Positions 1 to 64,000 of a stretch of 64,000 bases of DNA are shown in pieces. A model generated the notes under the pieces. The model saw nothing but the letters and a program-made list of their open reading frames with translations. It was not told the DNA's origin and did no database searches. The DNA is from an uncultured Oscillospiraceae bacterium (GTDB lineage Bacteria > Bacillota > Clostridia > Oscillospirales > JAAYXM01): positions 80 to 64,079 of the forward strand of contig CAKUEM010000003.1 of assembly GCA_934646115.1 (NCBI GenBank). The letters are read 5' to 3'. Both the position numbers and the translations under genes were made by a program. Every line of letters begins with the position of its first letter. Within the stretch, counting starts at the first letter, position 1.

Positions 1-23
1 ATGGAGTGGTAAACAAAAAACGA

Positions 24-53
24 CTATGCAGGGCGAGAAATCGCCCTGCATAG
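24..53 (+). terminator. Hairpin after a truncated upstream ORF (terminator-like)
   Basis: CTATGCAGGGCG (24-35) pairs with CGCCCTGCATAG (42-53) around a 6-nt loop. It sits just after a TAA at 10-12. It is flanked by A-runs rather than a clean T-tract, so function is uncertain. Confidence 0.4.
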
Positions 54-168
54 AGAAAAAAGTTGCGCTCAAATCTTCTCTTTTATTATTGTTTTGGGGC
101 GGCGCAATAAGCCGCCCCAGGACGAAGGCAAAAGTGGATTATTTTTTATAAACAAGGAGGGGCTTTGT

Positions 169-1728
169 ATGAAAAGTACCTGGAAACGAATGACAGCAGG
201 GGCGATTGCGGGAGTATTGCTGCTTGCGATGAGCGCATGCGCGCCGAAGGGCGAGGCTGAGAACACGACGGGCGACACGGGCGAGCTGTTTGCACCGGGG
301 ACGGAGATCTCTATGGTGGTCGGCAGCCACAGTTCCTGGCCGTATGACGAAAACTGGAACATGTGGCGCTATTTCCGCGAGGCGACCGGCGTGAAATTCA
401 ACGTTCAGGCCATTCCGAACGAAGATATTAACACGAAGGTCACGCTGATGCTTGCCTCGCCGGACACATTGCCCGATCTGATTTATCTAGACAGCAAGCT
501 GCTGAGCGATGATTTTGCAAAGCAGGGCGCGTTGGTTGCGATCGACGACTATATGGAGCTCATGCCGAACTACACGAAGTTTTGGAACTCGCTTCCGGAG
601 GAGGAGCGCACGGCGCGGCTGATGATCCGCAAATCGACCGACGGCAAGACCTATTTTCCGCAGAACTACGGCACGGACAGTCGACAGGGGATTCGCGCGT
701 GGATGTATCGCAAGGACATTTTTGAAAAGCACGGGCTGGCAGTTCCGACCACGATGGACGAGGTATATGAAACCGCAAAGAAGCTTAAGCAGCTTTACCC
801 CACGTCCTATCCGCTGTGTCAGCGCGAGGGGCTGCGCAACATCGGCGTGATGGGCGCGCTGTGGAAGCCGTATTTTACCTGGGAGCTGTATTATGATTTC
901 GAAAATCCATCCTGGCATTATGGGGCAACGGAAGATACCATGCTCGAAATCGTAAAATTCATGCGCAAAATGTATGAAGAGGAGCTGCTTCCGCCCGATT
1001 ATCTGCACGGTACAACGCGCAACTGGGAGGAGCTTATGAGCACAGAGCGCGGGTTTATGACGGCAGACTTTGTTGTGCGTATCGACCATTTCAACACGAT
1101 CCTGCGCAAGGATAGCCCGAGCTACACGCTCGCCGCAATGACGCCGCCTAAGCCGGATACGCCGACCGCGGGCACAAAGGTTAATAAATTTAACGTCGAC
1201 CAGAAGGGATATGTGATCTGTAATACCGGCAAGGAGGATCGCATTAAAAATGCGATTCGACTTGTAGATTGGATGTATACCGATGAGGCGGCGGAACTGC
1301 TTTCCTGGGGCAAAGAGGGCGAGACGTTTGAAGTAAAGAATGGCGCGCGGCATTTTATTCGCCCGGAAGACGGCGACATCGAGGGAGAATACGGTGTGTT
1401 TTCCTATGGTACATATCTGCGGGTAGATCCGACGGCGGCAATCGATATCGCCTCGGAGGAGCAGCAGGCGGGAATTCGCGTTGCACTTGATAATACGATT
1501 GAGAACTATAATCCGGCGCTGTGGATGGCGCTTGCGGATGACGAACAGCGCGAATATAACCAGATTAATGACTCGGTTAAAACTTATGTGGAGGAGAACT
1601 TGTCGAAATTCCTTCAGGCGCAACGGCCGCTCAGCGAATGGGATAGCTATGTGTCGGGCGCGAAGGCGCTTGGGATCGACCGAATGATTGAAATTTATGA
1701 TACGGCATATCAAAGAATTGCGGGCTAA
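169..1728 (+). CDS. ABC transporter extracellular solute-binding lipoprotein (sugar-type, family 1)
   Basis: AAGGAGG at 154-160 precedes the ATG at 169. Signal peptide with lipobox LLAMSAC. Size (~520 aa) and sequence are typical of carbohydrate SBPs. The ORF-track start at 94 is rejected in favour of the RBS-supported start. Confidence 0.85.
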   Translation: MKSTWKRMTAGAIAGVLLLAMSACAPKGEAENTTGDTGELFAPGTEISMVVGSHSSWPYDENWNMWRYFREATGVKFNVQAIPNEDINTKVTLMLASPDTLPDLIYLDSKLLSDDFAKQGALVAIDDYMELMPNYTKFWNSLPEEERTARLMIRKSTDGKTYFPQNYGTDSRQGIRAWMYRKDIFEKHGLAVPTTMDEVYETAKKLKQLYPTSYPLCQREGLRNIGVMGALWKPYFTWELYYDFENPSWHYGATEDTMLEIVKFMRKMYEEELLPPDYLHGTTRNWEELMSTERGFMTADFVVRIDHFNTILRKDSPSYTLAAMTPPKPDTPTAGTKVNKFNVDQKGYVICNTGKEDRIKNAIRLVDWMYTDEAAELLSWGKEGETFEVKNGARHFIRPEDGDIEGEYGVFSYGTYLRVDPTAAIDIASEEQQAGIRVALDNTIENYNPALWMALADDEQREYNQINDSVKTYVEENLSKFLQAQRPLSEWDSYVSGAKALGIDRMIEIYDTAYQRIAG

Positions 1729-1755
1729 TATGCGCAAGGAAAGGACGCGAATCGC

Positions 1756-2520
1756 TTGGTAATTGATGTACACGCACATCTATGGATGGGTCATGTTGAG
1801 CAGAATAAGGCAGAGATCCTTGCGGCAATGGAGCGTTATGGTATTTCAAAGGTGTTTGTTTCGGGGCTTGGCGCACATGTGCCAACGCCAGATGAGGTCA
1901 TGCAGCAAAACCGTGCGGTATATGATTTTACAAGAGAAGAACCTGATCGCATTTACGGCTATGTATATGTCAGTCCGGAGCATTCTAATGCGGTGAACGT
2001 GCTGCGGCACGGTGTGGAGGACATGGGGATGAAGGGCATGAAGCTTTGGGTCTCAACATTTTGCGACGTGCCGGAGGTTAATCCGCTTGCCGAGCGCTGC
2101 ATCGAATATGGGATCCCGGTGCTTATTCATGCGTTTGTGAAGGCGACGGGGCAATATCCGAACGAAAGTACGGCGCTTCATGTGGCGCACCTGGCGAGAC
2201 GCTATCCGGAACTGAAGATTATCATGGCACATCTGGGGGGAAATAGCTATGATGCCATTCCGCAGATTGCGAAATATCAAAACGTCTGGGTGGATGATTC
2301 CGGCTCGATTTATCAGGCGGATGAATTGCCCTATACGCTTGCGGCGTTGGGTGCGGGGCGAGTTCTGCATGGAACGGATATGCCGGGAACATATCTTGGT
2401 AGTTACGGACAGGCGCTTGCGATTGAAGACCCAGAGGCGCGCACGCGTATTTTATGGAAAAATGCCATGCAGCTGTTTGACACGAATTTTAAAATAGGAG
2501 AGCCGTATCATGATTATTGA
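1756..2520 (+). CDS. Amidohydrolase-2 family metal-dependent hydrolase (TIM barrel)
   Basis: N-terminal VIDVHAHLW (HxH metal motif); later IHAF, AHLGG and HGTDMP motifs are typical of the amidohydrolase_2 fold. Confidence 0.75.
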   Translation: MVIDVHAHLWMGHVEQNKAEILAAMERYGISKVFVSGLGAHVPTPDEVMQQNRAVYDFTREEPDRIYGYVYVSPEHSNAVNVLRHGVEDMGMKGMKLWVSTFCDVPEVNPLAERCIEYGIPVLIHAFVKATGQYPNESTALHVAHLARRYPELKIIMAHLGGNSYDAIPQIAKYQNVWVDDSGSIYQADELPYTLAALGAGRVLHGTDMPGTYLGSYGQALAIEDPEARTRILWKNAMQLFDTNFKIGEPYHDY

Positions 2521-3247
2521 TTGCAACGCCTTTGTCGGAATGTGGCCGTTTCGGAAAACACGGTTCGGAAACGTTTCTGAGTTGCTGCGGCTGCACCGTG
2601 AAAATCAGATCGACGGCGGGTTAGTATCAAGTCTTCAGGCGATTTTTTACCATGATCCGTGGGAGGCAGAGGCGGAGCTTTTTGATATGCTGCGCGATTT
2701 GCCGAACTATCAGCAGGTGTTCACGGTAAATCCGCGGCTTCCGTCGTGGCGCGCGGAGCTTGCGCGCGCGGTACGCGAGTTTTCTATTTGCGGCGTGCGC
2801 ATTGTCCCGGGCTATCACGGCTATACGCTGGATGATCCAGAGGTCGGCGCGCTGTGTGCACAGATGAGAGACTATGGGCTGTCGCTGTTTCTCACCATGC
2901 ACATCATTGATGAGCGCACCGCATATTTAATGCAACCGCGCGCGCTGTCTGAAGTCGAAGTGGTTGAATTTTTAAAGCACTGTGGGCTGCGCGTTATGCT
3001 TACAGGCGCGCGTTCGGGGGAACTGCGCACGATTTGGATGAAATTTCGCGATTTTTGGTTTGAGATGAGCGGGCTGAAGGACGAATTGTTCGTTGTTGAA
3101 AAGCTGCATCGGGACGGGCTGACCGCGCGCATGAAATTCGGGACGGAAACGCCGATTTTATGCATGAAAAGCACAAAACTGTTGCTCGACTATGCGGAGA
3201 TCCCAGCGGCGCAAAAAAAGCAGATCGCAGCGCCTTGGGAACCGTGA
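2510..3247 (+). CDS. Amidohydrolase-related protein (HxH motif absent)
   Basis: Overlaps the upstream amidohydrolase by 11 nt. It begins MIIDCNAFVG, the same fold signature with HxH replaced by CxA. Likely partner or paralog. Confidence 0.6.
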   Translation: MIIDCNAFVGMWPFRKTRFGNVSELLRLHRENQIDGGLVSSLQAIFYHDPWEAEAELFDMLRDLPNYQQVFTVNPRLPSWRAELARAVREFSICGVRIVPGYHGYTLDDPEVGALCAQMRDYGLSLFLTMHIIDERTAYLMQPRALSEVEVVEFLKHCGLRVMLTGARSGELRTIWMKFRDFWFEMSGLKDELFVVEKLHRDGLTARMKFGTETPILCMKSTKLLLDYAEIPAAQKKQIAAPWEP

Positions 3248-3270
3248 GACTCTAGAATACGGAATAAAAA

Positions 3271-3304
3271 AGCAAGCGCATCTATGTGGATGCGCTTGCT
3301 TTTT
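3271..3304 (+). terminator. Rho-independent terminator (bidirectional shape)
   Basis: AGCAAGCGCATC (3271-3282) pairs with GATGCGCTTGCT (3289-3300), loop TATGTG, then TTTT; an A5 run precedes it. Confidence 0.8.
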
Positions 3305-3348
3305 AGCGTGCGGAAAAGGTTGCGCAGAAAATAAACCGAAGCGCGGGC

Positions 3349-3376
3349 TTGACAAAGCGTGCATATTGTATATAAT
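3349..3376 (+). promoter_or_regulatory. Sigma-70-type promoter of the ytrA-like operon
   Basis: TTGACA (3349-3354), 16-nt spacer, TATAAT (3371-3376). Confidence 0.7.
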
Positions 3377-3389
3377 GAGTATATACAAT
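3365..3389. promoter_or_regulatory. Palindromic operator candidate overlapping the -10 box
   Basis: ATTGTATATA (3365-3374) and TATATACAAT (3380-3389) are exact reverse complements separated by 5 nt. Confidence 0.55.
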
Positions 3390-3406
3390 ATACTGAGGTG
3401 ATGCGG

Positions 3407-3787
3407 ATGAACATGACGATCCACAACGGCGGGGAGCAGCCGATTTACGCCCAGATCAAGGCGCAAATCAAGGAGCAGATCCTCTCCGGAGTGCTGCGCG
3501 AGGGGGAGATGCTGCCTTCTATGCGGACGCTGGCGCGCGAGCTGCGCATCAGCGTGATCACGACAAAGCGCGCTTATGAAGAGCTGGAGCGTGAGGGGTT
3601 TATCACAACGATGACCGGGCGCGGCAGCTTTGTTGCACCGCTCGATCGCGATTTTTTGCGTGAGGAGATGCTTCGGCGCGCGGAAGAAGCGCTGCGCAGT
3701 GCGGTGTCAGAGGCGCGCGCGGGTGGGATCACGCGCACACAGCTATTTGAAATGCTTCAAATGATTTGCGAGGGGGAGTTATCATGA
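3407..3787 (+). CDS. GntR family transcriptional regulator, YtrA subfamily
   Basis: Short (~126 aa) GntR protein with winged-helix region PSMRTLARELRISVITTKRAYEELEREGF. GAGGTG at 3395-3400. The start could be 3401, 3407 or 3413. Confidence 0.85.
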   Translation: MNMTIHNGGEQPIYAQIKAQIKEQILSGVLREGEMLPSMRTLARELRISVITTKRAYEELEREGFITTMTGRGSFVAPLDRDFLREEMLRRAEEALRSAVSEARAGGITRTQLFEMLQMICEGELS

Positions 3788-4623
3788 GCGCGGCCATTTC
3801 GGTCAAAAATCTTTCAAAAACATATCCGGATTTCGCGCTGAAGGATGTAACATTCACGCTGCCGCGCGGCTGCATCATGGGACTTTGCGGCGAAAACGGC
3901 GCGGGGAAAAGCACGACGCTGCGCTTGATTTTAGGATTGGCGCGACCGGACCGTGGCGAAGTGCAGGTGTTGGGCGGCGCGTGTGAGGAGCATCGCGAGC
4001 AGATCGGCGTGGTGCTTGATGAATCGTGTTTTCCTGAGAATTTATGCCCGCGCGAGATCGCGCGCGTGATGCAAAAAATTTATAAAACCTGGGATATGGC
4101 GCGGTTTTCCTCGCTGCTTGCGCGTTTTCAGCTGCCGGATCGGAAATGCGTGCGCGAATATTCGCGCGGAATGAAAATGAAGCTCGCGATCGCCGCCGCG
4201 TTGGCGCATGACAGCCGGCTTTTGATCTTAGACGAGGCGACCAGCGGGTTAGACCCGGTCGTGCGCGATGAGATTTTGGATATTTTCCTTGAGTTTATTC
4301 AGGATGGCGAGCGCTCAATTTTGATTTCCTCGCATATTATCAGCGATTTGGAGAAGCTTTGCGACTATATCGCGCTGCTACATCGTGGAACGCTTCTTGT
4401 TTGCGAGCAGAAGGATGTTCTTCTTGAACGGTTCGGCATGTTCCGCGGAAGCACGGAGGACCTGGATGCCTTGCCGGATACGGCGGTGTGCGGCGTGCGG
4501 CGGCATCGGTTCGGGGTCGAGGCGCTTGTGCGGCGCGATGCGGTGCGCGCGCAGCTTGACCCGGCGACAATGGAGGAGATCATGCTATATCTGATCAAAG
4601 GAGAAACGTCATGTGGGGACTGA
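3784..4623 (+). CDS. ABC transporter ATP-binding protein
   Basis: Walker A GENGAGKST, signature-like YSRGMKMKL, Walker B LLILDEATSGLD. ATGA overlap with the GntR stop. Confidence 0.9.
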   Translation: MSAAISVKNLSKTYPDFALKDVTFTLPRGCIMGLCGENGAGKSTTLRLILGLARPDRGEVQVLGGACEEHREQIGVVLDESCFPENLCPREIARVMQKIYKTWDMARFSSLLARFQLPDRKCVREYSRGMKMKLAIAAALAHDSRLLILDEATSGLDPVVRDEILDIFLEFIQDGERSILISSHIISDLEKLCDYIALLHRGTLLVCEQKDVLLERFGMFRGSTEDLDALPDTAVCGVRRHRFGVEALVRRDAVRAQLDPATMEEIMLYLIKGETSCGD

Positions 4624-5219
4624 TTTATAAAGATATTTTAAATTTAAAAAAATCATTTCGCGCGTATGCGGCGCTGGTCGTTTTTTACGCGGCGCTTTCG
4701 CTATTTGAAGAGGCGGCGTCCGGCATGATGGGCGTGGCGATTGTGCTGAGTGCGATTTTGCCGATCACGGCAATCGCCTATGACGAACGTGCAAAGTGGG
4801 ATCGTTATGTGCTGACTATGCCGGTTTCGCGGCGAAACGTCGTGCTTGCAAAATATATGCTTGGGTTTTTGATGCTGATCCCCACGCTGCTGGTCTGCTT
4901 TGCGTTTCAGGTGGTCAGCCGCATGCCGCTGGAGGAAAACCTGCTGCTTTGCGCGGTATTTTGCGGGCTGGGCGTGCTTTTGCTGTCGCTCGTGCTGCCG
5001 ATTATTTATCGCTTCGGCGCAGAGCGAGGGCGCATTGCGATGATGGCGGTTTTGTTTGTGCCCACGGTGTGTATTGGGCTGCTTGCAAAAAGCGGCGTCA
5101 CTCTGCCAGAGCCGGATGCGCTTTTGCGCGTGTGGTATTGGCCGCCGATCGCGCTTATCGTTTTATGCGCGGTTTCGATGTTTCTTTCGGTTCGCATATA
5201 TCAGAAAAAGGAATTTTAA
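4611..5219 (+). CDS. ABC-2 type transporter permease
   Basis: About 6 predicted TM helices. It overlaps the ATPase gene by 13 nt, the typical third gene of YtrA-type operons. Confidence 0.7.
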   Translation: MWGLIYKDILNLKKSFRAYAALVVFYAALSLFEEAASGMMGVAIVLSAILPITAIAYDERAKWDRYVLTMPVSRRNVVLAKYMLGFLMLIPTLLVCFAFQVVSRMPLEENLLLCAVFCGLGVLLLSLVLPIIYRFGAERGRIAMMAVLFVPTVCIGLLAKSGVTLPEPDALLRVWYWPPIALIVLCAVSMFLSVRIYQKKEF

Positions 5220-5223
5220 ATAG

Positions 5224-5253
5224 AAAAAGCTCCCTAAGAACGGGAGCTTTTTT
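5224..5253. terminator. Bidirectional Rho-independent terminator
   Basis: AAAAAGCTCCC (5224-5234), loop TAAGAAC, GGGAGCTTTTT (5242-5252). It lies between convergent genes and overlaps the stop of the minus-strand GT2 gene. Confidence 0.8.
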
Positions 5254-6283
5254 GCGTTTTGAGAATTTTTTTTGCCGTATGCTTTGCGTGAATGAGTGCA
5301 CGGCAGGTTTTATGCCGGGCGAGGATGCGGTCATAGAACGGAACATGCGTGGCGCGCAGCGGCATATGCGAAAGATAGCGCGAGAACGGCGCATCATGGG
5401 CAAACGCGCAGATCGCAGAGTAAATTTCATCGTATTCCGCGCGGCTTTGAATTTGCGTAAAATCAAAAATTTCAAGCAGCTCGCGCAGTGTAAAATATGC
5501 TTTTTCGCAGCAAATTACGCGAGGCAGGTCAGAAAACAGCGCGCAAAACTGCGCAAAAAACTTGCGGTATTCTTCGATTGAATGCATTGAGCGGGAATTC
5601 ATGGTAGATTCCGGATGCTGGCGATAAAAATAGCCGAGCGAATCCATGACCGCAATTTTTTCGGCGCGCAGCAAAAATTCTGCCGTGAAGAGTTGATCCT
5701 CGGAAATATGGATATCCTCGGCAAAGCGCAGGCCGGAAAGCGCGCTTTTGCGATAAAGCTTCGCCCAAATTTCGGGAATGAGCCCCTTCAGGATGATAGG
5801 AGCGGTTTTCCAGGCGAAGCACGCGCGGATCACGGCGACTTTTTGCGCCGCATCGGTCATATCATATTCTGTTACAGAACCGTCTCCGCGCAGCAGGTTG
5901 GTTTTTAATTCATCGCCGTGCAAATCGACCCAACGGATTTTTGACCATACGCCGTCTATACCGGGCGCGATGCAGCGCGCGGCATCGGCTAATAATGTGG
6001 GTGCGATAAAATCATCAGAATCGATAAAAGTGACCCAGTCGCCTTTCGCGTGCGCAAGCCCGGTGTTCCGCGCGGCAGACACGCCTGCATTCTCCTGATG
6101 GATTAGGCGGATGTCGCCGCGCTCTGCATATTGTGAAAGCAGGGCGCACGTTGCGGCATGGGTGCTTCCATCATCAACAACGAGCGTTTCGAAATCACGA
6201 AAGGTCTGCGCGGCAATGCTTGTGAGGCAATGCTCTAAATAAATCGGATCGGTATTATAAACCGGAATAATCACAGTAATCAT
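5234..6283 (-). CDS. Glycosyltransferase family 2
   Basis: N-terminus VIIPVYNTDPIYLEHCLTSIAAQTFRDFETLVVDDGS and a later DSDD motif. Confidence 0.85.
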   Translation of the reverse strand: MITVIIPVYNTDPIYLEHCLTSIAAQTFRDFETLVVDDGSTHAATCALLSQYAERGDIRLIHQENAGVSAARNTGLAHAKGDWVTFIDSDDFIAPTLLADAARCIAPGIDGVWSKIRWVDLHGDELKTNLLRGDGSVTEYDMTDAAQKVAVIRACFAWKTAPIILKGLIPEIWAKLYRKSALSGLRFAEDIHISEDQLFTAEFLLRAEKIAVMDSLGYFYRQHPESTMNSRSMHSIEEYRKFFAQFCALFSDLPRVICCEKAYFTLRELLEIFDFTQIQSRAEYDEIYSAICAFAHDAPFSRYLSHMPLRATHVPFYDRILARHKTCRALIHAKHTAKKILKTQKSSRS

Positions 6284-7302
6284 AGCGCTGTTTCCTTTTT
6301 AGAATGTTTGGTTCGAATTTGCCGGAGTGCATGCGACGGGTAGAAAAACACATTGAGATATGGGGTTTGCGCGGCGAGCTTTGCAATGAGAACGGGAAAC
6401 GCCAGCCCGCACAGGATCCCCGCCGACAGATGCAGCCAATAATTCGTTACGCTCACTTTTAAAAGACAGATCCGAATGGCGGAGGTAAATATCGTGTGCA
6501 GCAGATAGATCGGAAAGGAATATTTGCAGACAAACTGCAAAAATACGGCAATCGGCTTGCAGCGCGCGATCAGAGAAATCAGGCAAAGCGAGGCGAAAAT
6601 GCCGAGCAGCGTTGCCACGTCGTCCATGAGAAATATGTAATAACCATTCGTTAAGAAAAGGGCGGAGACGATCAGGATATGAAGCAAGATCGCGGCGATG
6701 CGCGCCGCCGCAGGCAGTTTTTGCACGGCGAGCGAGCGCAGGCACGTGCCAAGTCCGAATGCGAGCACGCAATGCATAGACGAATCTAAAAAACCCAGGT
6801 CAATATTTAAATATTTCAGCACGGTAAACACGGTAAACAGAACAGCCGTGATGGTGATATTATTAAAAAAGCGCGAAAGCAGCGCCCAAAACACAAAAAG
6901 CCAGAACAGCGAGAACAAAAACCAATATTGCGCCACCGGCTGACGCCAAAGCTGCAAAATATCAGAAAGCGAGGAGGCGGTATTGACCCCGGGCGTGAGC
7001 GAATTGATCGCGATATACACGGCGGAAAAGAAAAAATAAGGCAGACCGAGATTTAACAGCTTATTTCCGATAAAGCGGAGGCGGCTGCCTTTTGATGCCG
7101 CGTCGCCGGTCAGATGATAGACGTAGCCGGCAAGAAACATGAACAGATCGATATGAAAGCTCATGATAAATCGCTCTGAAAACGGCAGAAAAGCGGGAAG
7201 CGAAAGCCCGCAGGATATCAGCCCGAGCAACACGTGTCCCAGCAGAACGAGCAGGCACGCGTAGCCTTTTAATTGATCAACAAAAACGTCACGCTGCAAC
7301 AC
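6280..7302 (-). CDS. Membrane acyltransferase (acyltransferase_3 family, O-acetylase type)
   Basis: About 10 TM helices. N-terminal VDQLKGYACLLVLLGH resembles the AT3 signature. 4-nt overlap with the downstream GT2. Confidence 0.75.
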   Translation of the reverse strand: MLQRDVFVDQLKGYACLLVLLGHVLLGLISCGLSLPAFLPFSERFIMSFHIDLFMFLAGYVYHLTGDAASKGSRLRFIGNKLLNLGLPYFFFSAVYIAINSLTPGVNTASSLSDILQLWRQPVAQYWFLFSLFWLFVFWALLSRFFNNITITAVLFTVFTVLKYLNIDLGFLDSSMHCVLAFGLGTCLRSLAVQKLPAAARIAAILLHILIVSALFLTNGYYIFLMDDVATLLGIFASLCLISLIARCKPIAVFLQFVCKYSFPIYLLHTIFTSAIRICLLKVSVTNYWLHLSAGILCGLAFPVLIAKLAAQTPYLNVFFYPSHALRQIRTKHSKKETAL

Positions 7303-7392
7303 GATCCTCTCCCTTCCGGCGCGCGTTGTGCGCGCTTTCTGGAGGTATTATAACACAGAATAACCGTGGAGACAAAAGAAAAAGGAAAATAT

Positions 7393-7421
7393 TTGACAAA
7401 ATACGAAAAATATTGTATGAT
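7393..7421 (+). promoter_or_regulatory. Sigma-70-type promoter of the polysaccharide operon
   Basis: TTGACA (7393-7398), 17-nt spacer, TATGAT (7416-7421), in an AT-rich divergent intergenic region. Confidence 0.6.
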
Positions 7422-7505
7422 AAAGAAAAAATAAAGATAGGTAAACTTATTGAAAGATAAGGACACAAAGTCATCGTGCCTAAGGCTTTATGCTATGGTT
7501 GACAG

Positions 7506-7562
7506 ACTGCAATTTGCAAAGACGCTCGGTTTTGAGCTTGCTTTACTGATTGCAGTTTTTTT
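7506..7562 (+). terminator. Intrinsic terminator inside the operon leader (attenuator/antitermination target candidate)
   Basis: ACTGCAAT (7506-7513) pairs with ATTGCAGT (7549-7556). Inner GCAA/TTGC and GCTC/GAGC pairs extend the stem. It is followed by T7 (7556-7562) and lies 47 nt upstream of the ATG at 7609. Confidence 0.65.
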
Positions 7563-7608
7563 ATTACCGTTTTTAGCGCGGCAAGGGCGGCGATGACTGA
7601 GGAGGTTT

Positions 7609-8643
7609 ATGAAGGAAAAATATTATTGTGGGCTTGATCTTGTAAAGCTGTTTTGCGCAATTTTGGTTGTGTGCATTCATACCGAGCCGTTTCTCTCTGT
7701 CAGCCCGGCGCTGAATTCGCTCACGGTGAATTATCTCTGCCGCGTGGCGGTGCCGTTCTTTTTTATCTCGTCCGGATTTCTGGCGTTTCGCAAGAATGGG
7801 CGCGGCGTGTGCGGTTATATTAAAAAGCTTCTGAAATTATATCTCATCTGGTCTGTCGTTTATTTCCCGCTTACCATGCGAGTCATGAAGTGGGCTTACG
7901 GCGCGGGCGGCATGGACGCTGCGCTGCGCGTGCTGCTCAACTGGGCGAAGAACATGATTTTTTCCGCGGGGTATGGCGTTTTGTGGTATCTGCCGGCAAC
8001 GATCGTGGCGGTCGGTATCGTTTGGCTGCTGCAAAAATGGGGGCTGCGTTTGCGCGGCGTGATCTGCGTGGGGGCGCTGCTTTATTGCGTGGGGCTTTTG
8101 GGGCAAAGTTATTTTGGCCTGATCACCCCGCTGCGCGCGTATCCTGCGTTATGGAATGCGCTGCGGGCGGTTTATCACCTGATCGGCACCACGCGAAACG
8201 GCGTGTTTGAGGGCGTGATCTTCATCGCGCTTGGTGCGCAGCTCGCGCAGAGTGGGCGGCGTATTCCGCTGCGGCGCGCGCTTTTTGGGTTTGCGGTTTC
8301 AATGCTCGCGCTGCTGGGCGAGATCGCACTGGTCACGTGGCTCGAATGGAAGCTTGCCTATGACATGTATCTGATGCTGGTTCCGAGCGTGCTTTTCCTG
8401 ATGCTTGCTGCGCTGAACATGCCTGATTTCAATGTGCGCCTGTGCAAGACGCTGCGTCCGTATATTGCGCTGATTTATTTTTCACATATGCTGTTTGTGG
8501 AGCTATGGCGGCTTACGCCGCTGCGAGAGGCGAATTCGCTGCTCTTTTTTGGGGCAACGCTCGCCGGCACAGTGGCGTTTGATACGCTCATCATACGGCT
8601 ATCCCGCACGCGGCGGTTCGCCTTTTTAAACAATCTGTTTTAG
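7609..8643 (+). CDS. Membrane acyltransferase (acyltransferase_3 family)
   Basis: GAGGAGG RBS. Polytopic membrane protein with GLDLVKLFCAILVVCIHT near the N-terminus. Confidence 0.75.
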   Translation: MKEKYYCGLDLVKLFCAILVVCIHTEPFLSVSPALNSLTVNYLCRVAVPFFFISSGFLAFRKNGRGVCGYIKKLLKLYLIWSVVYFPLTMRVMKWAYGAGGMDAALRVLLNWAKNMIFSAGYGVLWYLPATIVAVGIVWLLQKWGLRLRGVICVGALLYCVGLLGQSYFGLITPLRAYPALWNALRAVYHLIGTTRNGVFEGVIFIALGAQLAQSGRRIPLRRALFGFAVSMLALLGEIALVTWLEWKLAYDMYLMLVPSVLFLMLAALNMPDFNVRLCKTLRPYIALIYFSHMLFVELWRLTPLREANSLLFFGATLAGTVAFDTLIIRLSRTRRFAFLNNLF

Positions 8644-8659
8644 GAGGATTGCATCCGGC

Positions 8660-10186
8660 ATGCTGCGCACACACGCGAAGAAGATTAAATTCAACTTAAT
8701 ATCCGCTGTGCTCTGCCAGGTGGTCACGATCGCGATCGGATTTATTTTGCCGCGACTGTACCTTGAGAATTTCGGCTCGACGGTCAATGGCGTGCTGTCT
8801 ACGATCAAGCAGATTTTTACGTATCTTTGTCTGCTTGAGGCGGGCATCGGGCTTGCAACCGCGCAGGCGCTGCTTAAACCGGTCGCGCAGAGTGATTATG
8901 CAAGCGTAAACGGAATTTTAAGCGCAACCAAGCGGCATTATGAAAAAACCGGCGTAATTTATGCGCTTTCCGTGCTTGCGATCGCGCTGTTTTACGGGTT
9001 TGCGGTTGATACCGGGCTTGCGCCGTATACAGTGATCGCGCTGGTGCTGCTCAACGGGATTCCTTCCTTGGTCACGTTTTTTGTGCAGGGGAAATATCAG
9101 ATCCTGATGGAAACAGACGGGCGGCAGTATGTGATCACCAATTCGCAGATCGCGCTTCAAATTGTAAGTGGTTTTGGCAAGATCGCAGTGCTGCTGCTGA
9201 CGGATAATTTAATTCTGGTGCAGGCGTCATATTGCCTGTTCGCGGTGTTGCAGCTTTTGTATCTCACGGTTTACGCGCGGCGAACATATCGCTGGCTGGA
9301 TCTTCGCGTTGCGCCGGATACCCGCGCGATCGCGCAGAAAAATTCTGTGCTTGTGCATCAGATCTCTTCAATGATTTTTAATAATACAGACATTTTGCTG
9401 CTTTCGTTTCTTTGCGATTTCCGCGTGGTCAGCGTGTATTATATCTATAATTTGTTTTTTTCGCAGGTCGAGCTGTTTGTGAGCGGGCTTGCCAAGGGGC
9501 TTCATTTCGCGCTGGGACAGCTGTTTTCGGTGGATCGCGCGCGCTTTCTTGAGAAATTTTCGGTATATGAGATGTGCTATATCGCGGTGAATTTTGCGAT
9601 ATATACGCTGATGTGCGTATTCTTGCTGCCGGTTATTCAAATTTATACGGGCGGGATCTCGGATGCGAATTATATTAACCCGCTGCTGCTGTTTTTGTTT
9701 GTACTCGCAAAGCTGTTTCATTGCGGCAAGCTGCCGGTCAACCAGGTGGTGGAATATTCCGGGCATTTTTCGAATACCGCGTGGCAGGCGGTTTCGGAAA
9801 TGGTGATCAACATTACGGTTTCTGTCGTTTGCATCCTGCGCTGGGGCATTTGCGGCGCATTGATCGGAACGATCGCGGCGCTTGTGTTCCGAGCAGTCGC
9901 GATTATCGACTTTTCCAACCGCAAGATCCTGCGCCGCAGTGTTTGGAATACATATGCGCTGTGGCTCATTAACGGCGCGGTGTTTACCGCGATCTTTCTG
10001 ATTTTCGGCACGACGTATTTTTGCGATTTGCGGTTTGGCGCGCTCCTTTGGCGCGGCGTGCTGCATGCGCTTTGGATCGTTCCGCTTTATTTGACGGCGA
10101 ATTTGGCGCTTCAGCCGAAGCGCGCGCGGCTGCTGCTGCAGATGTTGAAACGAAAGGAGAAGATACATGAGCCAGTGCATAAATAA
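8660..10186 (+). CDS. wzx: Polysaccharide flippase (Wzx, MOP superfamily)
   Basis: About 12-14 TM helices; N-terminus KFNLISAVLCQVVTIAIGFILPRLYLENFGSTVNG is typical of polysaccharide biosynthesis/export proteins. Confidence 0.75.
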   Translation: MLRTHAKKIKFNLISAVLCQVVTIAIGFILPRLYLENFGSTVNGVLSTIKQIFTYLCLLEAGIGLATAQALLKPVAQSDYASVNGILSATKRHYEKTGVIYALSVLAIALFYGFAVDTGLAPYTVIALVLLNGIPSLVTFFVQGKYQILMETDGRQYVITNSQIALQIVSGFGKIAVLLLTDNLILVQASYCLFAVLQLLYLTVYARRTYRWLDLRVAPDTRAIAQKNSVLVHQISSMIFNNTDILLLSFLCDFRVVSVYYIYNLFFSQVELFVSGLAKGLHFALGQLFSVDRARFLEKFSVYEMCYIAVNFAIYTLMCVFLLPVIQIYTGGISDANYINPLLLFLFVLAKLFHCGKLPVNQVVEYSGHFSNTAWQAVSEMVINITVSVVCILRWGICGALIGTIAALVFRAVAIIDFSNRKILRRSVWNTYALWLINGAVFTAIFLIFGTTYFCDLRFGALLWRGVLHALWIVPLYLTANLALQPKRARLLLQMLKRKEKIHEPVHK

Positions 10187-10697
10187 AGACCTGTATCGCT
10201 GGTATGGCGATGCGGGCGAGGATCTTCTGCATCGTTTATTTCGCCCGGGGGAACTGAAATTTTTACTTGCGCTTCGCAAGGCGCAGAAGAGCAAAAATCC
10301 GTTTGTGCAGCTGCGCCTTCGCCGCCTGTCTGCCAAGACCGGGATCCAGATCCGCCCGCGTACAAGCATTGGCGAGGGGCTTTATATCGGTCATACCGGG
10401 CGGCTGATCATTAATCCGGAGGCGAAGCTCGGGCGCAATGTCAACTTGGCGACCGGTGTAACGATCGGGCAGGAAAACCGTGGCGCGCGAAAAGGCAACC
10501 CCACGATTGGCGACGAGGTGTGGATCGGGACGAACGCGGTGATCGTTGGCAATATCACGATCGGAAATGACGTGCTGATCGCGCCGCTCTCTTTTGTTAA
10601 CTTTGACGTTCCGGATCATAGCATCGTGCTGGGAAATCCGGCGCGGATCATTCCACGCGCACATGCGACCGAGGGATATATTGAAAATAAGGTTTGA
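10167..10697 (+). CDS. Hexapeptide-repeat O-acetyltransferase (serine acetyltransferase-like)
   Basis: Left-handed beta-helix repeats (IGDEVWIGTNAVIVGNITIGNDVLIAPLS). Confidence 0.8.
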   Translation: MSQCINKDLYRWYGDAGEDLLHRLFRPGELKFLLALRKAQKSKNPFVQLRLRRLSAKTGIQIRPRTSIGEGLYIGHTGRLIINPEAKLGRNVNLATGVTIGQENRGARKGNPTIGDEVWIGTNAVIVGNITIGNDVLIAPLSFVNFDVPDHSIVLGNPARIIPRAHATEGYIENKV

Positions 10698-10702
10698 AGA
10701 AT

Positions 10703-11440
10703 ATGAGTATACCAAAAAAAATTCATTATTGCTGGTTTGGAAACGCACCGCTGCCCCGGTCGGCGGAGCGATGCATCGCCTCGTGGCGGAAGCATTGCCC
10801 GGAGTATGAGATCATCCGCTGGGACGAGAGTAATTTGGATTTGAAAGAAAATTTATATGCATCACAGGCGTATGAAGCGAAAAAATGGGCGTTTGTCAGC
10901 GATTATTTTCGCCTAAAGATCGTTTATGAGCAGGGCGGCGTGTATCTCGATACCGATGTAGAGCTGCTTTGCAGCTTAGATGCGCTGACTGAACAGTACG
11001 ACGGTTTTTTCGGCTATGAAAACGATACGATGATCGCAACCGGGCTGGGCTTTGGCGCGACGGCGGGGAATCGATTCGTGCAGGCGATGCTGGAAGCGTA
11101 TCGGGATATCCCGTTTACACTTGGCGAAAACCAATATGACGAAACGCCGTGCCCGCGGCGCAATACCGACGCGCTCCTGCGCCTGGGGCTTGACCCGGCG
11201 ATCAAAAATCAGGTGATCGACCGCGTGTGTTTTTTAGAGGAGAACGTGCTTTGCCCGCTCAGCTTCTTCACCGGGAAGAAGAATATTACAGAAAAAACGA
11301 TTTCCATCCATCATTATAACTCCTCGTGGTGCAGTGATGTGACGCGGCGCACGAAGCGCCTGAAACGCTTGATCGGCGTGAAAAACTATGACTTTCTTTA
11401 TGGAAAGTTCTTGCATAAATCGAAAAGGTGGGAATGGTAG
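10703..11440 (+). CDS. Glycosyltransferase (GT32-like, DXD sugar-binding region)
   Basis: IPKKIHYCWFG ... SDYFRLKIVYEQGGVYLDTDVE. The ATG at 10703 is preferred over the TTG at 10694. Confidence 0.75.
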   Translation: MSIPKKIHYCWFGNAPLPRSAERCIASWRKHCPEYEIIRWDESNLDLKENLYASQAYEAKKWAFVSDYFRLKIVYEQGGVYLDTDVELLCSLDALTEQYDGFFGYENDTMIATGLGFGATAGNRFVQAMLEAYRDIPFTLGENQYDETPCPRRNTDALLRLGLDPAIKNQVIDRVCFLEENVLCPLSFFTGKKNITEKTISIHHYNSSWCSDVTRRTKRLKRLIGVKNYDFLYGKFLHKSKRWEW

Positions 11441-12120
11441 TGCCTTATTTGGAGTATGAATTGGTGGATCGGCGGACCGCCAAGCGCATGGAGGGAATAT
11501 TAGAGAAGTCTTACGCCACCTATTGGAAGAAAAAACGGATATTCGACGTGATCGTTACCGGGCTTATGCTGATCGTTTTGATCCTCCCGATGCTATTGAT
11601 CGGGCTGATCATCTGGATAGACGACCCGCACGGCAGCCCGATTTACCGGCAAGTGCGCGTGGGGCGGCACGGCGAGACGTTTTTTATGTATAAATTCCGC
11701 TCGATGTATGTGGATGCAGACGCGAGAAAAAACGAGCTGCTTGCGCACAATGAAATGGACGGTCCGGTATTTAAAATGAAAGACGATCCGCGTATCACGC
11801 GGGTGGGCAGTTGGATCCGCAAATGCTCGATCGATGAGCTGCCGCAGTTATTTAACGTTTTTGTTGGGAATATGAGTCTGGTCGGTCCGCGGCCGCCGCT
11901 TCCGGAGGAGGTGCTGGAATATACGGATTACGAAAAGCTTCGGCTTCTTGTGACGCCCGGTATTACCTGCACCTGGCAGATCGCGCCGCATCGAAACGAC
12001 ATTTCGTTTGAGAAATGGATCGAGATGGATCTTACATACATTGAAACGCGCACCACATGGCAGGATATTCAAATTATCTGTAAAACCCCGCTTGCCATGC
12101 TGAAGGCGACCGGCAGATAG
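11428..12120 (+). CDS. Undecaprenyl-phosphate sugar phosphotransferase (small bacterial sugar transferase, initiating enzyme)
   Basis: One N-terminal TM helix, then PIYRQVRVGRHGETFFMYKFRSM, DELPQLFNVFVGNMSLVGPRPP. Confidence 0.9.
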   Translation: MGMVVPYLEYELVDRRTAKRMEGILEKSYATYWKKKRIFDVIVTGLMLIVLILPMLLIGLIIWIDDPHGSPIYRQVRVGRHGETFFMYKFRSMYVDADARKNELLAHNEMDGPVFKMKDDPRITRVGSWIRKCSIDELPQLFNVFVGNMSLVGPRPPLPEEVLEYTDYEKLRLLVTPGITCTWQIAPHRNDISFEKWIEMDLTYIETRTTWQDIQIICKTPLAMLKATGR

Positions 12121-12128
12121 GAGATCAT

Positions 12129-13277
12129 ATGAATATTGCTATGCTTGGGCATAAGGCGATCCCATCCACGCGCGGCGGGATCGAGACTGTGCTGACAAAT
12201 TTATGCCCGCTTCTGGTGCAGCGCGGCGCAGCAGTGACCTGCTATAATCGTTCGGCAGATCAGGTCGCGCCGGAGTTTTTGCCAGAGATTCAGAACAAAA
12301 GATTTCGCGGTGTGCGGCTGAAAAAAGCGCGCACGCTGCCGATGCGGGGCGTATCCGCCATGCTTGCGTCTTTTACCGCGGCGATCGCGTGTGCATTTTC
12401 GCGCTATGACGTGGTGCATTTCCATGCGGAGGGTCCGTGCGCCGCGATGTTTTTGCCAAAGCTATTTGGGAAAAAATGCGTGGCGACTGTGCATGGGCTG
12501 GACTGGCAGCGTGAGAAATGGGGGCATGGTCTTGGCTCGAAATACATTCATTTTGGCGAAAAAATGCTGGCGCGGCATGCCGATGCGGTGATCGTGCTCA
12601 GCGAGAGCGCGCGCGAATATTTTGCGCAGACCTATCAGAGAGAAACGGTTGTGATCCCGAATGGGATCGCGCGCCCGACGCGCCTTGAGGCGGATCTGAT
12701 TCAAAAACGGTTTGGGTTGAGCCGCGAGTCATATTTATGCCTGGCGTCGCGCCTGACCGAGGAAAAGGGCGTGCATTATCTGATCGATGCGTTCCGCAGG
12801 ATCGATACGGAAAAGAAGCTTGTGATCTGCGGGGACAGCAGCGATACCGACGCGTACGTTGCGCGGCTTCGCGAGATGGCGCAGGGCGATCCGCGCATTC
12901 TATTCACCGGGTTTCTTTCCGGCGATGTACTTGCGGAAATATACAGCAATGCGTATCTGGTGTGTCTGCCCTCTAACATTGAAGGAATGTCGCTCAGCCT
13001 GCTCGAGGCGCTTGCGTATGGAAATGCGGTCGTCTGCTCGGATATTCCTGAAAATACGAGCGTGTGCGGCGAATATGCGCTGACGTTTCGGAAGGGCGAT
13101 GCAGACGATCTGCGCGATAAGCTGGAATATTTACTGCAACATGAGGAGATAAAAAACGCGTATCAAAGCCGCGCGGCGGATTATATTTGCGGACGCTTTT
13201 CCTGGGAGAGCACCGCAGACGCAACGCTGGCGCTTTATCAAACGCTGCTGCAAGGCGGAAAGGAGACGGGCCAATGA
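12129..13277 (+). CDS. Glycosyltransferase family 4 (WchF/RgpA-like N-terminus)
   Basis: MLGHKAIPSTRGGIETV N-terminus and a C-terminal EGMSLSLLEALAYG (E-x7-E) motif. Confidence 0.85.
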   Translation: MNIAMLGHKAIPSTRGGIETVLTNLCPLLVQRGAAVTCYNRSADQVAPEFLPEIQNKRFRGVRLKKARTLPMRGVSAMLASFTAAIACAFSRYDVVHFHAEGPCAAMFLPKLFGKKCVATVHGLDWQREKWGHGLGSKYIHFGEKMLARHADAVIVLSESAREYFAQTYQRETVVIPNGIARPTRLEADLIQKRFGLSRESYLCLASRLTEEKGVHYLIDAFRRIDTEKKLVICGDSSDTDAYVARLREMAQGDPRILFTGFLSGDVLAEIYSNAYLVCLPSNIEGMSLSLLEALAYGNAVVCSDIPENTSVCGEYALTFRKGDADDLRDKLEYLLQHEEIKNAYQSRAADYICGRFSWESTADATLALYQTLLQGGKETGQ

Positions 13278-14488
13278 CCGGAAATTATGATTCTATCTGG
13301 GAAAATATTTGCAAAGCGCTGGAAAAGGTGCTTCCGGCAGAGAGCTATGAGGTTTGGAAGCAGGCGTTTTCCCTGTTGAAGCACAAGGGGAGCAATTTCG
13401 TGTTTTTCTGCACCGATGAAGTGCGCGGTAAGACATTTTTAGAATGCTACCAGCGCGAGGTTTATGCGGCGGTTTGCACGGTCAGCGCGCAGCTTGCAAG
13501 CGTGAAATATCGTTTTGCGGCAGGAGACAAGAAAAAGCGCAAACGCGCGGCGGGTTATCGTCACGGAATAAAAAGCGTTGTGGCGTCGCTCATATGCTTG
13601 CTTTTCGCAACGATTTTTGCGATCGTCGGCATCAATTATGTTGCCAATTTGCATTTTAAAGAGAATTTTTATTCGGTTAGCGCAAATCGCGCCTATGATA
13701 ATTTCAGAATCGTTCAGATCTCTGATCTGCACAGCACATCATATGGCAAGAATAATGAGAAGCTGACCGAGCGGCTTGCTGCGCTGAAGCCGGACCTGAT
13801 CATGATGACCGGCGATTGCCTGGATATAAACGGCTCAGAGGACGAGATGATGGCGCTTTGCAAGACGCTTTCTGAGCTTGCGCCGACATATTATATTTAC
13901 GGCAACAACGAATGTCAGCGCGCGTTCGATTGCGATATGACGCTGGAGGTGCTGGATGAAAAGCTTGGCGTATCCAACGACAAGCGCGACCCGAAAAAGC
14001 TGTATGCCGCAGACAACGGGCTGCGGGCAAAGCTGGAATCTGCCGGCGTGCGTGTGTTGTTTAACGAATCGGATATGGTGGAAACCAAGAAAACGCGGGT
14101 GAAAATTTTTGGAACACTGACGTCGAACCCATCGGCGTTTTGGCCGTATGCGGGCGAGGCGTTCAACGAATTTTTAAACAGCGAGGAAGATGTGGTGAAA
14201 GTTTTTCTCTGCCACGAGCCGCTGCTTTTTGAAACGCTTTCGGAAAAGACATGGGGCGATCTTGCGCTGTGCGGTGATACGCATGGGGGCATAGTGCGGC
14301 TGCCGGGGACGGGCGCGGTGTATTCGCGCAATTTCGGGATGTTCCCGGAACGGAACAATCACTTGATTTACGGGAAATATCAGGTGGGCGAAACCGATGT
14401 GATCGTAAGCTCGGGGCTAACGAACCGCGGATGGATCCGCATTTCCAATCAGCCGGAGCTTGCTGTGATCGATGTGAATAAATATTAA
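13274..14488 (+). CDS. Membrane-anchored metallophosphoesterase with an N-terminal DnaA-domain-I-like module
   Basis: ATGA overlap with the upstream stop. Residues ~5-85 resemble DnaA N-terminal domain I. One TM helix (VVASLICLLFATIFAIVGI). MPE motifs QISDLH, TGDCLD, YGNNE, CHEP, GDTHGG. Confidence 0.7.
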   Translation: MTGNYDSIWENICKALEKVLPAESYEVWKQAFSLLKHKGSNFVFFCTDEVRGKTFLECYQREVYAAVCTVSAQLASVKYRFAAGDKKKRKRAAGYRHGIKSVVASLICLLFATIFAIVGINYVANLHFKENFYSVSANRAYDNFRIVQISDLHSTSYGKNNEKLTERLAALKPDLIMMTGDCLDINGSEDEMMALCKTLSELAPTYYIYGNNECQRAFDCDMTLEVLDEKLGVSNDKRDPKKLYAADNGLRAKLESAGVRVLFNESDMVETKKTRVKIFGTLTSNPSAFWPYAGEAFNEFLNSEEDVVKVFLCHEPLLFETLSEKTWGDLALCGDTHGGIVRLPGTGAVYSRNFGMFPERNNHLIYGKYQVGETDVIVSSGLTNRGWIRISNQPELAVIDVNKY

Positions 14489-14506
14489 CGAAGGGAGTGA
14501 CTGCCG

Positions 14507-15883
14507 GTGATGTTCAAACTTGTTCAGTTTGCCGTTTTTGCGGTGACAGCGTTTTGTTTGCTGTTTGCGGGGATTCGGCTTGCAAAGCTTGCGCGCAACC
14601 AGATAAAGAGCAAAACGAAGGCGCAGCTGCGCAGGGCAAAGCTTGTGCGCTTTGATGCGCTCGCGCTCGCGCTGGTATTTGCTTTTGTATATACTGTTTT
14701 CCTGTATTTTGAAACGGAAAAACAGTCGTCTGCGGTGATCAGCTTAAATTATGCGGAAGCCTCGCAGGGGCAGAATGTAAACGGGACCCGGTATAATATG
14801 GGCGAGATCATCTGCGACGAGGTGCTTGCGCGCACGATCGAAAAGGGCGGAATGACCGACATTTCGGTGGAGGATTTAAAACGCTGTGTGAGCGTGAGTC
14901 CTCTGATCCAGGGGAACGCTTATTCAAAAGACGCATATCATATTTCAACCGAGTTCGTTCTCTCGTATCAGGGGAGCGGGAAGCTTACAAAATACCCGTC
15001 GGATACCGTGGCGCAGCTGCTTTGCAACTCCTATCGTGATTATTACTTTGATCAATACGTCAATGATTTTGATATTTCGCTCGACGGCTATGACGAAATG
15101 CTCAAGCAGCTGGATTATATCGACGCGACAACGCTTTTAAGCAAAAAAGCAAACAAGATTTTTAATTACCTTTGCGGATTGCAAAGTAAAAACTCTTCGT
15201 TTGTTTCTTCAAATGGAACAACGTTTGCGTCGGTCAGCGCAAAGGTACATAACTTAAACGCCGCGCAAATCAACGAAACGTTGTTCTCATACGTGCTGCA
15301 AAACGGAATTTCCAAAAACACGCAGCAGCTTTTAAAACGCTATCAATATGCCAATGTGAGCGCGAGCTTTGATAAGCAGGAAATGGATCAGTCTTACAAG
15401 ACAACGAATAACGCCATTGCGAAATATGACAAGGACATGGCGCGCGTTGTGCTGGTGCCGACGTGGGACAACGACGGCAAGTATTATATGGGGCGCACGA
15501 AGGTCGGAATCGATACGCTCTCGGTGCAGTCGGTGGGGTTCAGCGAAAAGATCGCGGAAATCGAAAAAGGCATTCAGGATAACAGCTTAAAGCTTGCAAA
15601 ATTCGGCGCGGCGGTCAACAACACGCCTGCAAGCCGGGAATATGCCGACGGGCTGATCGAGAATGTTCAGAAGTCGCTGAAGACGCTGGCAGAAGAGGCG
15701 CGCGCGATCGGGCGCGAGTATTATTCCAATCAGATGAATCAGTGCATTTCGGCAACGGTTTATAAAGTCAGCCTGTCTTCGCAATACAAAACGATCCTCT
15801 TAGTTTTTGTATGCGCGTATCTTGCCATGCTGGCGCTGAAAACCGCAAATGAGATCGCCAGGGAAGGGAGAACAGGGGGTTAA
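14507..15883 (+). CDS. Polysaccharide co-polymerase-like membrane protein (two terminal TM helices, large external domain)
   Basis: TM at both ends. The post-TM segment SSAVISLNYAEASQGQ parallels ASAVINYSYDAAEQGK of the next gene. No confident family assignment. Confidence 0.5.
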   Translation: MMFKLVQFAVFAVTAFCLLFAGIRLAKLARNQIKSKTKAQLRRAKLVRFDALALALVFAFVYTVFLYFETEKQSSAVISLNYAEASQGQNVNGTRYNMGEIICDEVLARTIEKGGMTDISVEDLKRCVSVSPLIQGNAYSKDAYHISTEFVLSYQGSGKLTKYPSDTVAQLLCNSYRDYYFDQYVNDFDISLDGYDEMLKQLDYIDATTLLSKKANKIFNYLCGLQSKNSSFVSSNGTTFASVSAKVHNLNAAQINETLFSYVLQNGISKNTQQLLKRYQYANVSASFDKQEMDQSYKTTNNAIAKYDKDMARVVLVPTWDNDGKYYMGRTKVGIDTLSVQSVGFSEKIAEIEKGIQDNSLKLAKFGAAVNNTPASREYADGLIENVQKSLKTLAEEARAIGREYYSNQMNQCISATVYKVSLSSQYKTILLVFVCAYLAMLALKTANEIAREGRTGG

Positions 15884-15884
15884 T

Positions 15885-17759
15885 ATGGAAGAGAAAAAAA
15901 TATTTCAGACGCTAAAACGCCTGCTCCCGGGGATTATTGTGATCTCTCTGCTTGTTTCGCTGTTTATTCATTTTTCGCTCAAGAAAAACTGCACGTATAC
16001 AGCGTCTGCGGTGATCAATTACAGTTATGACGCGGCAGAGCAGGGCAAAACGCCGATCAATACGGATCTCGATGTCAATGAGATCAAGTCCTCCGCGATC
16101 ATCAGCAAGGTAATCGACCAGCTTTCACTGTCTGACCGATATTCGGTTGATAAGCTGATCTCGCGCATAACGATCACGGCATGTCCGGATGCAGACAAGG
16201 AAGAGCAAAAGGCGGCAAAGCTTAAAGAGGGCGAGGAATACGTGTATGTTCCAACGACCTATATCGTCGCCTTTACCGCAACCAACAGCGAGGGCGAGAG
16301 CTTTGCGCAGACCATGCTGGACGAGCTGCTCGACACCTATTTCTCCGTATTTGGCGAGAACTATATCAATGTCGATCACATCAGCAATAAAATTGAAAAA
16401 ATTTATGAAAATCAATATGATTATCTGGAAATGGTGGAGTATATCGACACCTGCATTGAGGAAACGATCACCGCGCTGTATCAGCGCAATGCGGCGTATC
16501 CGTATTACCGCTCCACACAGACCGGGACATCGTTTGACGACCTGGTCGATGAGTTTGATTTTATCCGTTCGGTCACGCTGCGCGATCTGTATGCAAAGAT
16601 CTATCAATATCAGATCACGAAAAGCCTGAGCCTGCTGAACGCGAACTACAACACGCGGATCGATAACGATGCAATCAAATCGACCAATGAGCTTGCGATG
16701 TTTGCAGATATCGAAGAAGTGGTCACGGCGTATGTAACAAAAATGCGCGAGTCGGGCAATACCGATATCAGCCACGAATATATCTTAAACGAGCTGCATA
16801 GCAAGGATCTGACGGACGGGGAAGGCAACGTGATCACAAAAAGCGACCAGACCGTAACGTATGACGAGCTGATCTATGCATGGCGCGACCATAATTTAAA
16901 CGATAAGCTCGCTGCGATCGATACCACCTATTGCCGCTACGTGATCCAGTCGTTTAACACCTGCACCGGCGCGTGCGGCGGGACGTGCAAAAATTCCGGA
17001 AAGACCTGCACGGCGGTATCGAACAAGAATTATGCATCGATCGTGAGCGAAACGGAAGAGCAGATCCGCAAAGTTGTGGATGACCTTTCGGCGCTGTACC
17101 AGAGAACGGTGCAGACCAACAGCGAATATAACGAATATTTGGGCTGTAAGAATATCGAAACGCTTTCCACGGCGTCTACAGCCGTGAGCACCAACGTGAC
17201 GTTATACAGCATCATTGCGTTTGTGTTTATCATGGTCGTATGCTGCGGCGGCGCGCTGCTTGTCGGCCGCTTTAACGACATTATTGTTGCGAATTTCTAT
17301 ACGGATGCAAAAACCGGCTTCTATAATCGCGCGTATTTCGACAAATATCTTAAGAAGCGCGGACGTAATATTTTAGATGACGGCACGGTTATGGCGTCTG
17401 TTTCGATCGCGAATCAGCGCCAGATCAACGAAAGCGCCGGGCGCGACGTAGGCGATGCGGTGATTCGCCTGTTCGCGGACGAATTGAAGCGCGCTTTTGT
17501 GCGGATGAAGCCAATGTGCGTGTATAATGAAAACTCGCATTTTGTACTCGTGCTGGAAAAGACGGATGCAATCACCGTGCAGGATGCGCTTGCGATGTTC
17601 GCGGTTGCCATCGATGGGCGCGAGAGCTGCGAGCAGGTTGAGATCGTGTATAAAATGGGCGTGGCAGAAACGTTCCGCGATCGCGTGAATTCGGCGCGCG
17701 TGCTGCTGGTCGAAGCGATCAAAAACGCCAAGGAATATCGCTCGGAGGCGAAAAAATAA
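15885..17759 (+). CDS. Wzz-like chain-length determinant fused to a degenerate (inactive) GGDEF domain
   Basis: N-terminal TM plus Wzz-like segment, second TM (LYSIIAFVFIMVVCCGGALLV), then DAKTGFYNRAYFDKYL ... GDAVIRLFADEL ... CVYNENSHFVLVL ... KMGVAE, which is a GGDEF fold with the GG(D/E)EF motif lost. Confidence 0.75.
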   Translation: MEEKKIFQTLKRLLPGIIVISLLVSLFIHFSLKKNCTYTASAVINYSYDAAEQGKTPINTDLDVNEIKSSAIISKVIDQLSLSDRYSVDKLISRITITACPDADKEEQKAAKLKEGEEYVYVPTTYIVAFTATNSEGESFAQTMLDELLDTYFSVFGENYINVDHISNKIEKIYENQYDYLEMVEYIDTCIEETITALYQRNAAYPYYRSTQTGTSFDDLVDEFDFIRSVTLRDLYAKIYQYQITKSLSLLNANYNTRIDNDAIKSTNELAMFADIEEVVTAYVTKMRESGNTDISHEYILNELHSKDLTDGEGNVITKSDQTVTYDELIYAWRDHNLNDKLAAIDTTYCRYVIQSFNTCTGACGGTCKNSGKTCTAVSNKNYASIVSETEEQIRKVVDDLSALYQRTVQTNSEYNEYLGCKNIETLSTASTAVSTNVTLYSIIAFVFIMVVCCGGALLVGRFNDIIVANFYTDAKTGFYNRAYFDKYLKKRGRNILDDGTVMASVSIANQRQINESAGRDVGDAVIRLFADELKRAFVRMKPMCVYNENSHFVLVLEKTDAITVQDALAMFAVAIDGRESCEQVEIVYKMGVAETFRDRVNSARVLLVEAIKNAKEYRSEAKK

Positions 17760-17775
17760 GCGAGGAGGTGACGGT

Positions 17776-19047
17776 GTGTTGCAGAGCAAGGCGGCCGATG
17801 CGGTCGGTAAGATATATTTTACCGCGCTTGCATTTCTGATGTACTTTTTCATCAACGAAGTGGCATATATCGGCGGCATTGGGGTAACATTCCGTCACAT
17901 ATTCGCGCTTTTGATCATTGCGTCCGCTTTTGTTTATTTTCTGATCCGGTCTGACGTTGGGCGCGCGCTGGTGTCGGTGAAATCCGCGCTGGTTTTTGCA
18001 ACGCCGCTGCTTGTGGTCGTGGTCGCGTCGATGCTGGTTTGGGTCGTTGACCAGAGCGGCACGGCGACCATCGCGCGCGGAATTTCCGGTTGTCTTGTGT
18101 ATACAAACTGGCTTTCCTGCGCGCTTGCGGCGGGCGCGCTGCTCTATGTGTTCGGCGAGGCGGGCATCTGGTATAACCTGCTCGCACTGGTCGGTGCGAA
18201 CCTGCTGATGATCATTCAGATCATTCGCGAGGATGGTCTCGTGGTATTTTTTCAAGAGTTTTTTGAGCTGGTCGCATCATTTGCCGCGAATACCGGGGAA
18301 GTAATCATCAAGGCGGAGATCCATGAGTTGGCATTCTGCCTTGGCGCATATTTGATCTATATGCTTATTCGGCCGAAACGCGCCGCCTGGTTTTGGATGC
18401 TGTTTGCGCTTGCTGCGTTCTGCTTTTTGGTGGCGTTTAAGCGAATCGCCATGATTGCAATGATGGGCGTGACGGTTATCTGGCTGATCCTGTGGATCGC
18501 AAAAAAAGTTTCGCAGCGCGCGGTATGCCGAACCGCAAATACCATAATGCTGATTTTAGTGGCGCTATTTTTCCTGTATATTGCGGCGATCAAGGCGGAC
18601 CTGTTCACCGTGCTGGAAAAAGCGGGAATCGACACAAGCGGTCGCGCATTCGTGTATGAGCAGGTGGACCGTTATTATGAATTTTCCCCTGACTTTTTGG
18701 GCAACGGGATCGGGTTTTTGACCTATCAGCTCAATGAGACCGTGTCTGTCGGCGTTTCTGCGGTACATAACGATTTGCTGCAGTTTTTTATCGACCTCGG
18801 CTTTTGGGGCTATCTGTTCTGGCTATTGTCGATGACCGTGCTGCGCACCGCGTATTTCGGGCGCGGCGGCGATGGCGATTCGGCGATGGTTGCGGCATTG
18901 TTGAGTTTATATTTATTTATCGTTTCCAGCACGGATAATACGATCAACTATCCGCTGCTGAATACCGTGCTCGGCGTGATTATAATCGGAAATCATTATA
19001 CCGAACGCGTGGCGCAGGCGAGCGTCCATTTCAGGAGAATCCAATGA
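17776..19047 (+). CDS. wzy: O-antigen polymerase/ligase family protein (Wzy-like)
   Basis: About 10-12 TM helices and the AVHNDLLQFFIDLGFWGY motif typical of the Wzy_C/O-antigen ligase domain. GTG start after GAGGAGGTG. Confidence 0.75.
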   Translation: MLQSKAADAVGKIYFTALAFLMYFFINEVAYIGGIGVTFRHIFALLIIASAFVYFLIRSDVGRALVSVKSALVFATPLLVVVVASMLVWVVDQSGTATIARGISGCLVYTNWLSCALAAGALLYVFGEAGIWYNLLALVGANLLMIIQIIREDGLVVFFQEFFELVASFAANTGEVIIKAEIHELAFCLGAYLIYMLIRPKRAAWFWMLFALAAFCFLVAFKRIAMIAMMGVTVIWLILWIAKKVSQRAVCRTANTIMLILVALFFLYIAAIKADLFTVLEKAGIDTSGRAFVYEQVDRYYEFSPDFLGNGIGFLTYQLNETVSVGVSAVHNDLLQFFIDLGFWGYLFWLLSMTVLRTAYFGRGGDGDSAMVAALLSLYLFIVSSTDNTINYPLLNTVLGVIIIGNHYTERVAQASVHFRRIQ

Positions 19048-20267
19048 GAATTTTAATGGTTAACAAGTTTCTCTATCCGCGCGGCGGCGCGGAAAGCTAT
19101 ATGCTCAAGGTGGGTGCATATTTCCAGGCGCAGGGTCATACGGTGGAGTATTTCGGTATGTATGACGCGCGCAACACAGTGGGAAACCACTGCGGGATCA
19201 GCACGCGAAATATGGAGTTTCATTCCACATCGCTAAAGCGCCTGCTTTACCCGTTTCAAATTCTGTATTCATTTGAGGCGCGGCGCAAGATCGGGCGCGT
19301 GCTGGATGCGTTTCGCCCGGATGTTGTGCATATGAATAACATCAATTTTCAACTGACGCCTGCGATCATTGACGCGGTAAAGCGGCGGAACATTCCGCTC
19401 GTGCAGACCGTGCATGATTATCAGATGGTCTGTCCGAACCACCTGCTGTATGATTTTGAGGCGCAGCATGTGTGCGAGAAATGCGTGGGGCGCAGGAAAT
19501 GGAACTGTATCAGGCACCGCTGCATCCACGGATCGCGGATCAAAAGCATTCTGGGCGCGGCGGAGGCGCTGCTCTATCGCGTGCGGCATACATATCGAAA
19601 CGTGGATCGCTATATCTGTCCCAGCCGCTTTTTATATGGAAAGCTGCTTGCCGAGCAGCCGGAAACATATCGCGACCGGGCGATCGTGCTTCCGAATTTT
19701 ATTGAAAAGCGCGCGAAGCCCGCGCAAACGGAGCGGCGATTCTCATACCCGTATCTCGCGTTTGCGGGGCGGCTGAGCGAAGAGAAGGGAACGCGGATCT
19801 TGGCGGAGACGGCGCGCTTGTTGCCGGATGTACATTTCGTTGTGATGGGAGAAGGCCCGGACCGTGCGGCGCTTGCGGGACTGCCCAATGTGGAGCTGAC
19901 CGGCTTTCTGACCGGCGCGGCGCTCGACGAGATCATGGCGGGGGCAGAGGCGATGGTCGTTCCGTCCGTTTGCTTTGAAAACTGCCCGCTTGCAATTTTG
20001 GAGGCACAGATGTTTGGCGTACCGAGCGTGACGATGAATATGGGCGGTATGGCAGAGCTTGTGCGCGATCATGAAACCGGCGTGCTGGCGCGCTCTACCG
20101 CGGCGGAGGATTTTGCGGCGGCTGTGCGCGAGATTTTGAGCGATCCTGTGGCGCTTGCACGAATGAAAGAAAACTGCCGAGCGGCGGCGCAGCGCGCGAT
20201 GACGATCGATCGCTATTGCAAGGAAGTATTGCAAATTTATCAAACAGTAAGGACATGCCATGATTAA
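19044..20267 (+). CDS. Glycosyltransferase family 4 with a Cys-rich insertion
   Basis: MRILMVNKFLYPRGGAE N-terminus and a C-terminal FENCPLAILEAQMFG (E-x7-E). Insertion CPNH..CEKC..C..HRC. Confidence 0.85.
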   Translation: MRILMVNKFLYPRGGAESYMLKVGAYFQAQGHTVEYFGMYDARNTVGNHCGISTRNMEFHSTSLKRLLYPFQILYSFEARRKIGRVLDAFRPDVVHMNNINFQLTPAIIDAVKRRNIPLVQTVHDYQMVCPNHLLYDFEAQHVCEKCVGRRKWNCIRHRCIHGSRIKSILGAAEALLYRVRHTYRNVDRYICPSRFLYGKLLAEQPETYRDRAIVLPNFIEKRAKPAQTERRFSYPYLAFAGRLSEEKGTRILAETARLLPDVHFVVMGEGPDRAALAGLPNVELTGFLTGAALDEIMAGAEAMVVPSVCFENCPLAILEAQMFGVPSVTMNMGGMAELVRDHETGVLARSTAAEDFAAAVREILSDPVALARMKENCRAAAQRAMTIDRYCKEVLQIYQTVRTCHD

Positions 20268-21315
20268 AGTAAGTATTATCGTGCCTGTATATCGGGTCGC
20301 TGCATATTTAAACCGCTGTGTGGAATCGCTGACGCGGCAGACGCTGCGCGAGATCGAGATTATTCTGGTGGATGACGGATCGCCCGATGAGTGCCCCGCC
20401 ATGTGCGATGCGTGGGCAGAAAAAGATGCGCGTATCCAGGTGATCCATCAGGAAAATCAGGGGCTTGGCTTTGCAAGAAATTCCGGACTTGCGCAGGCGC
20501 GCGGGGAGTTTATCGGGTTTGTGGATTCTGATGATTATGTACAGCCGGATATGTTTTCCCGCCTGTACAACGCGGCGCAGGAGTGCGGCGCGCAGATCGC
20601 GATGAGCGGTCTGTGCTGCGTGGGCGGGATCATGGTTGCGCGCGAGCATGAGGTGCAGAATATCAACTGCTTTGCGCAAAAAACCGTGTTTTCCGGCAAG
20701 GCGGAGATCGACCGACTGATGCTTGATATTTCCGGCGCACCGCCCGGCGAGCGGGAGGACAGCAAATATGGCTTTAGCAGCGTAAAAAATATTTATCGCG
20801 CAAGCGTTTGCCGCGCGCATGACCTCCGCTTTTTGTCAGAACGCGAGGTGATGAGCGAGGATGTGTTCTTTCTACTCGATTTTTTGGCGCATACCGATTG
20901 TGCCGTGGGCATTCCGGGCGCATATTATTGCTATTGCAGAAATGATGCTTCGCTTTCAAAAAGCTATCGGGCAGACCGTTTTTGCGCGTGCCAGCGCCTG
21001 ATAGACGGGATCAACACGCGGCTTGCAGAACGCATGCCGACGAGCGAATATGAGCGATACACCGATCGTCTGTTGCAGGCGTATGCGCGCGCGGCCTGCA
21101 TGCAGGAAATTCAATTTGCGCGGCAAAACGGTATTTCGGAAGCAGAGCTTTCCCGGCGGCTGCGGGATATTTGTAAATCAGAGCGGCTGCAGCGCGTGCT
21201 GCGGAGATATCCGTGGTGGAAGCTTCCTAAAATGCAAGCGGTATTCGCTATGACGATGCGATTTTCCTGGATCAGACTGCAAAAGCTGTTGGTTCGGATG
21301 AAAAGTAGGGGATAA
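20260..21315 (+). CDS. Glycosyltransferase family 2
   Basis: VSIIVPVYRVAAYLNRCVESLTRQTLREIEIILVDDGSPD, DSDD. Confidence 0.9.
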   Translation: MIKVSIIVPVYRVAAYLNRCVESLTRQTLREIEIILVDDGSPDECPAMCDAWAEKDARIQVIHQENQGLGFARNSGLAQARGEFIGFVDSDDYVQPDMFSRLYNAAQECGAQIAMSGLCCVGGIMVAREHEVQNINCFAQKTVFSGKAEIDRLMLDISGAPPGEREDSKYGFSSVKNIYRASVCRAHDLRFLSEREVMSEDVFFLLDFLAHTDCAVGIPGAYYCYCRNDASLSKSYRADRFCACQRLIDGINTRLAERMPTSEYERYTDRLLQAYARAACMQEIQFARQNGISEAELSRRLRDICKSERLQRVLRRYPWWKLPKMQAVFAMTMRFSWIRLQKLLVRMKSRG

Positions 21316-21318
21316 ACA

Positions 21319-22317
21319 ATGTATTTTTCAATTATTGTTCCGGTTTATCGCGTGGAGGCGTATCTGGAAACTTGCGTAGACAGTATCCTAAGCCAGAGCT
21401 TTTATGATTTTGAGTTGATTTTGGTAGACGACGGTTCGCCGGATCGGTGCCCGGCGATTTGCGATTCTTATGCGGCGCGTGACGCGCGGGTGCGGGTGCT
21501 GCACAAGCAGAATGGTGGGCTGGTTTCGGCGCGGCAGGCGGGAATCCGCATGGCAACGGGCAAGTATGTGATCCATGTAGACAGCGACGATTGGGTTGAG
21601 CCGGGCTATCTGGAAGCAGCGCATGCGATCGCCGAACAGTCGGAGCCGGATGTGATTTCGTTTGCGATCCGTTATGTATACCCTAACCGGAGCATGGCGG
21701 ACTATGAGCCGATCGCCTGCGGGGCATATCAAGGGGATGCGCTGCGCACGGTGACGGATAATATGCTTCTAACGCCGGATATGCGGCATATGCATTATTA
21801 TCTTTGGGGCAAGGCGTTTCGCCGCGAGGTTATTTTGCCGCATCAGCTCGCGGTGGACCCGAAGATCGCGATGGGAGAGGATGTGTCCTGCCTGATCCCG
21901 ACGTATCTGAACGCAAAAAGTGTGTATATTTCAAGCAAGATCGTATATTCCTGCCGCTGCCGTGATGATTCGATGTCGCGCGCGTTCCATGCAGAGCATT
22001 TTGAGGACATTGCGCTCGGTGTGCGGCTGCTGCGCGAAAGTGAAAGTCAAGCGCCCGAGGGGTTTGCGTCGGCGATCGACCGATATTGTGCGTTTATGTG
22101 CTTTGTTCTGCTGGCGAGCGCGGCGCAGGCGGGAGATCGAAGCGCCGTTGCGGCGACGCGGCGGTTATGGTGCGGGGAATTTACGCGCGCACTGCGAGAC
22201 GCCAGGTTTCAGAATATCACAAAGAAAAGCCGCATAGCGATCGCGCTGCTGCGCAGAAAACAAATTGGTCTTGCATATCGCTTTTTGCGCGTTTGCAGCA
22301 GGATAAAGGGAAACTGA
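21319..22317 (+). CDS. Glycosyltransferase family 2
   Basis: FSIIVPVYRVEAYLETCVDSILSQSFYDFELILVDDGSPD, DSDD. Confidence 0.9.
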   Translation: MYFSIIVPVYRVEAYLETCVDSILSQSFYDFELILVDDGSPDRCPAICDSYAARDARVRVLHKQNGGLVSARQAGIRMATGKYVIHVDSDDWVEPGYLEAAHAIAEQSEPDVISFAIRYVYPNRSMADYEPIACGAYQGDALRTVTDNMLLTPDMRHMHYYLWGKAFRREVILPHQLAVDPKIAMGEDVSCLIPTYLNAKSVYISSKIVYSCRCRDDSMSRAFHAEHFEDIALGVRLLRESESQAPEGFASAIDRYCAFMCFVLLASAAQAGDRSAVAATRRLWCGEFTRALRDARFQNITKKSRIAIALLRRKQIGLAYRFLRVCSRIKGN

Positions 22318-22330
22318 GAGGGAGTAAATC

Positions 22331-23407
22331 ATGCCGGATGTTTCAATTGTTATGGCGGTTTATAATGGCGAACGCTATCTGCGCGAAGCGTTGGAAAGCG
22401 TATTGGCGCAAAGCTTTGAAGCGTTTGAATGCGTGATCGTTGATGATGCGTCAACAGATAAAACGCCGGAGATATTGGCGGAATATGCCGCGCGGGACGC
22501 GCGCGTTCGTGTGTTTCGAAATGAAAAAAACCGCAAGCTGGCGCACTCGCTCAACCGAGGCGTTGCGCAAGCGCGCGGAAAATATATCGCGCGAATGGAC
22601 GCCGACGATATCTGCCTGCGGGATCGGTTAGAGCGGCAGTATGCATTTATGGAACAACATCCGGAGATCGGCGTGGCGAGCTGTCGATTTTTTGCGCTGC
22701 GTGGGAACACGTTGTTGCCGACCGGGGTAGGGCGCGCGTGCGATGCAGACAGCATGAAAGCAATGTTTCTGTTCTTTGACCCGGTGCTGCATCCCGGCGT
22801 AATCGCGCGGGCGGAGCTGATGCGCCGCTATCCGTATGATCCGGCGTGTACCTGCACGGAGGACATGGATCTCTGGGTCAGAATGCTGCGCGACGGAGTT
22901 CGCTTTGCGGGGAACAAAGAGTATCTCATGTTGTATCGCATGCATGAGAAGTCAATTTCGGCGACTACGAAGGAACGGCAGGGGCTTGAAATGCAAAAAA
23001 TCGCGGCTGGGCTTTATCGCGACCTGCTGTTCCCGCTTTCGAAAGAGGAGCTTGTGTTTTACATAAATTATGTGTATTTTCCGGAACGATGCGAGCTTTC
23101 TGCGTTGTATCGGTTTTATCAGAAAATTCTTGCGGCGAATGCACAGCGCAAAAGCTTTGTGCGCGGAGCGATTCGGCGCGCGCTGTTTGAGGTGCTGGCG
23201 GAATATCATCGGCGCGGCATACTGCGGCGCAGGCAGGCGCTTTCGCTTTTGCGGTTTGGAGCGGTTTCCGCGTGGCTGCAAAACAAAGCGCGTGCGCGGC
23301 GGGATATGCGCCTTGCGGAGGCTGCGGCGCGCGCGGCGGGCTTTGCGCGCGACCGGGCGCATACCATGCGCTGGCTGATCGATGATCGGAGGGATGAGAA
23401 TGAATGA
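22331..23407 (+). CDS. Glycosyltransferase family 2
   Basis: VSIVMAVYNGERYLREALESVLAQSFEAFECVIVDDASTD, MDADD. Confidence 0.9.
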   Translation: MPDVSIVMAVYNGERYLREALESVLAQSFEAFECVIVDDASTDKTPEILAEYAARDARVRVFRNEKNRKLAHSLNRGVAQARGKYIARMDADDICLRDRLERQYAFMEQHPEIGVASCRFFALRGNTLLPTGVGRACDADSMKAMFLFFDPVLHPGVIARAELMRRYPYDPACTCTEDMDLWVRMLRDGVRFAGNKEYLMLYRMHEKSISATTKERQGLEMQKIAAGLYRDLLFPLSKEELVFYINYVYFPERCELSALYRFYQKILAANAQRKSFVRGAIRRALFEVLAEYHRRGILRRRQALSLLRFGAVSAWLQNKARARRDMRLAEAAARAAGFARDRAHTMRWLIDDRRDENE

Positions 23408-24779
23408 GTGGATCGTGGCTGTGTTGCTGGTTGCTTTGGCACTGTGCATCGCGGGGCTGGGCTTGCTTTTTGTGCGGAATGCGCTGAAGCAGTTCCGAAA
23501 ATCGGGCGTGGATGGATTTAAAACGATCTTGTGTGTCCAAAAGAATTATGATAAAATCAGAAAAAACGCTCGGATCCCGTGCAGCGTGCTTTATATCAAG
23601 GCGACTACGCAGGAGAAAATGACCGGGATGAAGGAGGAACGGCGCGCCCATCAGGTAACGGAGCACCTCAGCGAGATGCTTTTGGCAACGTTTGGAGATC
23701 GCGAAAACATGATCGCGCGCTTTGCCAATCATGATTTCGTTGTGCTGACGCGGATGAGCGAAACGAAGCTAATGCACGCTACGGAGCAGATAATACACGA
23801 GATGCTGTTGTTTTCCAAGGTGAATGCGCAGACGCCGCAAATGCAGATCAGCTTTGGCGCGTATTTGATCCCGGCGAGCAGCATCAATTTTGAAGAGGCG
23901 GTCGCGCGTGCAAGGCTTGCCTGTCTGGAGGCGAAGGAGAGCGGGATCACCTATCTTGCGTGGGATTATAATTTGCAGCGCGAGCATGACAGTAAGCAGA
24001 GCCTTGAGCGGCATTTTCGCAGCGGGATCGAGCAAAACAATTTCTTTCTGGAATTTCAGCCGGTCATTGATATTTCAACCGGAGCGATCGTGGCGGGCGA
24101 GGTGTTGACCCGGTTGAGCGCAGATTCGCGCGTGATCCTCCCGGCGGATTTTGTTCCAGTGCTGCATGGACAGGATATGAGCGCGGAGTTCGATTATTAT
24201 ATTTTCAAAAAAACATGCCAGTGGGCGGCGCTGCATCCAGAGCTTTGCGCGCGGCTCAAGCACATTTCCATTAATATTTCGCGCAGCACGCTGGCGCGTG
24301 CGGATGTTGCGGAAAAGCTCTTTGCGCTTGCGGAAAAGTATCAGATTGCGCGGAGCTTTCTGGCGATTGAGGTGCTGGAGGATCAGCGCGGCAGCCGCGT
24401 TCAGATCGAGCAGGTGAAGCATAATATCACGCGCTTAAAGCAGATGGGATTTCCCCTGCTTCTGGATGACTTCGGCGAGGGGTTTACCTCGTTTGACGAC
24501 TTGCAGAATTATCCGGTCGATTGTATCAAAATCAGCAAAACGATCGTCAGTCATATCAACACGCAGATCGGGCTGCGCATTTTCCACAGTGTGCTGAATA
24601 TTGCTAAGAACATTGGTGTTTCGGTGATTTGTGAGGGTGCGGAAACGCTTTCGCAAATTGAAATACTCCGAGAGAGCGGATGCAAACTTGTGCAGGGGTT
24701 TTATTTTTACTGCCCACTGAGTGCAGAGCAATTTGCGCGGGTAGTGGAAAACGATACAACAAGTGAAGGAGAGAGCTGA
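23400..24779 (+). CDS. Membrane-anchored degenerate-GGDEF / EAL domain protein (c-di-GMP phosphodiesterase or receptor)
   Basis: N-terminal TM. GGDEF position reads ARFANHDFVVL. EAL domain motifs GEVLTR, INISR, LAIEVLE, LLLDDFGEGFTSF, IKISK, EGAET, QGFYF. Confidence 0.8.
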   Translation: MNEWIVAVLLVALALCIAGLGLLFVRNALKQFRKSGVDGFKTILCVQKNYDKIRKNARIPCSVLYIKATTQEKMTGMKEERRAHQVTEHLSEMLLATFGDRENMIARFANHDFVVLTRMSETKLMHATEQIIHEMLLFSKVNAQTPQMQISFGAYLIPASSINFEEAVARARLACLEAKESGITYLAWDYNLQREHDSKQSLERHFRSGIEQNNFFLEFQPVIDISTGAIVAGEVLTRLSADSRVILPADFVPVLHGQDMSAEFDYYIFKKTCQWAALHPELCARLKHISINISRSTLARADVAEKLFALAEKYQIARSFLAIEVLEDQRGSRVQIEQVKHNITRLKQMGFPLLLDDFGEGFTSFDDLQNYPVDCIKISKTIVSHINTQIGLRIFHSVLNIAKNIGVSVICEGAETLSQIEILRESGCKLVQGFYFYCPLSAEQFARVVENDTTSEGES

Positions 24780-24780
24780 C

Positions 24781-25440
24781 ATGAAAATAAGCCTGTTTGG
24801 ATACAACCGGAAGGAAACCGATGAATATTTTAACTATTTAAATCAGGCAAACAGCGAGTTGAACGATCAAATCAGGGAGCTTCAGACGCAAACAGAGCAG
24901 CTGCGAAAAACTGCGGAGGAGTATGAGAAGCTTGCCCAGGCAAATAGCGAGGAAATGGAGCTTTTAAAACAGCAAATTGAGGAATATCAGAAGAATGAGG
25001 CGGACTATCAAAGCCAGATCGACGCGCTGCGCACGCAGGCTCCGGAGCAGTCACAGGATGAGCGGCTGGGTTTTATTTTCGCCGTTGCGTATCGTGATAT
25101 GGAGAATAAGAATAAGCTGGTCGGCGAGAAAATCAAGGAATATGCCAACCGGATGTTCCAGCGCATGAGCGCGTATCGCGACGAGGTGTCCGGGATCGTG
25201 CAGTCTGTTACGGAGATGCAGAATCAACAGCGCGAGGCGCTGATCAATCTTTGTAACGATGCGACCAAGCGGCTGGAATCGCTGGCGGATGCATCGCAGC
25301 AGACTATTGAGGATATGACAATGATCGAGGAGAATCAGGGACGCATCCTTCGCGAAATTGACACGATGGTGGAAAAAACGATCGATACGGAGAAAATGGA
25401 AGAGCGCGTACAGAACGTGAAGAAGATCGACCGTTTTTAA
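24781..25440 (+). CDS. DivIVA-domain coiled-coil protein
   Basis: N-terminus FGYNRKETDEYFNYL matches the DivIVA signature (F..rGY...EVD.fL). The rest is a heptad-rich, Q/E-rich coiled coil. Confidence 0.65.
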   Translation: MKISLFGYNRKETDEYFNYLNQANSELNDQIRELQTQTEQLRKTAEEYEKLAQANSEEMELLKQQIEEYQKNEADYQSQIDALRTQAPEQSQDERLGFIFAVAYRDMENKNKLVGEKIKEYANRMFQRMSAYRDEVSGIVQSVTEMQNQQREALINLCNDATKRLESLADASQQTIEDMTMIEENQGRILREIDTMVEKTIDTEKMEERVQNVKKIDRF

Positions 25441-25473
25441 AAGAGCAAGTCATCGCGCAAGGGGGGTACATTT

Positions 25474-26514
25474 ATGGTAGAACGGAATTACGGAATTGAT
25501 TTGCTGCGACTTGTTTTGATGTACTTTATTTGCCTATTGCATGTGTTCGTGCAAGGGGGCGTGATCGCCGCATGCGAGCCCGGGTGCTGCAGGGCGGTCA
25601 TGCTTGCACTGCAGACGATCTCATATTCCGCGCTGGATGCATTCATGCTGATCAGCGGATATGTCGCGCCGGATCGCCCGCAGGAGCATTGGAAGATCAC
25701 GGCGCGCTGGCTTCAGGTGTTTTTCTATTCGTTTGTACTGACGCTCGTGCTTGCATGCTTTGGACTTTGCGAAAAATTTGAAGTCATTCCGATGATAAAG
25801 CTGGCGTTCCCTGTGACATTTAGGGTATATTGGTATTTTTCTGCTTATTTTCTTTTGTTTTTCGCCACACCCTTGTTGAATCGATTTATTTTCCAAACAA
25901 CGACCGAACAGGCGAAACGCACGCTGGTTATCACGGTGTGCCTGCTTTCCGGCGTGTATCTGCTGAACGAGCCGTTTCAAACGCAAGGCGGCTACAGCGC
26001 AATCTGGCTTATCGCGCTGTATCTCATCGGCGCTTTGATGAAGCGCGTGCAGCTGTTTGAACGCGCGAAAACGTGGGTGCTATTGCTCGTGCTGGGCGCG
26101 GATTATGCGCTCATATGGGCAAGTAAGGTGATTTTTGACAAAGATCGGCTGCTTAACCATTTATCGCCCAATGTGCTGCTTTCCGCAATGCTGGTGCTTG
26201 TTTTGTTTGCGCGGCTGCGTCCCAACAAAAAAGTGGTGGCGGCGCTCTCGCCGCTGGCGTTTGGTGTGTATCTGTTCCATTTAAACCCGGTGATCTGGGC
26301 GCAGCTGGAAAACGCGTGCACCGTGCTGGCGGTACAGCCGGTTTTGCTTGCGGTGGGCGGCGTGCTGGCGGCGGCGCTTGCGATTTTTGTGTGCGGCATG
26401 CTGGCGGAATGGGTGCGCAGGCTGGTGTTTCGTCTTTTGCGGGCCGATGCGGCGGCGCGTTGGCTGACGGATCGGATCCGGAGCGGGCTTTGCCGCGTGT
26501 GCCGCTGGATATGA
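25474..26514 (+). CDS. Membrane acyltransferase (acyltransferase_3 family)
   Basis: NYGIDLLRLVLMYFICLLHVF N-terminus and about 10 TM helices. Confidence 0.75.
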   Translation: MVERNYGIDLLRLVLMYFICLLHVFVQGGVIAACEPGCCRAVMLALQTISYSALDAFMLISGYVAPDRPQEHWKITARWLQVFFYSFVLTLVLACFGLCEKFEVIPMIKLAFPVTFRVYWYFSAYFLLFFATPLLNRFIFQTTTEQAKRTLVITVCLLSGVYLLNEPFQTQGGYSAIWLIALYLIGALMKRVQLFERAKTWVLLLVLGADYALIWASKVIFDKDRLLNHLSPNVLLSAMLVLVLFARLRPNKKVVAALSPLAFGVYLFHLNPVIWAQLENACTVLAVQPVLLAVGGVLAAALAIFVCGMLAEWVRRLVFRLLRADAAARWLTDRIRSGLCRVCRWI

Positions 26515-26515
26515 C

Positions 26516-26544
26516 TTGACAAATCGGCGCGTTTGCGCTATACT
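26516..26544 (+). promoter_or_regulatory. Sigma-70-type promoter candidate
   Basis: TTGACA (26516-26521), 17-nt spacer, TATACT (26539-26544), starting 2 nt after the upstream stop codon. Confidence 0.5.
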
Positions 26545-26585
26545 TCTCATACCTCTCGGAGGCGAATCATTCACAGGAAATGATA

Positions 26586-26634
26586 GCCGGATAAGAGACG
26601 GGCTGAAACGCCCGCTTCTTATCCGGCATTTTTG
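26586..26634 (+). terminator. Strong intrinsic terminator (end of EPS operon and/or attenuator of the MATE gene)
   Basis: GCCGGATAAGAG..CGGGC tgaaa GCCCG..CTTCTTATCCGGC forms a nearly continuous ~18-bp stem followed by ATTTTT. Confidence 0.8.
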
Positions 26635-26677
26635 TAATTCACGGCGGCGCGCCGCCGGGTAAAGGAAAGGATGCAGG

Positions 26678-28039
26678 ATGAGAACAGCACAGGATTTTAC
26701 GAAGGGAAAAATTTTATCGCCGCTTATCGGCTTTGCATTGCCGATTTTGTTTGCGGTTTTCCTGCAGACGATGTATGGCGCGGTCGATCTGCTGATCGTG
26801 GGGCAATTCTCCACGGTCGCAGAGGTTTCGGCGGTTTCGACCGGGAGCTGGATCATGACGCTTGTCACCTCGGCGATCACCGGGCTTGCAATGGGCACCA
26901 CGATCCTGCTCGGGCGCAAGATCGGCGAGGGGCGCGCGGAAGAGGGAGGACGCGTGATCGGCGCGTCGATCGTTCTGTTTGCCGTGGTGGGCGCGGTGAT
27001 CACGGTGCTGGCGCTTGTGTTTGCGCCGCAGCTCGCGCTGGCCATGCATGCGCCGAAGGAGGCGTTTTCCGCCACGGTTGCTTATATCCGAATTTGCGCG
27101 GCGGGAACGGTGTTTATCATCGGCTATAACGTGCTGGGCAGCATTTTCCGCGGCATGGGCAACGCCCGCCTGCCGCTGATTTCGGTTGCGATCGCGTGTG
27201 TGTTCAACATTGTGGGCGATCTGCTCCTGGTCGCCGTTATTCCGCTGGGCGCGGCGGGCGCGGCGATCGCAACGGTTGCGGCGCAGGCGGCGAGCGTTTT
27301 GATCTCAATGCTCATTATTCGGCGGCAGCGGCTGCCCTTTGTATTCAACCGGCGCGCGCTGCGCGCAGACGGCGTGTTCATCCGCGAAACGGTGCGGCTG
27401 GGGCTGCCGATTGCACTGCAGGATGTTTTGGTCGGGATCTCGTTTCTTGTTATCACGGCGATCGCCAATTCGATCGGGCTGATCGAATCGGCTGGCGTGG
27501 GGATCGCGGAAAAGGTTTGCGGGTTTGTGCTGCTTGTTCCGTCTGCCTACATGCAGGCGATGAGCGCGTTTGTCGCGCAGAATATGGGCGCGGCGCGGCT
27601 GGACCGGGCGAAGCGCGCGCTTTTTTATGCGATCGGAACATCGCTTGCGGTCGGGCTGTTTTTGTCTTATTTCACGTTTTTCCACGGTGATCTGCTCGCC
27701 GGGATCTTTGCGCATGAAGCGGCGGTTTTGGCGGCTGCGGCGGAATATTTAAAGGCGTATGCGATCGATTGCCTGCTTGTTTCGTTCCTGTTCTGCTTCA
27801 TCGGCTATTTTAATGGGCGTGGAAATACCACATTTGTGATGGCGCAGGGGATCATCGGCGCGTTTTGCGTTCGCATCCCGGTTTCGTTTGCAATGAGCCG
27901 GGCGACGCCGGTCTCTCTGTTTCATTTAGGGCTTGCGACCCCGTGCTCCACAGTGGTGCAGATTCTGCTGTGTCTGGCGTTCTTTGCGCGGATGGAGAGG
28001 AAGGACCGCACCGCGCTGCAAACGCAGCGGAAATCATAA
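26678..28039 (+). CDS. MATE family efflux transporter
   Basis: 12 TM helices. N-terminus FTKGKILSPLIGFALPILFAVFLQTMYGAVDLLIVGQ is typical of MATE (NorM/DinF-like) proteins. Confidence 0.9.
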   Translation: MRTAQDFTKGKILSPLIGFALPILFAVFLQTMYGAVDLLIVGQFSTVAEVSAVSTGSWIMTLVTSAITGLAMGTTILLGRKIGEGRAEEGGRVIGASIVLFAVVGAVITVLALVFAPQLALAMHAPKEAFSATVAYIRICAAGTVFIIGYNVLGSIFRGMGNARLPLISVAIACVFNIVGDLLLVAVIPLGAAGAAIATVAAQAASVLISMLIIRRQRLPFVFNRRALRADGVFIRETVRLGLPIALQDVLVGISFLVITAIANSIGLIESAGVGIAEKVCGFVLLVPSAYMQAMSAFVAQNMGAARLDRAKRALFYAIGTSLAVGLFLSYFTFFHGDLLAGIFAHEAAVLAAAAEYLKAYAIDCLLVSFLFCFIGYFNGRGNTTFVMAQGIIGAFCVRIPVSFAMSRATPVSLFHLGLATPCSTVVQILLCLAFFARMERKDRTALQTQRKS

Positions 28040-28116
28040 AAAAGGGCATATTGCAGACCGTCCTGCACGTGCGGGCAGTAGGAAAACAGGGGTCTGAGCA
28101 GGCGTGTTTAGCTTCA

Positions 28117-28159
28117 ACCGGAGCGGCGCAGCGTTAGCGATGCCGCTCCGGTTTTTTTT
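28117..28159 (+). terminator. Rho-independent terminator of the MATE gene
   Basis: ACCGGAGCGGC (28117-28127) pairs with GCCGCTCCGGT (28142-28152), followed by T8. Confidence 0.85.
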
Positions 28160-28224
28160 ATCCGGATGCGCTTGCGCTTATAGGAGTAAATATATCTGTT
28201 AATTAAGTCGTTTGCCTCTTTCAT

Positions 28225-28285
28225 TGAACAGCACCCCATCTATTAGACAAGTATGAATAATGTCTAATAGATGGGGTGCTGTTCA
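28225..28285. repeat. Perfect 25-bp inverted repeat with an 11-nt spacer
   Basis: TGAACAGCACCCCATCTATTAGACA (28225-28249), AGTATGAATAA, then TGTCTAATAGATGGGGTGCTGTTCA (28261-28285). Zero mismatches. Confidence 0.95.
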
Positions 28286-28295
28286 AATTTATTTC

Positions 28296-28318
28296 CCTAC
28301 ATAGGGGGCGTTTTGTCT
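28296..28318. repeat. Direct repeat copy 1 (CATAGGGGG-containing 23-mer)
   Basis: CCTACATAGGGGGCGTTTTGTCT matches 28794-28816 at 20 of 23 positions. Confidence 0.85.
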
Positions 28319-28382
28319 ATTGTCCGTTTTTACTGGTTCGGTTCAAAAACAGGGACGCTCTCATCAACGATTGCTTCTGTGG

Positions 28383-28428
28383 GGCTCCGCGGTCTCCCGT
28401 ATCGCGTTTTAACCGAGGAGCCTTTTTT
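28383..28428 (+). terminator. Plus-strand intrinsic terminator convergent with the small minus-strand ORF
   Basis: GGCTCCGCGG (28383-28392) pairs with CCGAGGAGCC (28413-28422) with one mismatch, followed by T6 (28423-28428). No plus-strand CDS precedes it. Confidence 0.6.
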
Positions 28429-28440
28429 ACCCTCTGAAAA

Positions 28441-28821
28441 TCAGGCTCGAATATGGGCTTTCTGGAGTGCTTTAATCTCAGGCTCATAGACTTCGATAAG
28501 CTCGTCGCCGTTCTGAATCAGGATAGAATCCTCTTGACGTTCATCTTCGCCGGCGTCTTCCGCGTCCAAGCAATCAATCCACTTACCACGCACGGTCTTA
28601 CCAGTATACTCGCTTCTGCAAATGCCGATAGTCTCGGTATGAGCGAATCGTTCTTTGTGATTCAAGTCTCCGGCGTTTGTCTTAAAGAACTGACCTTTGC
28701 CGGGATGCCGGTCATAGAGCGGGAGCGGATACCGCTTCCGGGTGCTCTCCTGTGCATTTTTGCCCATAACAATACCCCCTATGTAGTTATCATCCTGCAT
28801 AGGGGGCTGTTTGTCTGTCAT
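28441..28821 (-). CDS. Hypothetical small protein (108 or 126 aa), no family recognised
   Basis: Only ORF in a low-GC spacer. Hydrophilic with an acidic patch (DAEDAGEDERQED). A second in-frame ATG at 28767 has a GGGGG Shine-Dalgarno 7 nt upstream; the first ATG at 28821 has none. Confidence 0.45.
   Translation of the reverse strand: MTDKQPPMQDDNYIGGIVMGKNAQESTRKRYPLPLYDRHPGKGQFFKTNAGDLNHKERFAHTETIGICRSEYTGKTVRGKWIDCLDAEDAGEDERQEDSILIQNGDELIEVYEPEIKALQKAHIRA
28775..28806 (-). promoter_or_regulatory. Leader hairpin sequestering the Shine-Dalgarno of the small ORF
   Basis: On the minus strand, CCCCCTATG, a 14-nt loop, then CATAGGGGG. The 3' arm supplies the GGGGG SD for the ATG at 28767. Confidence 0.55.
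28794..28816. repeat. Direct repeat copy 2
   Basis: CCTGCATAGGGGGCTGTTTGTCT, 498 bp from copy 1. Confidence 0.85.
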
Positions 28822-28852
28822 CCTGTTGGTTTACAAATCTCCACAGTTCATT

Positions 28853-28864
28853 TTTGATATCAAA
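28853..28864. promoter_or_regulatory. 12-bp perfect palindrome TTTGATATCAAA
   Basis: Self-complementary. It lies immediately after the stop of the wecA-like gene and upstream of the small ORF. Operator-like, function unknown. Confidence 0.3.
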
Positions 28865-30007
28865 TCATTCTTTGGGCGCATTGTCCGTGTTTTCAGGCGC
28901 GTCGTCTGTCTCCTCCGGCGCAGGGGATGCGCTCTCTGCCGGGGAATCCTGCTGCTTATTGCTGGTGGACAGATCCATAAACACCTTTGCGCCGATCACG
29001 ATCGCGAGGATCACGGCGAGTACGAAAAACAACGCCTTGATCTCACCACTTGAGGTAAGCACCACGGCGGAGAGACCGAGCAGCCCGCTCATTAAATACA
29101 GGATCGTAACAGATTGCTTCTGATTAAAGCCCATGTCGATCAGCCGGTGATGCACATGCCCGCGGTCGGCGCTCATGGGGTTTTGCCCATGCAGCACGCG
29201 CCGCCCGATGGCAAACATCGTGTCAAAAATCGGAAGCCCCAAAATCAAGAACGGCACGGCGAATGAGACGACCGCATAAAATTTAAATAGCCCCTGGATC
29301 GACACGGTGGCAAGAATGAAGCCCAGAAATGTTGACCCGGTATCGCCCATGAAAATTTTCGCCGGGTTGAGGTTGTAGGGCATAAAGCCGATGCAAGCGC
29401 CGGCAAGCGCCGCCATGAGCAGCGCGATCGTATGCTCCGGCACAATGATCGCGATCACGAGCAGCGAAAACGACGCGATCGACGACACGCCGACCGCAAG
29501 CCCATCCAGCCCGTCGATCAAGTTGACCGCGTTTGTGATCGCAACGATCCAGAGCACGGTGAGCGGAATGGACCAGATGCCCAGGTCGATATACGGGTTT
29601 TCGCTGAAAATATTCGGGTTGGAGAACCGGGTGATGCGTATCCCATGATACACCACGATCAGCGCGGCGAGGATCTGCACCGCGAATTTTAAAAGCGCGG
29701 GCAGCGGCACGATATCGTCCACAATGCCGAGAATCACGATCACGACCGCGCCGAGCAGAATGCCCTGCAGCTGCGGCGTCATATCGACAAACAGCAGCAC
29801 GGAGAACAAAAAGCCCAGGAAGATCGCAAGACCGCCCATGCGCGGGATCGGAACTTTATGCATCCGGCGCGAATCCTTCGGCACATCGATTGCGCCGACC
29901 TTATGCGCTAAAATTTTAACAAGCGGCGTTGCCGCAAAGGCGATTGCCGCGGCGCAGACAAACGCCGCCAGCGCCCTTAAAACAAATTTTACTTCAATCG
30001 TCTGCAT
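28865..30007 (-). CDS. MraY/WecA-family UDP-HexNAc:undecaprenyl-phosphate HexNAc-1-phosphate transferase (GT4 polyprenyl-phosphate family)
   Basis: About 10 TM helices. Motifs VNLIDGLDGLAVG, MGDTGSTFLGF and HVHHRLI. AGGAGG RBS. Low-complexity acidic C-terminal tail. Confidence 0.85.
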   Translation of the reverse strand: MQTIEVKFVLRALAAFVCAAAIAFAATPLVKILAHKVGAIDVPKDSRRMHKVPIPRMGGLAIFLGFLFSVLLFVDMTPQLQGILLGAVVIVILGIVDDIVPLPALLKFAVQILAALIVVYHGIRITRFSNPNIFSENPYIDLGIWSIPLTVLWIVAITNAVNLIDGLDGLAVGVSSIASFSLLVIAIIVPEHTIALLMAALAGACIGFMPYNLNPAKIFMGDTGSTFLGFILATVSIQGLFKFYAVVSFAVPFLILGLPIFDTMFAIGRRVLHGQNPMSADRGHVHHRLIDMGFNQKQSVTILYLMSGLLGLSAVVLTSSGEIKALFFVLAVILAIVIGAKVFMDLSTSNKQQDSPAESASPAPEETDDAPENTDNAPKE

Positions 30008-30032
30008 GGTACAAACCTCCTTTAAAGGACGG

Positions 30033-31037
30033 CTATTTTTTCACAAAACCGACTTTTTTGCGCACTTTTTCCATCGTGCGTTCCGCAAGCGCGGCGGCAC
30101 GAAGCGCGTTTTCTTTATACACGGATTCCAGATAATCCGGCTGCTTTAAAAGCTCTGCCGTTTTCTCGCGGATCGGGCGCAGCAGCTCCACGACAGACTC
30201 GCCCACCGCGGTTTTAAAGTCGCCATAGCCGCGCCCGGCGAATTCGTTTGTGATCTCGTCCATGCTTTTCCCGGTCGCGATCGAATAAATCGTCATCAGG
30301 TTGTTGATGCCCGCCTTGCCCTCGCGATATTCCACGACCGCCTCGCTATCTGTCACGGCGCGTTTGAATTTCTTCATAATATCCTCCGGACGATCGAGGA
30401 TCAAGACGCGCGCGTTGGCATTTTCGTCTGACTTCGACATTTTTTTCTCCGGCTCGGCAAGGCTCATGATCCGCCCGCCAACCTTGGGGAAATACCCCTC
30501 CGGCACGGTAAATGTTTTGCCATGCACGCCGTTAAAACGCTCCGCCACATTGCGCGCAAGCTCCAGATGCTGCTTCTGATCGTCGCCAATCGGGACGAGG
30601 TCGGTTTGATACAGCAGGATATCCGCCGCCATCAGCACCGGATAGTCAAACAGCCCGGCGTTCACATTATCCGCATGGCGCGCCGCCTTATCCTTAAACT
30701 GCGTCATGCGCGAAAGCTCGCCGAACATGGTGTAGCAGTTTAAGATCCACGAAAGCTCCGCGTGCTGCGGGACGTGGCTTTGAATATACATAATGTTTTC
30801 CTTCGGGTCAAGCCCGCAGGCGATATAAAGCGCGAGCAGCGCAAGCGTTTGCTCGCGAAGCTTTTTCGGGTCCTGCCGGACGGTGATCGCATGCATATCG
30901 ACCACGCAGTAGAGGCAGTGATAGTCATGCTGCATCGCAACGAAGTTGCGCAGCGCGCCGATATAGTTGCCGAGCGAAATATTGCCGGACGGCTGCACGC
31001 CGGAAAATACAATTTTTTTGCGTTCGTTCTGTTCCAT
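30033..31037 (-). CDS. trpS: Tryptophan--tRNA ligase
   Basis: FSGVQPSGNISLGNYIGAL (HIGH-region equivalent) and the KMSKS motif. Length ~334 aa. Confidence 0.95.
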   Translation of the reverse strand: MEQNERKKIVFSGVQPSGNISLGNYIGALRNFVAMQHDYHCLYCVVDMHAITVRQDPKKLREQTLALLALYIACGLDPKENIMYIQSHVPQHAELSWILNCYTMFGELSRMTQFKDKAARHADNVNAGLFDYPVLMAADILLYQTDLVPIGDDQKQHLELARNVAERFNGVHGKTFTVPEGYFPKVGGRIMSLAEPEKKMSKSDENANARVLILDRPEDIMKKFKRAVTDSEAVVEYREGKAGINNLMTIYSIATGKSMDEITNEFAGRGYGDFKTAVGESVVELLRPIREKTAELLKQPDYLESVYKENALRAAALAERTMEKVRKKVGFVKK

Positions 31038-31057
31038 AAATAGCACCCGTTCTCCTC

Positions 31058-32248
31058 TTATTTCACATAGTCGGCCAGCGCCTGCGCCATCAGTTCGATA
31101 CCGCGGCGAATCGTATCATTATCTGCAAGCGAGAAATTCAACCGGAATGTCGGCACGATCTCCTTCTCGTTGACCGAGAACGAGGCGCCCGGCACAGCGG
31201 CAACTTTATATTGCCCCGCGCGGCGGCAGAACTCCATCCCGTCATACCCCTCAGGCAGGGCGCACCACAAAAACAGCCCGCCCTCCGGACGCTGGAAGCG
31301 CGCGCGCCCGGCAAAGCTCTGCTCCATCGCGTCTGCCATCACGGTCATGCGCTCGAAATACAGCTTGCGGATCGAGGCGATGTGCGCATCGATATCGCAC
31401 TGCGAAAGATACTCGGCGCAGAGCATCTGGAAAAACAGGTTGGTATGTACGTCCGACACCTGCTTGCACACGGTCATTTTTGCGATGATATCCTGATGCG
31501 CGCAGACAAAACCAATGCGCATGCCCGGCGAAAGCACCTTGGAGAATGAGCCGGAGAAGATCACACGGCCGGTTTCATCCATGCTCTTGATCGTTTGAAT
31601 ATCCTCGCCGGTATAGCGCAGCTCAAAATAGGGGCTGTCCTCCAAAATCATCACGTTATACTGCTCGGCAAGCGCAAGCAGGCGCTTTCTGCGCGCGAGC
31701 GTCATGGTGCAGCCCGATGGGTTCTGAAACGTCGGGATCGTGTAGATCAACTTGACGTTCGGCTGCGTTTTCAGCATGGTCTCCAGCACGTCGACGTCCA
31801 TCCCGTGCTCATCCATCGGAATGCCGACCAGATTTGCCTTGTATGAGCGGAACGCATTGAGCGCGCCGACAAAGCTCGGCGCTTCGCACAGCACGGTATC
31901 GCCCTCATTGACCAGGATCTTCGCCGCGATTTCGATGACCTGCTGCCCGCCGCTTGTAATGATCAGATCGTCTGAGCTTTTGCCAACGCCGTATTTTTCC
32001 TTCATGCGCTTCGCGGTCAGCTCGCGCAGCGGACCGTAGCCCTCGCTCACGCCGTATTGCAGCGCGGTTGCGGAATGATTTTTGAAAAGATCCGCCGCGA
32101 TGCGCGCCATATCGTTCACCGGGAAGCTTTCCGGCGAGGGATTGCCCGCGGCAAAGGAGATGACCGACGGATCCTGCGTGACCTTCAGGATCTCGCGGAT
32201 CGCCGAGGGCTGAAGCGATGAAATTCTATCAGCAAATTTGATGTTCAC
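31058..32248 (-). CDS. PLP-dependent aminotransferase (class I/II, LysN/aromatic-like)
   Basis: ADRISSLQPSAIREIL N-terminus and the PLP-lysine motif SGSFSKVLSPGMRIG. GTG start at 32248 preceded by GGAGG; the longer ORF-track start is rejected. Confidence 0.85.
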   Translation of the reverse strand: MNIKFADRISSLQPSAIREILKVTQDPSVISFAAGNPSPESFPVNDMARIAADLFKNHSATALQYGVSEGYGPLRELTAKRMKEKYGVGKSSDDLIITSGGQQVIEIAAKILVNEGDTVLCEAPSFVGALNAFRSYKANLVGIPMDEHGMDVDVLETMLKTQPNVKLIYTIPTFQNPSGCTMTLARRKRLLALAEQYNVMILEDSPYFELRYTGEDIQTIKSMDETGRVIFSGSFSKVLSPGMRIGFVCAHQDIIAKMTVCKQVSDVHTNLFFQMLCAEYLSQCDIDAHIASIRKLYFERMTVMADAMEQSFAGRARFQRPEGGLFLWCALPEGYDGMEFCRRAGQYKVAAVPGASFSVNEKEIVPTFRLNFSLADNDTIRRGIELMAQALADYVK

Positions 32249-32342
32249 GATGTATGCCTCCAATTTAATAAGTAAGAACTTGGAAAACGAGCGCTCGCTT
32301 CGCTCAAAACAGAGAGCTGGAAGTGCGCAAGGCTTTGGAGTT

Positions 32343-32371
32343 ATTTTATCACAAACATGCATGTTAGGCAA
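32343..32371 (-). promoter_or_regulatory. Promoter candidate of the aminotransferase-trpS-wecA-like operon
   Basis: On the minus strand, TTGCCT, 17 nt, TAAAAT. Confidence 0.4.
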
Positions 32372-32387
32372 GTATTTGCAATTTTAC

Positions 32388-32417
32388 TTGCCACTTTTCT
32401 GCGAAATGGGGTATAAT
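32388..32417 (+). promoter_or_regulatory. Promoter candidate of the 552-aa membrane protein gene
   Basis: TTGCCA (32388-32393), 18 nt, TATAAT (32412-32417). Confidence 0.5.
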
Positions 32418-32492
32418 AAATATACAGCAAATAGAGAAATAAGCTGCTTTGTTCCGCGCTGTAGTGGGGAAACAAGAAAAAGGAGAAGAAAT

Positions 32493-34151
32493 ATGGCAAA
32501 AATATTTGATTATTCCAACGCGCAGGAGCCGGGTAGATTCCGCATTCAAACGCGGTTTTTGCGCGTGCTGATCAATTTATTTGTTACGCTCATCGCCGGG
32601 TTTCTTTATTTTTATCTTGAGCTTCCGGCGCTCAATTTGCAATCGCAGGAGTTTTATACCTTCGCGGGGCTTTTGTGCGTGGTGTATATCCTCTCATCGC
32701 TTGTGACCTCCGGGTTTCGCGTGCAGGGCGGCATCCGCGAATATGGGCGATTTGTTAAGGCGCAGTGTAAGCTTCCGGCAATTCTGCTCGCCGCGCTGAT
32801 CGCGGTGACTCTGCTTGGCGGCGTGTCCTCGTGGGTCGTGATCCGCGCAAATTCTTATAAAAATTTATTGGAAGTGGAAACGGGCGATTTTTCCGCCGAG
32901 GTGGCGGAGATCTCGTTTGATAAAATTCCGATGCTCGATGAGCAGTCCGCCGAGCGCCTGGGCGACCGGAAGCTGGGCGAGCTGTCTGACATGGTCAGTC
33001 AGTTTGAGGTTGCGGGCAACTATACGCAGATCAATTATAAGGGGCGCCCGGTGCGCGTGACGCCGCTGGAATATGGCGACGTGATCAAATGGTTCAACAA
33101 TCGCGGAAACGGCATTCCCGCCTATCTGATCATCGATATGGTCACGCAGAACGTGGAGGTCGTGCGGCTGAAAGAGGGCATAAAATACTCAAATTTTGAG
33201 CATTTTGGGCGCAGGCTGGACCGGCATCTGCGGTTTCATTACCCGACGTATATGTTCTCTACCCCGAATTTTGAAATTGACGACGATGGCAATCCATATT
33301 GGGTCTGCCCGCGCGTGATCAAGCGCGTGGGGCTGTTCGGCGGCACGGATATTTCCGGCGCGGTGCTGGTGAATGCGATCACCGGCGAATCGCAATTTTA
33401 TGAGGAGATCCCGAGCTGGGTGGATCGCGTATACAATGCAACGTTGATCATGGAGCAATATGACTATCACGGCGTGTATTGCAACGGATTTTTCAACTCG
33501 ATCTTCGGGCAGAAGGACGTTACGCAAACGACCTCGGGTTATAACTATATTGCGATGAATGACGATGTGTATGTCTATACCGGCGTGACCTCGGCGGGCG
33601 GCGATCAGTCGAACGTGGGCTTTATTCTCTCAAACCAGCGCACGAAGGAAACGCGGTTTTACAGCGCCGCCGGCGCAACGGAATATTCCGCCATGTCCTC
33701 TGCGGAGGGCGTTGTGCAGCATTTGAATTATAAATCAACGTTCCCGCTGCTTTTAAATATTTCCGCAAAGCCGACGTATTTTATGGCGCTCAAGGACAAT
33801 GCGCAGCTTGTCAAGATGTACGCGATGGTCAATGTGGAGCAGTATCAGATCGTTGCGACCGGGAAAACGGTTGCCGAATGCGAGCAGAATTATATCAAGC
33901 TGCTTGCGGAAAATCGAATTACAGAGGAAGAGACGTTTGAGACCGAGGTGACGGGCAAAATTGTTGAGATCCGCAGCGCCGTGCGCGACGGGAACACGTT
34001 TTATTACCTGCGCCTTGAGAACGACCCGGCGTATTACGCGGTTTCGGCGGGCGAGCAGGAGGCGGCGGTGATTTTAAATCCGGGCGATACGGTGCGTCTG
34101 CGCGTTGCTGCGGGCGGCGATACGATCAAGCGCGTGCTTGCGTTGGAGTGA
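32493..34151 (+). CDS. Conserved-looking membrane protein of unknown function (3-4 N-terminal TM helices, ~400-aa external domain)
   Basis: AAAGGAGAAG RBS before the ATG at 32493. TM helices in residues ~30-150. No catalytic motif recognised. Confidence 0.6.
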   Translation: MAKIFDYSNAQEPGRFRIQTRFLRVLINLFVTLIAGFLYFYLELPALNLQSQEFYTFAGLLCVVYILSSLVTSGFRVQGGIREYGRFVKAQCKLPAILLAALIAVTLLGGVSSWVVIRANSYKNLLEVETGDFSAEVAEISFDKIPMLDEQSAERLGDRKLGELSDMVSQFEVAGNYTQINYKGRPVRVTPLEYGDVIKWFNNRGNGIPAYLIIDMVTQNVEVVRLKEGIKYSNFEHFGRRLDRHLRFHYPTYMFSTPNFEIDDDGNPYWVCPRVIKRVGLFGGTDISGAVLVNAITGESQFYEEIPSWVDRVYNATLIMEQYDYHGVYCNGFFNSIFGQKDVTQTTSGYNYIAMNDDVYVYTGVTSAGGDQSNVGFILSNQRTKETRFYSAAGATEYSAMSSAEGVVQHLNYKSTFPLLLNISAKPTYFMALKDNAQLVKMYAMVNVEQYQIVATGKTVAECEQNYIKLLAENRITEEETFETEVTGKIVEIRSAVRDGNTFYYLRLENDPAYYAVSAGEQEAAVILNPGDTVRLRVAAGGDTIKRVLALE

Positions 34152-34213
34152 TCTCGCGCGGGGAAAGCGCGGTCGCGGGTTTTTAATGAAAGAAAGCAGA
34201 GGGAGGCGATTTT

Positions 34214-35701
34214 ATGAAAAAACGGATCTTGGCATTGTTTCTTGGGGCTTGCATGCTGCTCGGCAGCGTGCCGGCGCAGGCGGTAACGGCAAAAACGCCG
34301 GACGTGCGCGTGTTGATCGACGGGGAGGAGGTCAAATTGCGCGCATATAACATCGGCGGCGCGAATTACTTTAAGCTGCGCGACCTGGCCTTTGCGCTGC
34401 GCAGCACGGACAAGGCGTTCGATGTGCAGTGGGACGCGAAAAGCCAAACGGTCATGCTTTTTTCGCACCAGGCGTATGTTCCGGTGGGCGGCGAGTGCGC
34501 CGAAGGGGCGTATGCGCCGGCGGAGGCCAAGCCCTCTACGCATCGCGTGACGCTTGACGGGAAGCCGCAAAGCTTTGCGGCGTATCACATCGGCGGGGCG
34601 AATTATTTTAAGCTGCGCGATGTGCTCGGCGCGCTGGATATTGCCGTTGACTGGATCGATGTGAGCCGTACGATCACGATTTCCACAGCGGCTGCGGTGG
34701 ATATGAACCAGATCGTTACGATCCGCTGCGCAGATGAGGAAGATCGGCAAAGCGGCGCGGGATATGGCGTTCTCGTTAGCAAAGACGGCAAGATCTTAAC
34801 CAATTATGATATCATGAAGCGCGCCGCGCGCGCCAAAGCGACCTGGAATAAAGACGGGAAGCAGTATGAAATCACGGGATTTCTCGCTTATGACAAAAAA
34901 CGGAATCTTGCGCTCATGCAAAGTACAATCGTAACGGATACGTTTGCCGTGCTGGCACAGCAACAGCCTTCGGAGAGCGCGCGGATCGTTTTGGCGACGA
35001 GCAAGACTGAGGAAGGCTGGATCGGAAGCTGGATTGAAGACGAGTATTCCAAAGGAAGGGTCATTACCCCCACGGTGCGGGAAGGCGAATGGGGCGCTCC
35101 TGTATTTACCCTTTCGGGCGAGCTGTGCGGCGTGGCGTTTGCGCGCGGAACTCAGTTTGAGATCGATAGCAGGGTCGCGCCGGCCGATGCGGCAAAAAGC
35201 TGGCTGCTTCGCACGGAAGTGACGAGCTTTGAAGCGGCTTATAAGCAAAATTATCCGCTTTCCGGAACGAAAACGATTTCAGACGTGCTTTCGCTGGTGG
35301 GTGCGCAGTATGCGACGCTCTCGCTGCCTGAGGGTACGGTGAAGATTTCAAAAATCGGCATGGGATACAACGAGGATTTTTATAAGTGCATCGACTGTCG
35401 TATCGAGATCAGTGATGTGCAGGCGGGAACGCGCATGTTTGATCGTATGGAAGCAGGAGACGACGAGGAGCAGTGCCGTGCGCTGAAAAGTTATACGAAA
35501 AAGATGGTCGCCACAATTCGGAATTATTTTCCGGAATACGAGGTGTGTGGCGAGGTTTATGTTCGCGCAAGAAGTAATTTAGAGCCGTCTGCCGACGATG
35601 AGATCGAGGATGTGACTGCGGTGCATGGCGGCTGGGAGTTTAATGCGCGGGTATTTTGGTTTGAAGCAACAGATCTTAAAGGATTCTGCACGATGCGATA
35701 G
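34214..35701 (+). CDS. Secreted protein: two stalk (copper amine oxidase N-terminal-like) repeats plus a trypsin-like domain lacking the catalytic triad
   Basis: Signal peptide. Repeats YNIGGANYFKLRDLAFAL and YHIGGANYFKLRDVLGAL. Trypsin_2-like GAGYGVLVSKDGKILTNYDIM, NLALMQ, GEWGAPVF. Confidence 0.65.
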   Translation: MKKRILALFLGACMLLGSVPAQAVTAKTPDVRVLIDGEEVKLRAYNIGGANYFKLRDLAFALRSTDKAFDVQWDAKSQTVMLFSHQAYVPVGGECAEGAYAPAEAKPSTHRVTLDGKPQSFAAYHIGGANYFKLRDVLGALDIAVDWIDVSRTITISTAAAVDMNQIVTIRCADEEDRQSGAGYGVLVSKDGKILTNYDIMKRAARAKATWNKDGKQYEITGFLAYDKKRNLALMQSTIVTDTFAVLAQQQPSESARIVLATSKTEEGWIGSWIEDEYSKGRVITPTVREGEWGAPVFTLSGELCGVAFARGTQFEIDSRVAPADAAKSWLLRTEVTSFEAAYKQNYPLSGTKTISDVLSLVGAQYATLSLPEGTVKISKIGMGYNEDFYKCIDCRIEISDVQAGTRMFDRMEAGDDEEQCRALKSYTKKMVATIRNYFPEYEVCGEVYVRARSNLEPSADDEIEDVTAVHGGWEFNARVFWFEATDLKGFCTMR

Positions 35702-35780
35702 CTGAGTTGCCGCCATGCAGGCGAAAAATAGGGGCAGTGGCTCGCGCCGCCGCCCCAATTCGCAAAATTTCAGAAAAACG

Positions 35781-35806
35781 GAGCCGGGAGATCGATCTCC
35801 CGGCTC
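35781..35806. terminator. Bidirectional terminator between convergent genes
   Basis: GAGCCGGGAGATCGATCTCCCGGCTC is a perfect palindrome, with an A-run before it and a T-rich tail after it. Confidence 0.7.
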
Positions 35807-35814
35807 TGCTGCTT

Positions 35815-36489
35815 TTACAGAATACGCCCGTCGGTCGACAGGATGATCACCTTGCTCGGAATGCGTTTTCCGCACTCGTGCAGCGCGCGTTCCGCTGCCT
35901 GCGCAAGACCGCCGCAGCACGGAACTTCCATGCGCACGACCGTGACGCTGCGGATCTCATTTTCGCGCAGGATCGCGGTCAGCTTTTCGGAATACTCCAC
36001 AGAATCCAGCTTGGGGCAGCCGATCAGCGTAACGCGCCCGCGCATCAGCTCATCGTGAAAATTCCCATAGGCAAATGCGGTGCAGTCTGCGGCGATCAGC
36101 AGGTCCGCCTGATGAAAATACGGCGCATTCGGCGCGACCAGCTGGATCTGCACTGGCCACTGTGCAAGCTGCGAAGCGACCTGCGTTTGCGGCGCGTTTG
36201 CGGCGCTCGGACGCAGCTGCTGCGCCAGCATCCCGGGGCATCCGGCATGCTGTGCGCGCTGATTTGCGGCAACCGCTTCCGCGTCATAGGCGCTCGCTTC
36301 GCGCTCAACAAATGAGATCGCGCCGGTCGGGCAAGCGGGCAGACAATCGCCAAGCCCGTCGCAATAATCGTCGCGCAGAAGCTGCGCCTTGCCGTCGACC
36401 ATGCCGATCGCGCCCTCATGGCATGCTTTCGCGCATAATCCGCAGCCATTGCAGCGTGCTTCGTTGATCTCAATAATTTTTCTTACCAT
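35815..36489 (-). CDS. 4Fe-4S dicluster domain protein
   Basis: CNGCGLCAKACHEGA and CDGLGDCLPACPTGA ferredoxin motifs, plus a C-terminal CC pair. AGGAG RBS before the ATG at 36489. Confidence 0.8.
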   Translation of the reverse strand: MVRKIIEINEARCNGCGLCAKACHEGAIGMVDGKAQLLRDDYCDGLGDCLPACPTGAISFVEREASAYDAEAVAANQRAQHAGCPGMLAQQLRPSAANAPQTQVASQLAQWPVQIQLVAPNAPYFHQADLLIAADCTAFAYGNFHDELMRGRVTLIGCPKLDSVEYSEKLTAILRENEIRSVTVVRMEVPCCGGLAQAAERALHECGKRIPSKVIILSTDGRIL

Positions 36490-36615
36490 AAATATATCGC
36501 TCCTTTTTTTGCATCCAGCGCACAGGTTATGGCGCAAAGCTCTTGTGTTTACGGTGATATTCTACTATACTGGTGGTATACTGTATGTGGTATTTCCAAC
36601 AAAGAGGTGATTTTT

Positions 36616-37284
36616 TTGCAAAAATATTTGGAAATTTTAAAAGAAACGCCGCTGTTTGCCGGAATTTCAGAGCATGCGCTGCCCGAGACGCTCGCGTGCT
36701 TGGGCGCGCGCACGGCACAGTATCAGAAGGGCGAATATATTTGGCATGAGGGCGACGCAGCGACGCCCGTAGGGGTGGTGCTGTCCGGCAGTGTGCAGAT
36801 CGCGCACGAGGATTATTGGGGCGATCGCGTGATCATGGCGCGCGCCCAGCGCGCGGAGCTGTTTGGCGAGGCGTTTGCCATTGCGGGCATTCCCGCAGGG
36901 GCTGCCGCGGTGGCGAGCCATGACTGCGAGGTGCTGCTGTTTGATTGCGCGCGGCTGCTGAAGCCCCACGCGCAGGCGTGTGCGCTTGATCCCCGCTTGC
37001 TGCGCAATATGCTGCAAATTCTTGCGGATAAAAATCATGTGCTGACGCGCAAGCTGTTTTACGTCACGCGGAAAACCACGCGGGAGAAGCTGCTCGCTTA
37101 TTTATCCGCCTGTGCGCAGGCGGCGGGGAGCGCGTCGTTTTCCATTCCGTTTGACCGGCAGGAGCTGGCGGATTATCTCGCGGTGGATCGCAGCGCCATG
37201 TCGCATGAGCTGTCCCGCTTGCGCGACGAGGGCGTCTTGCGCACGGATAGGCGCAAATTTTGCCTGCTGCAGCCGCAACGGTAA
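36616..37284 (+). CDS. Crp/Fnr family transcriptional regulator
   Basis: cNMP-binding-like N-terminus (LKETPLFAGISEHAL) and a C-terminal HTH (QELADYLAVDRSAMSHELSRLRDEG). TTG start after AGAGGTG. Confidence 0.85.
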   Translation: MQKYLEILKETPLFAGISEHALPETLACLGARTAQYQKGEYIWHEGDAATPVGVVLSGSVQIAHEDYWGDRVIMARAQRAELFGEAFAIAGIPAGAAAVASHDCEVLLFDCARLLKPHAQACALDPRLLRNMLQILADKNHVLTRKLFYVTRKTTREKLLAYLSACAQAAGSASFSIPFDRQELADYLAVDRSAMSHELSRLRDEGVLRTDRRKFCLLQPQR

Positions 37285-37292
37285 AATTTTCT

Positions 37293-37321
37293 TTGTCAAC
37301 CGAACGCGTTTGTGGTAGAAT
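37293..37321 (+). promoter_or_regulatory. Promoter with extended -10
   Basis: TTGTCA (37293-37298), 17 nt, TG-n-TAGAAT (37313-37321). Confidence 0.55.
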
Positions 37322-37353
37322 ATCTTCATCTGGCGGAGGAGGTGAACCGCGCG

Positions 37354-38190
37354 GTGAATACAAAATCATGGAGCTTGTTTGAAGCGCTTGTATTTTATTT
37401 GGGATATTTGGCGTCCGGGCTGATCGCGCGGCTCGCGCTGCTTTTGTTTCATGCAACGCGCCTTGCGCTTGAAAATCAGCAAAATCATGCGCTGTTTGAC
37501 GGGCAGCGTTTTTTTGCCGAGGTGCTTTCTGCAGTGGAGCGCCGCCCGATGGTCATTCTGCTGCTTGCGGATCTTGCGGTCGTCTTACTGCTTGTGGTCG
37601 TGATTCGCGCGCGGGGCGAGCGGCCTGTGCGCTACCTGGCGCTGACGCGCGCGCCGGTCTCCGGCTTGTTCGGCGCGGTGGGCGCGGGGGTCGGGTTTCG
37701 GTATGCGTTCTCTTGGCTTCTCACGCTGCTGCTCGGCGGCAGTGCCACGCTGCAAAACTATAATCAGCATATGGAGCAGTTTGTGGATGATGCGTTCTGG
37801 CTGGTGCTGTGCGCGGTGGTGCTTGCCGCGCCGGTGATCGAGGAATTGGTGTTTCGCGGGGCGCTGTTTCGCGCGCTTGAGCGCAGCTTCCATAAGGGCG
37901 CTGCGATTTTTGTGCCGTCCGTGCTGTTCGCGCTTGCGCATACCGATCCGGTGCAGATGGCGTATGCGTTTGTGCTGGGGCTGCTGCTCGCGGTCACGCG
38001 GGCGCGCTCCGGAAGGCTTTTGCCCTGCATTTTTCTGCATATGGCGTTTAATGCGGCGAATTTTCTGCAATTTACGCTGCCGGTTTGGGCGGTCATGCTG
38101 GCGACGATCGCCTGTTATCTCTTAACGCTGCGCGGCGGAAAACGTATAAATCGGAAAAAGCATTGTCAGAATGCTGCGAATTTGCTATAA
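37354..38190 (+). CDS. CPBP family intramembrane glutamic endopeptidase (CAAX protease-like)
   Basis: Motifs IEELVFRG, FALAHT and HMAFNA. The start (GTG at 37354 after GGAGGAGG) is uncertain. Confidence 0.8.
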   Translation: MNTKSWSLFEALVFYLGYLASGLIARLALLLFHATRLALENQQNHALFDGQRFFAEVLSAVERRPMVILLLADLAVVLLLVVVIRARGERPVRYLALTRAPVSGLFGAVGAGVGFRYAFSWLLTLLLGGSATLQNYNQHMEQFVDDAFWLVLCAVVLAAPVIEELVFRGALFRALERSFHKGAAIFVPSVLFALAHTDPVQMAYAFVLGLLLAVTRARSGRLLPCIFLHMAFNAANFLQFTLPVWAVMLATIACYLLTLRGGKRINRKKHCQNAANLL

Positions 38191-38225
38191 TAAAATTGTC
38201 TATCGAATGATGGGAGGGGAATCAC

Positions 38226-40217
38226 GTGAATAAACGCTTTATGCGCATGCTGGAGCCGCGTTTTCGCCTGTGCTTTATCATGCTGGTTTTATTCGCGCTC
38301 AGCTCCTTCTTTATTTCGCCGTGGCTTGCGGCGGGCGAGCTTGCGGCGGTTCTGCTTGTGTATCTGCAGTTCCGGCATGCGGTGACGAAGCGCAACCGCG
38401 AGGTGCTGCAATACGTTGAAAACATGATGTATAACGTCGACGCGGCAACGAAGGATTCTCTGCTGAATTTCCCGCTGCCGATGGCGATCGTGAAGCTCGC
38501 GAGCGATGAGTTGATTTGGTATAACGATGCGTTTATGGATCTTTCCGATGCGCATGAGCATGTATTTGAAACGCATATGCTGGATATGATGCCCTCGCTT
38601 TCGCTGCATTGGCTTGCGGAAGGGAAGCACGAGTGCCCGACCGATGTGAAAATCGGCGCGCGCAGCTTCCGCGTTTTGGGAAACCTCGTCCGGGCGGATA
38701 CGGAGAGCGCGAAGGACGATTTGCTTGCAACGCTGTATTTTCTTGAAAATTCTGAGCTGCGCAGCTTGCAAAAGCAGTTTGCGGACACACGGCAGATCGT
38801 GTCTATTCTTCTGATCGATAACTTCGATGAGATCATGAACGGCGTGGACGATTCCGGGCGTAACGCGATTTTGGCGGCAATCGATGAAAAAATTGCAAAA
38901 TGGATCGAGCCGGCGCACGGGATCATCATTCATTCCGAGCGGGATCGCTATGTCTTTTTGTTTGAAAGCCAGTATTTTGAGAGCTACCGGGAAGAGCGCT
39001 TTCACCTGCTCGACGCGGTGCGCGAGGTCGTCAGCGTAAACGGCATTCATGCCACGCTGAGTATCGGCATCGGCAAAGACGGTGCGAGCTTTTATGAAAA
39101 TTATAAAAATGCGCAGCTCGCGATCGAGATGTCGCTCTCGCGCGGCGGCGACCAGGCGGTGATCCGCAACGCGATTCAGTTTGAGTTTTACGGCGGACGC
39201 ACCGAAGAGGTGGAAAAACGCACAAAGGTGAAGTCACGCGTGATGTCAAACGCGCTGGCAGAGTTGATCAAAGACGCGTCGAGCGTGCTGGTTATGGGGC
39301 ATCGCAACGCGGATAATGACAGCATCGGCGCGGCGATCGGCGTGCTTGCCATGGCGCGCACGCTTGGCAAAAGCGGCAATATCGTTCTGCGCAAGCAGGA
39401 GAATAACGCGGAAGCGCTGTGTAAAATGATCGCGCAGGATGCGCATTATGCAAACGTTTTTATCACGGCGGAGGACGCGATGGTCGAGGCGGACCGCAAC
39501 ACGCTCCTCGTCGTGGTGGACACGAACCGCCCGCTTTATGTTGAGTCGCAGCCGCTGCTTGAATCGGTCAATAAAGTTGCGGTGATCGACCATCACCGTC
39601 GCTCGGCGGAGTATATCGAAAACGCGCTGCTCAATTTCCATGAGCCATACGCTTCGTCCACGTGCGAGCTTGTGACCGAGCTGCTGCAATATCTGCTGGG
39701 CAAGCCGGATCTTCTGCGCTGTGAGGCGGAGGCGCTGCTCGCGGGGATCGTTTTGGATACAAAGAATTTCACAATGAAGACCGGCGTGCGCACGTTTGAG
39801 GCGGCGGCATTTTTGCGCCGCGCGGGCGCGGATACCGTTGCGGTCAAGCGCCTTTTGCAAAATGATCTGGATACGTATGTGCATCGCGCGCAGATCGTGA
39901 AGCTTGCGAAGATCTACAAGGGCTGTATCGCGATCGCCGCATATGAAGGCGCGTCCGACCGGGTGACGGCGGCGCAGGCGGCGGACGATCTGCTGAATAT
40001 CACAAAAATTCAGGCGTCGTTTGTGCTGTATCAGGCGTCGGACAGCGTGATCATTTCCGCCCGCTCGCTGGGGAATATCAATGTGCAGATCATCTTAGAA
40101 AAGCTGGGCGGCGGCGGACATTTGGGCACGGCGGGCGCGCAGGTGCGCGGAAAGAGCATGCAGGATGTGCAAAAAGAGCTGATCGCGGCGATCGACCAGG
40201 TTGTTGAGGACGAATAG
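38226..40217 (+). CDS. gdpP: Cyclic-di-AMP phosphodiesterase GdpP (TM-PAS-degenerate GGDEF-DHH/DHHA1)
   Basis: Two N-terminal TM helices. DHH motifs GHRNADNDSIGA, DHHR and GGGGH. Conserved position upstream of rplI-dnaB. Confidence 0.9.
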   Translation: MNKRFMRMLEPRFRLCFIMLVLFALSSFFISPWLAAGELAAVLLVYLQFRHAVTKRNREVLQYVENMMYNVDAATKDSLLNFPLPMAIVKLASDELIWYNDAFMDLSDAHEHVFETHMLDMMPSLSLHWLAEGKHECPTDVKIGARSFRVLGNLVRADTESAKDDLLATLYFLENSELRSLQKQFADTRQIVSILLIDNFDEIMNGVDDSGRNAILAAIDEKIAKWIEPAHGIIIHSERDRYVFLFESQYFESYREERFHLLDAVREVVSVNGIHATLSIGIGKDGASFYENYKNAQLAIEMSLSRGGDQAVIRNAIQFEFYGGRTEEVEKRTKVKSRVMSNALAELIKDASSVLVMGHRNADNDSIGAAIGVLAMARTLGKSGNIVLRKQENNAEALCKMIAQDAHYANVFITAEDAMVEADRNTLLVVVDTNRPLYVESQPLLESVNKVAVIDHHRRSAEYIENALLNFHEPYASSTCELVTELLQYLLGKPDLLRCEAEALLAGIVLDTKNFTMKTGVRTFEAAAFLRRAGADTVAVKRLLQNDLDTYVHRAQIVKLAKIYKGCIAIAAYEGASDRVTAAQAADDLLNITKIQASFVLYQASDSVIISARSLGNINVQIILEKLGGGGHLGTAGAQVRGKSMQDVQKELIAAIDQVVEDE

Positions 40218-40232
40218 ACGGAGGTTATGATT

Positions 40233-40679
40233 ATGAAGGTTATTTTACAGGCGGACGTGAAGGGCAAGGGCAAAAAGGGCCAGCTCGTCAATGTGTCTGA
40301 CGGGTATGCGCGCAACTTTCTGTTCCCGAAAAAGCTTGCCGTTGAGGCAAATTCCAGCAATTTAAACGAAATGAAGCAGCGCCAGGCGGCGGAAGAGGCG
40401 CGCATCGCGCGCGAGCGCGCGGCGGCGCAGGAGATCGCGGAGAAGCTCAAAAGCTGCATGGTGCTAATCTCTGCCAAGGCGGGCACGGGCGGTCGCCTTT
40501 TCGGCTCTGTGACCGCGTCGGAGATCGCGGATGGCTTAAAGGCGCAGTTTGGCATTGAGATCGACCGCCATAAGATCATTCTTGATGAGAATATCAAGGC
40601 GTTTGGCACCTATGAGCTGAAGGCAAAGCTTTATAATGATGTGTCCGGGACGGTATTTGTCACGGTGAAAGAGGCGTAA
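40233..40679 (+). CDS. rplI: 50S ribosomal protein L9
   Basis: [36 protein letters not shown]. Confidence 0.95.
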
Positions 40680-40680
40680 T

Positions 40681-42018
40681 ATGGACGAACTTCTCGGTCG
40701 GCAGCTTCCCCATAGCATCGAGGCGGAGCAATCTGTGCTGGGCGCTATGCTGATTGATCCGCGCTGCATTTCCGAGGTGGTGGAGACGCTCCGCCCCGAG
40801 GATTTTTATATGACGCAGAACCGCCATATCTTTGAAACGATCTATTCTATGTTCACGCTCAGTCAGACGATCGACCCGGTCACGGTGCTCGATCAGTTGA
40901 CTGTGCGCGGGCTTTCCGATGCTGCCGGCGGGCGCAAGTATTTCCTTGAATTGATGGAGATCACGCCAACCGCCGCGAACGTGAAGCTTTATGTGAAGAT
41001 CGTGAAGGATAAGGCGCTTTTGCGCGCGCTGGGCGAGGCGTCGGCCGAGATCACAGAGCTTGTTACAAGCGGCGAGGGCGAGGCGGAAGAGGTCGTTGAG
41101 CTTGCCGAGCAGAAGGTATATGCGGTTCGTAATTCCAAGGAGCATAAGGGGCTTGCAAGCATTTCGAGCGTTCTGATGGATGTGTATGACCATTTGGGCG
41201 AGCTTGCGAAAAATAACGGCCGCGTGCCCGGCATTCCGACCGGGTTTTCCTCGATCGACTCTTTCTTAAGCGGGCTGAATAATTCTGATTTGATCCTGCT
41301 TGCGGCGCGCCCCGGTATGGGCAAAACATCCGCGGCGCTCAATATTGCGACCAATGCGGCGAAAGAATCGGGCAAGGCGGTCGTGATTTTTTCACTTGAA
41401 ATGTCAAACGAGCAGCTGGCGCTGCGCCTGATCTCCAGCGAGTCGCTCGTCGATTCCAAGAAGCTGCGCACCGGGCTGCTGAGCGAGGATGAATGGGTCT
41501 CGATCGCACATGCGTCCAGCCAGCTGTCGCAAACGCGCTTGTATTTGGACGATACGTCCGGCATTACCGTGCCGGAAATGAAGGCGAAATGCCGCCGACT
41601 CGGCGAAGAGCTTGGACTTGTTGTGATCGACTATTTGCAGCTGATGCAAAGCGGGCGGCGGTCAGAAAACCGCGTGCAGGAGGTCAGCGAGATCTCGCGT
41701 TCGCTGAAAATCATGGCGAAAGAGCTGAATGTTCCGGTGCTGTGTCTGTCGCAGCTTTCGCGCGGACCGGAGCAGCGCGGCGATAATGAGCGCCGTCCGC
41801 GCCTGGCAGACCTGCGTGAATCCGGCGCGATCGAGCAGGATGCCGACGTGGTGCTCTTTATTTACCGCGATGATTATTATCGGAATGAAGAAAGCGAAGA
41901 GCCGGGCGTTGCCGAATTTTTGGTGCAAAAGAACCGTCATGGCGAGGTGGGCACGATCAAGCTCCACTGGGACGGCGAGCACACCAAATTCTCGGAGATC
42001 GACCGAATTCATGGTTAA
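40681..42018 (+). CDS. dnaB: Replicative DNA helicase
   Basis: PHSIEAEQSVLGAML N-terminus, Walker A ARPGMGKTS, and RecA-like C-terminal motifs. Confidence 0.95.
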   Translation: MDELLGRQLPHSIEAEQSVLGAMLIDPRCISEVVETLRPEDFYMTQNRHIFETIYSMFTLSQTIDPVTVLDQLTVRGLSDAAGGRKYFLELMEITPTAANVKLYVKIVKDKALLRALGEASAEITELVTSGEGEAEEVVELAEQKVYAVRNSKEHKGLASISSVLMDVYDHLGELAKNNGRVPGIPTGFSSIDSFLSGLNNSDLILLAARPGMGKTSAALNIATNAAKESGKAVVIFSLEMSNEQLALRLISSESLVDSKKLRTGLLSEDEWVSIAHASSQLSQTRLYLDDTSGITVPEMKAKCRRLGEELGLVVIDYLQLMQSGRRSENRVQEVSEISRSLKIMAKELNVPVLCLSQLSRGPEQRGDNERRPRLADLRESGAIEQDADVVLFIYRDDYYRNEESEEPGVAEFLVQKNRHGEVGTIKLHWDGEHTKFSEIDRIHG

Positions 42019-43270
42019 AACGATGTTGGATACTGTGCTGCAAACGATAAACGAATATCAAATGCTTGCGCGCGGAGAGCGTGTGGTCTGTGCCGTTTCG
42101 GGCGGGGCAGACTCTGTTGCTATGCTCCGCGCGCTTTGCCTTTTGCGCGAGCGGCTGGGGATTGAGGTGTGCGCGGCGCACTGCAACCATGGGCTGCGCG
42201 GCGCGGAGTCTGACCGTGACGCGGCGTTTGCAAAGGCGCTGTGCGCGGAGCTTGGCGTTTCATGCTACACGGAAACGCTGACGCTCGATCCGCATGCACC
42301 GGGGCTGGAGGCGCGCGCACGCGAGGCGCGGTATGCGTTTTTTGCCCGTGCGGCGGAGGCGCTTCATGCGCAAAAAATCGCGACTGCGCACCATGCAAAC
42401 GATAATTTAGAAACGCTTCTTTTTCATCTTGCGCGCGGCAGCGGGCTGCGCGGTCTGTGCGGAATTCCGCCTGTGCGCGGGAATATTATCCGCCCGATGC
42501 TTATGGTCACCAAAGAGCAGATCCTTGCTTTTTTGCGGCGCGAGGGCGCGGCATGGGTGGAGGATGCGACAAATTATGACGAGGATTTCACGCGGAATTT
42601 GATCCGCGCGCGTATCGTCCCGCTTCTGTGCGAGATTTCACCCGCGGCGGCGGAAAATGCGGCGCGCTGTCAAACCACGCTGCGGCAAGATGAAGACGCA
42701 TTGTGCCGCGCGGCAGAGGCATGGCTTGCCGGGCAGGCGGATGAAACGGCGCTGCCGATTGCGGCGGGCGCGCTGCCGGATGCGCTTGCCGCGCGCGTCG
42801 TGCAGCTGAAATGTAAAAAAATCATGAAAAAAGACAATCAGGTATTGGATTTTTCGCACGTTTGCGCTATAATAAATCTAATGCGTCAACCGGAGACGGT
42901 CGGTCGTGTGAGCCTTGCGCAGGAGTGGAGCGCTTGCCGCGCCGGCGATCGCATCTATTTTGTGAAGGCTGCGCCGCCGCTTGCGCAGACAAGGCTGCGA
43001 TGCGGCGAGAGCCTGTGCGTTTCGGGCTATCGCATCACCTGTACGGATGGGGAGATCCTTGTGCGTGCGCGCAGGGACGGCGATCGCATTCGGCTTGCCG
43101 GGCGCAAAACCCGGTTGATTAAAAAAATTTTTTGCGATGCAAAAATTCCGCGCCATCTGCGTGATCAAATTCCTGTGATCGAGCGGGATGGGGCGATTAT
43201 CGCGATTTGTGGGTTCGGCTTTGCCGAGGGATATGACAACGGAGGTGTTCAAATTGCATTCGATTCATGA
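42011..43270 (+). CDS. tilS: tRNA(Ile)-lysidine synthase
   Basis: PP-loop SGGADS. The start is 42011 or 42023. The much longer ORF-track start (41729) overlaps dnaB and is rejected. Confidence 0.9.
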   Translation: MVKTMLDTVLQTINEYQMLARGERVVCAVSGGADSVAMLRALCLLRERLGIEVCAAHCNHGLRGAESDRDAAFAKALCAELGVSCYTETLTLDPHAPGLEARAREARYAFFARAAEALHAQKIATAHHANDNLETLLFHLARGSGLRGLCGIPPVRGNIIRPMLMVTKEQILAFLRREGAAWVEDATNYDEDFTRNLIRARIVPLLCEISPAAAENAARCQTTLRQDEDALCRAAEAWLAGQADETALPIAAGALPDALAARVVQLKCKKIMKKDNQVLDFSHVCAIINLMRQPETVGRVSLAQEWSACRAGDRIYFVKAAPPLAQTRLRCGESLCVSGYRITCTDGEILVRARRDGDRIRLAGRKTRLIKKIFCDAKIPRHLRDQIPVIERDGAIIAICGFGFAEGYDNGGVQIAFDS

Positions 43271-43802
43271 CGATGTGAAAGAAGTTCTTGCCAGCGCAGA
43301 GGAAATTTCTGCGATCGTTAAAAGACTGGGAAAACAGTTGACCGAGGAATATGCAGACAGTAATCCGCTTATATTATGTATATTAAAGGGCGCTGCGCCG
43401 TTCGCGATGGATCTCATCCGCGCGATCGACTGCCCGGCGGAGATGGATTTCCTTCAGGTTTCGTCGTATGGCAACGGCACGACGTCGCAGGGGTTTGTGT
43501 TTAAAAAGGATGCGGATATTGACCTGGCCGGGCGTGACGTGATTATTGTAGATGATATTTTAGATACCGGCAACACGCTGATGAATTTGTGCGAGCTGCT
43601 GAGCACGCGCGGCACAAAATCGATCCGCCTGTGCGTGATGTTTGACAAAAAGCCGCGCCGCGAGGCGCCGATCGAGGCGGATTATGTCGGCATGGAGGTG
43701 CCGGATGAGTTTTTGATCGGCTATGGGCTTGACTATGCGGAAAAATACCGCAATTTACCTTATGTTGGTATTTTAAAACCTTCGGTTTACGCGGAGAAAT
43801 AG
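43254..43802 (+). CDS. hpt: Hypoxanthine phosphoribosyltransferase
   Basis: PRPP-binding motif VIIVDDILDTGNT. TTG start 6 nt after GGAGGTG. Confidence 0.9.
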   Translation: MHSIHDDVKEVLASAEEISAIVKRLGKQLTEEYADSNPLILCILKGAAPFAMDLIRAIDCPAEMDFLQVSSYGNGTTSQGFVFKKDADIDLAGRDVIIVDDILDTGNTLMNLCELLSTRGTKSIRLCVMFDKKPRREAPIEADYVGMEVPDEFLIGYGLDYAEKYRNLPYVGILKPSVYAEK

Positions 43803-43825
43803 GAACGAGAGGACGTGACCGTATT

Positions 43826-45709
43826 TTGAATAAAAAAGCAGCACGCGACATAGCGTTATTTTTAGCGATTGTCGTTGTACTCATTACGCTTGCAACCACG
43901 CTTTGGGATTCGCAGAAACCTGCTGCGCCCACGTATGCGCAGGTCGTTCGGAAGTTCGAGGCGGAAGAGGTGGAATCCTACGTGATCGACGGCGGAATTT
44001 TGACCATGCGCCTGAAAAACAATGGCGGAACGATGACCTTCGATCTGACCGACCCGCAGGTCCGTGCGGATTTCCGCGCCGACCTCGGCGACCTGCTGAA
44101 GGAACAGCGGCAAAAGGGAATCATCACGGATGACGACCGCAAGCCGGAGAAGGACAGCTCATGGTGGATGATGCTCCTGCCGTATCTGCTTGTGCTGGTC
44201 GGCATCGGTCTGATGTGGTACTTCATGTATAACCGGGCGGACGGCGGCGTCAATAAGGCCACGCGCTTCGGCAAGGCGCGCACAAAGCTCGGAAGCGAGG
44301 AGAAGAAAAAAGTTACGTTTGCCGACGTGGCGGGGGCGGACGAAGAGAAGGCGGAGCTTGCCGAGATCGTTGAATTTTTAAAGAACCCCAATAAATTTGT
44401 TGAGATCGGCGCGCGTATTCCGAAGGGCGTTTTGCTCGTCGGCCCTCCGGGAACGGGTAAAACCTATATCGCGAAGGCGGTTGCCGGGGAAGCGGGCGTT
44501 CCGTTCCTCTCCATTTCCGGCTCAGATTTTGTTGAGTTATATGTCGGCGTGGGTGCGTCGCGCGTGCGCGATCTGTTTGAGCAGGCGAAGAAAAGCGCCC
44601 CGGCGATCATCTTTATCGATGAGATCGACGCGGTCGGCCGACATCGCGGCGCCGGCTACGGCGGCGGTCATGATGAGCGCGAGCAGACGTTGAATCAGCT
44701 GCTCGTTGAGATGGACGGCTTTGGAAATAACGAAGGCGTGATTATCATCGCTGCAACGAACCGCCCGGACATTCTTGACCCGGCGCTTATGCGTCCCGGT
44801 CGGTTTGACCGCCAGGTCTATGTGGGTCTGCCGGACATCCGCGGTCGCGAGGCGGTGCTGCGGATCCATACGCGCAAGAAAAAGCTTGCGCTTGACGTGG
44901 ACCTTGCCACAGTGGCAAAATCGACCAGCGGGTTTACCCCGGCGGATCTGGAAAATCTGCTCAACGAGGCGGCGTTACTTGCCGCGCGCAATGAGCGGAC
45001 GGAGATCACCATGGCAGACATCGAAAATTCCATGATCAAGGTCATCGCGGGACCGGAGAAGAAGGCGAAGGTGCGCTCTGAAAAGGATAATCGCCTGGTC
45101 GCTTATCATGAGGCGGGGCATGCGATCGCGATGAAATTCCTGCCCACGCAGGATCCGGTTCATCAAATTACGATCGTTCCGCGCGGGCAGGCAGGCGGCA
45201 TGACGATCTCACTCCCACAGGAGGATACATTCACGGTTTCGAAAACGGAGATGCAGGAAAATATTGTGTCTCTGCTCGGCGGTCGCGTGGCAGAGCAGCT
45301 GGTGCTCAACGATATTTCAACCGGCGCGTCGAACGATATCCAGCGCGCTTCGGCGATCGCGCGCGATATGGTCACGAAATATGGCATGAGCGATGCGCTC
45401 GGTCCGATCAGCTACGCTTCCGATCATGACGAAGTGTTCCTCGGCCGCGATTTTGCAGAGCGGCGCAATTTCTCAGAGGACGTAGCTGCGGATATTGACC
45501 GCGAGGTCAAGCGCATCGTGGAGAACGCTTATCAGAACTGCGCGAATATTTTAAACGAGCATATGGATAAGCTTCATGAGGTTGCGAATTATCTGCTTGA
45601 GCATGAGGTGATGGACGCGGAGACATTCTATGGTCTCTTTGGCGAGAGCGTGCCGTCCCTGCCGCTGACCAAAGCGGTGAAAGAGCAAAACGAGCAGGAC
45701 GCGCAATAA
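43826..45709 (+). CDS. ftsH: ATP-dependent zinc metalloprotease FtsH
   Basis: Walker A GPPGTGKT, an SRH region, and the zinc motif HEAGH. Confidence 0.95.
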
Positions 45710-45732
45710 TATCGCAAATTTGGTTTAATAAG

Positions 45733-45767
45733 GAGAGCTGCAAGCGCTTTGCAGCTCTTCGTTTTTT
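45733..45767 (+). terminator. Rho-independent terminator of ftsH
   Basis: AGAGCTGCAA (45734-45743) pairs with TTGCAGCTCT (45749-45758), followed by a T6 run. Confidence 0.85.
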
Positions 45768-45859
45768 GCGCACCAGTAGGGAACACCTGCGCTGCGCGGA
45801 GTTTAAGATATAATAGAAAAAGTGGAAATCGCTCGCAAAATTGCAATGCGCGGGGGCTC

Positions 45860-46275
45860 ATGATGAATAGGGTCAGGGGCGCGCTGACTGTCTATTTTGA
45901 AGACCCGTTTTGGGTCGGCGTGCTGGAACGCGTGGAGGATGGGCGGCTGTCCGTTTCAAAAATCACTTTCGGAGCGGAGCCGAAGGACATGAGGCATACG
46001 AGTTTGCGCGCAAATATTATTTTAAGCTTCGCTTTAGTCCGCCGGCCGTGGCGCGCGCGAAGGAATGGAAGCGCAATCCCAAGCGCGTGCAGCGCGAGGT
46101 GAAAAAATAGCTGCAAAATAGCGGGATCGGCACAAAGTCGCAGCAGGCGCTCAAGCTGCAGCACGAGCAAAATAAGCAGGAGCGCAAAACAAAAAGCCGC
46201 GCGCAGCGGCTGGAGGAGAAGCGGCTGTTTGCCCTGAAGCAGCAGAAAAAGAGGGAAAAACATAAAGGGCATTGA
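45860..46275 (+). pseudogene. DUF2992/YjdF-like gene disrupted by a frameshift and an in-frame TAG
   Basis: Frame 1 gives MMNRVRGALTVYFEDPFWVGVLERVEDGRLSVSKITFGAEPKD. After ~45988 the family-like sequence continues in the -1 frame (HEAYEFARKYYFKLRFSP...NPKRVQREVKK). A TAG follows at 46108-46110. The same frame then continues with GIGTKSQQALKLQHEQ...KKREKHKGH up to the TGA at 46273-46275. Confidence 0.7.
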
Positions 46276-46354
46276 TGCGGAAAGATGGCAAAAAATGCCG
46301 GGCAAAAAGCGGCGCGCAGCTGCGTCTGGCAGGGCAATGAGCGCGGCGAAAAAA

Positions 46355-46398
46355 GAGCAAAAAATCGCCCCTGCCCGGCATATTCGGGCAAGGGCGAT
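46355..46398 (-). terminator. Terminator of the small minus-strand gene
   Basis: ATCGCCCCTGCCCG pairs with CGGGCAAGGGCGAT (one mismatch). There is a T-run on the minus strand. Confidence 0.65.
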
Positions 46399-46402
46399 GC
46401 GT

Positions 46403-46726
46403 TTATCCGGTGATCGTCGCCTCGATTTTAATGCCGAGCGATCCAATCTGATCCTGCACGGTCTGCAAAAACTTTTCGCAGTTTTTGGGGATATCATGCA
46501 CAAAATAAATAGAGATCACAGCATAAGAAAAATCATGATTTGGATAGCTTTCCTCAAACTGCCGGTTTTCTAAATAGGCGATATAGGTATTGATCTTGTC
46601 CTGAAGCAGCATCAGGTGTTCATACTCATTGCTCCAGTCAAGATGATCCGCCAGCATCAGGGAGAGGACCTTTCCATCCTCCGAAACGCCGACCGCATCG
46701 ATCACTTCTTTTTCTAAAATTGACAT
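46403..46726 (-). CDS. Small hypothetical cytoplasmic protein (107 aa), immunity-protein-like
   Basis: GAGAGG RBS 9 nt before the third ATG (46726). Lower GC than its neighbours. LADHLDWSNEYEHLMLLQDKINTYIAYLE resembles small DUF-type immunity proteins from memory only. Confidence 0.5.
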   Translation of the reverse strand: MSILEKEVIDAVGVSEDGKVLSLMLADHLDWSNEYEHLMLLQDKINTYIAYLENRQFEESYPNHDFSYAVISIYFVHDIPKNCEKFLQTVQDQIGSLGIKIEATITG

Positions 46727-46995
46727 GCTCATCATCCTCTCGTTTGCGCGTTTGACAAACGAATGGTCAAGCGCTGGTTTCCAAAGTGTTTTTGGCGCAG
46801 GGAGCGGCTTTGCGTCCCAAGCTTTTTGCCGAAAGCGCGGCACATGCTTTTGCGCGCATTGTGCACAGCAGGTGGGACGCTGTATTCAGACGAAGAAAAG
46901 ATATTCTGCACTACTGTTCGAATAAAGTATATCATAAACGCCGATGCTTGTAAAGCACCGGATCTACAAAAAAGCGTGGTGCGCGGGCAGCAAAG

Positions 46996-47026
46996 AAATG
47001 GGCATGGCGCAAAGACCATGCCCATT
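46996..47026 (-). terminator. Terminator downstream of the pyrB-like gene
   Basis: AATGGGCATGG pairs with CCATGCCCATT (11 bp). The minus-strand tail is T-rich. Confidence 0.65.
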
Positions 47027-47032
47027 ATTTCA

Positions 47033-48097
47033 TTAAGCGTGCGGGATCTCTTTATCGCAATAGCTGCAATAGGTGATCCCGTCTGACGAATGGGTGAGTG
47101 GCGGGAGGTAACGCTCGGTCTGCGTGATGCAGCGCGGATTCTCGCAGCGGCAGCCGCCGATCGAAACCGGCGCCGGATCGCGCGCCGGGTGCTTTAACAT
47201 GGTCGCGAGCAGCGCCATGCGCATATACATGCCATACCGCGCCTGCGCGAAATAGAGCGCGCGGGGGTCGTCGTCCACATCGACATGGATCTCGTCCACG
47301 CGCGGCAGAGGGTGTAGGATCAGCATATTCTCCCGCGCGCGGGAGAGCTTGGAGCGCTTGAGGATATACGAGCTTTTATGCTTATTATATTCCGACTCGC
47401 TCGTAAACCGCTCGCGCTGGATGCGCGTCATATACAGCACGTCCAGATGGTCGATCGTTGCGTCAAGCGAGGTGGTTTCGATATATTTCTGCTTATGCGC
47501 GTCCATAAAACGGCGCACATAGGTTGGAATTTGCAGTTCGCGCGGGGAGATCAGATAAAACCGGATCTCCGGATAGCGGGAGAAGGCTTTGATGAGCGAA
47601 TGCACTGTGCGGCCGTTTTTTAAATCGCCGCAAAGACCGATATTCAGCCCGTCAAACCGCCCGAGATGCATTCGGATCGTGCTCATATCCGCAAGCGTTT
47701 GCGTGGGGTGCAGATGTCCGCCGTCGCCCGCGTTGATGACCGGAACGCGCGAGTAAAGCGAGGCGGCGCGCGCCGCGCCCTCCTGCGGGTTGCGGATAAC
47801 GATCGCGTCTGCGTAATTGGACATCATGGCGATCGTATCTTTTAACGATTCGCCCTTTGACACGGAGGACGAGCCGGGATCGGAAAAGCCGATCACGCTT
47901 CCGCCCAGGCGCAGCATTGCGGTTTGAAACGACAGGTTCGTGCGTGTGGACGGCTCATAAAACAAATTGGCCGAGACTTTGCCGCGGCAGCAGTCGATAA
48001 AATCGCCGGGTGAGCGCATGATCTTTTCGAACAGGGCATACAGCTCTTCGAACTCCTCGGGCGTGATGTCGATAAAATCGATTAAATTGCGCGTCAT
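47033..48097 (-). CDS. pyrB: Aspartate carbamoyltransferase catalytic chain fused to a PyrI-type zinc domain
   Basis: ATCase motifs STRTN, HPTQ and HPLPR. The C-terminal 50 aa, CRCENPRCITQTE...YCSYCDKE, match the C-x-N-x2-C-I...C-x-Y-C-[ED]-K-E pattern of the PyrI zinc domain. Confidence 0.8.
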   Translation of the reverse strand: MTRNLIDFIDITPEEFEELYALFEKIMRSPGDFIDCCRGKVSANLFYEPSTRTNLSFQTAMLRLGGSVIGFSDPGSSSVSKGESLKDTIAMMSNYADAIVIRNPQEGAARAASLYSRVPVINAGDGGHLHPTQTLADMSTIRMHLGRFDGLNIGLCGDLKNGRTVHSLIKAFSRYPEIRFYLISPRELQIPTYVRRFMDAHKQKYIETTSLDATIDHLDVLYMTRIQRERFTSESEYNKHKSSYILKRSKLSRARENMLILHPLPRVDEIHVDVDDDPRALYFAQARYGMYMRMALLATMLKHPARDPAPVSIGGCRCENPRCITQTERYLPPLTHSSDGITYCSYCDKEIPHA

Positions 48098-48336
48098 AAC
48101 GATCCACACTGTCCTTTCTGTTTCAATGCATTTTCATTATATTGTAACACATTGCGCGCGATACATCAATTCTTTTTTGCAAAAATTCCGCGATGTATAA
48201 AGGCGGCGCGCGGCGGAAAAGCTGAAAATGCGGTTGAATCCCTGTGCGGTTGTGATGTATAATATTCACAGAACATCAGAAGGGACGCGCGCCCCTGTGG
48301 CGGGCATATTGATATATGTAGAAAGGACTGGATGCT

Positions 48337-49641
48337 ATGAAACATTTCTACCGCGAAATTTTGCCTGGGATCAACTTGCGCGTGGTGCAGACCGATCGGT
48401 TCAAAACCGCGTGCTTTTCCGCGAGTTTCCTGATGCCGCTCAATGTGTCGGATGCGGCGAAAAACGCGCTGATCCCGCAGGTTTTGCGCCGCGGCACGCG
48501 CACCCTGCCGGACATGATGCGCATTTCGGCGGCGCTCAACGAGCAATATGGCGCGCGCATTGAGCCGCGCGTGCGAAAATATGGGAATATTCAGGCGACC
48601 GGGCTGATTTGTGACATGGTCGCGCCGGAATGCGTGCCCGATGGGGCGGCGCTGCTTGCGGATACGCTGACGCTTGCGTTGGAAATGCTGCTTGACCCGG
48701 CAACGGTTGGCGACAGCTTTGTCCCGGAATATGTTGCGAGCGAGCGCGAAAATCTGATCGATCTGCGCCGCAGCGAGATCAATGATAAGCTGGGCTTTGC
48801 TTATCGCTCGGCGGTTGGCGCGCTTTATCATGACAGCGGGTTCGGCGCGCATGAATTTGGCGAGTGTGACGCGCTGGAGGCGATCGATGCGCGCGGGCTG
48901 TATCTGCATTATCGCGAGCGGATGCTGCGTGCGCCGCTTGAGTTATTTTTCTGCGGCAACGCATCGTTTGAGCAGGTGGAGGCGGCGCTTCGCCCAAGCC
49001 TTGCGCGGCTCGGGCGCGAGGAGGAGGGCGGCGCGACGCCGCTCGGTAAGCCCAATCAGCCGCAGGCGCAGGAGCTTTGCGTGCATTATGACGTGAATCA
49101 GGCGAATTTGCTGCTCGGACTGTACACCTCGGTGCGCGCGGGCAGCGTGGAGCAGCCGGCGATGCATGTGCTGTCCACCGTGCTGGGCGGCGGGACGGCG
49201 TCGAAGCTGTTTTTGCATGTGCGCGAGGAAAAGTCGCTTTGCTATTACACCGGCGCGAAGTATGATAAATATCTGCAAACCGTGTTTTTATACAGTGGGG
49301 TCGATCCGGCACGCGTGGAGGAGGCGCGCGGCGAGATGCTGCGCCAGCTGATGGCGTGTCAGGACGGCGACGTGACCGAGACTGAGCTGACGGTTGCAAA
49401 GCGCAATATTTTAGATGATTTGAAAACGGTTGCAGACTCGGCGCTCGGGCTGGAGTCCTATTGGCTGGGCGAGAGCGTGATGGGGCTTTCGCGCGAGCTT
49501 GCGCTGCGGATGGAGCGCATTCGCGCCGTGACGGTGGATGATGTGGTGCACGCGGCGCGCGGTATGATCAATTGCATGACCTTTGTGTTGACCGGAGAGG
49601 AGGAGCAGCATGTTAGAAAAAGCTTACCCGAAAATTCATGA
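48337..49641 (+). CDS. M16 family peptidase-like protein (no HxxEH motif; probably the non-catalytic partner)
   Basis: Pitrilysin-like fold and length, but no HxxEH near the N-terminus. It overlaps the next M16 gene by 32 nt. Confidence 0.7.
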   Translation: MKHFYREILPGINLRVVQTDRFKTACFSASFLMPLNVSDAAKNALIPQVLRRGTRTLPDMMRISAALNEQYGARIEPRVRKYGNIQATGLICDMVAPECVPDGAALLADTLTLALEMLLDPATVGDSFVPEYVASERENLIDLRRSEINDKLGFAYRSAVGALYHDSGFGAHEFGECDALEAIDARGLYLHYRERMLRAPLELFFCGNASFEQVEAALRPSLARLGREEEGGATPLGKPNQPQAQELCVHYDVNQANLLLGLYTSVRAGSVEQPAMHVLSTVLGGGTASKLFLHVREEKSLCYYTGAKYDKYLQTVFLYSGVDPARVEEARGEMLRQLMACQDGDVTETELTVAKRNILDDLKTVADSALGLESYWLGESVMGLSRELALRMERIRAVTVDDVVHAARGMINCMTFVLTGEEEQHVRKSLPENS

Positions 49642-50866
49642 GCGCGTCATGATGGACACGCTGGCAAATGGGCTTCGCGTCTGCGTGATCCCGAAGGAGG
49701 GATTTACGAAGGCTTACGCGCAGCTTTCTGTGCATTACGGCTCGATCGACGCGCGTTTTGATGCGGGCGCGGGCGAGATCGTGCCGCCTAAGGGCGTTGC
49801 GCATTTTTTAGAGCATAAGGTATTTGAACAGCCGGACGGCGGCAACGCGCTTGCCATTTTTGCGTCGACCGGCGCATCGCCCAACGCATTTACCAGCAAG
49901 ACGATGACCGCGTATCATTTTTCCTGCACGGATCGGTTTGAGCGCAATCTTGAAATTCTGCTCGATTTCGTGTCTACCCCGCATTTCACCGATGAAAATG
50001 TCGCAAAGGAGCAGGGGATCATCGGGCAGGAGATCGGCATGGTCAACGACCGGCCGCATTTTCGCGTGTATGAAAACCTGATGGCGGCGCTTTATTCCGC
50101 GCATCCGGCGAAGGACTCGATCATCGGCACGGTGGAAAGCATCGCGCAGATCGACCGGCATGTGCTGAGCGACTGCTATCGCATGTTTTACACGCCGTCG
50201 AATATGGTGCTGACCGTGGCGGGCGATGTGGACGCCGCGCGCATTATCCGCACGGCGGAGAGTATGCTGCCCTCGCGCTATATCGCGCCGCCTACGCGCG
50301 ACTACGGCGCAGAGCCGGAAGAGCCTGCACAACGCGAGGTGGAGGAACGGATGGAGTGCAGCCTGCCGATCGTTGCGGCGGGGTTCAAGCTCGCGGCGGA
50401 GACCGAGGGCGAGGCGGGCATGCGCCTGCGGCTCATCGCGGCGCTCAGCTGTGAGGTGCTGTTTGGCGAGTCGTCGCCGTTTTACGCGGAGGCGTATCAC
50501 GATGGGCTGATCAATCAGGGCTTTGGGGCAGAGCCGATGTTCTTTCCGGACAGCGCGGCGGTTATGATCTCGGGCGAGAGCCGCGACCCGGAGGAGATCG
50601 TGCGGCGCATTCTCGCGGTTTCCACAAAGCTTGACGATGCATATTTTTCGCGCGTAAAGCGCGCGATGTTTGGCGCGCGGCTGCGGCAGTTTGACTATTT
50701 CAGCGCGCTGTGCCGCGAGGTGGCGAGCGCGGAATTTTCTGGGTATCATTATTTTGATAGCTTTGCGGTATTTGAAAAAATTGAAAAATCTGATATAATA
50801 GAGTTTGCAAGCCGCCTGTTCGTGCCACAGCGCATGGCGGTGTCAAAAATTCTGCCAAAATCATAG
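49610..50866 (+). CDS. M16 family zinc peptidase (insulinase-like)
   Basis: Inverted zinc motif HFLEH within GVAHFLEHKVFE. Confidence 0.85.
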   Translation: MLEKAYPKIHERVMMDTLANGLRVCVIPKEGFTKAYAQLSVHYGSIDARFDAGAGEIVPPKGVAHFLEHKVFEQPDGGNALAIFASTGASPNAFTSKTMTAYHFSCTDRFERNLEILLDFVSTPHFTDENVAKEQGIIGQEIGMVNDRPHFRVYENLMAALYSAHPAKDSIIGTVESIAQIDRHVLSDCYRMFYTPSNMVLTVAGDVDAARIIRTAESMLPSRYIAPPTRDYGAEPEEPAQREVEERMECSLPIVAAGFKLAAETEGEAGMRLRLIAALSCEVLFGESSPFYAEAYHDGLINQGFGAEPMFFPDSAAVMISGESRDPEEIVRRILAVSTKLDDAYFSRVKRAMFGARLRQFDYFSALCREVASAEFSGYHYFDSFAVFEKIEKSDIIEFASRLFVPQRMAVSKILPKS

Positions 50867-50883
50867 TTGCGGAGGAAAAAACG

Positions 50884-51750
50884 ATGAATCATATCGCTTT
50901 TCCGGGTCTTGGGCTGGAGTTTGCGATCGATCCGGTTGCGTTTTCCATCGGCGCGAAGCCGATTTATTGGTATGCGATCATTATTGCGGCGGGTTTTTTG
51001 CTTGCCGCATGGTATGCGATGCGCCGGGCGAACTCGCTCAGCGTCGACCCGGACCGGCTGCTCGACGCGCTGATCTGGGCCACCCCGATCGCGATCATTT
51101 GCGCGCGGCTGTATTATGTCGCGTTTGAGTTTGACCGCTATCGCGACAATTTGGTCTCGATCCTTTACATATGGGAGGGCGGCATCGCGATTTACGGCGC
51201 GGTGATCGGCGCGATCATCACACTTGCGATCTATTGTAAGATCAAGCGGCAAAACCTGCTCGCCATGCTGGATGTGGGCGCGCTGGGGCTTTTGATCGGG
51301 CAGGCGATCGGTCGCTGGGGCAATTTCGTAAACGGCGAAGCATATGGAACGGCGACCTCGCTTCCGTGGCGCATGGTGGTCAACGGCGTGGTTGCGCATC
51401 CTACGTTTTTATATGAATCGCTTTGGAACGCGCTCGGCTTTGTGCTGCTGCATTTTCGCTCAAAGCATCGGAAGTTTAAGGGCGAGATCTTTCTGCTTTA
51501 TGTCGCGTGGTATGGGCTTGGCCGCGGCGTGATCGAGGGGCTGCGCACGGATAGTTTGTATATCGCGGGGACCGGGCTTCGCGTGTCGCAGCTTTTGGGC
51601 TTTGCGACCTGCCTTATTGCGGTAATTGTTTTATTTATTCAGTATGTGTTCCGCGATCATCCGGCGGAGGCGCTTGCAGATGCGCCGGAGCAGGCGGAGA
51701 CGATAGAAAAATTAACGGAGGATGAAACGGATGGCAGCGAAGATCATTGA
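50884..51750 (+). CDS. lgt: Prolipoprotein diacylglyceryl transferase
   Basis: [22 protein letters not shown] and [13 protein letters not shown] motifs. Confidence 0.9.
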
Positions 51751-52582
51751 CGGAAAAATGACCTCGGCGAAGCTGCGCGCGGGGATTCATGAAAAGGTAG
51801 AGGCGCTGAAAGCGCGCGGGATCACGCCCGGACTTGCGGTCGTGATCGTCGGGAACGACCCGGCGAGCCGCGTGTATGTAAATAATAAGAAGAAAGCCTG
51901 CGCCGAATGCGGAATATACAGCGAGGAATATGCGCTGCCGGAGGAGACGACCGAGGAGGCGCTGCTTGCGCTCGTGCGCGAGTTAAATGAGCGGCCGGAC
52001 ATCCATGGAATTCTGGTTCAGCTCCCGCTTCCGAAGCATATCAGCGAGGATAAGGTTATTTTAACGATTCGCCCGGAAAAGGATGTGGATGCGTTTCATA
52101 AGCAAAACGTCGGCGCGATCATGACCGGCGATTATGAGTTTGTGCCCTGCACGCCGGCGGGCGTGATGGCGCTTTTGGATGAGTATGGTATCGACGTGAC
52201 CGGGAAGCGCGCGGTCGTGATCGGGCGTTCAAACATCGTGGGTAAGCCGCAGGCGATGCTGCTTCTGCATAAAAACGCCACGGTGACGATCTGCCATTCG
52301 CGCACGCAGAATCTGGCGGAGATCACGCGCGAGGCGGATATTTTAGTCGCGGCGATCGGCAAGCTTGAGTTTGTGACGAAGGATATGGTCAAGCCGGGCG
52401 CGGTCGTCATCGACGTGGGCATGAACCGCAACGCCGAGGGCAAGCTGCGCGGCGACGTTGCGTTTGATGAGGTGAGCGAGATCGCATCGTATATCACGCC
52501 CGTTCCGGGCGGCGTTGGTCCGATGACGATCACTATGCTGATGCAAAACACGCTGCGCGCGGCGGAACTTTGCGAAAAATAA
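51731..52582 (+). CDS. folD: Bifunctional 5,10-methylene-THF dehydrogenase/cyclohydrolase
   Basis: AKIIDGK...[17 protein letters not shown]..., GRSNIVGKP and [10 protein letters not shown]. Confidence 0.95.
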
Positions 52583-52589
52583 AAAATAT

Positions 52590-52618
52590 TTGACATTACC
52601 GTGCATCTGTGCTATAAT
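52590..52618 (+). promoter_or_regulatory. Sigma-70-type promoter of the rplU operon
   Basis: TTGACA (52590-52595), 17 nt, TATAAT (52613-52618). Confidence 0.8.
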
Positions 52619-52624
52619 GGCAAA

Positions 52625-52706
52625 AGCCGCATCTGGGTAGGTCTTAAAACGGATTTTCCGTACCTGCCGGAGCGTGACTCTAATTATGAGAGAGAGGTGC
52701 AACAGC
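52625..52706 (+). promoter_or_regulatory. Ribosomal protein L21 leader-like structured 5' UTR
   Basis: About 80-nt leader between the promoter and rplU, with nested stems (ACGGA-ttt-TCCGT inside GGTAGGT/ACCTGCC). Its position matches the Firmicute L21 leader family. Not model-scored. Confidence 0.45.
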
Positions 52707-53015
52707 ATGCAGGCAATTTTCGTTACCGGCGGCAAGCAGTACAAGGTCTCGGAGGGCGACGTTATCTACGTGGAGAAGTTAAACGCAGAGGGCGAGAGCG
52801 TTTCGTTTGACAATGTGCTCATGCTGATCGATGGGGAGAACACCACCATTGGTACTCCGAAGGTATCCGGCGCTTCCGTTTCCGCGAAGATCGTGAAAAA
52901 CGGCAAGAGCAAGAAGATCCTGGTCTTCAAGATGAAGCCGAAGAAGAACTACAGAAGACGTCAGGGTCACAGACAGCCGTACACCAAGCTGCAGATCGAG
53001 AAGATCAGCGTTTAA
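52707..53015 (+). CDS. rplU: 50S ribosomal protein L21
   Basis: [25 protein letters not shown]. Confidence 0.95.
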
Positions 53016-53329
53016 TGATCACGGCAAATTTTTTTACAGACGGCGGCGAGCCGGTCGGATTTGAAATTTCCGGTCATTCCGGCTACGCGGCGGCGGGCGA
53101 GGATATCGTCTGCGCTGCGGTTTCCAGCGCGGTCGGGCTGTGTGAATGCGCGATCACGGATGTGATCGGCGCGGCGGCAAAGATCGAAGTGTCGCCCGAG
53201 GATGCCACTGTGCGGCTGCGGCTGCGGGAGGATCGCCGGGAAGCGCGCGACATGATCGCGGCGCTCATGCTTCATTTGACCGCAATACGGGATGATTATC
53301 CGGAATATATCGAGGTTTTGGAGGTGTAA
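53015..53329 (+). CDS. prp: Ribosomal-processing cysteine protease Prp
   Basis: [18 protein letters not shown] (His/Cys dyad). It lies between rplU and rpmA. Confidence 0.9.
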
Positions 53330-53333
53330 ATCC

Positions 53334-53618
53334 ATGCTTAAGTTATCGATTCAGTTTTTCGCACATAAAAAGGGCGTTGGATCGACCAAGAACGGTCGTG
53401 ATTCTGAGTCCAAGCGTCTGGGCGTGAAGCGCGCGGACGGGCAGTTCGTTCTGGCGGGGAATATCCTGGTTCGCCAGCGCGGCACGAAGATCCACCCGGG
53501 CACGAATGTGGGCAAGGGCTCTGACGATACGCTGTTCGCGATGGCAGACGGCGTTGTTAAGTTTGAGCGTATGGGGCGCGATCGCAAGAAAGTGTCTATT
53601 TTACCGGTTGCTCAGTAA
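53334..53618 (+). CDS. rpmA: 50S ribosomal protein L27 (with Prp-cleaved N-terminal extension)
   Basis: [24 protein letters not shown]. Confidence 0.95.
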
Positions 53619-53630
53619 AAACAAAAGTGA

Positions 53631-53664
53631 CAGGGTTGCCCGCATGCCGGACAACCCTGTTTTT
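53631..53664 (+). terminator. Rho-independent terminator
   Basis: CAGGGTTG (53631-53638) pairs with CAACCCTG (53652-53659), followed by T5. Confidence 0.8.
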
Positions 53665-53806
53665 CATGCCTGAAATTGCGTAGATCACGCGGTGCGTAGC
53701 GCGCCGCGCTGTGTTTTGGCTGTTTGGGCGGCGCATGAATAGATGTGTGCATTTTGAGTGATACTGGGAAGAGACAAAATCCCACCCCTGGGGAAGAGGT
53801 GCTACA

Positions 53807-55081
53807 ATGTTTGTTGATATCGCAAAAATTTCTTTGCGCGCCGGTCGCGGCGGCGATGGCGCAGTGGCGTTTCATCGCGAAAAATATGTGGCGAACGGCG
53901 GACCGGACGGCGGCGACGGCGGTCGCGGCGGCGACGTGGTTTTTGTTGTGAATGACCATATGTCCACGCTGGTTGAGTTCCGTTATAAGCGCAAATATGT
54001 TGCGCAAAACGGAATGCCGGGCGGCGGAAAGCGCTGCAGCGGTAAGGCTGGCGAGGATCTGATCATCCGCGTGCCGCGCGGCACGCTCGTGTATGACGAG
54101 GCGAGCGGCGCGCTTGTGTGCGATCTGTCTGAAACCGAGCGATTTGTGGTTTGCAAGGGCGGTCGTGGCGGCTGGGGAAACCAACATTTTGCAACCGCAA
54201 CGCGCCAGGCACCGCGCTTTGCGAAGCCGGGGCTGGACGGGCAGGAGATGACGGTTCGGCTTGAGCTGAAGCTGCTTGCCGATGTGGGACTTGCGGGATT
54301 CCCCAATGTGGGGAAATCCACGCTGCTATCCGTTGTTTCCGCGGCAAGACCCAAGATTGCAAACTATCATTTTACAACGTTGACCCCGAACCTGGGCGTG
54401 GTGCGCGTGAATGAGGAGTTCTCTTATGTGATGGCGGATATTCCGGGCATCATTGAGGGCGCAAGCGAAGGCGCGGGACTGGGGCATACCTTCCTGCGGC
54501 ATATCGATCGCTGCCGCCTGATCGTTCACATTGTGGACGTGTCCGGCAGCGAGGGGCGCGACCCGATAGAGGATTTTAAAAAAATCAACGAGGAGCTTGC
54601 GCGCTATAATCCGGAGCTTGCCGCGCGGCCGCAGATCGTGGCGGCCAATAAGTGCGACCTGGTGACGGATCGCGCGCAGATTGATCGATTTCGCGTGTTT
54701 ATCGAAGGGCAGGGGTATGAGCTGTTTGAAATGTCGGCGGCAACGCATGCCGGCGTGACGGAGCTGCTCTCCCGCATTGCGGAGCGGCTGGCGACGCTTC
54801 CGCCCATCAAAACCTATGAGCCGGAATATATTGCGCCGGTTGAAGAGTTTGACCCGGATTATCAGATCGAGATCACGCGGCTTGACGGTGATGTATATCT
54901 GGTGGAAGCGAACTGGATCCGCCGCGCGATGGGCTCTGTGAATTTTGACGATCATGAGTCGCGCTTATATTTTGAGAATTTGCTGCGCAAGCACGGCGTG
55001 TTTGACCAATTGGAGGCGCGCGGCGTGCAGGAGGGCGACACGATCATCATCTATGATTTAGAATTTGAATATGTAAAATAA
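53807..55081 (+). CDS. obg: GTPase ObgE/CgtA
   Basis: Glycine-rich Obg fold (GGDGGRGGDV), G1 motif GFPNVGKST, and a C-terminal OCT domain. Confidence 0.95.
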   Translation: MFVDIAKISLRAGRGGDGAVAFHREKYVANGGPDGGDGGRGGDVVFVVNDHMSTLVEFRYKRKYVAQNGMPGGGKRCSGKAGEDLIIRVPRGTLVYDEASGALVCDLSETERFVVCKGGRGGWGNQHFATATRQAPRFAKPGLDGQEMTVRLELKLLADVGLAGFPNVGKSTLLSVVSAARPKIANYHFTTLTPNLGVVRVNEEFSYVMADIPGIIEGASEGAGLGHTFLRHIDRCRLIVHIVDVSGSEGRDPIEDFKKINEELARYNPELAARPQIVAANKCDLVTDRAQIDRFRVFIEGQGYELFEMSAATHAGVTELLSRIAERLATLPPIKTYEPEYIAPVEEFDPDYQIEITRLDGDVYLVEANWIRRAMGSVNFDDHESRLYFENLLRKHGVFDQLEARGVQEGDTIIIYDLEFEYVK

Positions 55082-55096
55082 AGCCTTTTCAACAGG

Positions 55097-55141
55097 AAGC
55101 GCGCGAATCTCCGACCGGGGGTTCGCGCACTTGCGTTTTTT
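55097..55141 (+). terminator. Rho-independent terminator of obg
   Basis: GCGCGAA (55101-55107) pairs with TTCGCGC (55122-55128), with partial extension, followed by T6. Confidence 0.7.
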
Positions 55142-55162
55142 GCAGGATTTGCCAGGAATGGG

Positions 55163-55191
55163 TTGACTTTGCGCAGCGCGTTTGCTATAAT
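55163..55191 (+). promoter_or_regulatory. Sigma-70-type promoter
   Basis: TTGACT (55163-55168), 17 nt, TATAAT (55186-55191). Confidence 0.75.
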
Positions 55192-55226
55192 AAAAACAAG
55201 CGTTCTGGATAAAAGGGGGATTTTTT

Positions 55227-55691
55227 ATGAAAAAATATTGCGCGACGCTGATTTCGGTTGGTTCCTGCCTGATGCCTGCCATGGCGGCATATGACATGCG
55301 CGCGGACGAGGGGACGGTTGCTTGGGCATTTTTGATCAATTTGCTGCTCACATTTTTGATCTCCACCGTGCCGATTCTGATTTACCGGCGGTTTATTGCG
55401 CGCGGTCCGCTAGAGAAAAAGATAGCGAAGATCGTTGCGGTGCTTTATGGGATCGTGATTTTTTTTGTTTCAAGCGCGATCCTGATTTTTGTAGCAAATG
55501 GCGAAGGAACGGTGAGCGTGTATAGCGTGGTGCTTTGGAGCTGGATCAATTATCGCATTTTGATCAGCGGATTTGAGCGCGTTGGCTCATCAAAGACCAC
55601 GCAGCAGGATAAGCTGACCTGCAAAGAATGCGGCGGCAGACTGAGCGAGGGGGCAAGCGTTTGCCCGCATTGCGGCACGTATTTAAAATAA
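55227..55691 (+). CDS. Membrane protein with C-terminal zinc-ribbon
   Basis: About 4 TM helices, then CKECGGRLSEGASVCPHCG (CxxC-x10-CxxC). Confidence 0.6.
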   Translation: MKKYCATLISVGSCLMPAMAAYDMRADEGTVAWAFLINLLLTFLISTVPILIYRRFIARGPLEKKIAKIVAVLYGIVIFFVSSAILIFVANGEGTVSVYSVVLWSWINYRILISGFERVGSSKTTQQDKLTCKECGGRLSEGASVCPHCGTYLK

Positions 55692-55706
55692 CGTGGGGGG
55701 AGCGCG

Positions 55707-57191
55707 ATGAAAAAGCTGCTGCTTACGCTTTTTATGGCTGCTATGCTTGTGACTGCCGCGGCGGCGCTGGAGAGCCGGTATTTCCTGCAAGACTACGGGA
55801 TCATGATGGAAGTTCCGTCAGATTGGTACGCCCTGACGACCGATGAGAGCGGCAGACCGGAGAATCCCAATGAGACCGAAGCCGCACATCTGAAAATGAT
55901 GGATGAGGATGGGACGGCATTTTATTGCCAAGCGCCGTTTGGGCAAATTTGGGTGTTCTTTTCTGATGATTCTGTGGAAGGAAAGCGCAGCACGCTGTCT
56001 ACCTATTGGGATGATCTGCAAAAAACCGACGAAGAACATACAAATTATAAGATGCAACGGATCAATGGGCTTGACTATATGAGCTATGATACATATGACG
56101 GCGATTACGAGGATATCAGTTATGTCATGGAGTATCGCGGGCGCATTGTGTGCATTACGTTCGCGGCGGATGAGGGCATCACGCCGATGTTTCGCGACGA
56201 GGCGCTAAGCGTAATGAGCGCGGTTCGCTCGCTTGGCGAAAATTATGATGCGGCGCAGAGCATTTGCGACGAGGAAGAGATCTTTTTTGACGAAGAGTAT
56301 CGGGTCGGGCTGCGTTATCCGGCAGGGTGGAGAGCTATGCAGGATGATAATCGTTGGCTCTGCTCCTTCCGGGGCGCGAAGGGCAGCGTGGTGCTGGAAC
56401 GGATTTTGCCGCTGGAGCCGTATGTCGGCTATGCGGGGGATGACCCGAAGGTTACCGAGGCATTGAAGCAATGCGGAATCACGCGGACGTCTGATTTTGA
56501 GCATGAAATGGTCAACAATATCGGTTTTGTGTGTTTTGATGCCACGCGCAAGCTGGATGGCAATGAGGAGCAGGCGCGCGTTTATCTGTTTTACCATGAT
56601 GAAAAGATATTTGGGCTGAGCTATCTCGGGGTGATGAATGGGAGCGATTATCTGGATTTTATTTCCATGCGAAATTCCATATCGCTTTATTCTGCGCCCA
56701 TACGGCGTATTCTGATCCTGATTCCATCCCATGTGCGCGTTGAACCGGAGGAGAAGTCTTCTGAGCTCCCGGAGGGAATGACCCTGGATGATTGGGAAGC
56801 AAAACAGACTTTTTGGGATAAATTCGGGGTATTTATGATTTTTTCTTTCTTCACTGTTATTTTGCCGTGCGGAATTCAGCGGATTTGCTCTTCAACGGAG
56901 AAGCCGTTTTGGAAGGGGTGCGTGACGGCATTATGCTATAGCATCATGCAAATCGGTTTTAGTATCGCCATGATCGTCGATTCGTCGGACAGAGTATTTG
57001 GCGCAGCGGGGGCATGGGCGTTTGCCGTGCTGATTGGCGGCGGTTTGCTTGCCATTCCTGCTAAAAAATATCGCAAAACCTGCGAGGGGATGGAGAGGGA
57101 TCTGATCTATGGCGCGCCGTTGCGCGTTCGCATGAGGTATGGCAAAAGGGAATGGAAAGACCGGGATTTCTATAATAATTCGGACCATTGA
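55707..57191 (+). CDS. Hypothetical protein: signal peptide, two external domains, C-terminal 4-TM anchor
   Basis: GGGGGAG RBS. N-terminal signal MKKLLLTLFMAAMLVTAAAA. TM cluster at residues ~375-465. No family recognised. Confidence 0.55.
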   Translation: MKKLLLTLFMAAMLVTAAAALESRYFLQDYGIMMEVPSDWYALTTDESGRPENPNETEAAHLKMMDEDGTAFYCQAPFGQIWVFFSDDSVEGKRSTLSTYWDDLQKTDEEHTNYKMQRINGLDYMSYDTYDGDYEDISYVMEYRGRIVCITFAADEGITPMFRDEALSVMSAVRSLGENYDAAQSICDEEEIFFDEEYRVGLRYPAGWRAMQDDNRWLCSFRGAKGSVVLERILPLEPYVGYAGDDPKVTEALKQCGITRTSDFEHEMVNNIGFVCFDATRKLDGNEEQARVYLFYHDEKIFGLSYLGVMNGSDYLDFISMRNSISLYSAPIRRILILIPSHVRVEPEEKSSELPEGMTLDDWEAKQTFWDKFGVFMIFSFFTVILPCGIQRICSSTEKPFWKGCVTALCYSIMQIGFSIAMIVDSSDRVFGAAGAWAFAVLIGGGLLAIPAKKYRKTCEGMERDLIYGAPLRVRMRYGKREWKDRDFYNNSDH

Positions 57192-57292
57192 GGAAAACTC
57201 TTGGTCAAAAAGGATTGCGATAGCTGCCGGGGCGATTTTTCGCGTATGCGGGGCTGCGCTATTTTCCATGCAGAGGACTTGCGCAAAATAAG

Positions 57293-57325
57293 AAGAGCCG
57301 ATGGGTTTAACCATCGGCTCTGTTT
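57293..57325. terminator. Bidirectional terminator between convergent genes
   Basis: AAGAGCCGATGG, GTTTAA, CCATCGGCTCT, then a T-rich tail; an A-rich run precedes it. Confidence 0.75.
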
Positions 57326-57377
57326 CTGCTGCGGTCGGAAACGACGCACAGCACGAATTCAATTTTGAGAGGTCAGA

Positions 57378-58649
57378 TCACGGGAAGATGCCGCGAATCT
57401 TCTTGACCTTCGCCATTCTGCGAAGCGCAACCATGTAAGCGCCCATGCGCGGAGAAACATTGTGCTCCTGCGAGGTCTCCCATACCTGGTTGATCGCCTT
57501 GATCATAGCCTTCTCCAGCGTGGAGTTTACCTCATCCTCATCCCAGGTCAGGGACTGGATGTTCTGCACCCACTCGAAATACGAGCAGATAACGCCGCCG
57601 GAATTCGCCAGGATATCCGGAATGACGAGAATGCCCTTCTTCTTCAGAATCTCATCACCTTCGACCGAGGTCGGACCGTTTGCACCCTCGACAACCAGGG
57701 AAGCCTTGATGTCGTTTGCATTGTCCGCGGTGATCTGGTTCTCCAGCGCAGCCGGAACATGGATATCGGTATCGCAGGTGATCACATCATTGTTCGAAAC
57801 GCGGGAAGCGCCAGCCGGAAGCGGGAAATCTTTCAGCAGCTTGCCCGGGTTCTCGGAAAGGAACTTCGAAACCGCAGCAACGTCGATACCAGTCGGGCAA
57901 TACATACCGCCGGAAACGTCGGAAATTGCAACGACGGTAAGACCAAGCTGATGCAGCAGGCGCGCCGCCGTGCCGCCCACGTTACCAAAGCCCTGAACCG
58001 CAACGCGCGTGCCCTCGATCGGGCGACCGAGCTTCTTTAAGATCTCGCGAACGGTGATCGTAACGCCGCGGCCGGTTGCAGCGCTGCGACCGAGCGAGCC
58101 AAACATCTCGACCGGCTTACCGGTAACGACGCCCGGAACCGCATAGCCCTTGAACATGCTGTAAGTATCCATGATCCAGCCCATGACTTCAGCGTTCGTA
58201 CCGACATCCGGAGCCGGAATGTCGCGCTCAGGACCGATCAGCGGAAGGATCATAGCCGTGTAACGACGGGTCAAACGCTCAAGCTCGCCCTTGGTCAGCG
58301 TGGTCGGATCGACCTTGATGCCGCCCTTTGCGCCGCCGTACGGGATGTTAGCAACCGCACATTTTAAGGACATCCAAGCGGAAAGAGCCTTAACTTCGTC
58401 GATATTAACATCCTGATGATAGCGAACGCCGCCCTTCGATGGGCCAAGCGAGGTCGAATGCTGGACGCGATAGCCTTCAAACACCTTGACCGAGCCATCG
58501 TCCATCTTGACCGGGATGGATACCTTGAGCTCACGCTCCGGGTATTTGATGGCAACATACTCTTTTTCCTCGAGACCCAGATGCTGGGCAGCTTCCTCGA
58601 GTACTGCAAGCATATTGTCATACGGGTTGTACTTTTTTTTAGTACTCAT
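57378..58649 (-). CDS. gdhA: Glutamate dehydrogenase (Glu/Leu/Phe/Val dehydrogenase family)
   Basis: Catalytic-lysine region PYGGAKGGIKVDP and Rossmann GFGNVGG. The start is 58649 or 58658. Confidence 0.9.
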   Translation of the reverse strand: MSTKKKYNPYDNMLAVLEEAAQHLGLEEKEYVAIKYPERELKVSIPVKMDDGSVKVFEGYRVQHSTSLGPSKGGVRYHQDVNIDEVKALSAWMSLKCAVANIPYGGAKGGIKVDPTTLTKGELERLTRRYTAMILPLIGPERDIPAPDVGTNAEVMGWIMDTYSMFKGYAVPGVVTGKPVEMFGSLGRSAATGRGVTITVREILKKLGRPIEGTRVAVQGFGNVGGTAARLLHQLGLTVVAISDVSGGMYCPTGIDVAAVSKFLSENPGKLLKDFPLPAGASRVSNNDVITCDTDIHVPAALENQITADNANDIKASLVVEGANGPTSVEGDEILKKKGILVIPDILANSGGVICSYFEWVQNIQSLTWDEDEVNSTLEKAMIKAINQVWETSQEHNVSPRMGAYMVALRRMAKVKKIRGIFP

Positions 58650-58689
58650 GATCTTCATCTCTCCTACTCATCTTATCTGGCTGTTATAT

Positions 58690-59565
58690 TTACTTCAGAC
58701 CGACTTCCGCTGCGACAGTCTTAAAGTATGCGATATCCTGACGAACAAACCACTCGCGGTCGCCGCCGCGCGGCGCCTCGATCCCGATCGGACCCTGATA
58801 TCCGCTTGCGGCAAGGGCTTTCAGGTAAGGACGGTGATTGATCTCACCTTCGGAAAGCGCGGTCGGATAGCGGCTGCCCGCCATGCCGATCGAGTTTTTC
58901 AGGTGCATATGGAAGAGCTTATCGCCGTAGAGCGCGATTGTCTCCTCCGGGGTGGGAACATTCAGGAAATAAACGGTATTGCCATAGTCCATGTTTGCGC
59001 CGACTGCCGGAGAATCGATCATATCAAGCAGTTTTCTCACGGCTTTCGGAACATCGTGTATGTAATTCATATGCGTTTCAAAGGCGAGCTTCATGCCCAT
59101 CTTTTCGCAGGCTTCGCCGATCGCGTGGAAGCCCTCCGCGGTGTATTTCCACTGATCTTCCGTTGCATAGTGTGAGCCGCTGAAGTTAAAGTTGCCGCCA
59201 CCCTGTGGATTGACGATATCGTCTGCAAACACGTTGCAGATCGTTGTTCCGGTCTGCTCTTTCGCTTTGTGGAAAAAGGCGATCGCGTCGTCAATTGCCT
59301 TTGCGCGGGTCGCGGCATCGTCGCTCGAGATGCCGGAAACGCCGTACCCATAAAGAATATCGGTCAAACCATAGCGCGCTTTTGCATCGCGGATCTCTTT
59401 AAGATACGCATCCATCGAGCCGGTAAAGCCCTTCGGCAGCGCGCCGCGGAATTCAATACCGTCAAAGCCCCATTCTTTGGCCTTGCGGCAGACCTCATCG
59501 ATGCTCATGGCGAGATGATAATAGCTGCATTCGCAATAGTTGATGTGCATAATGACAGGATTCAT
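58690..59565 (-). CDS. Sugar phosphate isomerase/epimerase (xylose isomerase-like TIM barrel)
   Basis: Fold-typical segments (WGFDGIEFR, ...FETHMNYI..., GIEAP). The start at 59565 is preferred, with GGGGTGGA 5 nt upstream. Confidence 0.7.
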   Translation of the reverse strand: MNPVIMHINYCECSYYHLAMSIDEVCRKAKEWGFDGIEFRGALPKGFTGSMDAYLKEIRDAKARYGLTDILYGYGVSGISSDDAATRAKAIDDAIAFFHKAKEQTGTTICNVFADDIVNPQGGGNFNFSGSHYATEDQWKYTAEGFHAIGEACEKMGMKLAFETHMNYIHDVPKAVRKLLDMIDSPAVGANMDYGNTVYFLNVPTPEETIALYGDKLFHMHLKNSIGMAGSRYPTALSEGEINHRPYLKALAASGYQGPIGIEAPRGGDREWFVRQDIAYFKTVAAEVGLK

Positions 59566-59705
59566 TCTGTTCCACCCCATATATTTCATAGTAAGGATAT
59601 TAGGAAATCACAGCGCCAATTGATATCATAACAAATGCTGCGAAAAACGGCAAGTGCTTTCTCATGTTTTAATAAAATCTCACAACATTTCGCATGACAC
59701 CGGCA

Positions 59706-60737
59706 TTAAAGCATGACGGTTTTTCCGGTTTTTGAGGATTCATAGATCGCGAGGATGATCTCGACCGGAAGCTTTCCGTCAAACTGATTGACCGAAGGCA
59801 GACGGTTTTCACGAATGGCCGCGACCACATCGGTGAGCTGGCGGACATGCCCCGCAATGCTGAAGTTTGTTGGGTCGCTCGCCGTGTCAGAGTCCTGCCC
59901 GCCGAGCGTCACATCTGCCGGGCGGTCCTTCCCCTCTACATCCCAGGCGGTGATGGAATCCTCGGTCAGCACGATCGTGCCGTGATCGCCGCAGATCTCA
60001 AGTGTGCGCGCGCTGCCCGGGTAGATGGAAGTTGTTCCGACGATTTGACCGAGCGCGCCGTTTGCAAATTCAAGAATGGCGACCGCAGTATCCTCCACCT
60101 CGATGTTGCGCGCGAGCGTTCTCGTGATTGCGGAGACCGATTTAACCGGCCCCATCACATACTGAAGAATATCAATGCCGTGAATGCCCTGATTCATCAG
60201 AGCGCCGCCGCCGTCCATCTTCCAGGTGCCGCGCCAACCGCCCTTGTCATAATACTCCTGCGAGCGGTAGAACTTCATGCTCAGATCCGCGACGACGATC
60301 TTGCCCAGATCGCCGCGGTCGACCGCGGATTTCAGCGCGCAAACCGCAGGTGAGAAGCGCATCTGAGAAATCACTGCCATTTTCACCTTATTTTTTTCGC
60401 ATGCGTCCAGCACGCCCTGGATCTCCTCGTGCGTAAGCGCCATCGGTTTTTCTACCACGATGTTTTTGCCCGCATTTGCCGCCGCGATCGCAAGCGGCGC
60501 ATGCAGCCCGCTCGGCGTGCAGATGCATACCACGTCGATCTCCGGATCGGCGAGCAGCGCCTCGGCAGTGTCAAATGCCTTTACATGATATTTTTCTGCA
60601 AACGCAAGGCGCGCCGGCTCGAACACATCGGTCACGCCAACGAGCTTTGCACCGGCGATCTCGCCGATTGCCTGCGCGTGCCAATTTGAGATCACGCCGC
60701 AGCCGATAATACCAAAAGAGATTGTATGTTGATTCAA
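59706..60737 (-). CDS. Gfo/Idh/MocA family oxidoreductase
   Basis: N-terminal Rossmann ISFGIIGCGVISNWH. TTG start 8 nt after AGGAG. Confidence 0.85.
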   Translation of the reverse strand: MNQHTISFGIIGCGVISNWHAQAIGEIAGAKLVGVTDVFEPARLAFAEKYHVKAFDTAEALLADPEIDVVCICTPSGLHAPLAIAAANAGKNIVVEKPMALTHEEIQGVLDACEKNKVKMAVISQMRFSPAVCALKSAVDRGDLGKIVVADLSMKFYRSQEYYDKGGWRGTWKMDGGGALMNQGIHGIDILQYVMGPVKSVSAITRTLARNIEVEDTAVAILEFANGALGQIVGTTSIYPGSARTLEICGDHGTIVLTEDSITAWDVEGKDRPADVTLGGQDSDTASDPTNFSIAGHVRQLTDVVAAIRENRLPSVNQFDGKLPVEIILAIYESSKTGKTVML

Positions 60738-61183
60738 AACGAAAACTCCTTTCTGCTTGACCTCGAGGACACCGCTCGTCAAAAAACATGCCAACAAAGA
60801 GCAATATCCGGAAGGTCATCCTAGATAGTATTAGCATAGTACAAGCGGAGCAATTTTTCTTCCCATTTTATATTTTGCGTTTGATTTATTCTGCAAGAGT
60901 TCCTGCAAGATGAGAAAATTTTTACAAAATGCGGCAGAAAAACGCAGGCTGCGGCTGCAAAATCATTACGCAGCGCGCTGAAAAGCAGTGGATATTAACA
61001 AAGATATATGACATATTTTTGGGGGGATCATGGCAAAAAACGTCGCGGTAAAAAATACGAACGCGCAAAATTATTGCGGGAAAGCACGATTCGGCGCACA
61101 TGGTCGCAAAACATGTCAATAGTCCATGGAAATAGTTGTGCAAAATATACAAAAAATCTTTCGTGATTTTGCCATACTGACAC

Positions 61184-61212
61184 TTGTTGCACAGCGCGAA
61201 ATCCTGTATAAT
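61184..61212 (+). promoter_or_regulatory. Promoter candidate for the EF-G-like gene
   Basis: TTGTTG (61184-61189), 17 nt, TATAAT (61207-61212). This leaves a ~190-nt leader. Confidence 0.4.
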
Positions 61213-61405
61213 ATCCTCAAAGAACCGTGCGTATAATATGAAAGAAGAGACTGTGCGTCTGCTAATTGGCGCGAAGTATTTACATATTATATAAAAGCTG
61301 CGATCGGCTGGTACGGATTTTTAATCTGCGCCGTGAGATGACGGCGCGCATTACAAATTTCCCCTTTTATGGAATGGTCATTTTAAACAGAAGGAGAGAG
61401 AACCT

Positions 61406-63478
61406 ATGAAAGCCTACCCTGCGAAAAATATCAGGAACGTATGCCTGCTCGGTCACGGTGGCGACGGGAAAACTTCTTTGGCGGAGAGCCTATTGTTTAT
61501 GACGAAGGCGACCGATCGATTGGGCAAAATTTCTGATGGCAACACGATTTCTGACTTTGACCCGGAGGAGATTCGGCGCAAGATCTCAATTTCTACATCA
61601 CTTTTGCCGATCGAATTTCGGGATCATAAAATTAATATTTTAGACGCGCCGGGTTATCTGGATTTCGGCGGTGAGCGGCAGCAGGCGCTGCGCGTTGCCG
61701 GCTGCGCGGTGATCGTTTGCAGCGCGAAAAACGGAGTCGGAGTGGGAACGGAGCTTGCATGGAAGCGCACAGAGGCGCGCAAGATCCCCAAAATGCTCTA
61801 TATCTCTAAAATTGACGAGGAAAACGCCGATTATTATAAGGCATTTGAGGGTCTGCGCGAGAAATTTGGCGTTTCTGTCTGCCCGATCGTGATTCCGGCG
61901 ATCGTGGGCGGGGAAACGGTCGGCATCGTCGATGTGGTCACGATGACGGCGTATGAGCTGAAAAACGGCGCGGCGGTTGAGATGCCGATTCCGGACGAGA
62001 TGCAGGACCAGGTCGCGGCGGTGCGCGGGCAGATCGCGGAAAGCGTTGCCGAGACCAGCGAAGAATATATGGAAAAATATTTCGCGGGCGAAGAGTTCAC
62101 CAGCGAAGAATATATTCACGGGATCAATCTCGGGTTGATGGACGGGTCGCTGACACCGGTGTTCTGCGGTTCTGCGCTGACCGGGATCGGCTCGCTTGCG
62201 CTGCTGCGCGGGCTGATCGATTATGCGCCTTCGCCGCTGGATATGCCGCCGGAGATCGGTGTGGATGCAAACGGAGAAATGGTTGAGATTGAGCGTGATG
62301 AAAACGCGCCGGCGCGTATTTTGATTTTTAAAACGGTGTCTGATCAGTATGGAAAGTTCTCGTTCTTCAAGGTCTTGTCCGGCAAGGTGCGCGCGGATAT
62401 GGCGCTTACGAATGCGCGGACCGGGCAGGCGGAGAAGCTGGGGCATTTATATTTCGTGCGCGGAAAGCAGCGCGTGGAGACGCAGGAGATCGGTTTTGGC
62501 GACATTGGCGCGGTCAGTAAGCTGGCGGCAGGAAAAACCGGCGATACGCTGTGTGCAGCGGGCGCGGTGGTTACGCTGCCGGGGCTTGACCTGCCAAAGC
62601 CGACGTATTCTCTCGCGATCCTGCCAAAGGTCAAGGGCGGCGAGGAGAAGATCGCTTCCGGTCTGGCGCGGCTTGCGGAAGAGGATCTCACATTTACTGC
62701 GGCGACGAATAATGAAACGCATCAGTATGTCATTTGCGGCTGCGGCGACATGCATATCGACGTGCTTTGCTCGCGCTTGAAGGCGCGGTTTGGCGCGGAA
62801 GTAACGCTTGAGCCCCCGCGCGTTCCGTATCGCGAAAAAATTCGCAAAAAGGTGCGCGTGCAGGGCAAGCATAAAAAGCAATCCGGCGGACATGGTCAGT
62901 ATGGCGACGTTTGGATGGAATTCGAGCCGGGCGACCAGGAGGATCTGGTATTTGAAGAGAAGGTCGTGGGCGGCGCTGTGCCGAAGAACTTCTTCCCGGC
63001 GGTCGAAAAGGGTCTGCGCGATTGCATTTCCAAGGGCGTGGTCGCGGGCTTCCCGGTGGTTTATTTAAAGGCAACGCTGGTTGACGGCTCGTATCATGAT
63101 GTCGACTCGTCGGAAATGGCGTTTAAGGTTGCGGCGGGGCTTGCCTATAAGGCGGGGCTTCCGCAGGCGAATCCGGTTCTGCTTGAGCCGATCGGGCATC
63201 TTGAGGTGACCGTTCCGGACAGTTACATGGGCGACGTGATGGGCGATTTAAATAAGCGGCGCGGGCGCGTGCTGGGCATGAGCCCGGCAGAGCGCGGCAT
63301 GCAGACGATCGAGGCGGAGGTCCCGATGGCTGAAATGCATTCCTACACGATTGACCTGCGCTCGATGACGCAGGGGCGCGGCTCGTTTGTATTTGAATTC
63401 GTGCGTTATGAGGAAGCGCCGATGAATGTGCAGCAGAAGATCGTGGAAGAGCGCGCGCATCTCCTGCAGGAGGATTAA
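61406..63478 (+). CDS. Elongation factor G paralog with divergent GTPase motifs
   Basis: Five-domain EF-G architecture (690 aa). G1 is GHGGDGKT, G3 is DAPGYLDF, G4 is SKID. GGAGAGAG RBS. Confidence 0.85.
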   Translation: MKAYPAKNIRNVCLLGHGGDGKTSLAESLLFMTKATDRLGKISDGNTISDFDPEEIRRKISISTSLLPIEFRDHKINILDAPGYLDFGGERQQALRVAGCAVIVCSAKNGVGVGTELAWKRTEARKIPKMLYISKIDEENADYYKAFEGLREKFGVSVCPIVIPAIVGGETVGIVDVVTMTAYELKNGAAVEMPIPDEMQDQVAAVRGQIAESVAETSEEYMEKYFAGEEFTSEEYIHGINLGLMDGSLTPVFCGSALTGIGSLALLRGLIDYAPSPLDMPPEIGVDANGEMVEIERDENAPARILIFKTVSDQYGKFSFFKVLSGKVRADMALTNARTGQAEKLGHLYFVRGKQRVETQEIGFGDIGAVSKLAAGKTGDTLCAAGAVVTLPGLDLPKPTYSLAILPKVKGGEEKIASGLARLAEEDLTFTAATNNETHQYVICGCGDMHIDVLCSRLKARFGAEVTLEPPRVPYREKIRKKVRVQGKHKKQSGGHGQYGDVWMEFEPGDQEDLVFEEKVVGGAVPKNFFPAVEKGLRDCISKGVVAGFPVVYLKATLVDGSYHDVDSSEMAFKVAAGLAYKAGLPQANPVLLEPIGHLEVTVPDSYMGDVMGDLNKRRGRVLGMSPAERGMQTIEAEVPMAEMHSYTIDLRSMTQGRGSFVFEFVRYEEAPMNVQQKIVEERAHLLQED

Positions 63479-63514
63479 TTGCGAATTCGGGGTATGTAAA
63501 TAGGGGTTTGAGAG

Positions 63515-63544
63515 GGGCAGCCGGCGCGTTCGGCTGCCCTTTTC
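63515..63544 (+). terminator. Rho-independent terminator
   Basis: GGGCAGCCG (63515-63523) pairs with CGGCTGCCC (63531-63539), followed by T4. Confidence 0.8.
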
Positions 63545-63796
63545 GCGACAAAAATGCGAGACGTATCATACTCGCACGCGATGCATCCTGAAAAATAGCA
63601 ACGAAGCAGCACGGCATTTTTGCATCGGGCGCTGCGCCGTTTATAAGAAAAATCGATCAAACCGGAAGCAAAGGATAAAAAAATGCACGATTTCGCCGCG
63701 CGCCGCATAGAATAAAAATATAAAAAGCGGGAGTAGGGGGCGGTTATCATTCGACGCGGGTTTCGAAAACGAGTTTTCTTTTTTCATGTCCGGCGC

Positions 63797-64000
63797 ATGC
63801 GCCCGCATGAGTCGCGCGCGCCCGCTGCGGCGCTGCTGCTGTTTATTTTTGCATTCGGTGGGCTGCTTTATTATTATGTAACGACTGTGCGTCCGCTGCT
63901 TGAGCAGTATGTCGAATCGGAGCTTCGAAACCGCGTGAATCTCATGGTGAGCCGCATCGTGGAGGACGAAATCGCCCGCTCGGGCGTGGAATATGCGTCG
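63797..64000 (+). CDS. yunB: Sporulation protein YunB-like (5' partial; runs off the window)
   Basis: Open frame from 63737 to the window end. TM segment AAALLLFIFAFGGLLYYYV, then RPLLEQYVESELRNRVNLMVSRIVEDEI, which resembles YunB. The start is uncertain (ATG at 63797, or a non-canonical start near 63749). Confidence 0.5.
   Translation, partial: MRPHESRAPAAALLLFIFAFGGLLYYYVTTVRPLLEQYVESELRNRVNLMVSRIVEDEIARSGVEYAS

What the first reader, a model, noticed from the sequence alone, without database searches (positions are those of the whole stretch)
7393..7608. A strong intrinsic terminator sits inside the leader of a 17-gene polysaccharide operon
What the sequence shows: a good promoter (TTGACA-17-TATGAT, 7393-7421) lies ~190 nt upstream of the first gene at 7609.

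Inside that leader is an extended hairpin. ACTGCAAT pairs with ATTGCAGT (7506-7556), and inner GCAA/TTGC and GCTC/GAGC pairs extend it. It is followed by T7.

Downstream, 17 genes (7609-26514) overlap or are separated by 33 nt or less. I noticed no other convincing terminator before 26586.

Inference: RNA polymerase must read through this leader terminator to express ~19 kb. That is the logic of processive antitermination, known for long polysaccharide operons (EAR RNA in the B. subtilis eps operon; LoaP/UpxY NusG paralogs).

No NusG paralog is encoded in the window. The leader does not obviously resemble an element I can name, so it may be an undescribed antitermination or attenuation RNA.
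Basis: partly seen in the sequence, partly recalled or inferred. Interest (0 to 1): 0.55.

Follow-up and report, generated by a model that had tools for sequence, protein, structure and literature searches.

The report
c-di-GMP riboswitch controlling a polysaccharide operon
The hairpin in this leader is the terminator half of an ordinary class I cyclic-di-GMP riboswitch, which most likely lets RNA polymerase read into a 17-gene polysaccharide operon only when c-di-GMP is high; it is a known element, not a new antitermination RNA.

Summary
There is an 11/12 sigma-70 promoter (7393-7421), a hairpin plus U7 (7504-7562), and 17 tightly packed polysaccharide genes (7609-26514).

The leader is not an unnamed RNA. 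Positions 7430-7514 match the Rfam c-di-GMP-I (GEMM-I) aptamer over its full length (60.9 bits, gathering score 35, E 1.9e-9). The match has the GAAA tetraloop, the 11-nt receptor and the equivalents of the ligand-contact bases G20, A47 and C92.

The terminator's 5' arm (7504-7514) reuses the 3' strand of the aptamer's second helix and C7510, the C92 equivalent. The two folds therefore exclude each other. The GEMM discovery paper predicted this layout to be an ON switch, and it was shown to be one for Bc2 of Bacillus thuringiensis.

Five further distinct lineages of the same operon, from gut Clostridia/Oscillospiraceae metagenomes, keep the promoter, aptamer, junction and T-run. Their terminator upper stems are unrelated in sequence but still pair. 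Other lineages of the operon lack the riboswitch.

I found no EAR RNA and no NusG paralog, and neither is needed. The operon also encodes an EAL protein and a conserved membrane protein with a degenerate GGDEF domain.

Verdict: new member of a known kind, low to moderate interest.

The parts
7393..7421 (+). Sigma-70-type promoter, TTGACA-17-TATGAT. The expected transcription start is about 7428, just before the aptamer.
   Evidence: 11/12 match. All six riboswitch-bearing lineages keep TTGACA-17/18-TAnnnT, 15-20 nt upstream of the G20-equivalent base.
7430..7514 (+). c-di-GMP-I (GEMM-I) riboswitch aptamer. First hairpin 7441-7466 with GAAA tetraloop 7452-7455. Second hairpin 7469-7508 with the 11-nt receptor CCUAAG 7479-7484 / UAUGG 7494-7498. 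Equivalents of the Vc2 bases: G7440 = G20, C7464 = C44, A7467 = A47, G7501 = G83, C7510 = C92.
   Evidence: Rfam RF01051, 60.9 bits against gathering score 35, E 1.9e-9, model positions 1-87 of 87. Pair list. Residue mapping uses the same spacing as Vc2 and Bc1. Compensatory changes occur in both hairpins across relatives.
7504..7562 (+). Intrinsic terminator that serves as the expression platform. Lower stem 7504-7514 pairs with 7548-7558; there is an imperfect upper stem; U7 is at 7556-7562. The 5' arm overlaps the aptamer's second-helix 3' strand (7502-7508) and C7510.
   Evidence: -19.9 kcal/mol, z -3.27. Conserved with six unrelated upper stems.
7563..7608 (+). Spacer to the start codon. 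It holds CGAUGACU 7591-7598, complementary to AGUCAUCG 7469-7476 (5' strand of the second aptamer helix), directly followed by the SD AGGAGG 7600-7605.
   Evidence: Duplex of -17.6 kcal/mol, reached by 0.05% of spacer shuffles. Not significant in L011 and absent from the short-spacer lineages, so its role is uncertain.
7609..26514 (+). 17-gene Wzy-type polysaccharide operon under the riboswitch. It encodes acyltransferases, a priming Bac_transf sugar transferase (11428-12120), GT4 and GT2 glycosyltransferases, Wzy_C (17776-19047), a metallophosphoesterase and two unassigned membrane proteins.
   Evidence: Pfam and NCBIfam. Gene spacing at most 33 nt. Syntenic in all related loci.
15885..17759 (+). 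Conserved 624-aa membrane protein: TM segment, about 400-aa extracytoplasmic region, TM segment, then a degenerate GGDEF domain (NENSHF in place of GGDEF, no RxxD).
   Evidence: The family has 1113 members with no Pfam domain except GGDEF. It is present in the operon with and without the riboswitch.
23382..24779 (+). Protein with a TM segment, a degenerate GGDEF domain (ANHDF) and an EAL domain; a candidate c-di-GMP phosphodiesterase encoded inside the operon.
   Evidence: Pfam EAL 2.7e-51. Aligns to MorA and other active phosphodiesterases, keeping EVL, N, ExxE, DDFG, K, EGxE and QG, with one deviation KID to KIS.
26586..26634 (+). Strong hairpin (GCCGGATAAGAG...CTTCTTATCCGGC) plus ATTTTTG; most likely the operon's own terminator.
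   Evidence: Rfam gives only generic hairpin (miRNA-model) noise.

Best explanation
The leader is a class I cyclic-di-GMP riboswitch that controls transcription termination, most likely as an ON switch.

Transcription starts at about 7428 from the 7393-7421 promoter. The first roughly 85 nt fold into the GEMM-I aptamer (7430-7514).

Without ligand, the more stable terminator forms. Its 5' arm (7504-7514) takes over the 3' strand of the aptamer's second helix together with C7510, and RNA polymerase stops at the U-run 7556-7562.

With c-di-GMP bound, G7440, A7467 and C7510 contact the ligand and the aptamer helices are locked. The lower 11 bp of the terminator then cannot form. What remains is a weak upper hairpin that is not next to the U-run, so polymerase reads on into the 17-gene polysaccharide operon.

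Shown here: the aptamer's identity, the overlap, the conservation and the covariation. Inferred: ligand binding, the direction of the switch, and the co-transcriptional kinetics.

High c-di-GMP would thus turn on surface polysaccharide synthesis. The operon-encoded EAL protein could provide negative feedback; that step is inference only.
For: Aptamer identity:
- RF01051 match of 60.9 bits against gathering score 35, E 1.9e-9 for the whole window, full model length.
- GAAA tetraloop, 11-nt receptor, and the G20/C44/A47/G83/C92 equivalents are present in the window and in all six lineages (residue roles from PMC4744006, PMC5888326, PMC11218506).

Mutual exclusion of the two folds:
- The terminator uses 7504-7514, while the aptamer uses 7502-7508 and C7510.
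- Unconstrained MFE is -33.6 kcal/mol with the terminator formed. It is -25.8 with both aptamer hairpins enforced and -18.2 when a closing helix is also enforced.
- The residual hairpin is -9.8 kcal/mol and is separated from the U-run.

Conservation:
- The aptamer scores 52-64 bits directly upstream of the same operon in L008/L014, L009/L010/L016-L021, L011, L012 and L022-L027.
- The GACAGACTGCAA junction is invariant.
- The six terminator upper stems are unrelated in sequence and all pair (-20 to -30 kcal/mol, z -3.3 to -7.9, 0 of 200 shuffles each).
- RNAalifold finds 7 pairs with compensatory changes.

Precedent:
- Weinberg 2007 reports 78 of 322 GEMM instances with a terminator overlapping the 3' side of the second hairpin, and predicts that ligand increases expression (PMC1950547).
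- Bc2 of B. thuringiensis is a class I riboswitch with a terminator platform, shown in vitro and in vivo to be an ON switch (PMC4933901).

Biology: c-di-GMP induction of exopolysaccharide synthesis is the general paradigm, and this operon family carries EAL and GGDEF genes.
Against: - No ligand binding or termination assay exists for this RNA.
- The closing helix (P1 of the crystal-structure nomenclature) is weak, AU-rich and not supported by covariation in these six lineages. With only the two Rfam hairpins enforced, a shortened hairpin from 7509 can still form 2 nt from the U-run. The ON prediction therefore leans on C7510 and the following bases being engaged in the bound state.
- In Clostridioides difficile, class I riboswitches function as OFF switches (PMC6200980), so the class alone does not give the direction.
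- The second C of the Rfam-conserved 3' 'gCC' is A (7511) in this whole clade.
- Homologous operons in several lineages work without the riboswitch.
Confidence: 0.8

Rival explanations
1. It is the same c-di-GMP-I riboswitch but with the opposite sign. Ligand binding would favour termination (OFF switch), as in the C. difficile class I riboswitches, and the polysaccharide would be made at low c-di-GMP.
For: C. difficile class I riboswitches behave as OFF switches (PMC6200980). With only the two Rfam hairpins enforced, a truncated hairpin 7509-7553 can coexist with the aptamer and ends 2 nt from the U-run. RNAalifold also found a slipped register of the second helix (GUCA/UGAC) that is compatible with the full terminator.
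Against: An OFF switch needs a separate antiterminator that forms when the aptamer is unfolded, and none is evident. Here the terminator competes directly with the aptamer, including the ligand-pairing C7510. That is the arrangement predicted to be ON (PMC1950547) and shown to be ON for Bc2 (PMC4933901). Repressing an EPS operon at high c-di-GMP would also run against the usual physiology.
Confidence: 0.09
2. One reading: an undescribed processive antitermination or attenuation RNA (EAR-like, or a LoaP/UpxY target) modifies RNA polymerase so that it ignores this and later terminators.
For: The operon is long (about 19 kb), such systems are known for polysaccharide operons, and there is a terminator in the leader.
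Against: The leader is fully accounted for by a known aptamer plus its terminator. There is no EAR or other antiterminator RNA hit at E up to 1 in 7300-7700. No NusG/KOW protein was found in the window. No convincing internal + strand terminators need bypassing. In L008, L009 and L012 the terminator is followed within 12-22 nt by the start codon, leaving no room for a further RNA element.
Confidence: 0.02
3. The aptamer senses a different cyclic dinucleotide, such as 3'3'-cGAMP as in GEMM-Ib, or is a specificity variant, because the clade departs from the consensus 3' 'gCC' (it reads GCA).
For: A7511 replaces a highly conserved C next to the ligand-pairing C. GEMM-Ib shows that small changes in this scaffold can switch the ligand (PMC5888326).
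Against: The bases reported to contact the ligand (the G20, A47 and C92 equivalents) are all the c-di-GMP type. From established knowledge (Kellenberger 2015; Nelson 2015; not re-read here), GEMM-Ib specificity is associated with A at position 20, and here that position is G7440. The operon carries EAL and GGDEF genes, which are c-di-GMP signalling genes.
Confidence: 0.04
4. The aptamer is a decayed relic and the hairpin acts as a constitutive partial terminator (simple attenuation that sets a low basal level).
For: Some lineages of the operon have no riboswitch at all, so the operon can function without it.
Against: Scores sit far above the gathering threshold. All key bases are kept in six lineages whose first gene is only about 50% identical, there are compensatory changes in the helices, and the aptamer-terminator junction is invariant. 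Together these indicate purifying selection on a working switch.
Confidence: 0.03

Closest known systems
GEMM / c-di-GMP-I riboswitches with a terminator overlapping the second hairpin (Weinberg et al. 2007, PMC1950547; Rfam RF01051)
   Same: Same aptamer family: tetraloop-receptor subtype and AAA linker. [quoted passage not shown] Same 5' regulatory position, and the same predicted logic that ligand increases expression.
   Different: Nothing in kind. This instance heads a 17-gene Wzy-type polysaccharide operon in uncultured gut Clostridia/Oscillospiraceae. The clade reads GCA where the consensus has gCC.
Bc2 riboswitch upstream of cap in Bacillus thuringiensis BMB171 (PMC4933901)
   Same: A class I aptamer followed by an intrinsic terminator next to the ORF. 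Termination is the default and c-di-GMP causes read-through (repression/de-repression, ON switch). The host is a Firmicute.
   Different: Bc2 controls a single adhesin gene and has 76 nt between the transcription start and the aptamer. Here the aptamer begins at about +2 and the target is a 19-kb biosynthetic operon. Bc2 is experimentally validated and this one is not.
Class I c-di-GMP riboswitches of Clostridioides difficile, such as Cd1 upstream of flgB (PMC6200980)
   Same: Same aptamer class, same bacterial class (Clostridia), and control at the level of transcription.
   Different: Those act as OFF switches on motility, adhesin and protease genes. In C. difficile the ON role is taken by class II riboswitches. 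Here a class I aptamer is wired as a presumptive ON switch for a sessile-lifestyle function.
EAR RNA of the B. subtilis eps operon, and LoaP/UpxY NusG-paralog systems (processive antitermination)
   Same: They serve the same overall need, which is expression of a long polysaccharide operon, and an RNA element sits at the operon's 5' end.
   Different: Those systems modify the elongation complex so that it ignores many downstream terminators, and they do not sense a small molecule. Here there is one local aptamer-versus-terminator choice, no EAR hit and no NusG paralog in the window.
Listeria monocytogenes pssA-E operon with the degenerate-GGDEF receptor PssE (PMC4125290)
   Same: A Firmicute EPS operon that itself encodes a membrane-anchored, catalytically dead GGDEF protein, so c-di-GMP is linked to polysaccharide production at the protein level.
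   Different: PssE keeps the RxxD I-site that binds c-di-GMP. The 624-aa protein here has no RxxD five residues upstream of its degenerate motif, so receptor function is unproven. Its large extracytoplasmic domain has no counterpart in PssE. I saw no mention of a riboswitch on the pss operon in the passages I read.

Membership tests
c-di-GMP-I (GEMM-I) riboswitch, Rfam RF01051 | Match to the family covariance model at or above the curated gathering score, over the full model | tested here: met
   60.9 bits against 35, E 1.9e-9 (64 kb, both strands, 4227 families), model positions 1-87 of 87.
c-di-GMP-I (GEMM-I) riboswitch, Rfam RF01051 | Two adjacent hairpins joined by AAA. The first is a 2-bp plus 6-bp stem with a 3-nt internal loop and a GNRA tetraloop. 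The second carries a tetraloop receptor when the loop is GAAA (PMC1950547). | tested here: met
   First hairpin pairs 7441-7442 with 7465-7466 and 7446-7451 with 7456-7461. GAAA loop at 7452-7455. Linker AAA at 7467-7469. Receptor CCUAAG 7479-7484 / UAUGG 7494-7498.
c-di-GMP-I (GEMM-I) riboswitch, Rfam RF01051 | Ligand-contact bases G20, A47 and C92, and the interhelical C44-G83 pair of Vc2 (PMC4744006, PMC5888326) | tested here: met
   G7440, A7467 (+27), C7510, C7464 and G7501 (C92 lies 9 nt after G83, as in the consensus). All are kept in six lineages.
c-di-GMP-I (GEMM-I) riboswitch, Rfam RF01051 | Helices supported by covariation among homologs | tested here: met
   RNAalifold on six leaders gives 32 pairs, 7 of them with changes on both sides, including 3 in the first hairpin. 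The sample is small and the sequences are related, so this is supportive rather than independent proof.
c-di-GMP-I (GEMM-I) riboswitch, Rfam RF01051 | 5' regulatory position, with an expression platform that competes with the aptamer | tested here: met
   The aptamer starts about 2 nt after the predicted transcription start. The terminator's 5' arm 7504-7514 overlaps aptamer positions 7502-7510.
c-di-GMP-I (GEMM-I) riboswitch, Rfam RF01051 | Closing helix P1 formed by the 5' and 3' flanks (crystal-structure nomenclature) | tested here: inconclusive
   Only a weak AU-rich pairing can be drawn (7435-7438 with 7512-7515). There is no consistent register or covariation across the six lineages. The Rfam model does not include this helix.
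c-di-GMP-I (GEMM-I) riboswitch, Rfam RF01051 | Selective, high-affinity binding of c-di-GMP and ligand-dependent gene control | not testable with these tools
   Needs in-line probing or ITC, plus transcription termination assays.
GEMM-Ib (3'3'-cGAMP riboswitch) | A instead of G at the position equivalent to Vc2 G20 (from established knowledge; not re-read here) | tested here: not met
   G7440 in the window, and G in all six lineages.
EAR RNA (eps-associated RNA, processive antitermination) | Match to the EAR covariance model | tested here: not met
   cmscan of 7300-7700 against all 4227 Rfam families at E up to 1 returns only c-di-GMP-I and a sub-threshold RsmY hit. I am assuming EAR is in Rfam 15; the tool output does not list the families searched.
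LoaP / UpxY NusG-paralog antitermination | A NusG paralog (NGN plus KOW domains) encoded at or near the head of the polysaccharide operon | tested here: not met
   No NusG/KOW Pfam hit in the 17 operon genes, the divergent genes, or the other window ORFs scanned. The related loci also show none among their called genes. The rest of the genome could not be checked.

The most novel reading that the evidence does not exclude
c-di-GMP may act on this operon family at more than one level.

First, the riboswitch may be dual-acting in the window's lineage. When the terminator forms, the freed 5' strand of the second aptamer helix (7469-7476) could pair with 7591-7598, directly in front of the SD. That would also silence translation of any ligand-free transcripts that escape termination.

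Second, the strongly conserved 624-aa protein (TM segment, about 400-aa extracytoplasmic domain, TM segment, degenerate GGDEF) could be an uncharacterised kind of nucleotide-sensing polysaccharide co-polymerase or export regulator. It would stand where Gram-positive systems normally have a PCP/BY-kinase pair. The riboswitch would then be an optional transcriptional layer that some lineages added on top.
Probability: 0.15. Interest if true: 0.55.

Novelty: new member of a known kind. Interest (0 to 1): 0.25.

Why it matters
For the scan, this removes a candidate "new antitermination RNA". Any leader-terminator finding should be checked against Rfam before it is called novel.

Biologically it is a tidy but unsurprising example. 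A second-messenger riboswitch gates a whole 19-kb surface-polysaccharide pathway in uncultured gut Clostridia/Oscillospiraceae.

Three points give it modest value:
- It is a class I aptamer wired as a presumptive ON switch in Clostridia. In the best-studied member, C. difficile, class I riboswitches are OFF switches.
- Homologous operons occur with and without the riboswitch. This offers a natural comparison of how the regulatory layer is gained or lost.
- The operon family always carries a highly conserved degenerate-GGDEF membrane protein of unknown role and an EAL protein. This hints at multi-level c-di-GMP control and feedback in capsule or EPS production by abundant gut commensals.

Tried and rejected
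- Gene-1 homologs from the genome and metagenome collections (L001-L006, 43-49% identity): no aptamer, and their upstream regions do not align with the window's leader. They are uninformative for covariation but show the riboswitch is not universal in this operon family.
- RsmY hit at 7426-7533: 17.7 bits against a gathering score of 57, dismissed as noise.
- Rfam E-value scan of 26480-26700: only generic miRNA-hairpin hits well below threshold, so this is a plain hairpin.
- Closing helix P1: I tried to define it by hand and by constrained folding and found no register shared by the six lineages. Left as inconclusive.
- Pairing between the pre-SD segment and the aptamer strand: significant in the window (p about 0.0005), but p 0.15 in L011 and absent from the short-spacer leaders. 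Not accepted as part of the conserved mechanism.
The single-sequence model has mean pLDDT 36 and pTM 0.22, so no fold search was run.
- Homology search with the N-terminal 470 residues of that protein: 1113 relatives, none with a Pfam domain other than GGDEF. The idea that it is Wzz/PCP-like stays untested.
- Exact look-up of gene 1: not on record. Cluster look-up of the 100% identical P0074 and its relatives returned no names or accessions. Taxonomy rests on the names of more distant hits and loci: Eubacteriales, Clostridia and Oscillospiraceae MAGs.

Full report
**1. Observation**

The region reads as the first-stage reader described it.
- Promoter: TTGACA (7393-7398), 17 nt, TATGAT (7416-7421). 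This is an 11/12 match and ranks among the best sites in a 20-kb scan of both strands.
- Hairpin: ACTGCAAT (7506-7513) pairs with ATTGCAGT (7549-7556). Folding extends the lower stem to 7504-7514 paired with 7548-7558, with an imperfect upper stem, and T7 at 7556-7562.
- Stability: the hairpin folds at -19.9 kcal/mol (z = -3.27), and none of 200 dinucleotide shuffles folds as well.
- Operon: 17 ORFs run from 7609 to 26514 with gaps of at most 33 nt, once gene 7 is started at ATG 13274 and gene 9 at 15885.
- Gene content: they encode a Wzy-type polysaccharide pathway, with acyltransferases, a Bac_transf priming transferase, GT4 and GT2 glycosyltransferases, Wzy_C and others.
- Terminators: the simple scan finds no convincing + strand terminator inside the operon. 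A strong hairpin plus T-run follows at 26586-26634.

**2. What the leader is**

A scan of the whole window against Rfam 15 gives exactly one hit above a gathering score. It is the c-di-GMP-I riboswitch aptamer (RF01051) at 7430-7514 on the + strand: 60.9 bits against a threshold of 35, E 1.9e-9, covering model positions 1-87 of 87 (alignment).

Mapping the model's structure onto the sequence gives the following:
- First hairpin 7441-7466, with a GAAA tetraloop at 7452-7455.
- The AAA linker.
- Second hairpin 7469-7508, with the canonical 11-nt tetraloop receptor (CCUAAG 7479-7484, UAUGG 7494-7498).

The bases reported to contact the ligand in Vc2 are G20, A47 and C92, and C44-G83 forms the interhelical pair (PMC4744006, PMC5888326, PMC11218506). 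They correspond to G7440, A7467, C7510 and C7464-G7501. The spacing is the same as in Vc2 and Bc1. The aptamer begins about 2 nt after the expected transcription start.

So the leader does resemble a nameable element. It is a standard class I c-di-GMP riboswitch of the tetraloop-receptor type.

**3. How the hairpin relates to the aptamer**

The terminator's 5' arm (7504-7514) is made of the last five bases of the aptamer's second-helix 3' strand (7502-7508), followed by G7509, C7510 (the ligand-pairing C92 equivalent) and the next four bases. The two structures cannot coexist.

Constrained folding of 7428-7565 gives these energies:
- -33.6 kcal/mol for the unconstrained fold, in which the terminator is formed.
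- -25.8 kcal/mol when both aptamer hairpins are enforced.
- -18.2 kcal/mol when a closing helix using 7512-7515 is also enforced.

In the last state only a -9.8 kcal/mol upper hairpin remains, and it is separated from the U-run. The default is therefore termination. A ligand-stabilised aptamer would prevent it, which makes this an ON switch.

This is the arrangement described when GEMM was discovered. In 78 of 322 instances the 5' side of a terminator stem overlaps the 3' side of the second hairpin, and the authors predicted that higher ligand concentrations increase expression (PMC1950547). It was demonstrated for Bc2 of Bacillus thuringiensis, where termination is relieved by c-di-GMP in vitro and in vivo (PMC4933901).

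The direction is inferred from this architecture and not from the class. In C. difficile, class I riboswitches act as OFF switches (PMC6200980).

There is one caveat. With only the two Rfam hairpins enforced, a shortened hairpin starting at 7509 can still form 2 nt from the U-run. The closing helix is weak and not supported by covariation. The ON call therefore rests on C7510 and its neighbours being engaged in the bound state.

**4. Related loci**

Homologs of gene 1 at 43-49% identity (L001-L006) sit in the same syntenic operon but have short or unrelated leaders with no aptamer.

Closer or different lineages were found through the protein database. All have the aptamer directly upstream of the same operon:

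| Loci | Relation to the window | RF01051 score |
|---|---|---|
| L007 | gene 1 99% identical; leader differs at three positions, all downstream of the aptamer | 60.9 bits |
| L008 / L014 | gene 1 53% identical | 62.4 bits |
| L009 / L010 / L016-L021 | gene 1 51-52% identical | 58-61 bits |
| L011 | gene 1 50% identical | 59.4 bits |
| L012 | gene 1 51% identical | 63.6 bits |
| L022-L027 | found through the GGDEF-fusion protein (71% identical) | 52.2 bits, with a roughly 37-nt insertion in the second hairpin |

Across the six distinct lineages the layout is constant:
- TTGACA-17/18-TAnnnT, placed 15-20 nt before the G20 equivalent.
- The aptamer, with all five key bases.
- An invariant GACAGACTGCAA junction.
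- A hairpin whose lower stem is conserved. One 3'-arm change, A to G in L022, keeps pairing as a G-U.
- An upper stem that is completely different in each lineage yet always pairs (-20 to -30 kcal/mol; z -3.3 to -7.9; 0 of 200 shuffles in every case).
- A run of 6-8 T.

RNAalifold on six leaders finds 32 pairs, 7 with changes on both sides.

In three lineages the start codon follows the T-run by only 12-22 nt. That leaves no room for any further leader element.

The 55% lineage (L028/L029) and the 48-49% lineage (L015) lack the riboswitch. The element has therefore been gained or lost within the operon family.

**5. The processive-antitermination idea**

- An E-value scan of 7300-7700 against all Rfam families finds nothing except c-di-GMP-I and a sub-threshold RsmY hit at 17.7 bits.
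- No NusG/KOW domain appears in the operon genes, the divergent genes or the rest of the window's ORFs. None appears in the called genes of the related loci either.
- No internal terminators were seen that would require processivity.

The specific mechanism and the claim of novelty are not.

**6. Context and side observations**

The window is a Firmicutes-type chromosomal segment (gdpP-rplI, tilS-hpt-ftsH, obg, rplU) with 54% G+C. Named relatives are Clostridia, Oscillospiraceae or 'Eubacteriales' gut MAGs.

The operon itself encodes two c-di-GMP-domain proteins.
- Gene 15 (23382-24779) has a TM segment, a degenerate GGDEF domain and an EAL domain. The EAL domain aligns with active phosphodiesterases and keeps nearly all catalytic motifs. 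If it is active, an ON riboswitch would drive a negative feedback loop. That is inference only.
- Gene 9 (15885-17759) is a 624-aa protein with two TM segments flanking a roughly 400-aa extracytoplasmic region, and a C-terminal GGDEF domain that is degenerate (NENSHF, metal-binding Asp lost, no RxxD). It is far better conserved than gene 1 (77% and 67% identity, against 53% and 49%). It belongs to a family of more than 1000 proteins with no other Pfam domain. It is present in the operon whether or not the riboswitch is. Its function is unknown, and structure prediction from the single sequence failed.

In the window's own leader, the 5' strand of the second aptamer helix (7469-7476) is complementary to 7591-7598, directly before the SD. 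The duplex is -17.6 kcal/mol and only 0.05% of shuffles reach it. This could add a translational layer in the OFF state, but it is not conserved in the other lineages.

**7. Verdict**

The finding is a correctly observed structure with a known explanation. It is a class I c-di-GMP riboswitch with the commonest terminator-type platform, very probably an ON switch, heading a polysaccharide operon in an uncultured gut Clostridium-class bacterium.

It is a new member of a known kind. Interest is low to moderate (0.25). The value lies mainly in the presence/absence polymorphism of the riboswitch across homologous operons, and in the uncharacterised degenerate-GGDEF membrane protein that is a fixed part of this operon family.

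Noticed in passing
window 15885-17759 (+): A 624-aa protein with a TM segment, a roughly 400-aa extracytoplasmic region, a second TM segment and a degenerate GGDEF domain (NENSHF, no RxxD, metal site lost). It is much better conserved than the rest of the operon (67-77% identity against about 50% for gene 1). It belongs to a family of more than 1000 proteins of about 625 aa from Clostridia/Oscillospiraceae, none with a Pfam domain other than GGDEF. No BY-kinase or Wzz Pfam hit was seen in the operon, so it might fill the co-polymerase/regulator role. The ORF list starts it at 15849, but alignment with homologs puts the start at 15885.
   Followed up: partly
window 23382-24779 (+): A protein with a TM segment, a degenerate GGDEF domain (ANHDF) and an EAL domain, encoded inside the c-di-GMP-controlled operon. 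The EAL motifs are nearly complete (EVL, N, EVLE, DDFGEG, EGAE, QG), with KID changed to KIS. It could be a phosphodiesterase giving negative feedback. An EAL gene sits at the same position in all related operons, often followed by further GGDEF genes (L016-L029).
   Followed up: partly
window 7469-7476 and 7591-7598: AGUCAUCG, the 5' strand of the second aptamer helix, is perfectly complementary to CGAUGACU immediately upstream of the SD AGGAGG (7600-7605). The duplex is -17.6 kcal/mol and is reached by 0.05% of shuffled spacers. It is part of the MFE fold of the whole leader together with the terminator. A similar but non-significant pairing exists in L011, and the short-spacer lineages have none.
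   Followed up: partly
window 26516-26634 (+): Directly after the operon's last stop codon there is an 11/12 promoter-like site (TTGACA-17-TATACT, 26516-26544). It is followed by a strong hairpin (26586-26627) plus ATTTTTG, and then by a MATE transporter gene (26678-28039). The hairpin is most simply the operon terminator. A promoter placed upstream of it would be odd. Rfam gives only generic hairpin noise.
   Followed up: partly
L001-L005, L015, L028-L029 versus L007-L012, L014, L016-L027: The same syntenic EPS operon occurs with the riboswitch in six lineages and without it in at least two. In L028/L029 a GGDEF-PAS-GGDEF-EAL gene sits immediately upstream of the EPS genes on the same strand. 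This is a natural gain/loss series for a regulatory RNA.
   Followed up: partly
L022-L027, about 1448-1572: In this lineage the aptamer's second hairpin carries a roughly 37-nt insertion (a GC-rich extra stem) between the receptor halves. The Rfam score drops to 52 bits, but all key bases are kept.
   Followed up: no
window 7499-7508: The 3' strand of the second helix contains two alternative partners for the 5' strand: UGAC at 7500-7503 and GACU at 7505-7508. RNAalifold chose the slipped register (GUCA/UGAC), which is compatible with a fully formed terminator. It may represent the ligand-free fold. The sequence is invariant across lineages, so covariation cannot test it.
   Followed up: no
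window 8660-10186 and 14507-15883 (+): Two conserved operon proteins (508 and 458 aa) have no Pfam or NCBIfam hit. The first has about 10 hydrophobic segments, so it could be a flippase or polymerase-like membrane protein. Both are present in every related operon.
   Followed up: no
window 5234-7302 (-) and 7318-7335: A divergently transcribed pair, GT2 plus Acyl_transf_3, is conserved next to the riboswitch promoter in several lineages. Its own promoter-like site is TTGTCT-17-TATAAT with TG, at 7375-7347 on the - strand. A GCGCGC-N5-GCGCGC palindrome lies in its short 5' UTR.
   Followed up: no
window 36529-40679: Other nucleotide-signalling genes lie nearby: a Crp/Fnr-type cNMP-binding regulator (36529-37284) and a GdpP-type c-di-AMP phosphodiesterase (38226-40217) next to rplI. 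This is an ordinary Firmicutes arrangement.
   Followed up: no

Follow-up and report, generated by a model that had tools for sequence, protein, structure and literature searches.

In an uncultured Oscillospiraceae bacterium, the converging MATE and GT4 genes are separated by 825 bp that are very probably a patchwork of dead mobile DNA, in which two IS3-family left ends lie around a chimera that joins a transposase start to pieces of a phage toxin gene and of the small gene next to it. We regard it with high confidence as ordinary debris rather than as a new cassette or regulatory module. The neat repeat-ORF-repeat geometry is in all likelihood a false lead that can now be cleared, as it stems from two IS3 left ends, each standing alone, on either side of a piece of phage toxin/immunity DNA. 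Throughout, the window denotes the whole stretch of 64,000 nt that was analysed.

The spacer, its borders and its repeats

The MATE gene lies on the plus strand and ends at 28039, the GT4 glycosyltransferase gene lies on the minus strand and ends at 28865, and the flanks thus converge as described in the initial annotation. The neighbourhood comprises acyltransferase, MATE, GT4, TrpRS and aminotransferase genes, and no integrase or recombinase gene was found among the neighbours within about 5 kb of the repeats. The intrinsic terminator of the MATE gene (28116..28159, plus strand), a perfect 12-bp stem followed by a T run, is the chromosomal edge and lies outside the mobile debris. A terminator-like site was also looked for between GT4 and the co-directional 108-aa ORF, and none was found there. 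The low G+C content noted for the ORF region holds for 28100-28800 (0.43-0.50, vs. 0.54-0.66 in the flanking genes), and the proposed foreign, acquired origin is borne out, the material being derived from phage and IS. No other IS or phage DNA was found in the 64-kb window by blastn and tblastx.

The 23-nt direct repeats (28296-28318 and 28794-28816) are indeed identical at 20 of 23 positions, and a repeat search extends the pair to 37 nt with 76% identity at a spacing of 498 bp. An inverted third copy, annotated at 28775-28783, is present and longer than claimed: CCCCCTATGTAG (28775-28786) is complementary over all of its 12 nt to 28297-28308 and at 11 of 12 positions to 28795-28806, which lies only 8 nt away. 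The short core CATAGGGGGC is not unusual, with four matches in the window vs. 2.3 expected when one mismatch is allowed. The ORF exists on the minus strand at 28441-28767, with an alternative upstream ATG at 28821 located inside an IS end, but it is not the only ORF of the spacer as had been stated: an antisense ORF of 134 aa (28453-28857, plus strand) was the choice of the gene caller in an identical contig.

Left ends of an IS3-family group

A search for the repeat motif at other genomic loci, as had been suggested, was performed with the query AGACAAANNGCCCCCTATGYAGG. It returned 71 genome matches, located in MAGs of Clostridia, Oscillospiraceae and Lachnospiraceae and pointing to an IS3-family left end. 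Two thirds of them (47/71) lie no more than 150 nt from the end of the available sequence on the 3' side of the motif, mostly at contig ends, which is to be expected for a multicopy repeat at which assemblies break. In every match with enough upstream sequence, the motif is preceded by a near-identical end, most commonly TGAAC.GAACCAGTAAAAACGGACAAT. Downstream, where the sequence continues, mostly the second hairpin arm CTACATAGGGGG and an orfA start codon are found, followed by OrfA proteins of 87-109 aa with an HTH/leucine-zipper organization. In intact elements, the left end starts from the TGAAC terminus and the inverted repeat bound by the transposase, continues with AGACAAA-NN-GCCCCCTATGTAGG, a short loop and CTACATAGGGGG, and reaches the orfA ATG after a further 7-9 nt. 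This order, written as TGAAC…AGACAAA-NN-GCCCCCTATGTAGG-loop-CTACATAGGGGG-N7-9-ATG, can serve as a recognition rule for the left end of an IS3 group that is common in gut/rumen Clostridia and that accounts for many contig breaks in the MAGs of these bacteria.

Members of the IS3 family are characterized by orfA and orfB, a DDE/rve transposase, TG…CA ends and a target-site duplication of 3-4 bp. A full copy of the present group (L057:1-1265) measures 1265 bp and carries orfA and orfB between TGAAC…GTTCA ends. Its OrfB passes the cutoff of NF033516, the model for IS3 family transposases, with 301.9 bits vs. 160, and contains rve (5e-21), HTH_21 and rve_2/3 domains, which identifies it as a DDE transposase. 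orfA (90 aa) occupies frame 1, and the open frame of orfB is frame 0, i.e., the -1 frame, overlapping the end of orfA, which suggests a programmed orfA/orfB frameshift; no slippery heptamer was recognized. The terminal inverted repeats (TGAACAGGACCAG… on the left and …TGGTCCTGTTCA on the right) match at 20 of 30 positions, delimit the 1265 bp and show the TG…CA signature. A further copy (L053) has similar ends 1290 bp apart, and a short derivative of the same group consists of a left and a right end in only 104 bp (L027:7717-7820). The full copies examined begin at a contig end, so that their left flank is absent. When the full IS was compared to plasmids by blastn, only two partial, unannotated Subdoligranulum matches were found. 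We also considered that a phage had brought the IS along, a possibility without support: the motif has no match in viral contigs, so catalogued phages do not carry this IS as a rule.

An nhmmer profile built from 33 independent IS left ends has exactly two matches across the 64 kb, from 28345 to 28290 (E 1.2e-16) and from 28824 to 28767 (E 8.5e-13), which places the longer repeat sequences far above chance. Each of the two repeats belongs to an IS3-family copy of its own; it is the left end in both cases, and the ends lie in direct orientation to each other. Left end #2 (28290..28345, minus strand) corresponds to the first 56 nt of the element (TGAACCGAACCAGTAAAAACGGACAATAGACAAAACGCCCCCTATGTAGGGAAATA; model positions 1-56; 93% identity to positions 1-57 of L057 by blastn). 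It holds the left repeat (28296-28318), and its hairpin is reduced to the 5' arm. Left end #1 (28767..28850, minus strand) is more diverged (model positions 20-77; 87% identity to positions 28-80 of L057) and, besides the right repeat (28794-28816), has kept the whole hairpin together with the Shine-Dalgarno sequence and start codon of orfA, a layout shared with most other left ends where sequence continues. Its TGAAC terminus is probably located at 28850, 14 nt past the GT4 stop codon, and the IS-derived sequence probably runs on to about 28729. The first 19 positions and the ~13 orfA codons are too diverged for a rigorous assignment, their sole support being a K-R-Y-P resemblance to OrfA N-termini. 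A right end, an rve domain and orfA sequence past ~13 codons are all absent from the 64 kb, and no complete element is thus present. The window copies are remnants and not insertion sequences, and neither of them can move on its own since both the transposase gene and the right end are missing.

Next to left end #2 lies a perfect palindrome of 63 bp (28224..28286) with 26-bp arms and an 11-nt loop, folding with an MFE of -46 kcal/mol (z -11). Its arms start with TGAACAGC and resemble IS3-type ends, and it may be a bidirectional terminator or two ends paired in the manner of a MITE. A search of 27000-30000 against Rfam (E≤1) gave only spurious miRNA-type matches on this palindrome, far under the gathering scores, and its arm has no match in viral contigs.

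The hairpin of left end #1 (28775..28806, minus strand) is formed by CCCCCUAUGCAG and CUACAUAGGGGG, with 12-bp arms and an 8-nt loop. The 3' arm comprises the Shine-Dalgarno sequence (AGGGGG) of orfA, hence also that of the chimeric ORF, and on the plus strand the same hairpin followed by CTGTTTGTCT looks like a terminator. The predicted RNA structure has an MFE of -33.2 kcal/mol with a z-score of -4.2 in the window and of -5.8 in L057. Across 23 distinct left ends, each of the 13 base pairs is preserved without any covariation, the 5' arm being fixed by the search pattern. By analogy with IS200, IS10 and IS50, burying the orfA Shine-Dalgarno sequence in a 12-13-bp hairpin would keep transposase translation low, chiefly on transcripts reading in from outside, and we suggest such a regulatory role for the left-end hairpin. 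The perfect complementarity of the 3' repeat to the Shine-Dalgarno region had also brought a type I toxin-antitoxin system with a hok-like 5'/3' fold-back under consideration; it was rejected, both segments being arms of IS left ends and the product a chimera.

A chimeric ORF of phage and transposase fragments

The homologues of the ORF are 70-aa proteins encoded directly after proteins with Phage_Mu_F and Ntox50 domains, in phage modules with the order terminase, portal, MuF, scaffold, capsid and sheath. The source protein counts 457-467 aa and combines both domains, its gene being located between the portal and scaffold genes. This combination of MuF and a toxin domain within a head module is present in phage loci L001-L007, L167 and L168, and in all phage loci the 70-aa gene overlaps the MuF stop codon by 4 nt. 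Ntox50 is among the toxin domains listed for MuF proteins of temperate phages (Jamet et al., 2017, PMC5576092). It is a BECR-fold RNase domain with conserved His … HxVP residues, for which no immunity family has been listed (Zhang et al., 2012, PMC3482391). Based on its position, the 70-aa protein is presumably the immunity protein for Ntox50, making this Sm/Hfq-like family a candidate partner for a toxin domain to which the latter study gives none. The family matches phrog_1865, whose function category is unassigned, and has no sequence-level match in the PDB (profile search) or Pfam. The AF2 model of the intact protein (pLDDT 87) predicts an N-terminal helix followed by a five-stranded bent sheet.

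The ORF in the window (28441..28767, minus strand) is a pseudogene-like fusion in three parts. Its product begins with MGKNAQESTRKRYPLPLYDR; residues 1-13 stem from the IS orfA start, residues 14-57 are an Ntox50 fragment and residues 55-108 are the C-terminal part of the 70-aa protein. The first phage part (28597..28728, minus strand) is an internal Ntox50 piece equivalent to MuF residues 384-429 of 457 (78% aa identity, E 5e-23). The second part (28346..28605, minus strand) contains codons 19-70 of the 70-aa gene plus about 95 nt of downstream non-coding phage DNA and stops inside the phage terminator stem, with about 90.6% identity to L002 6055-6319. At the protein level it shares 94% identity with residues 19-69 of P0005 (E 3e-35). 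The DNA identity to phage amounts to 89-91% over positions 28720-28597 and 28605-28345 of the window, with a gap of 143 bp between both stretches. The microhomology ACTGGTAAG (28597-28605; ACYGGTAAG) is the site of the 143-bp deletion that fused the two parts in frame. In total, the phage scrap between the IS ends measures 383 bp; blastn of the whole spacer against GenBank phages (INPHARED) gave no match.

Neither half is complete. Against the Ntox50 model the chimera scores 15.2 bits (cutoff 22.2) and covers profile positions 31-79 only, and this sub-threshold match is the only one in Pfam, while NCBIfam gave none for the ORF. The histidine of the toxin motif SKHIRGG and the HIVP motif both fall outside the retained segment (384-429), and the Sm-like part lacks helix 3-8 and strand 12-17 of the AF2 model of the 70-aa protein. 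The product is most likely non-functional because both toxin His motifs (the N-terminal His region and the C-terminal HxVP) as well as the helix and first strand of the Sm-like protein are missing. Neither a MuF domain nor any further phage gene occurs in the window, which does not contain a MuF/immunity module. Any translation of the chimera would stem from GT4 read-through and be damped by the hairpin.

History of the locus and comparison with known systems

Related loci bear on how the two repeats came to the spacer. In three of them (L010, L012, and L013) the phage fragment is present and left end #2 is absent; instead, the phage sequence includes the initial ~74 nt of the scaffold gene and extends as far as the palindrome, which is kept in an imperfect form. 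The edge of the palindrome is thus abutted by the phage fragment in other strains and by left end #2 in the window. L010 has the same GT4-to-MATE neighbourhood and carries left end #1, while the contigs of L012 and L013 start inside the toxin gene and reach the MATE side only, so that the upstream repeat is not covered. These two loci contain a complete 72-aa gene beside the MATE gene. In L010 the toxin/immunity region has undergone a different deletion, at a ATGACCGG microhomology, which, combined with a 1-nt indel, again leaves these C-terminal 51-54 residues fused in frame. Left end #2 is confined to the configuration of the window (window, L085, and L011), where it stands in place of some 190 bp of phage DNA. 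Since left end #2 is missing from the three loci, the repeats came in by separate events and do not represent att sites.

A comparison with related genomes, as had been recommended, revealed neither an empty site nor an intact prophage at the locus, and the order of events can therefore only be inferred. A search for the exact MATE protein led to one equally spaced locus, identical wherever compared, and to a contig ending short of the spacer; no record exists of the exact GT4 protein, and among 80 metagenome loci with GT4 relatives (59-75% identity) MATE is never adjacent. In the sequence of events we propose, an old phage/IS insertion between MATE and GT4 would have come first. The 143-bp deletion at ACYGGTAAG would have joined the toxin piece and the piece of the 70-aa gene in frame, and an illegitimate junction would have placed the joined pieces behind the orfA start, creating the 108-aa ORF with its basic and then acidic composition. 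A second IS insertion followed by a deletion next to the IS would leave left end #2.

The initial annotation had read the spacer as an att-like, repeat-bounded cassette, i.e., a repeat-ORF-repeat unit inserted between the operons by a site-specific recombinase. Direct repeats 498 bp apart around foreign DNA of lower G+C content agree with this reading, as does L011, a metagenome contig of 512 bp with both ends inside the repeats. However, such breaks are the usual behaviour of assemblers at any repeat, the repeats are IS3 left ends with conserved flanking sequence of their own, and the motif is absent from viral contigs. As the repeats are not present or absent together (the insert occurs without the downstream repeat in L010, L012, and L013, and with the upstream one in L010) and a recombinase gene is lacking nearby, the cassette is contradicted and we consider it highly improbable. 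The other suggestion, a self-contained module of an unnamed type, is refuted because the ORF is a chimera of truncated known genes. Equally improbable is a still mobilisable, non-autonomous element (MITE-like or composite) that would carry the phage scrap and depend for its movement on the transposase of a full-length IS3 element elsewhere in the genome, acting in trans. The IS group does yield short derivatives such as the 104-bp copy, and the palindrome follows 3 nt after left end #2 with an outer arm ending in …GCTGTTCA, like an IS3 right end. Nevertheless, both ends around the ORF are left ends in direct orientation and form no transposable pair, end #1 is diverged with an uncertain terminus, and a second copy is absent from the 64-kb window. 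All copies that reach far enough adjoin the same MATE gene (in L085 and L010 also GT4) and show no sign of mobility.

A domesticated orphan immunity gene is likewise unlikely. Here, the C-terminal three quarters of the Sm-like protein would be made from the captured ribosome binding site and start codon of orfA, guarding against MuF::Ntox50 of related phages with the IS hairpin as a translational gate. The ORF is intact and in frame in the window, the L010 fusion is likewise in frame, and two independent fusions (window/L011 and L010) have thus kept the same C-terminal part, which could hint at selection for its expression. Also in line with this reading are the complete 72-aa gene beside MATE in L012 and L013, the high similarity of the kept part to the phage protein, and the fact that the toxin/immunity region is the phage part that was kept (elsewhere with the start of the scaffold gene), no other phage DNA being present in the window. 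Yet, two in-frame outcomes would arise by chance in about 1/9 of cases, and protein-based searching favours open frames. In the chimera, the five-stranded Sm-like barrel is without its N-terminal helix and strand 1, the Shine-Dalgarno sequence is buried in a stable hairpin and the immunity role of the 70-aa family (phrog_1865) is only putative. Moreover, most private substitutions found in chromosomal copies change the amino acid (window: S>P and I>L; L010: two D>G; L011: D>N and E>K). The pN/pS of these copies (0.2-1.05) exceeds that of the phage copies (0-0.11), but with about 12 substitutions the difference does not prove relaxed constraint. The complete scenario, in which the truncated protein is a working orphan immunity against the MuF::Ntox50 RNase, expressed from a hijacked IS3 orfA start gated by the hairpin and re-created twice by in-frame deletions that killed the toxin part, we deem very unlikely. 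If true, Ntox50 would gain its first assigned immunity family in the intact 70-aa protein.

With respect to the IS3 family, the motif with about 30 nt on either side matches the left end of full copies of about 1.27 kb, while the window contains only two cut-down left ends (56 nt and about 60-120 nt) without transposase or right end. In the case of IS200, a stem-loop blocks 30S binding and a left-end terminator shields the element from outside transcription, both shown by experiment (PMC4513863). The likeness to IS200, IS10 and IS50 consists of a conserved left-end hairpin that includes the transposase Shine-Dalgarno sequence (AGGGGG here, AAGGGGGU in IS200) and of its terminator-like appearance. 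Yet, IS200 encodes an HUH transposase whereas the present IS belongs to the IS3 family with a DDE transposase, and a single hairpin would have to serve both purposes. That an IS3-type left end has a hairpin which is so strongly conserved and buries the Shine-Dalgarno sequence may interest specialists.

The AF2 model of the 70-aa protein superposes on Hfq with a TM-score of about 0.65-0.70, suggesting an Hfq/Sm fold, with Foldseek E-values of 0.02-0.05, a sequence identity of 12-19% and an acidic loop (DAEDAGEDERQED) that has no counterpart in Hfq. Compared to MuF toxins, the window keeps 46 mid-domain toxin residues, without a MuF domain and fused to the next gene. The orphan toxin/immunity modules of CdiA-CT/CdiI and Rhs systems similarly consist of a truncated C-terminal toxin piece and a small neighbour gene apart from the full-length toxin gene. 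However, the fragment in the window is not located downstream of a full-length toxin and shares no recombination sequence with a parent toxin. Both of its halves are truncated and fused, and its flanking repeats are IS ends instead of repeats of a toxin pre-domain.

The composite spacer and its phage-derived ORF

The spacer between the MatE (MATE) efflux gene (+ strand, ending at 28039) and the family-4 glycosyltransferase (GT4) gene (- strand, ending at 28865) holds, as the initial annotation had described, the direct repeats CCTACATAGGGGGCGTTTTGTCT (28296-28318) and CCTGCATAGGGGGCTGTTTGTCT (28794-28816), which are identical at 20 of 23 positions and extend in similarity to 37 nt at 76% identity. 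The inverted third copy is also present as the 12-nt CCCCCTATGTAG (28775-28786), whose complement is perfect to 28297-28308 and matches 11/12 positions of 28795-28806, 8 nt off. The minus-strand ORF (28441-28767, 108 aa; 126 aa if started at the 28821 ATG) is confirmed downstream of the GT4 gene and co-directional with it, and the G+C content of the spacer is indeed low (0.43-0.50 vs 0.54-0.66 in the flanks). In the related contig L085, the public gene call (4776-5180, corresponding to window 28453-28857, + strand) is an antisense 134-aa ORF instead of the 108-aa ORF, so the coding signals of the spacer are ambiguous to gene finders.

Among 5.8 billion proteins, only 25 relatives of the ORF were found, nearly all of about 70 aa and matching the C-terminal half of the query alone; one is a 141-aa protein with an Ntox50 domain. 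The phage context was read from nine contigs encoding four relatives of ~70-98 aa, and all nine carry a head module composed of terminase, SPP1-type portal, MuF-Ntox50, the 70-aa gene, scaffold, capsid, tail terminator and sheath. The MuF minor head protein (457-467 aa) combines Phage_Mu_F with a C-terminal Ntox50 domain, and the 70-aa gene overlaps its stop. At the DNA level, window 28720-28597 corresponds to 5788-5911 of phage locus L002 (89%) and window 28605-28345 to 6055-6319 (91%); the 143 bp of phage DNA between both segments are absent, and the segments share the 9-nt microhomology ACYGGTAAG. In the translated sequence, ORF residues 14-59 align with MuF residues 384-429 (78%, E 5e-23), and ORF residues 55-105 with positions 19-69 of the 70-aa protein (94%, E 3e-35). 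By these DNA and protein matches, the ORF joins an internal part of the toxin domain to a copy of the following phage gene that lacks its 5' end.

Ntox50, in which His…HxVP residues are conserved, is predicted to be an RNase of the BECR fold (PMC3482391); it is also a known cargo of temperate-phage MuF polymorphic toxins (PMC5576092). The C-terminus of the phage toxin reads …SKHIRGG…GWHIVPARPQKGAAK, and both of its histidine motifs fall outside the piece retained in the window; as a MuF::Ntox50 polymorphic toxin module, the window copy is incomplete by every test applied. The intact 70-aa protein (P0005, L002:6001-6213; also in L001-L007, L167 and L168) solely matches phrog_1865, of unknown function. 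Its model, of high confidence (pLDDT 87), has a helix and a sheet of five strands and is similar to Hfq/Sm proteins (TM about 0.65-0.70, Foldseek E 0.02-0.05); an extended acidic loop, DAEDAGEDERQED, is also present. The helix and first strand of this fold are missing from the chimera.

The repeats as IS3-family left ends

Phage homology ends at 28345 and at about 28728, so both repeats lie just outside the phage part. A scan for AGACAAANNGCCCCCTATGYAGG (the repeat on the ORF strand) in one genome per species (GTDB) gave 71 matches. Almost all come from MAGs of Clostridia, among them Oscillospiraceae and Lachnospiraceae, and a single MAG frequently has many. In 47 of the 71, the available DNA ends no more than 150 nt beyond the motif on its 3' side, as is typical of a multicopy element at which short-read assemblies break. 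Every match with enough upstream DNA has a near-identical terminal sequence 5' of the motif (most commonly TGAAC.GAACCAGTAAAAACGGACAAT). On the 3' side, most matches with continuing sequence show a short loop rich in A, then CTACATAGGGGG and, 7-9 nt further on, an ATG. This ATG is the start of a protein of 87-109 aa that combines a helix-turn-helix with a leucine-zipper-like tail (…ENKRLKMENELLRDFL…). The complete copy L057:1-1265 has TGAAC…GTTCA termini, orfA, and orfB in the -1 frame; its OrfB scores 301.9 bits against the NCBIfam "IS3 family transposase" (cutoff 160) and contains rve and HTH_21 domains. Membership in the IS3 family was tested on this full copy, while the window copies fail as complete elements.

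When the 64-kb window is searched with a profile HMM of 33 distinct left ends, just two regions score as significant: 28345→28290 (left end #2; E 1.2e-16, model positions 1-56, deviating very little from the consensus) and 28824→28767 (left end #1; E 8.5e-13, model positions 20-77), the latter reaching the ATG of the ORF. Judged from these matches, the two repeats correspond to one and the same segment in two IS3-family left ends that point in the same direction. What had been seen as a third, inverted copy is the hairpin's second arm, which also serves as the orfA Shine-Dalgarno sequence, and the start codon of the ORF is that of orfA. The first 13 or so codons probably also derive from orfA (…KRYP…; cf. 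MAGKKGMKKYPEG, MSGKEGMKHYPEQ).

Read on the ORF strand, the GT4 stop (28865) is followed after 14 nt by the diverged left end #1 (28850/28824→28767) with hairpin, Shine-Dalgarno sequence and ATG, the ~13 probable orfA codons (to about 28729), the Ntox50 fragment (28728→28597), the truncated Sm-like gene with phage non-coding DNA (28605→28346, terminating within the phage terminator), the first 56 nt only of left end #2 (28345→28290), a perfect palindrome (28286→28224) and the MATE terminator (28159→28116). No further phage or IS DNA was found in the 64-kb window.

In the 63-bp palindrome beside the left repeat, two arms of 26 bp enclose a loop of 11 nt (MFE -46 kcal/mol, z -11). The arms start with TGAACAGC, resembling IS3-type termini, and are imperfect elsewhere (23/26 in L010, L012 and L013; 25/26 in L085); the edge of the palindrome is abutted by the phage fragment in other strains or by left end #2 in the window. 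It is absent from the viral contigs scanned, and may represent a bidirectional terminator or else a minimal MITE with its two ends joined back to back.

Derivatives of the same IS group occur elsewhere. L027:7717-7820 is a 104-bp MITE-like derivative of ~50 nt left end and ~54 nt right end (TGAACAGCTCC…GGGCCGGTTCA). In its MAG, CAMFAL01, about a dozen contigs end few bases past the motif, all continuing …TATGTAGGACA, which suggests a high copy number. Solo left ends in several other genomes (L048, L056, L059, L061, L070, L071) have the full hairpin followed by unrelated sequence and no orfA, with recurring breakpoints just 3' of the hairpin.

Related strains and the status of the chimera

The window configuration recurs in L085 (74-kb contig, identical MATE protein), with identical spacing and identical sequence over the compared parts, and, by alignment, in L011 (512-bp contig ending within the repeats). 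In the case of L010, the synteny aminotransferase-TrpRS-GT4…MATE-acyltransferase and left end #1 are the same as in the window. Its toxin/immunity deletion differs, being larger, located at ATGACCGG microhomology and accompanied by a 1-nt indel in the orfA-derived codons. Left end #2 is missing, and phage DNA extends past the terminator and 74 nt into the scaffold gene, where it meets the palindrome. The 72-aa ORF of L010 (L010:6001-6219) opens at the IS start codon and runs on into the last 51 residues of the Sm-like protein, which the window ORF shares. L012 and L013, contigs beginning inside the toxin gene, have a complete 72-aa gene and the same 3' phage extension up to the palindrome. From this sequence comparison, the phage scrap and left end #1 are the older parts, and the internal deletions arose independently of one another through microhomology. 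Left end #2 would be a later IS insertion specific to the window configuration (window, L085, L011), and a subsequent deletion would have taken the rest of that IS with ~190 bp of phage DNA.

The comparison with L010, L012 and L013 contradicts the earlier proposal of a cassette with att-like repeats: the repeats were not made by one insertion, and att sites or target duplications are therefore excluded. The search of relatives found no empty site, and in more distant GT4 relatives MATE is never neighbouring. The window IS pieces are relics: they have neither transposase nor right end, hence nothing can transpose. The chimera, in turn, could be translated solely from GT4 read-through RNA, via a sequestered Shine-Dalgarno sequence. 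It lacks the toxin catalytic motifs and two structural elements of the Sm-like protein, and the chromosomal copies show, in counts too small to be decisive, 7 non-synonymous vs 3 synonymous private substitutions and a pN/pS of 0.2-1.05 vs 0-0.11 in phage copies. For these reasons, the chimeric ORF is most likely non-functional debris. A surviving role in orphan immunity retains a small probability, because two independent deletions kept the same C-terminal part in frame; the in-frame ORF of L010 may be a chance outcome (about 1 in 3 per event) or may hint weakly at selection.

The left-end hairpin and known systems

The feature is real, explained and ordinary, and all its parts are of known kinds: an IS3-family element, a MuF::Ntox50 phage toxin module and microhomology deletions. 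Possible novelty in detail leaves this verdict unchanged. Zhang et al. (PMC3482391) give no immunity family for Ntox50, and the position of the 70-aa Sm-like protein makes it a candidate immunity partner. This IS group, with its conserved hairpin that buries the Shine-Dalgarno sequence in the predicted structure, may be uncatalogued.

The hairpin spans 12-13 bp (window leader -33 kcal/mol, z -4.2; L057 z -5.8), and L059 has a longer stem of 19 perfect pairs (z -10). Across 23 distinct left ends all 13 pairs persist, without covariation, since the sequence hardly varies and the search pattern had fixed one arm. On the opposite strand, hairpin and T-rich tail score terminator-like. Both repeat copies (+ strand, 28775-28816 and 28293-28318) score in this way as intrinsic-terminator-like sites, with a hairpin or half-hairpin followed by CTGTTTGTCT or CGTTTTGTCT, and the TTTGTCT of the motif first reported is this T-rich tail. 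Within the IS, such a site would end antisense transcripts exiting the left end.

In a live IS, the repeated segment would form part of the terminal inverted-repeat region at the left and of the orfA 5' leader. Work on IS200 has shown that a stem-loop at the left end prevents 30S binding, and a terminator in this end stops impinging transcription (PMC4513863). Similar to IS200, the hairpin described here is predicted to sequester the Shine-Dalgarno sequence of the transposase gene, and by this analogy we infer that it would damp transposase translation and insulate the IS3-type element from outside transcription.
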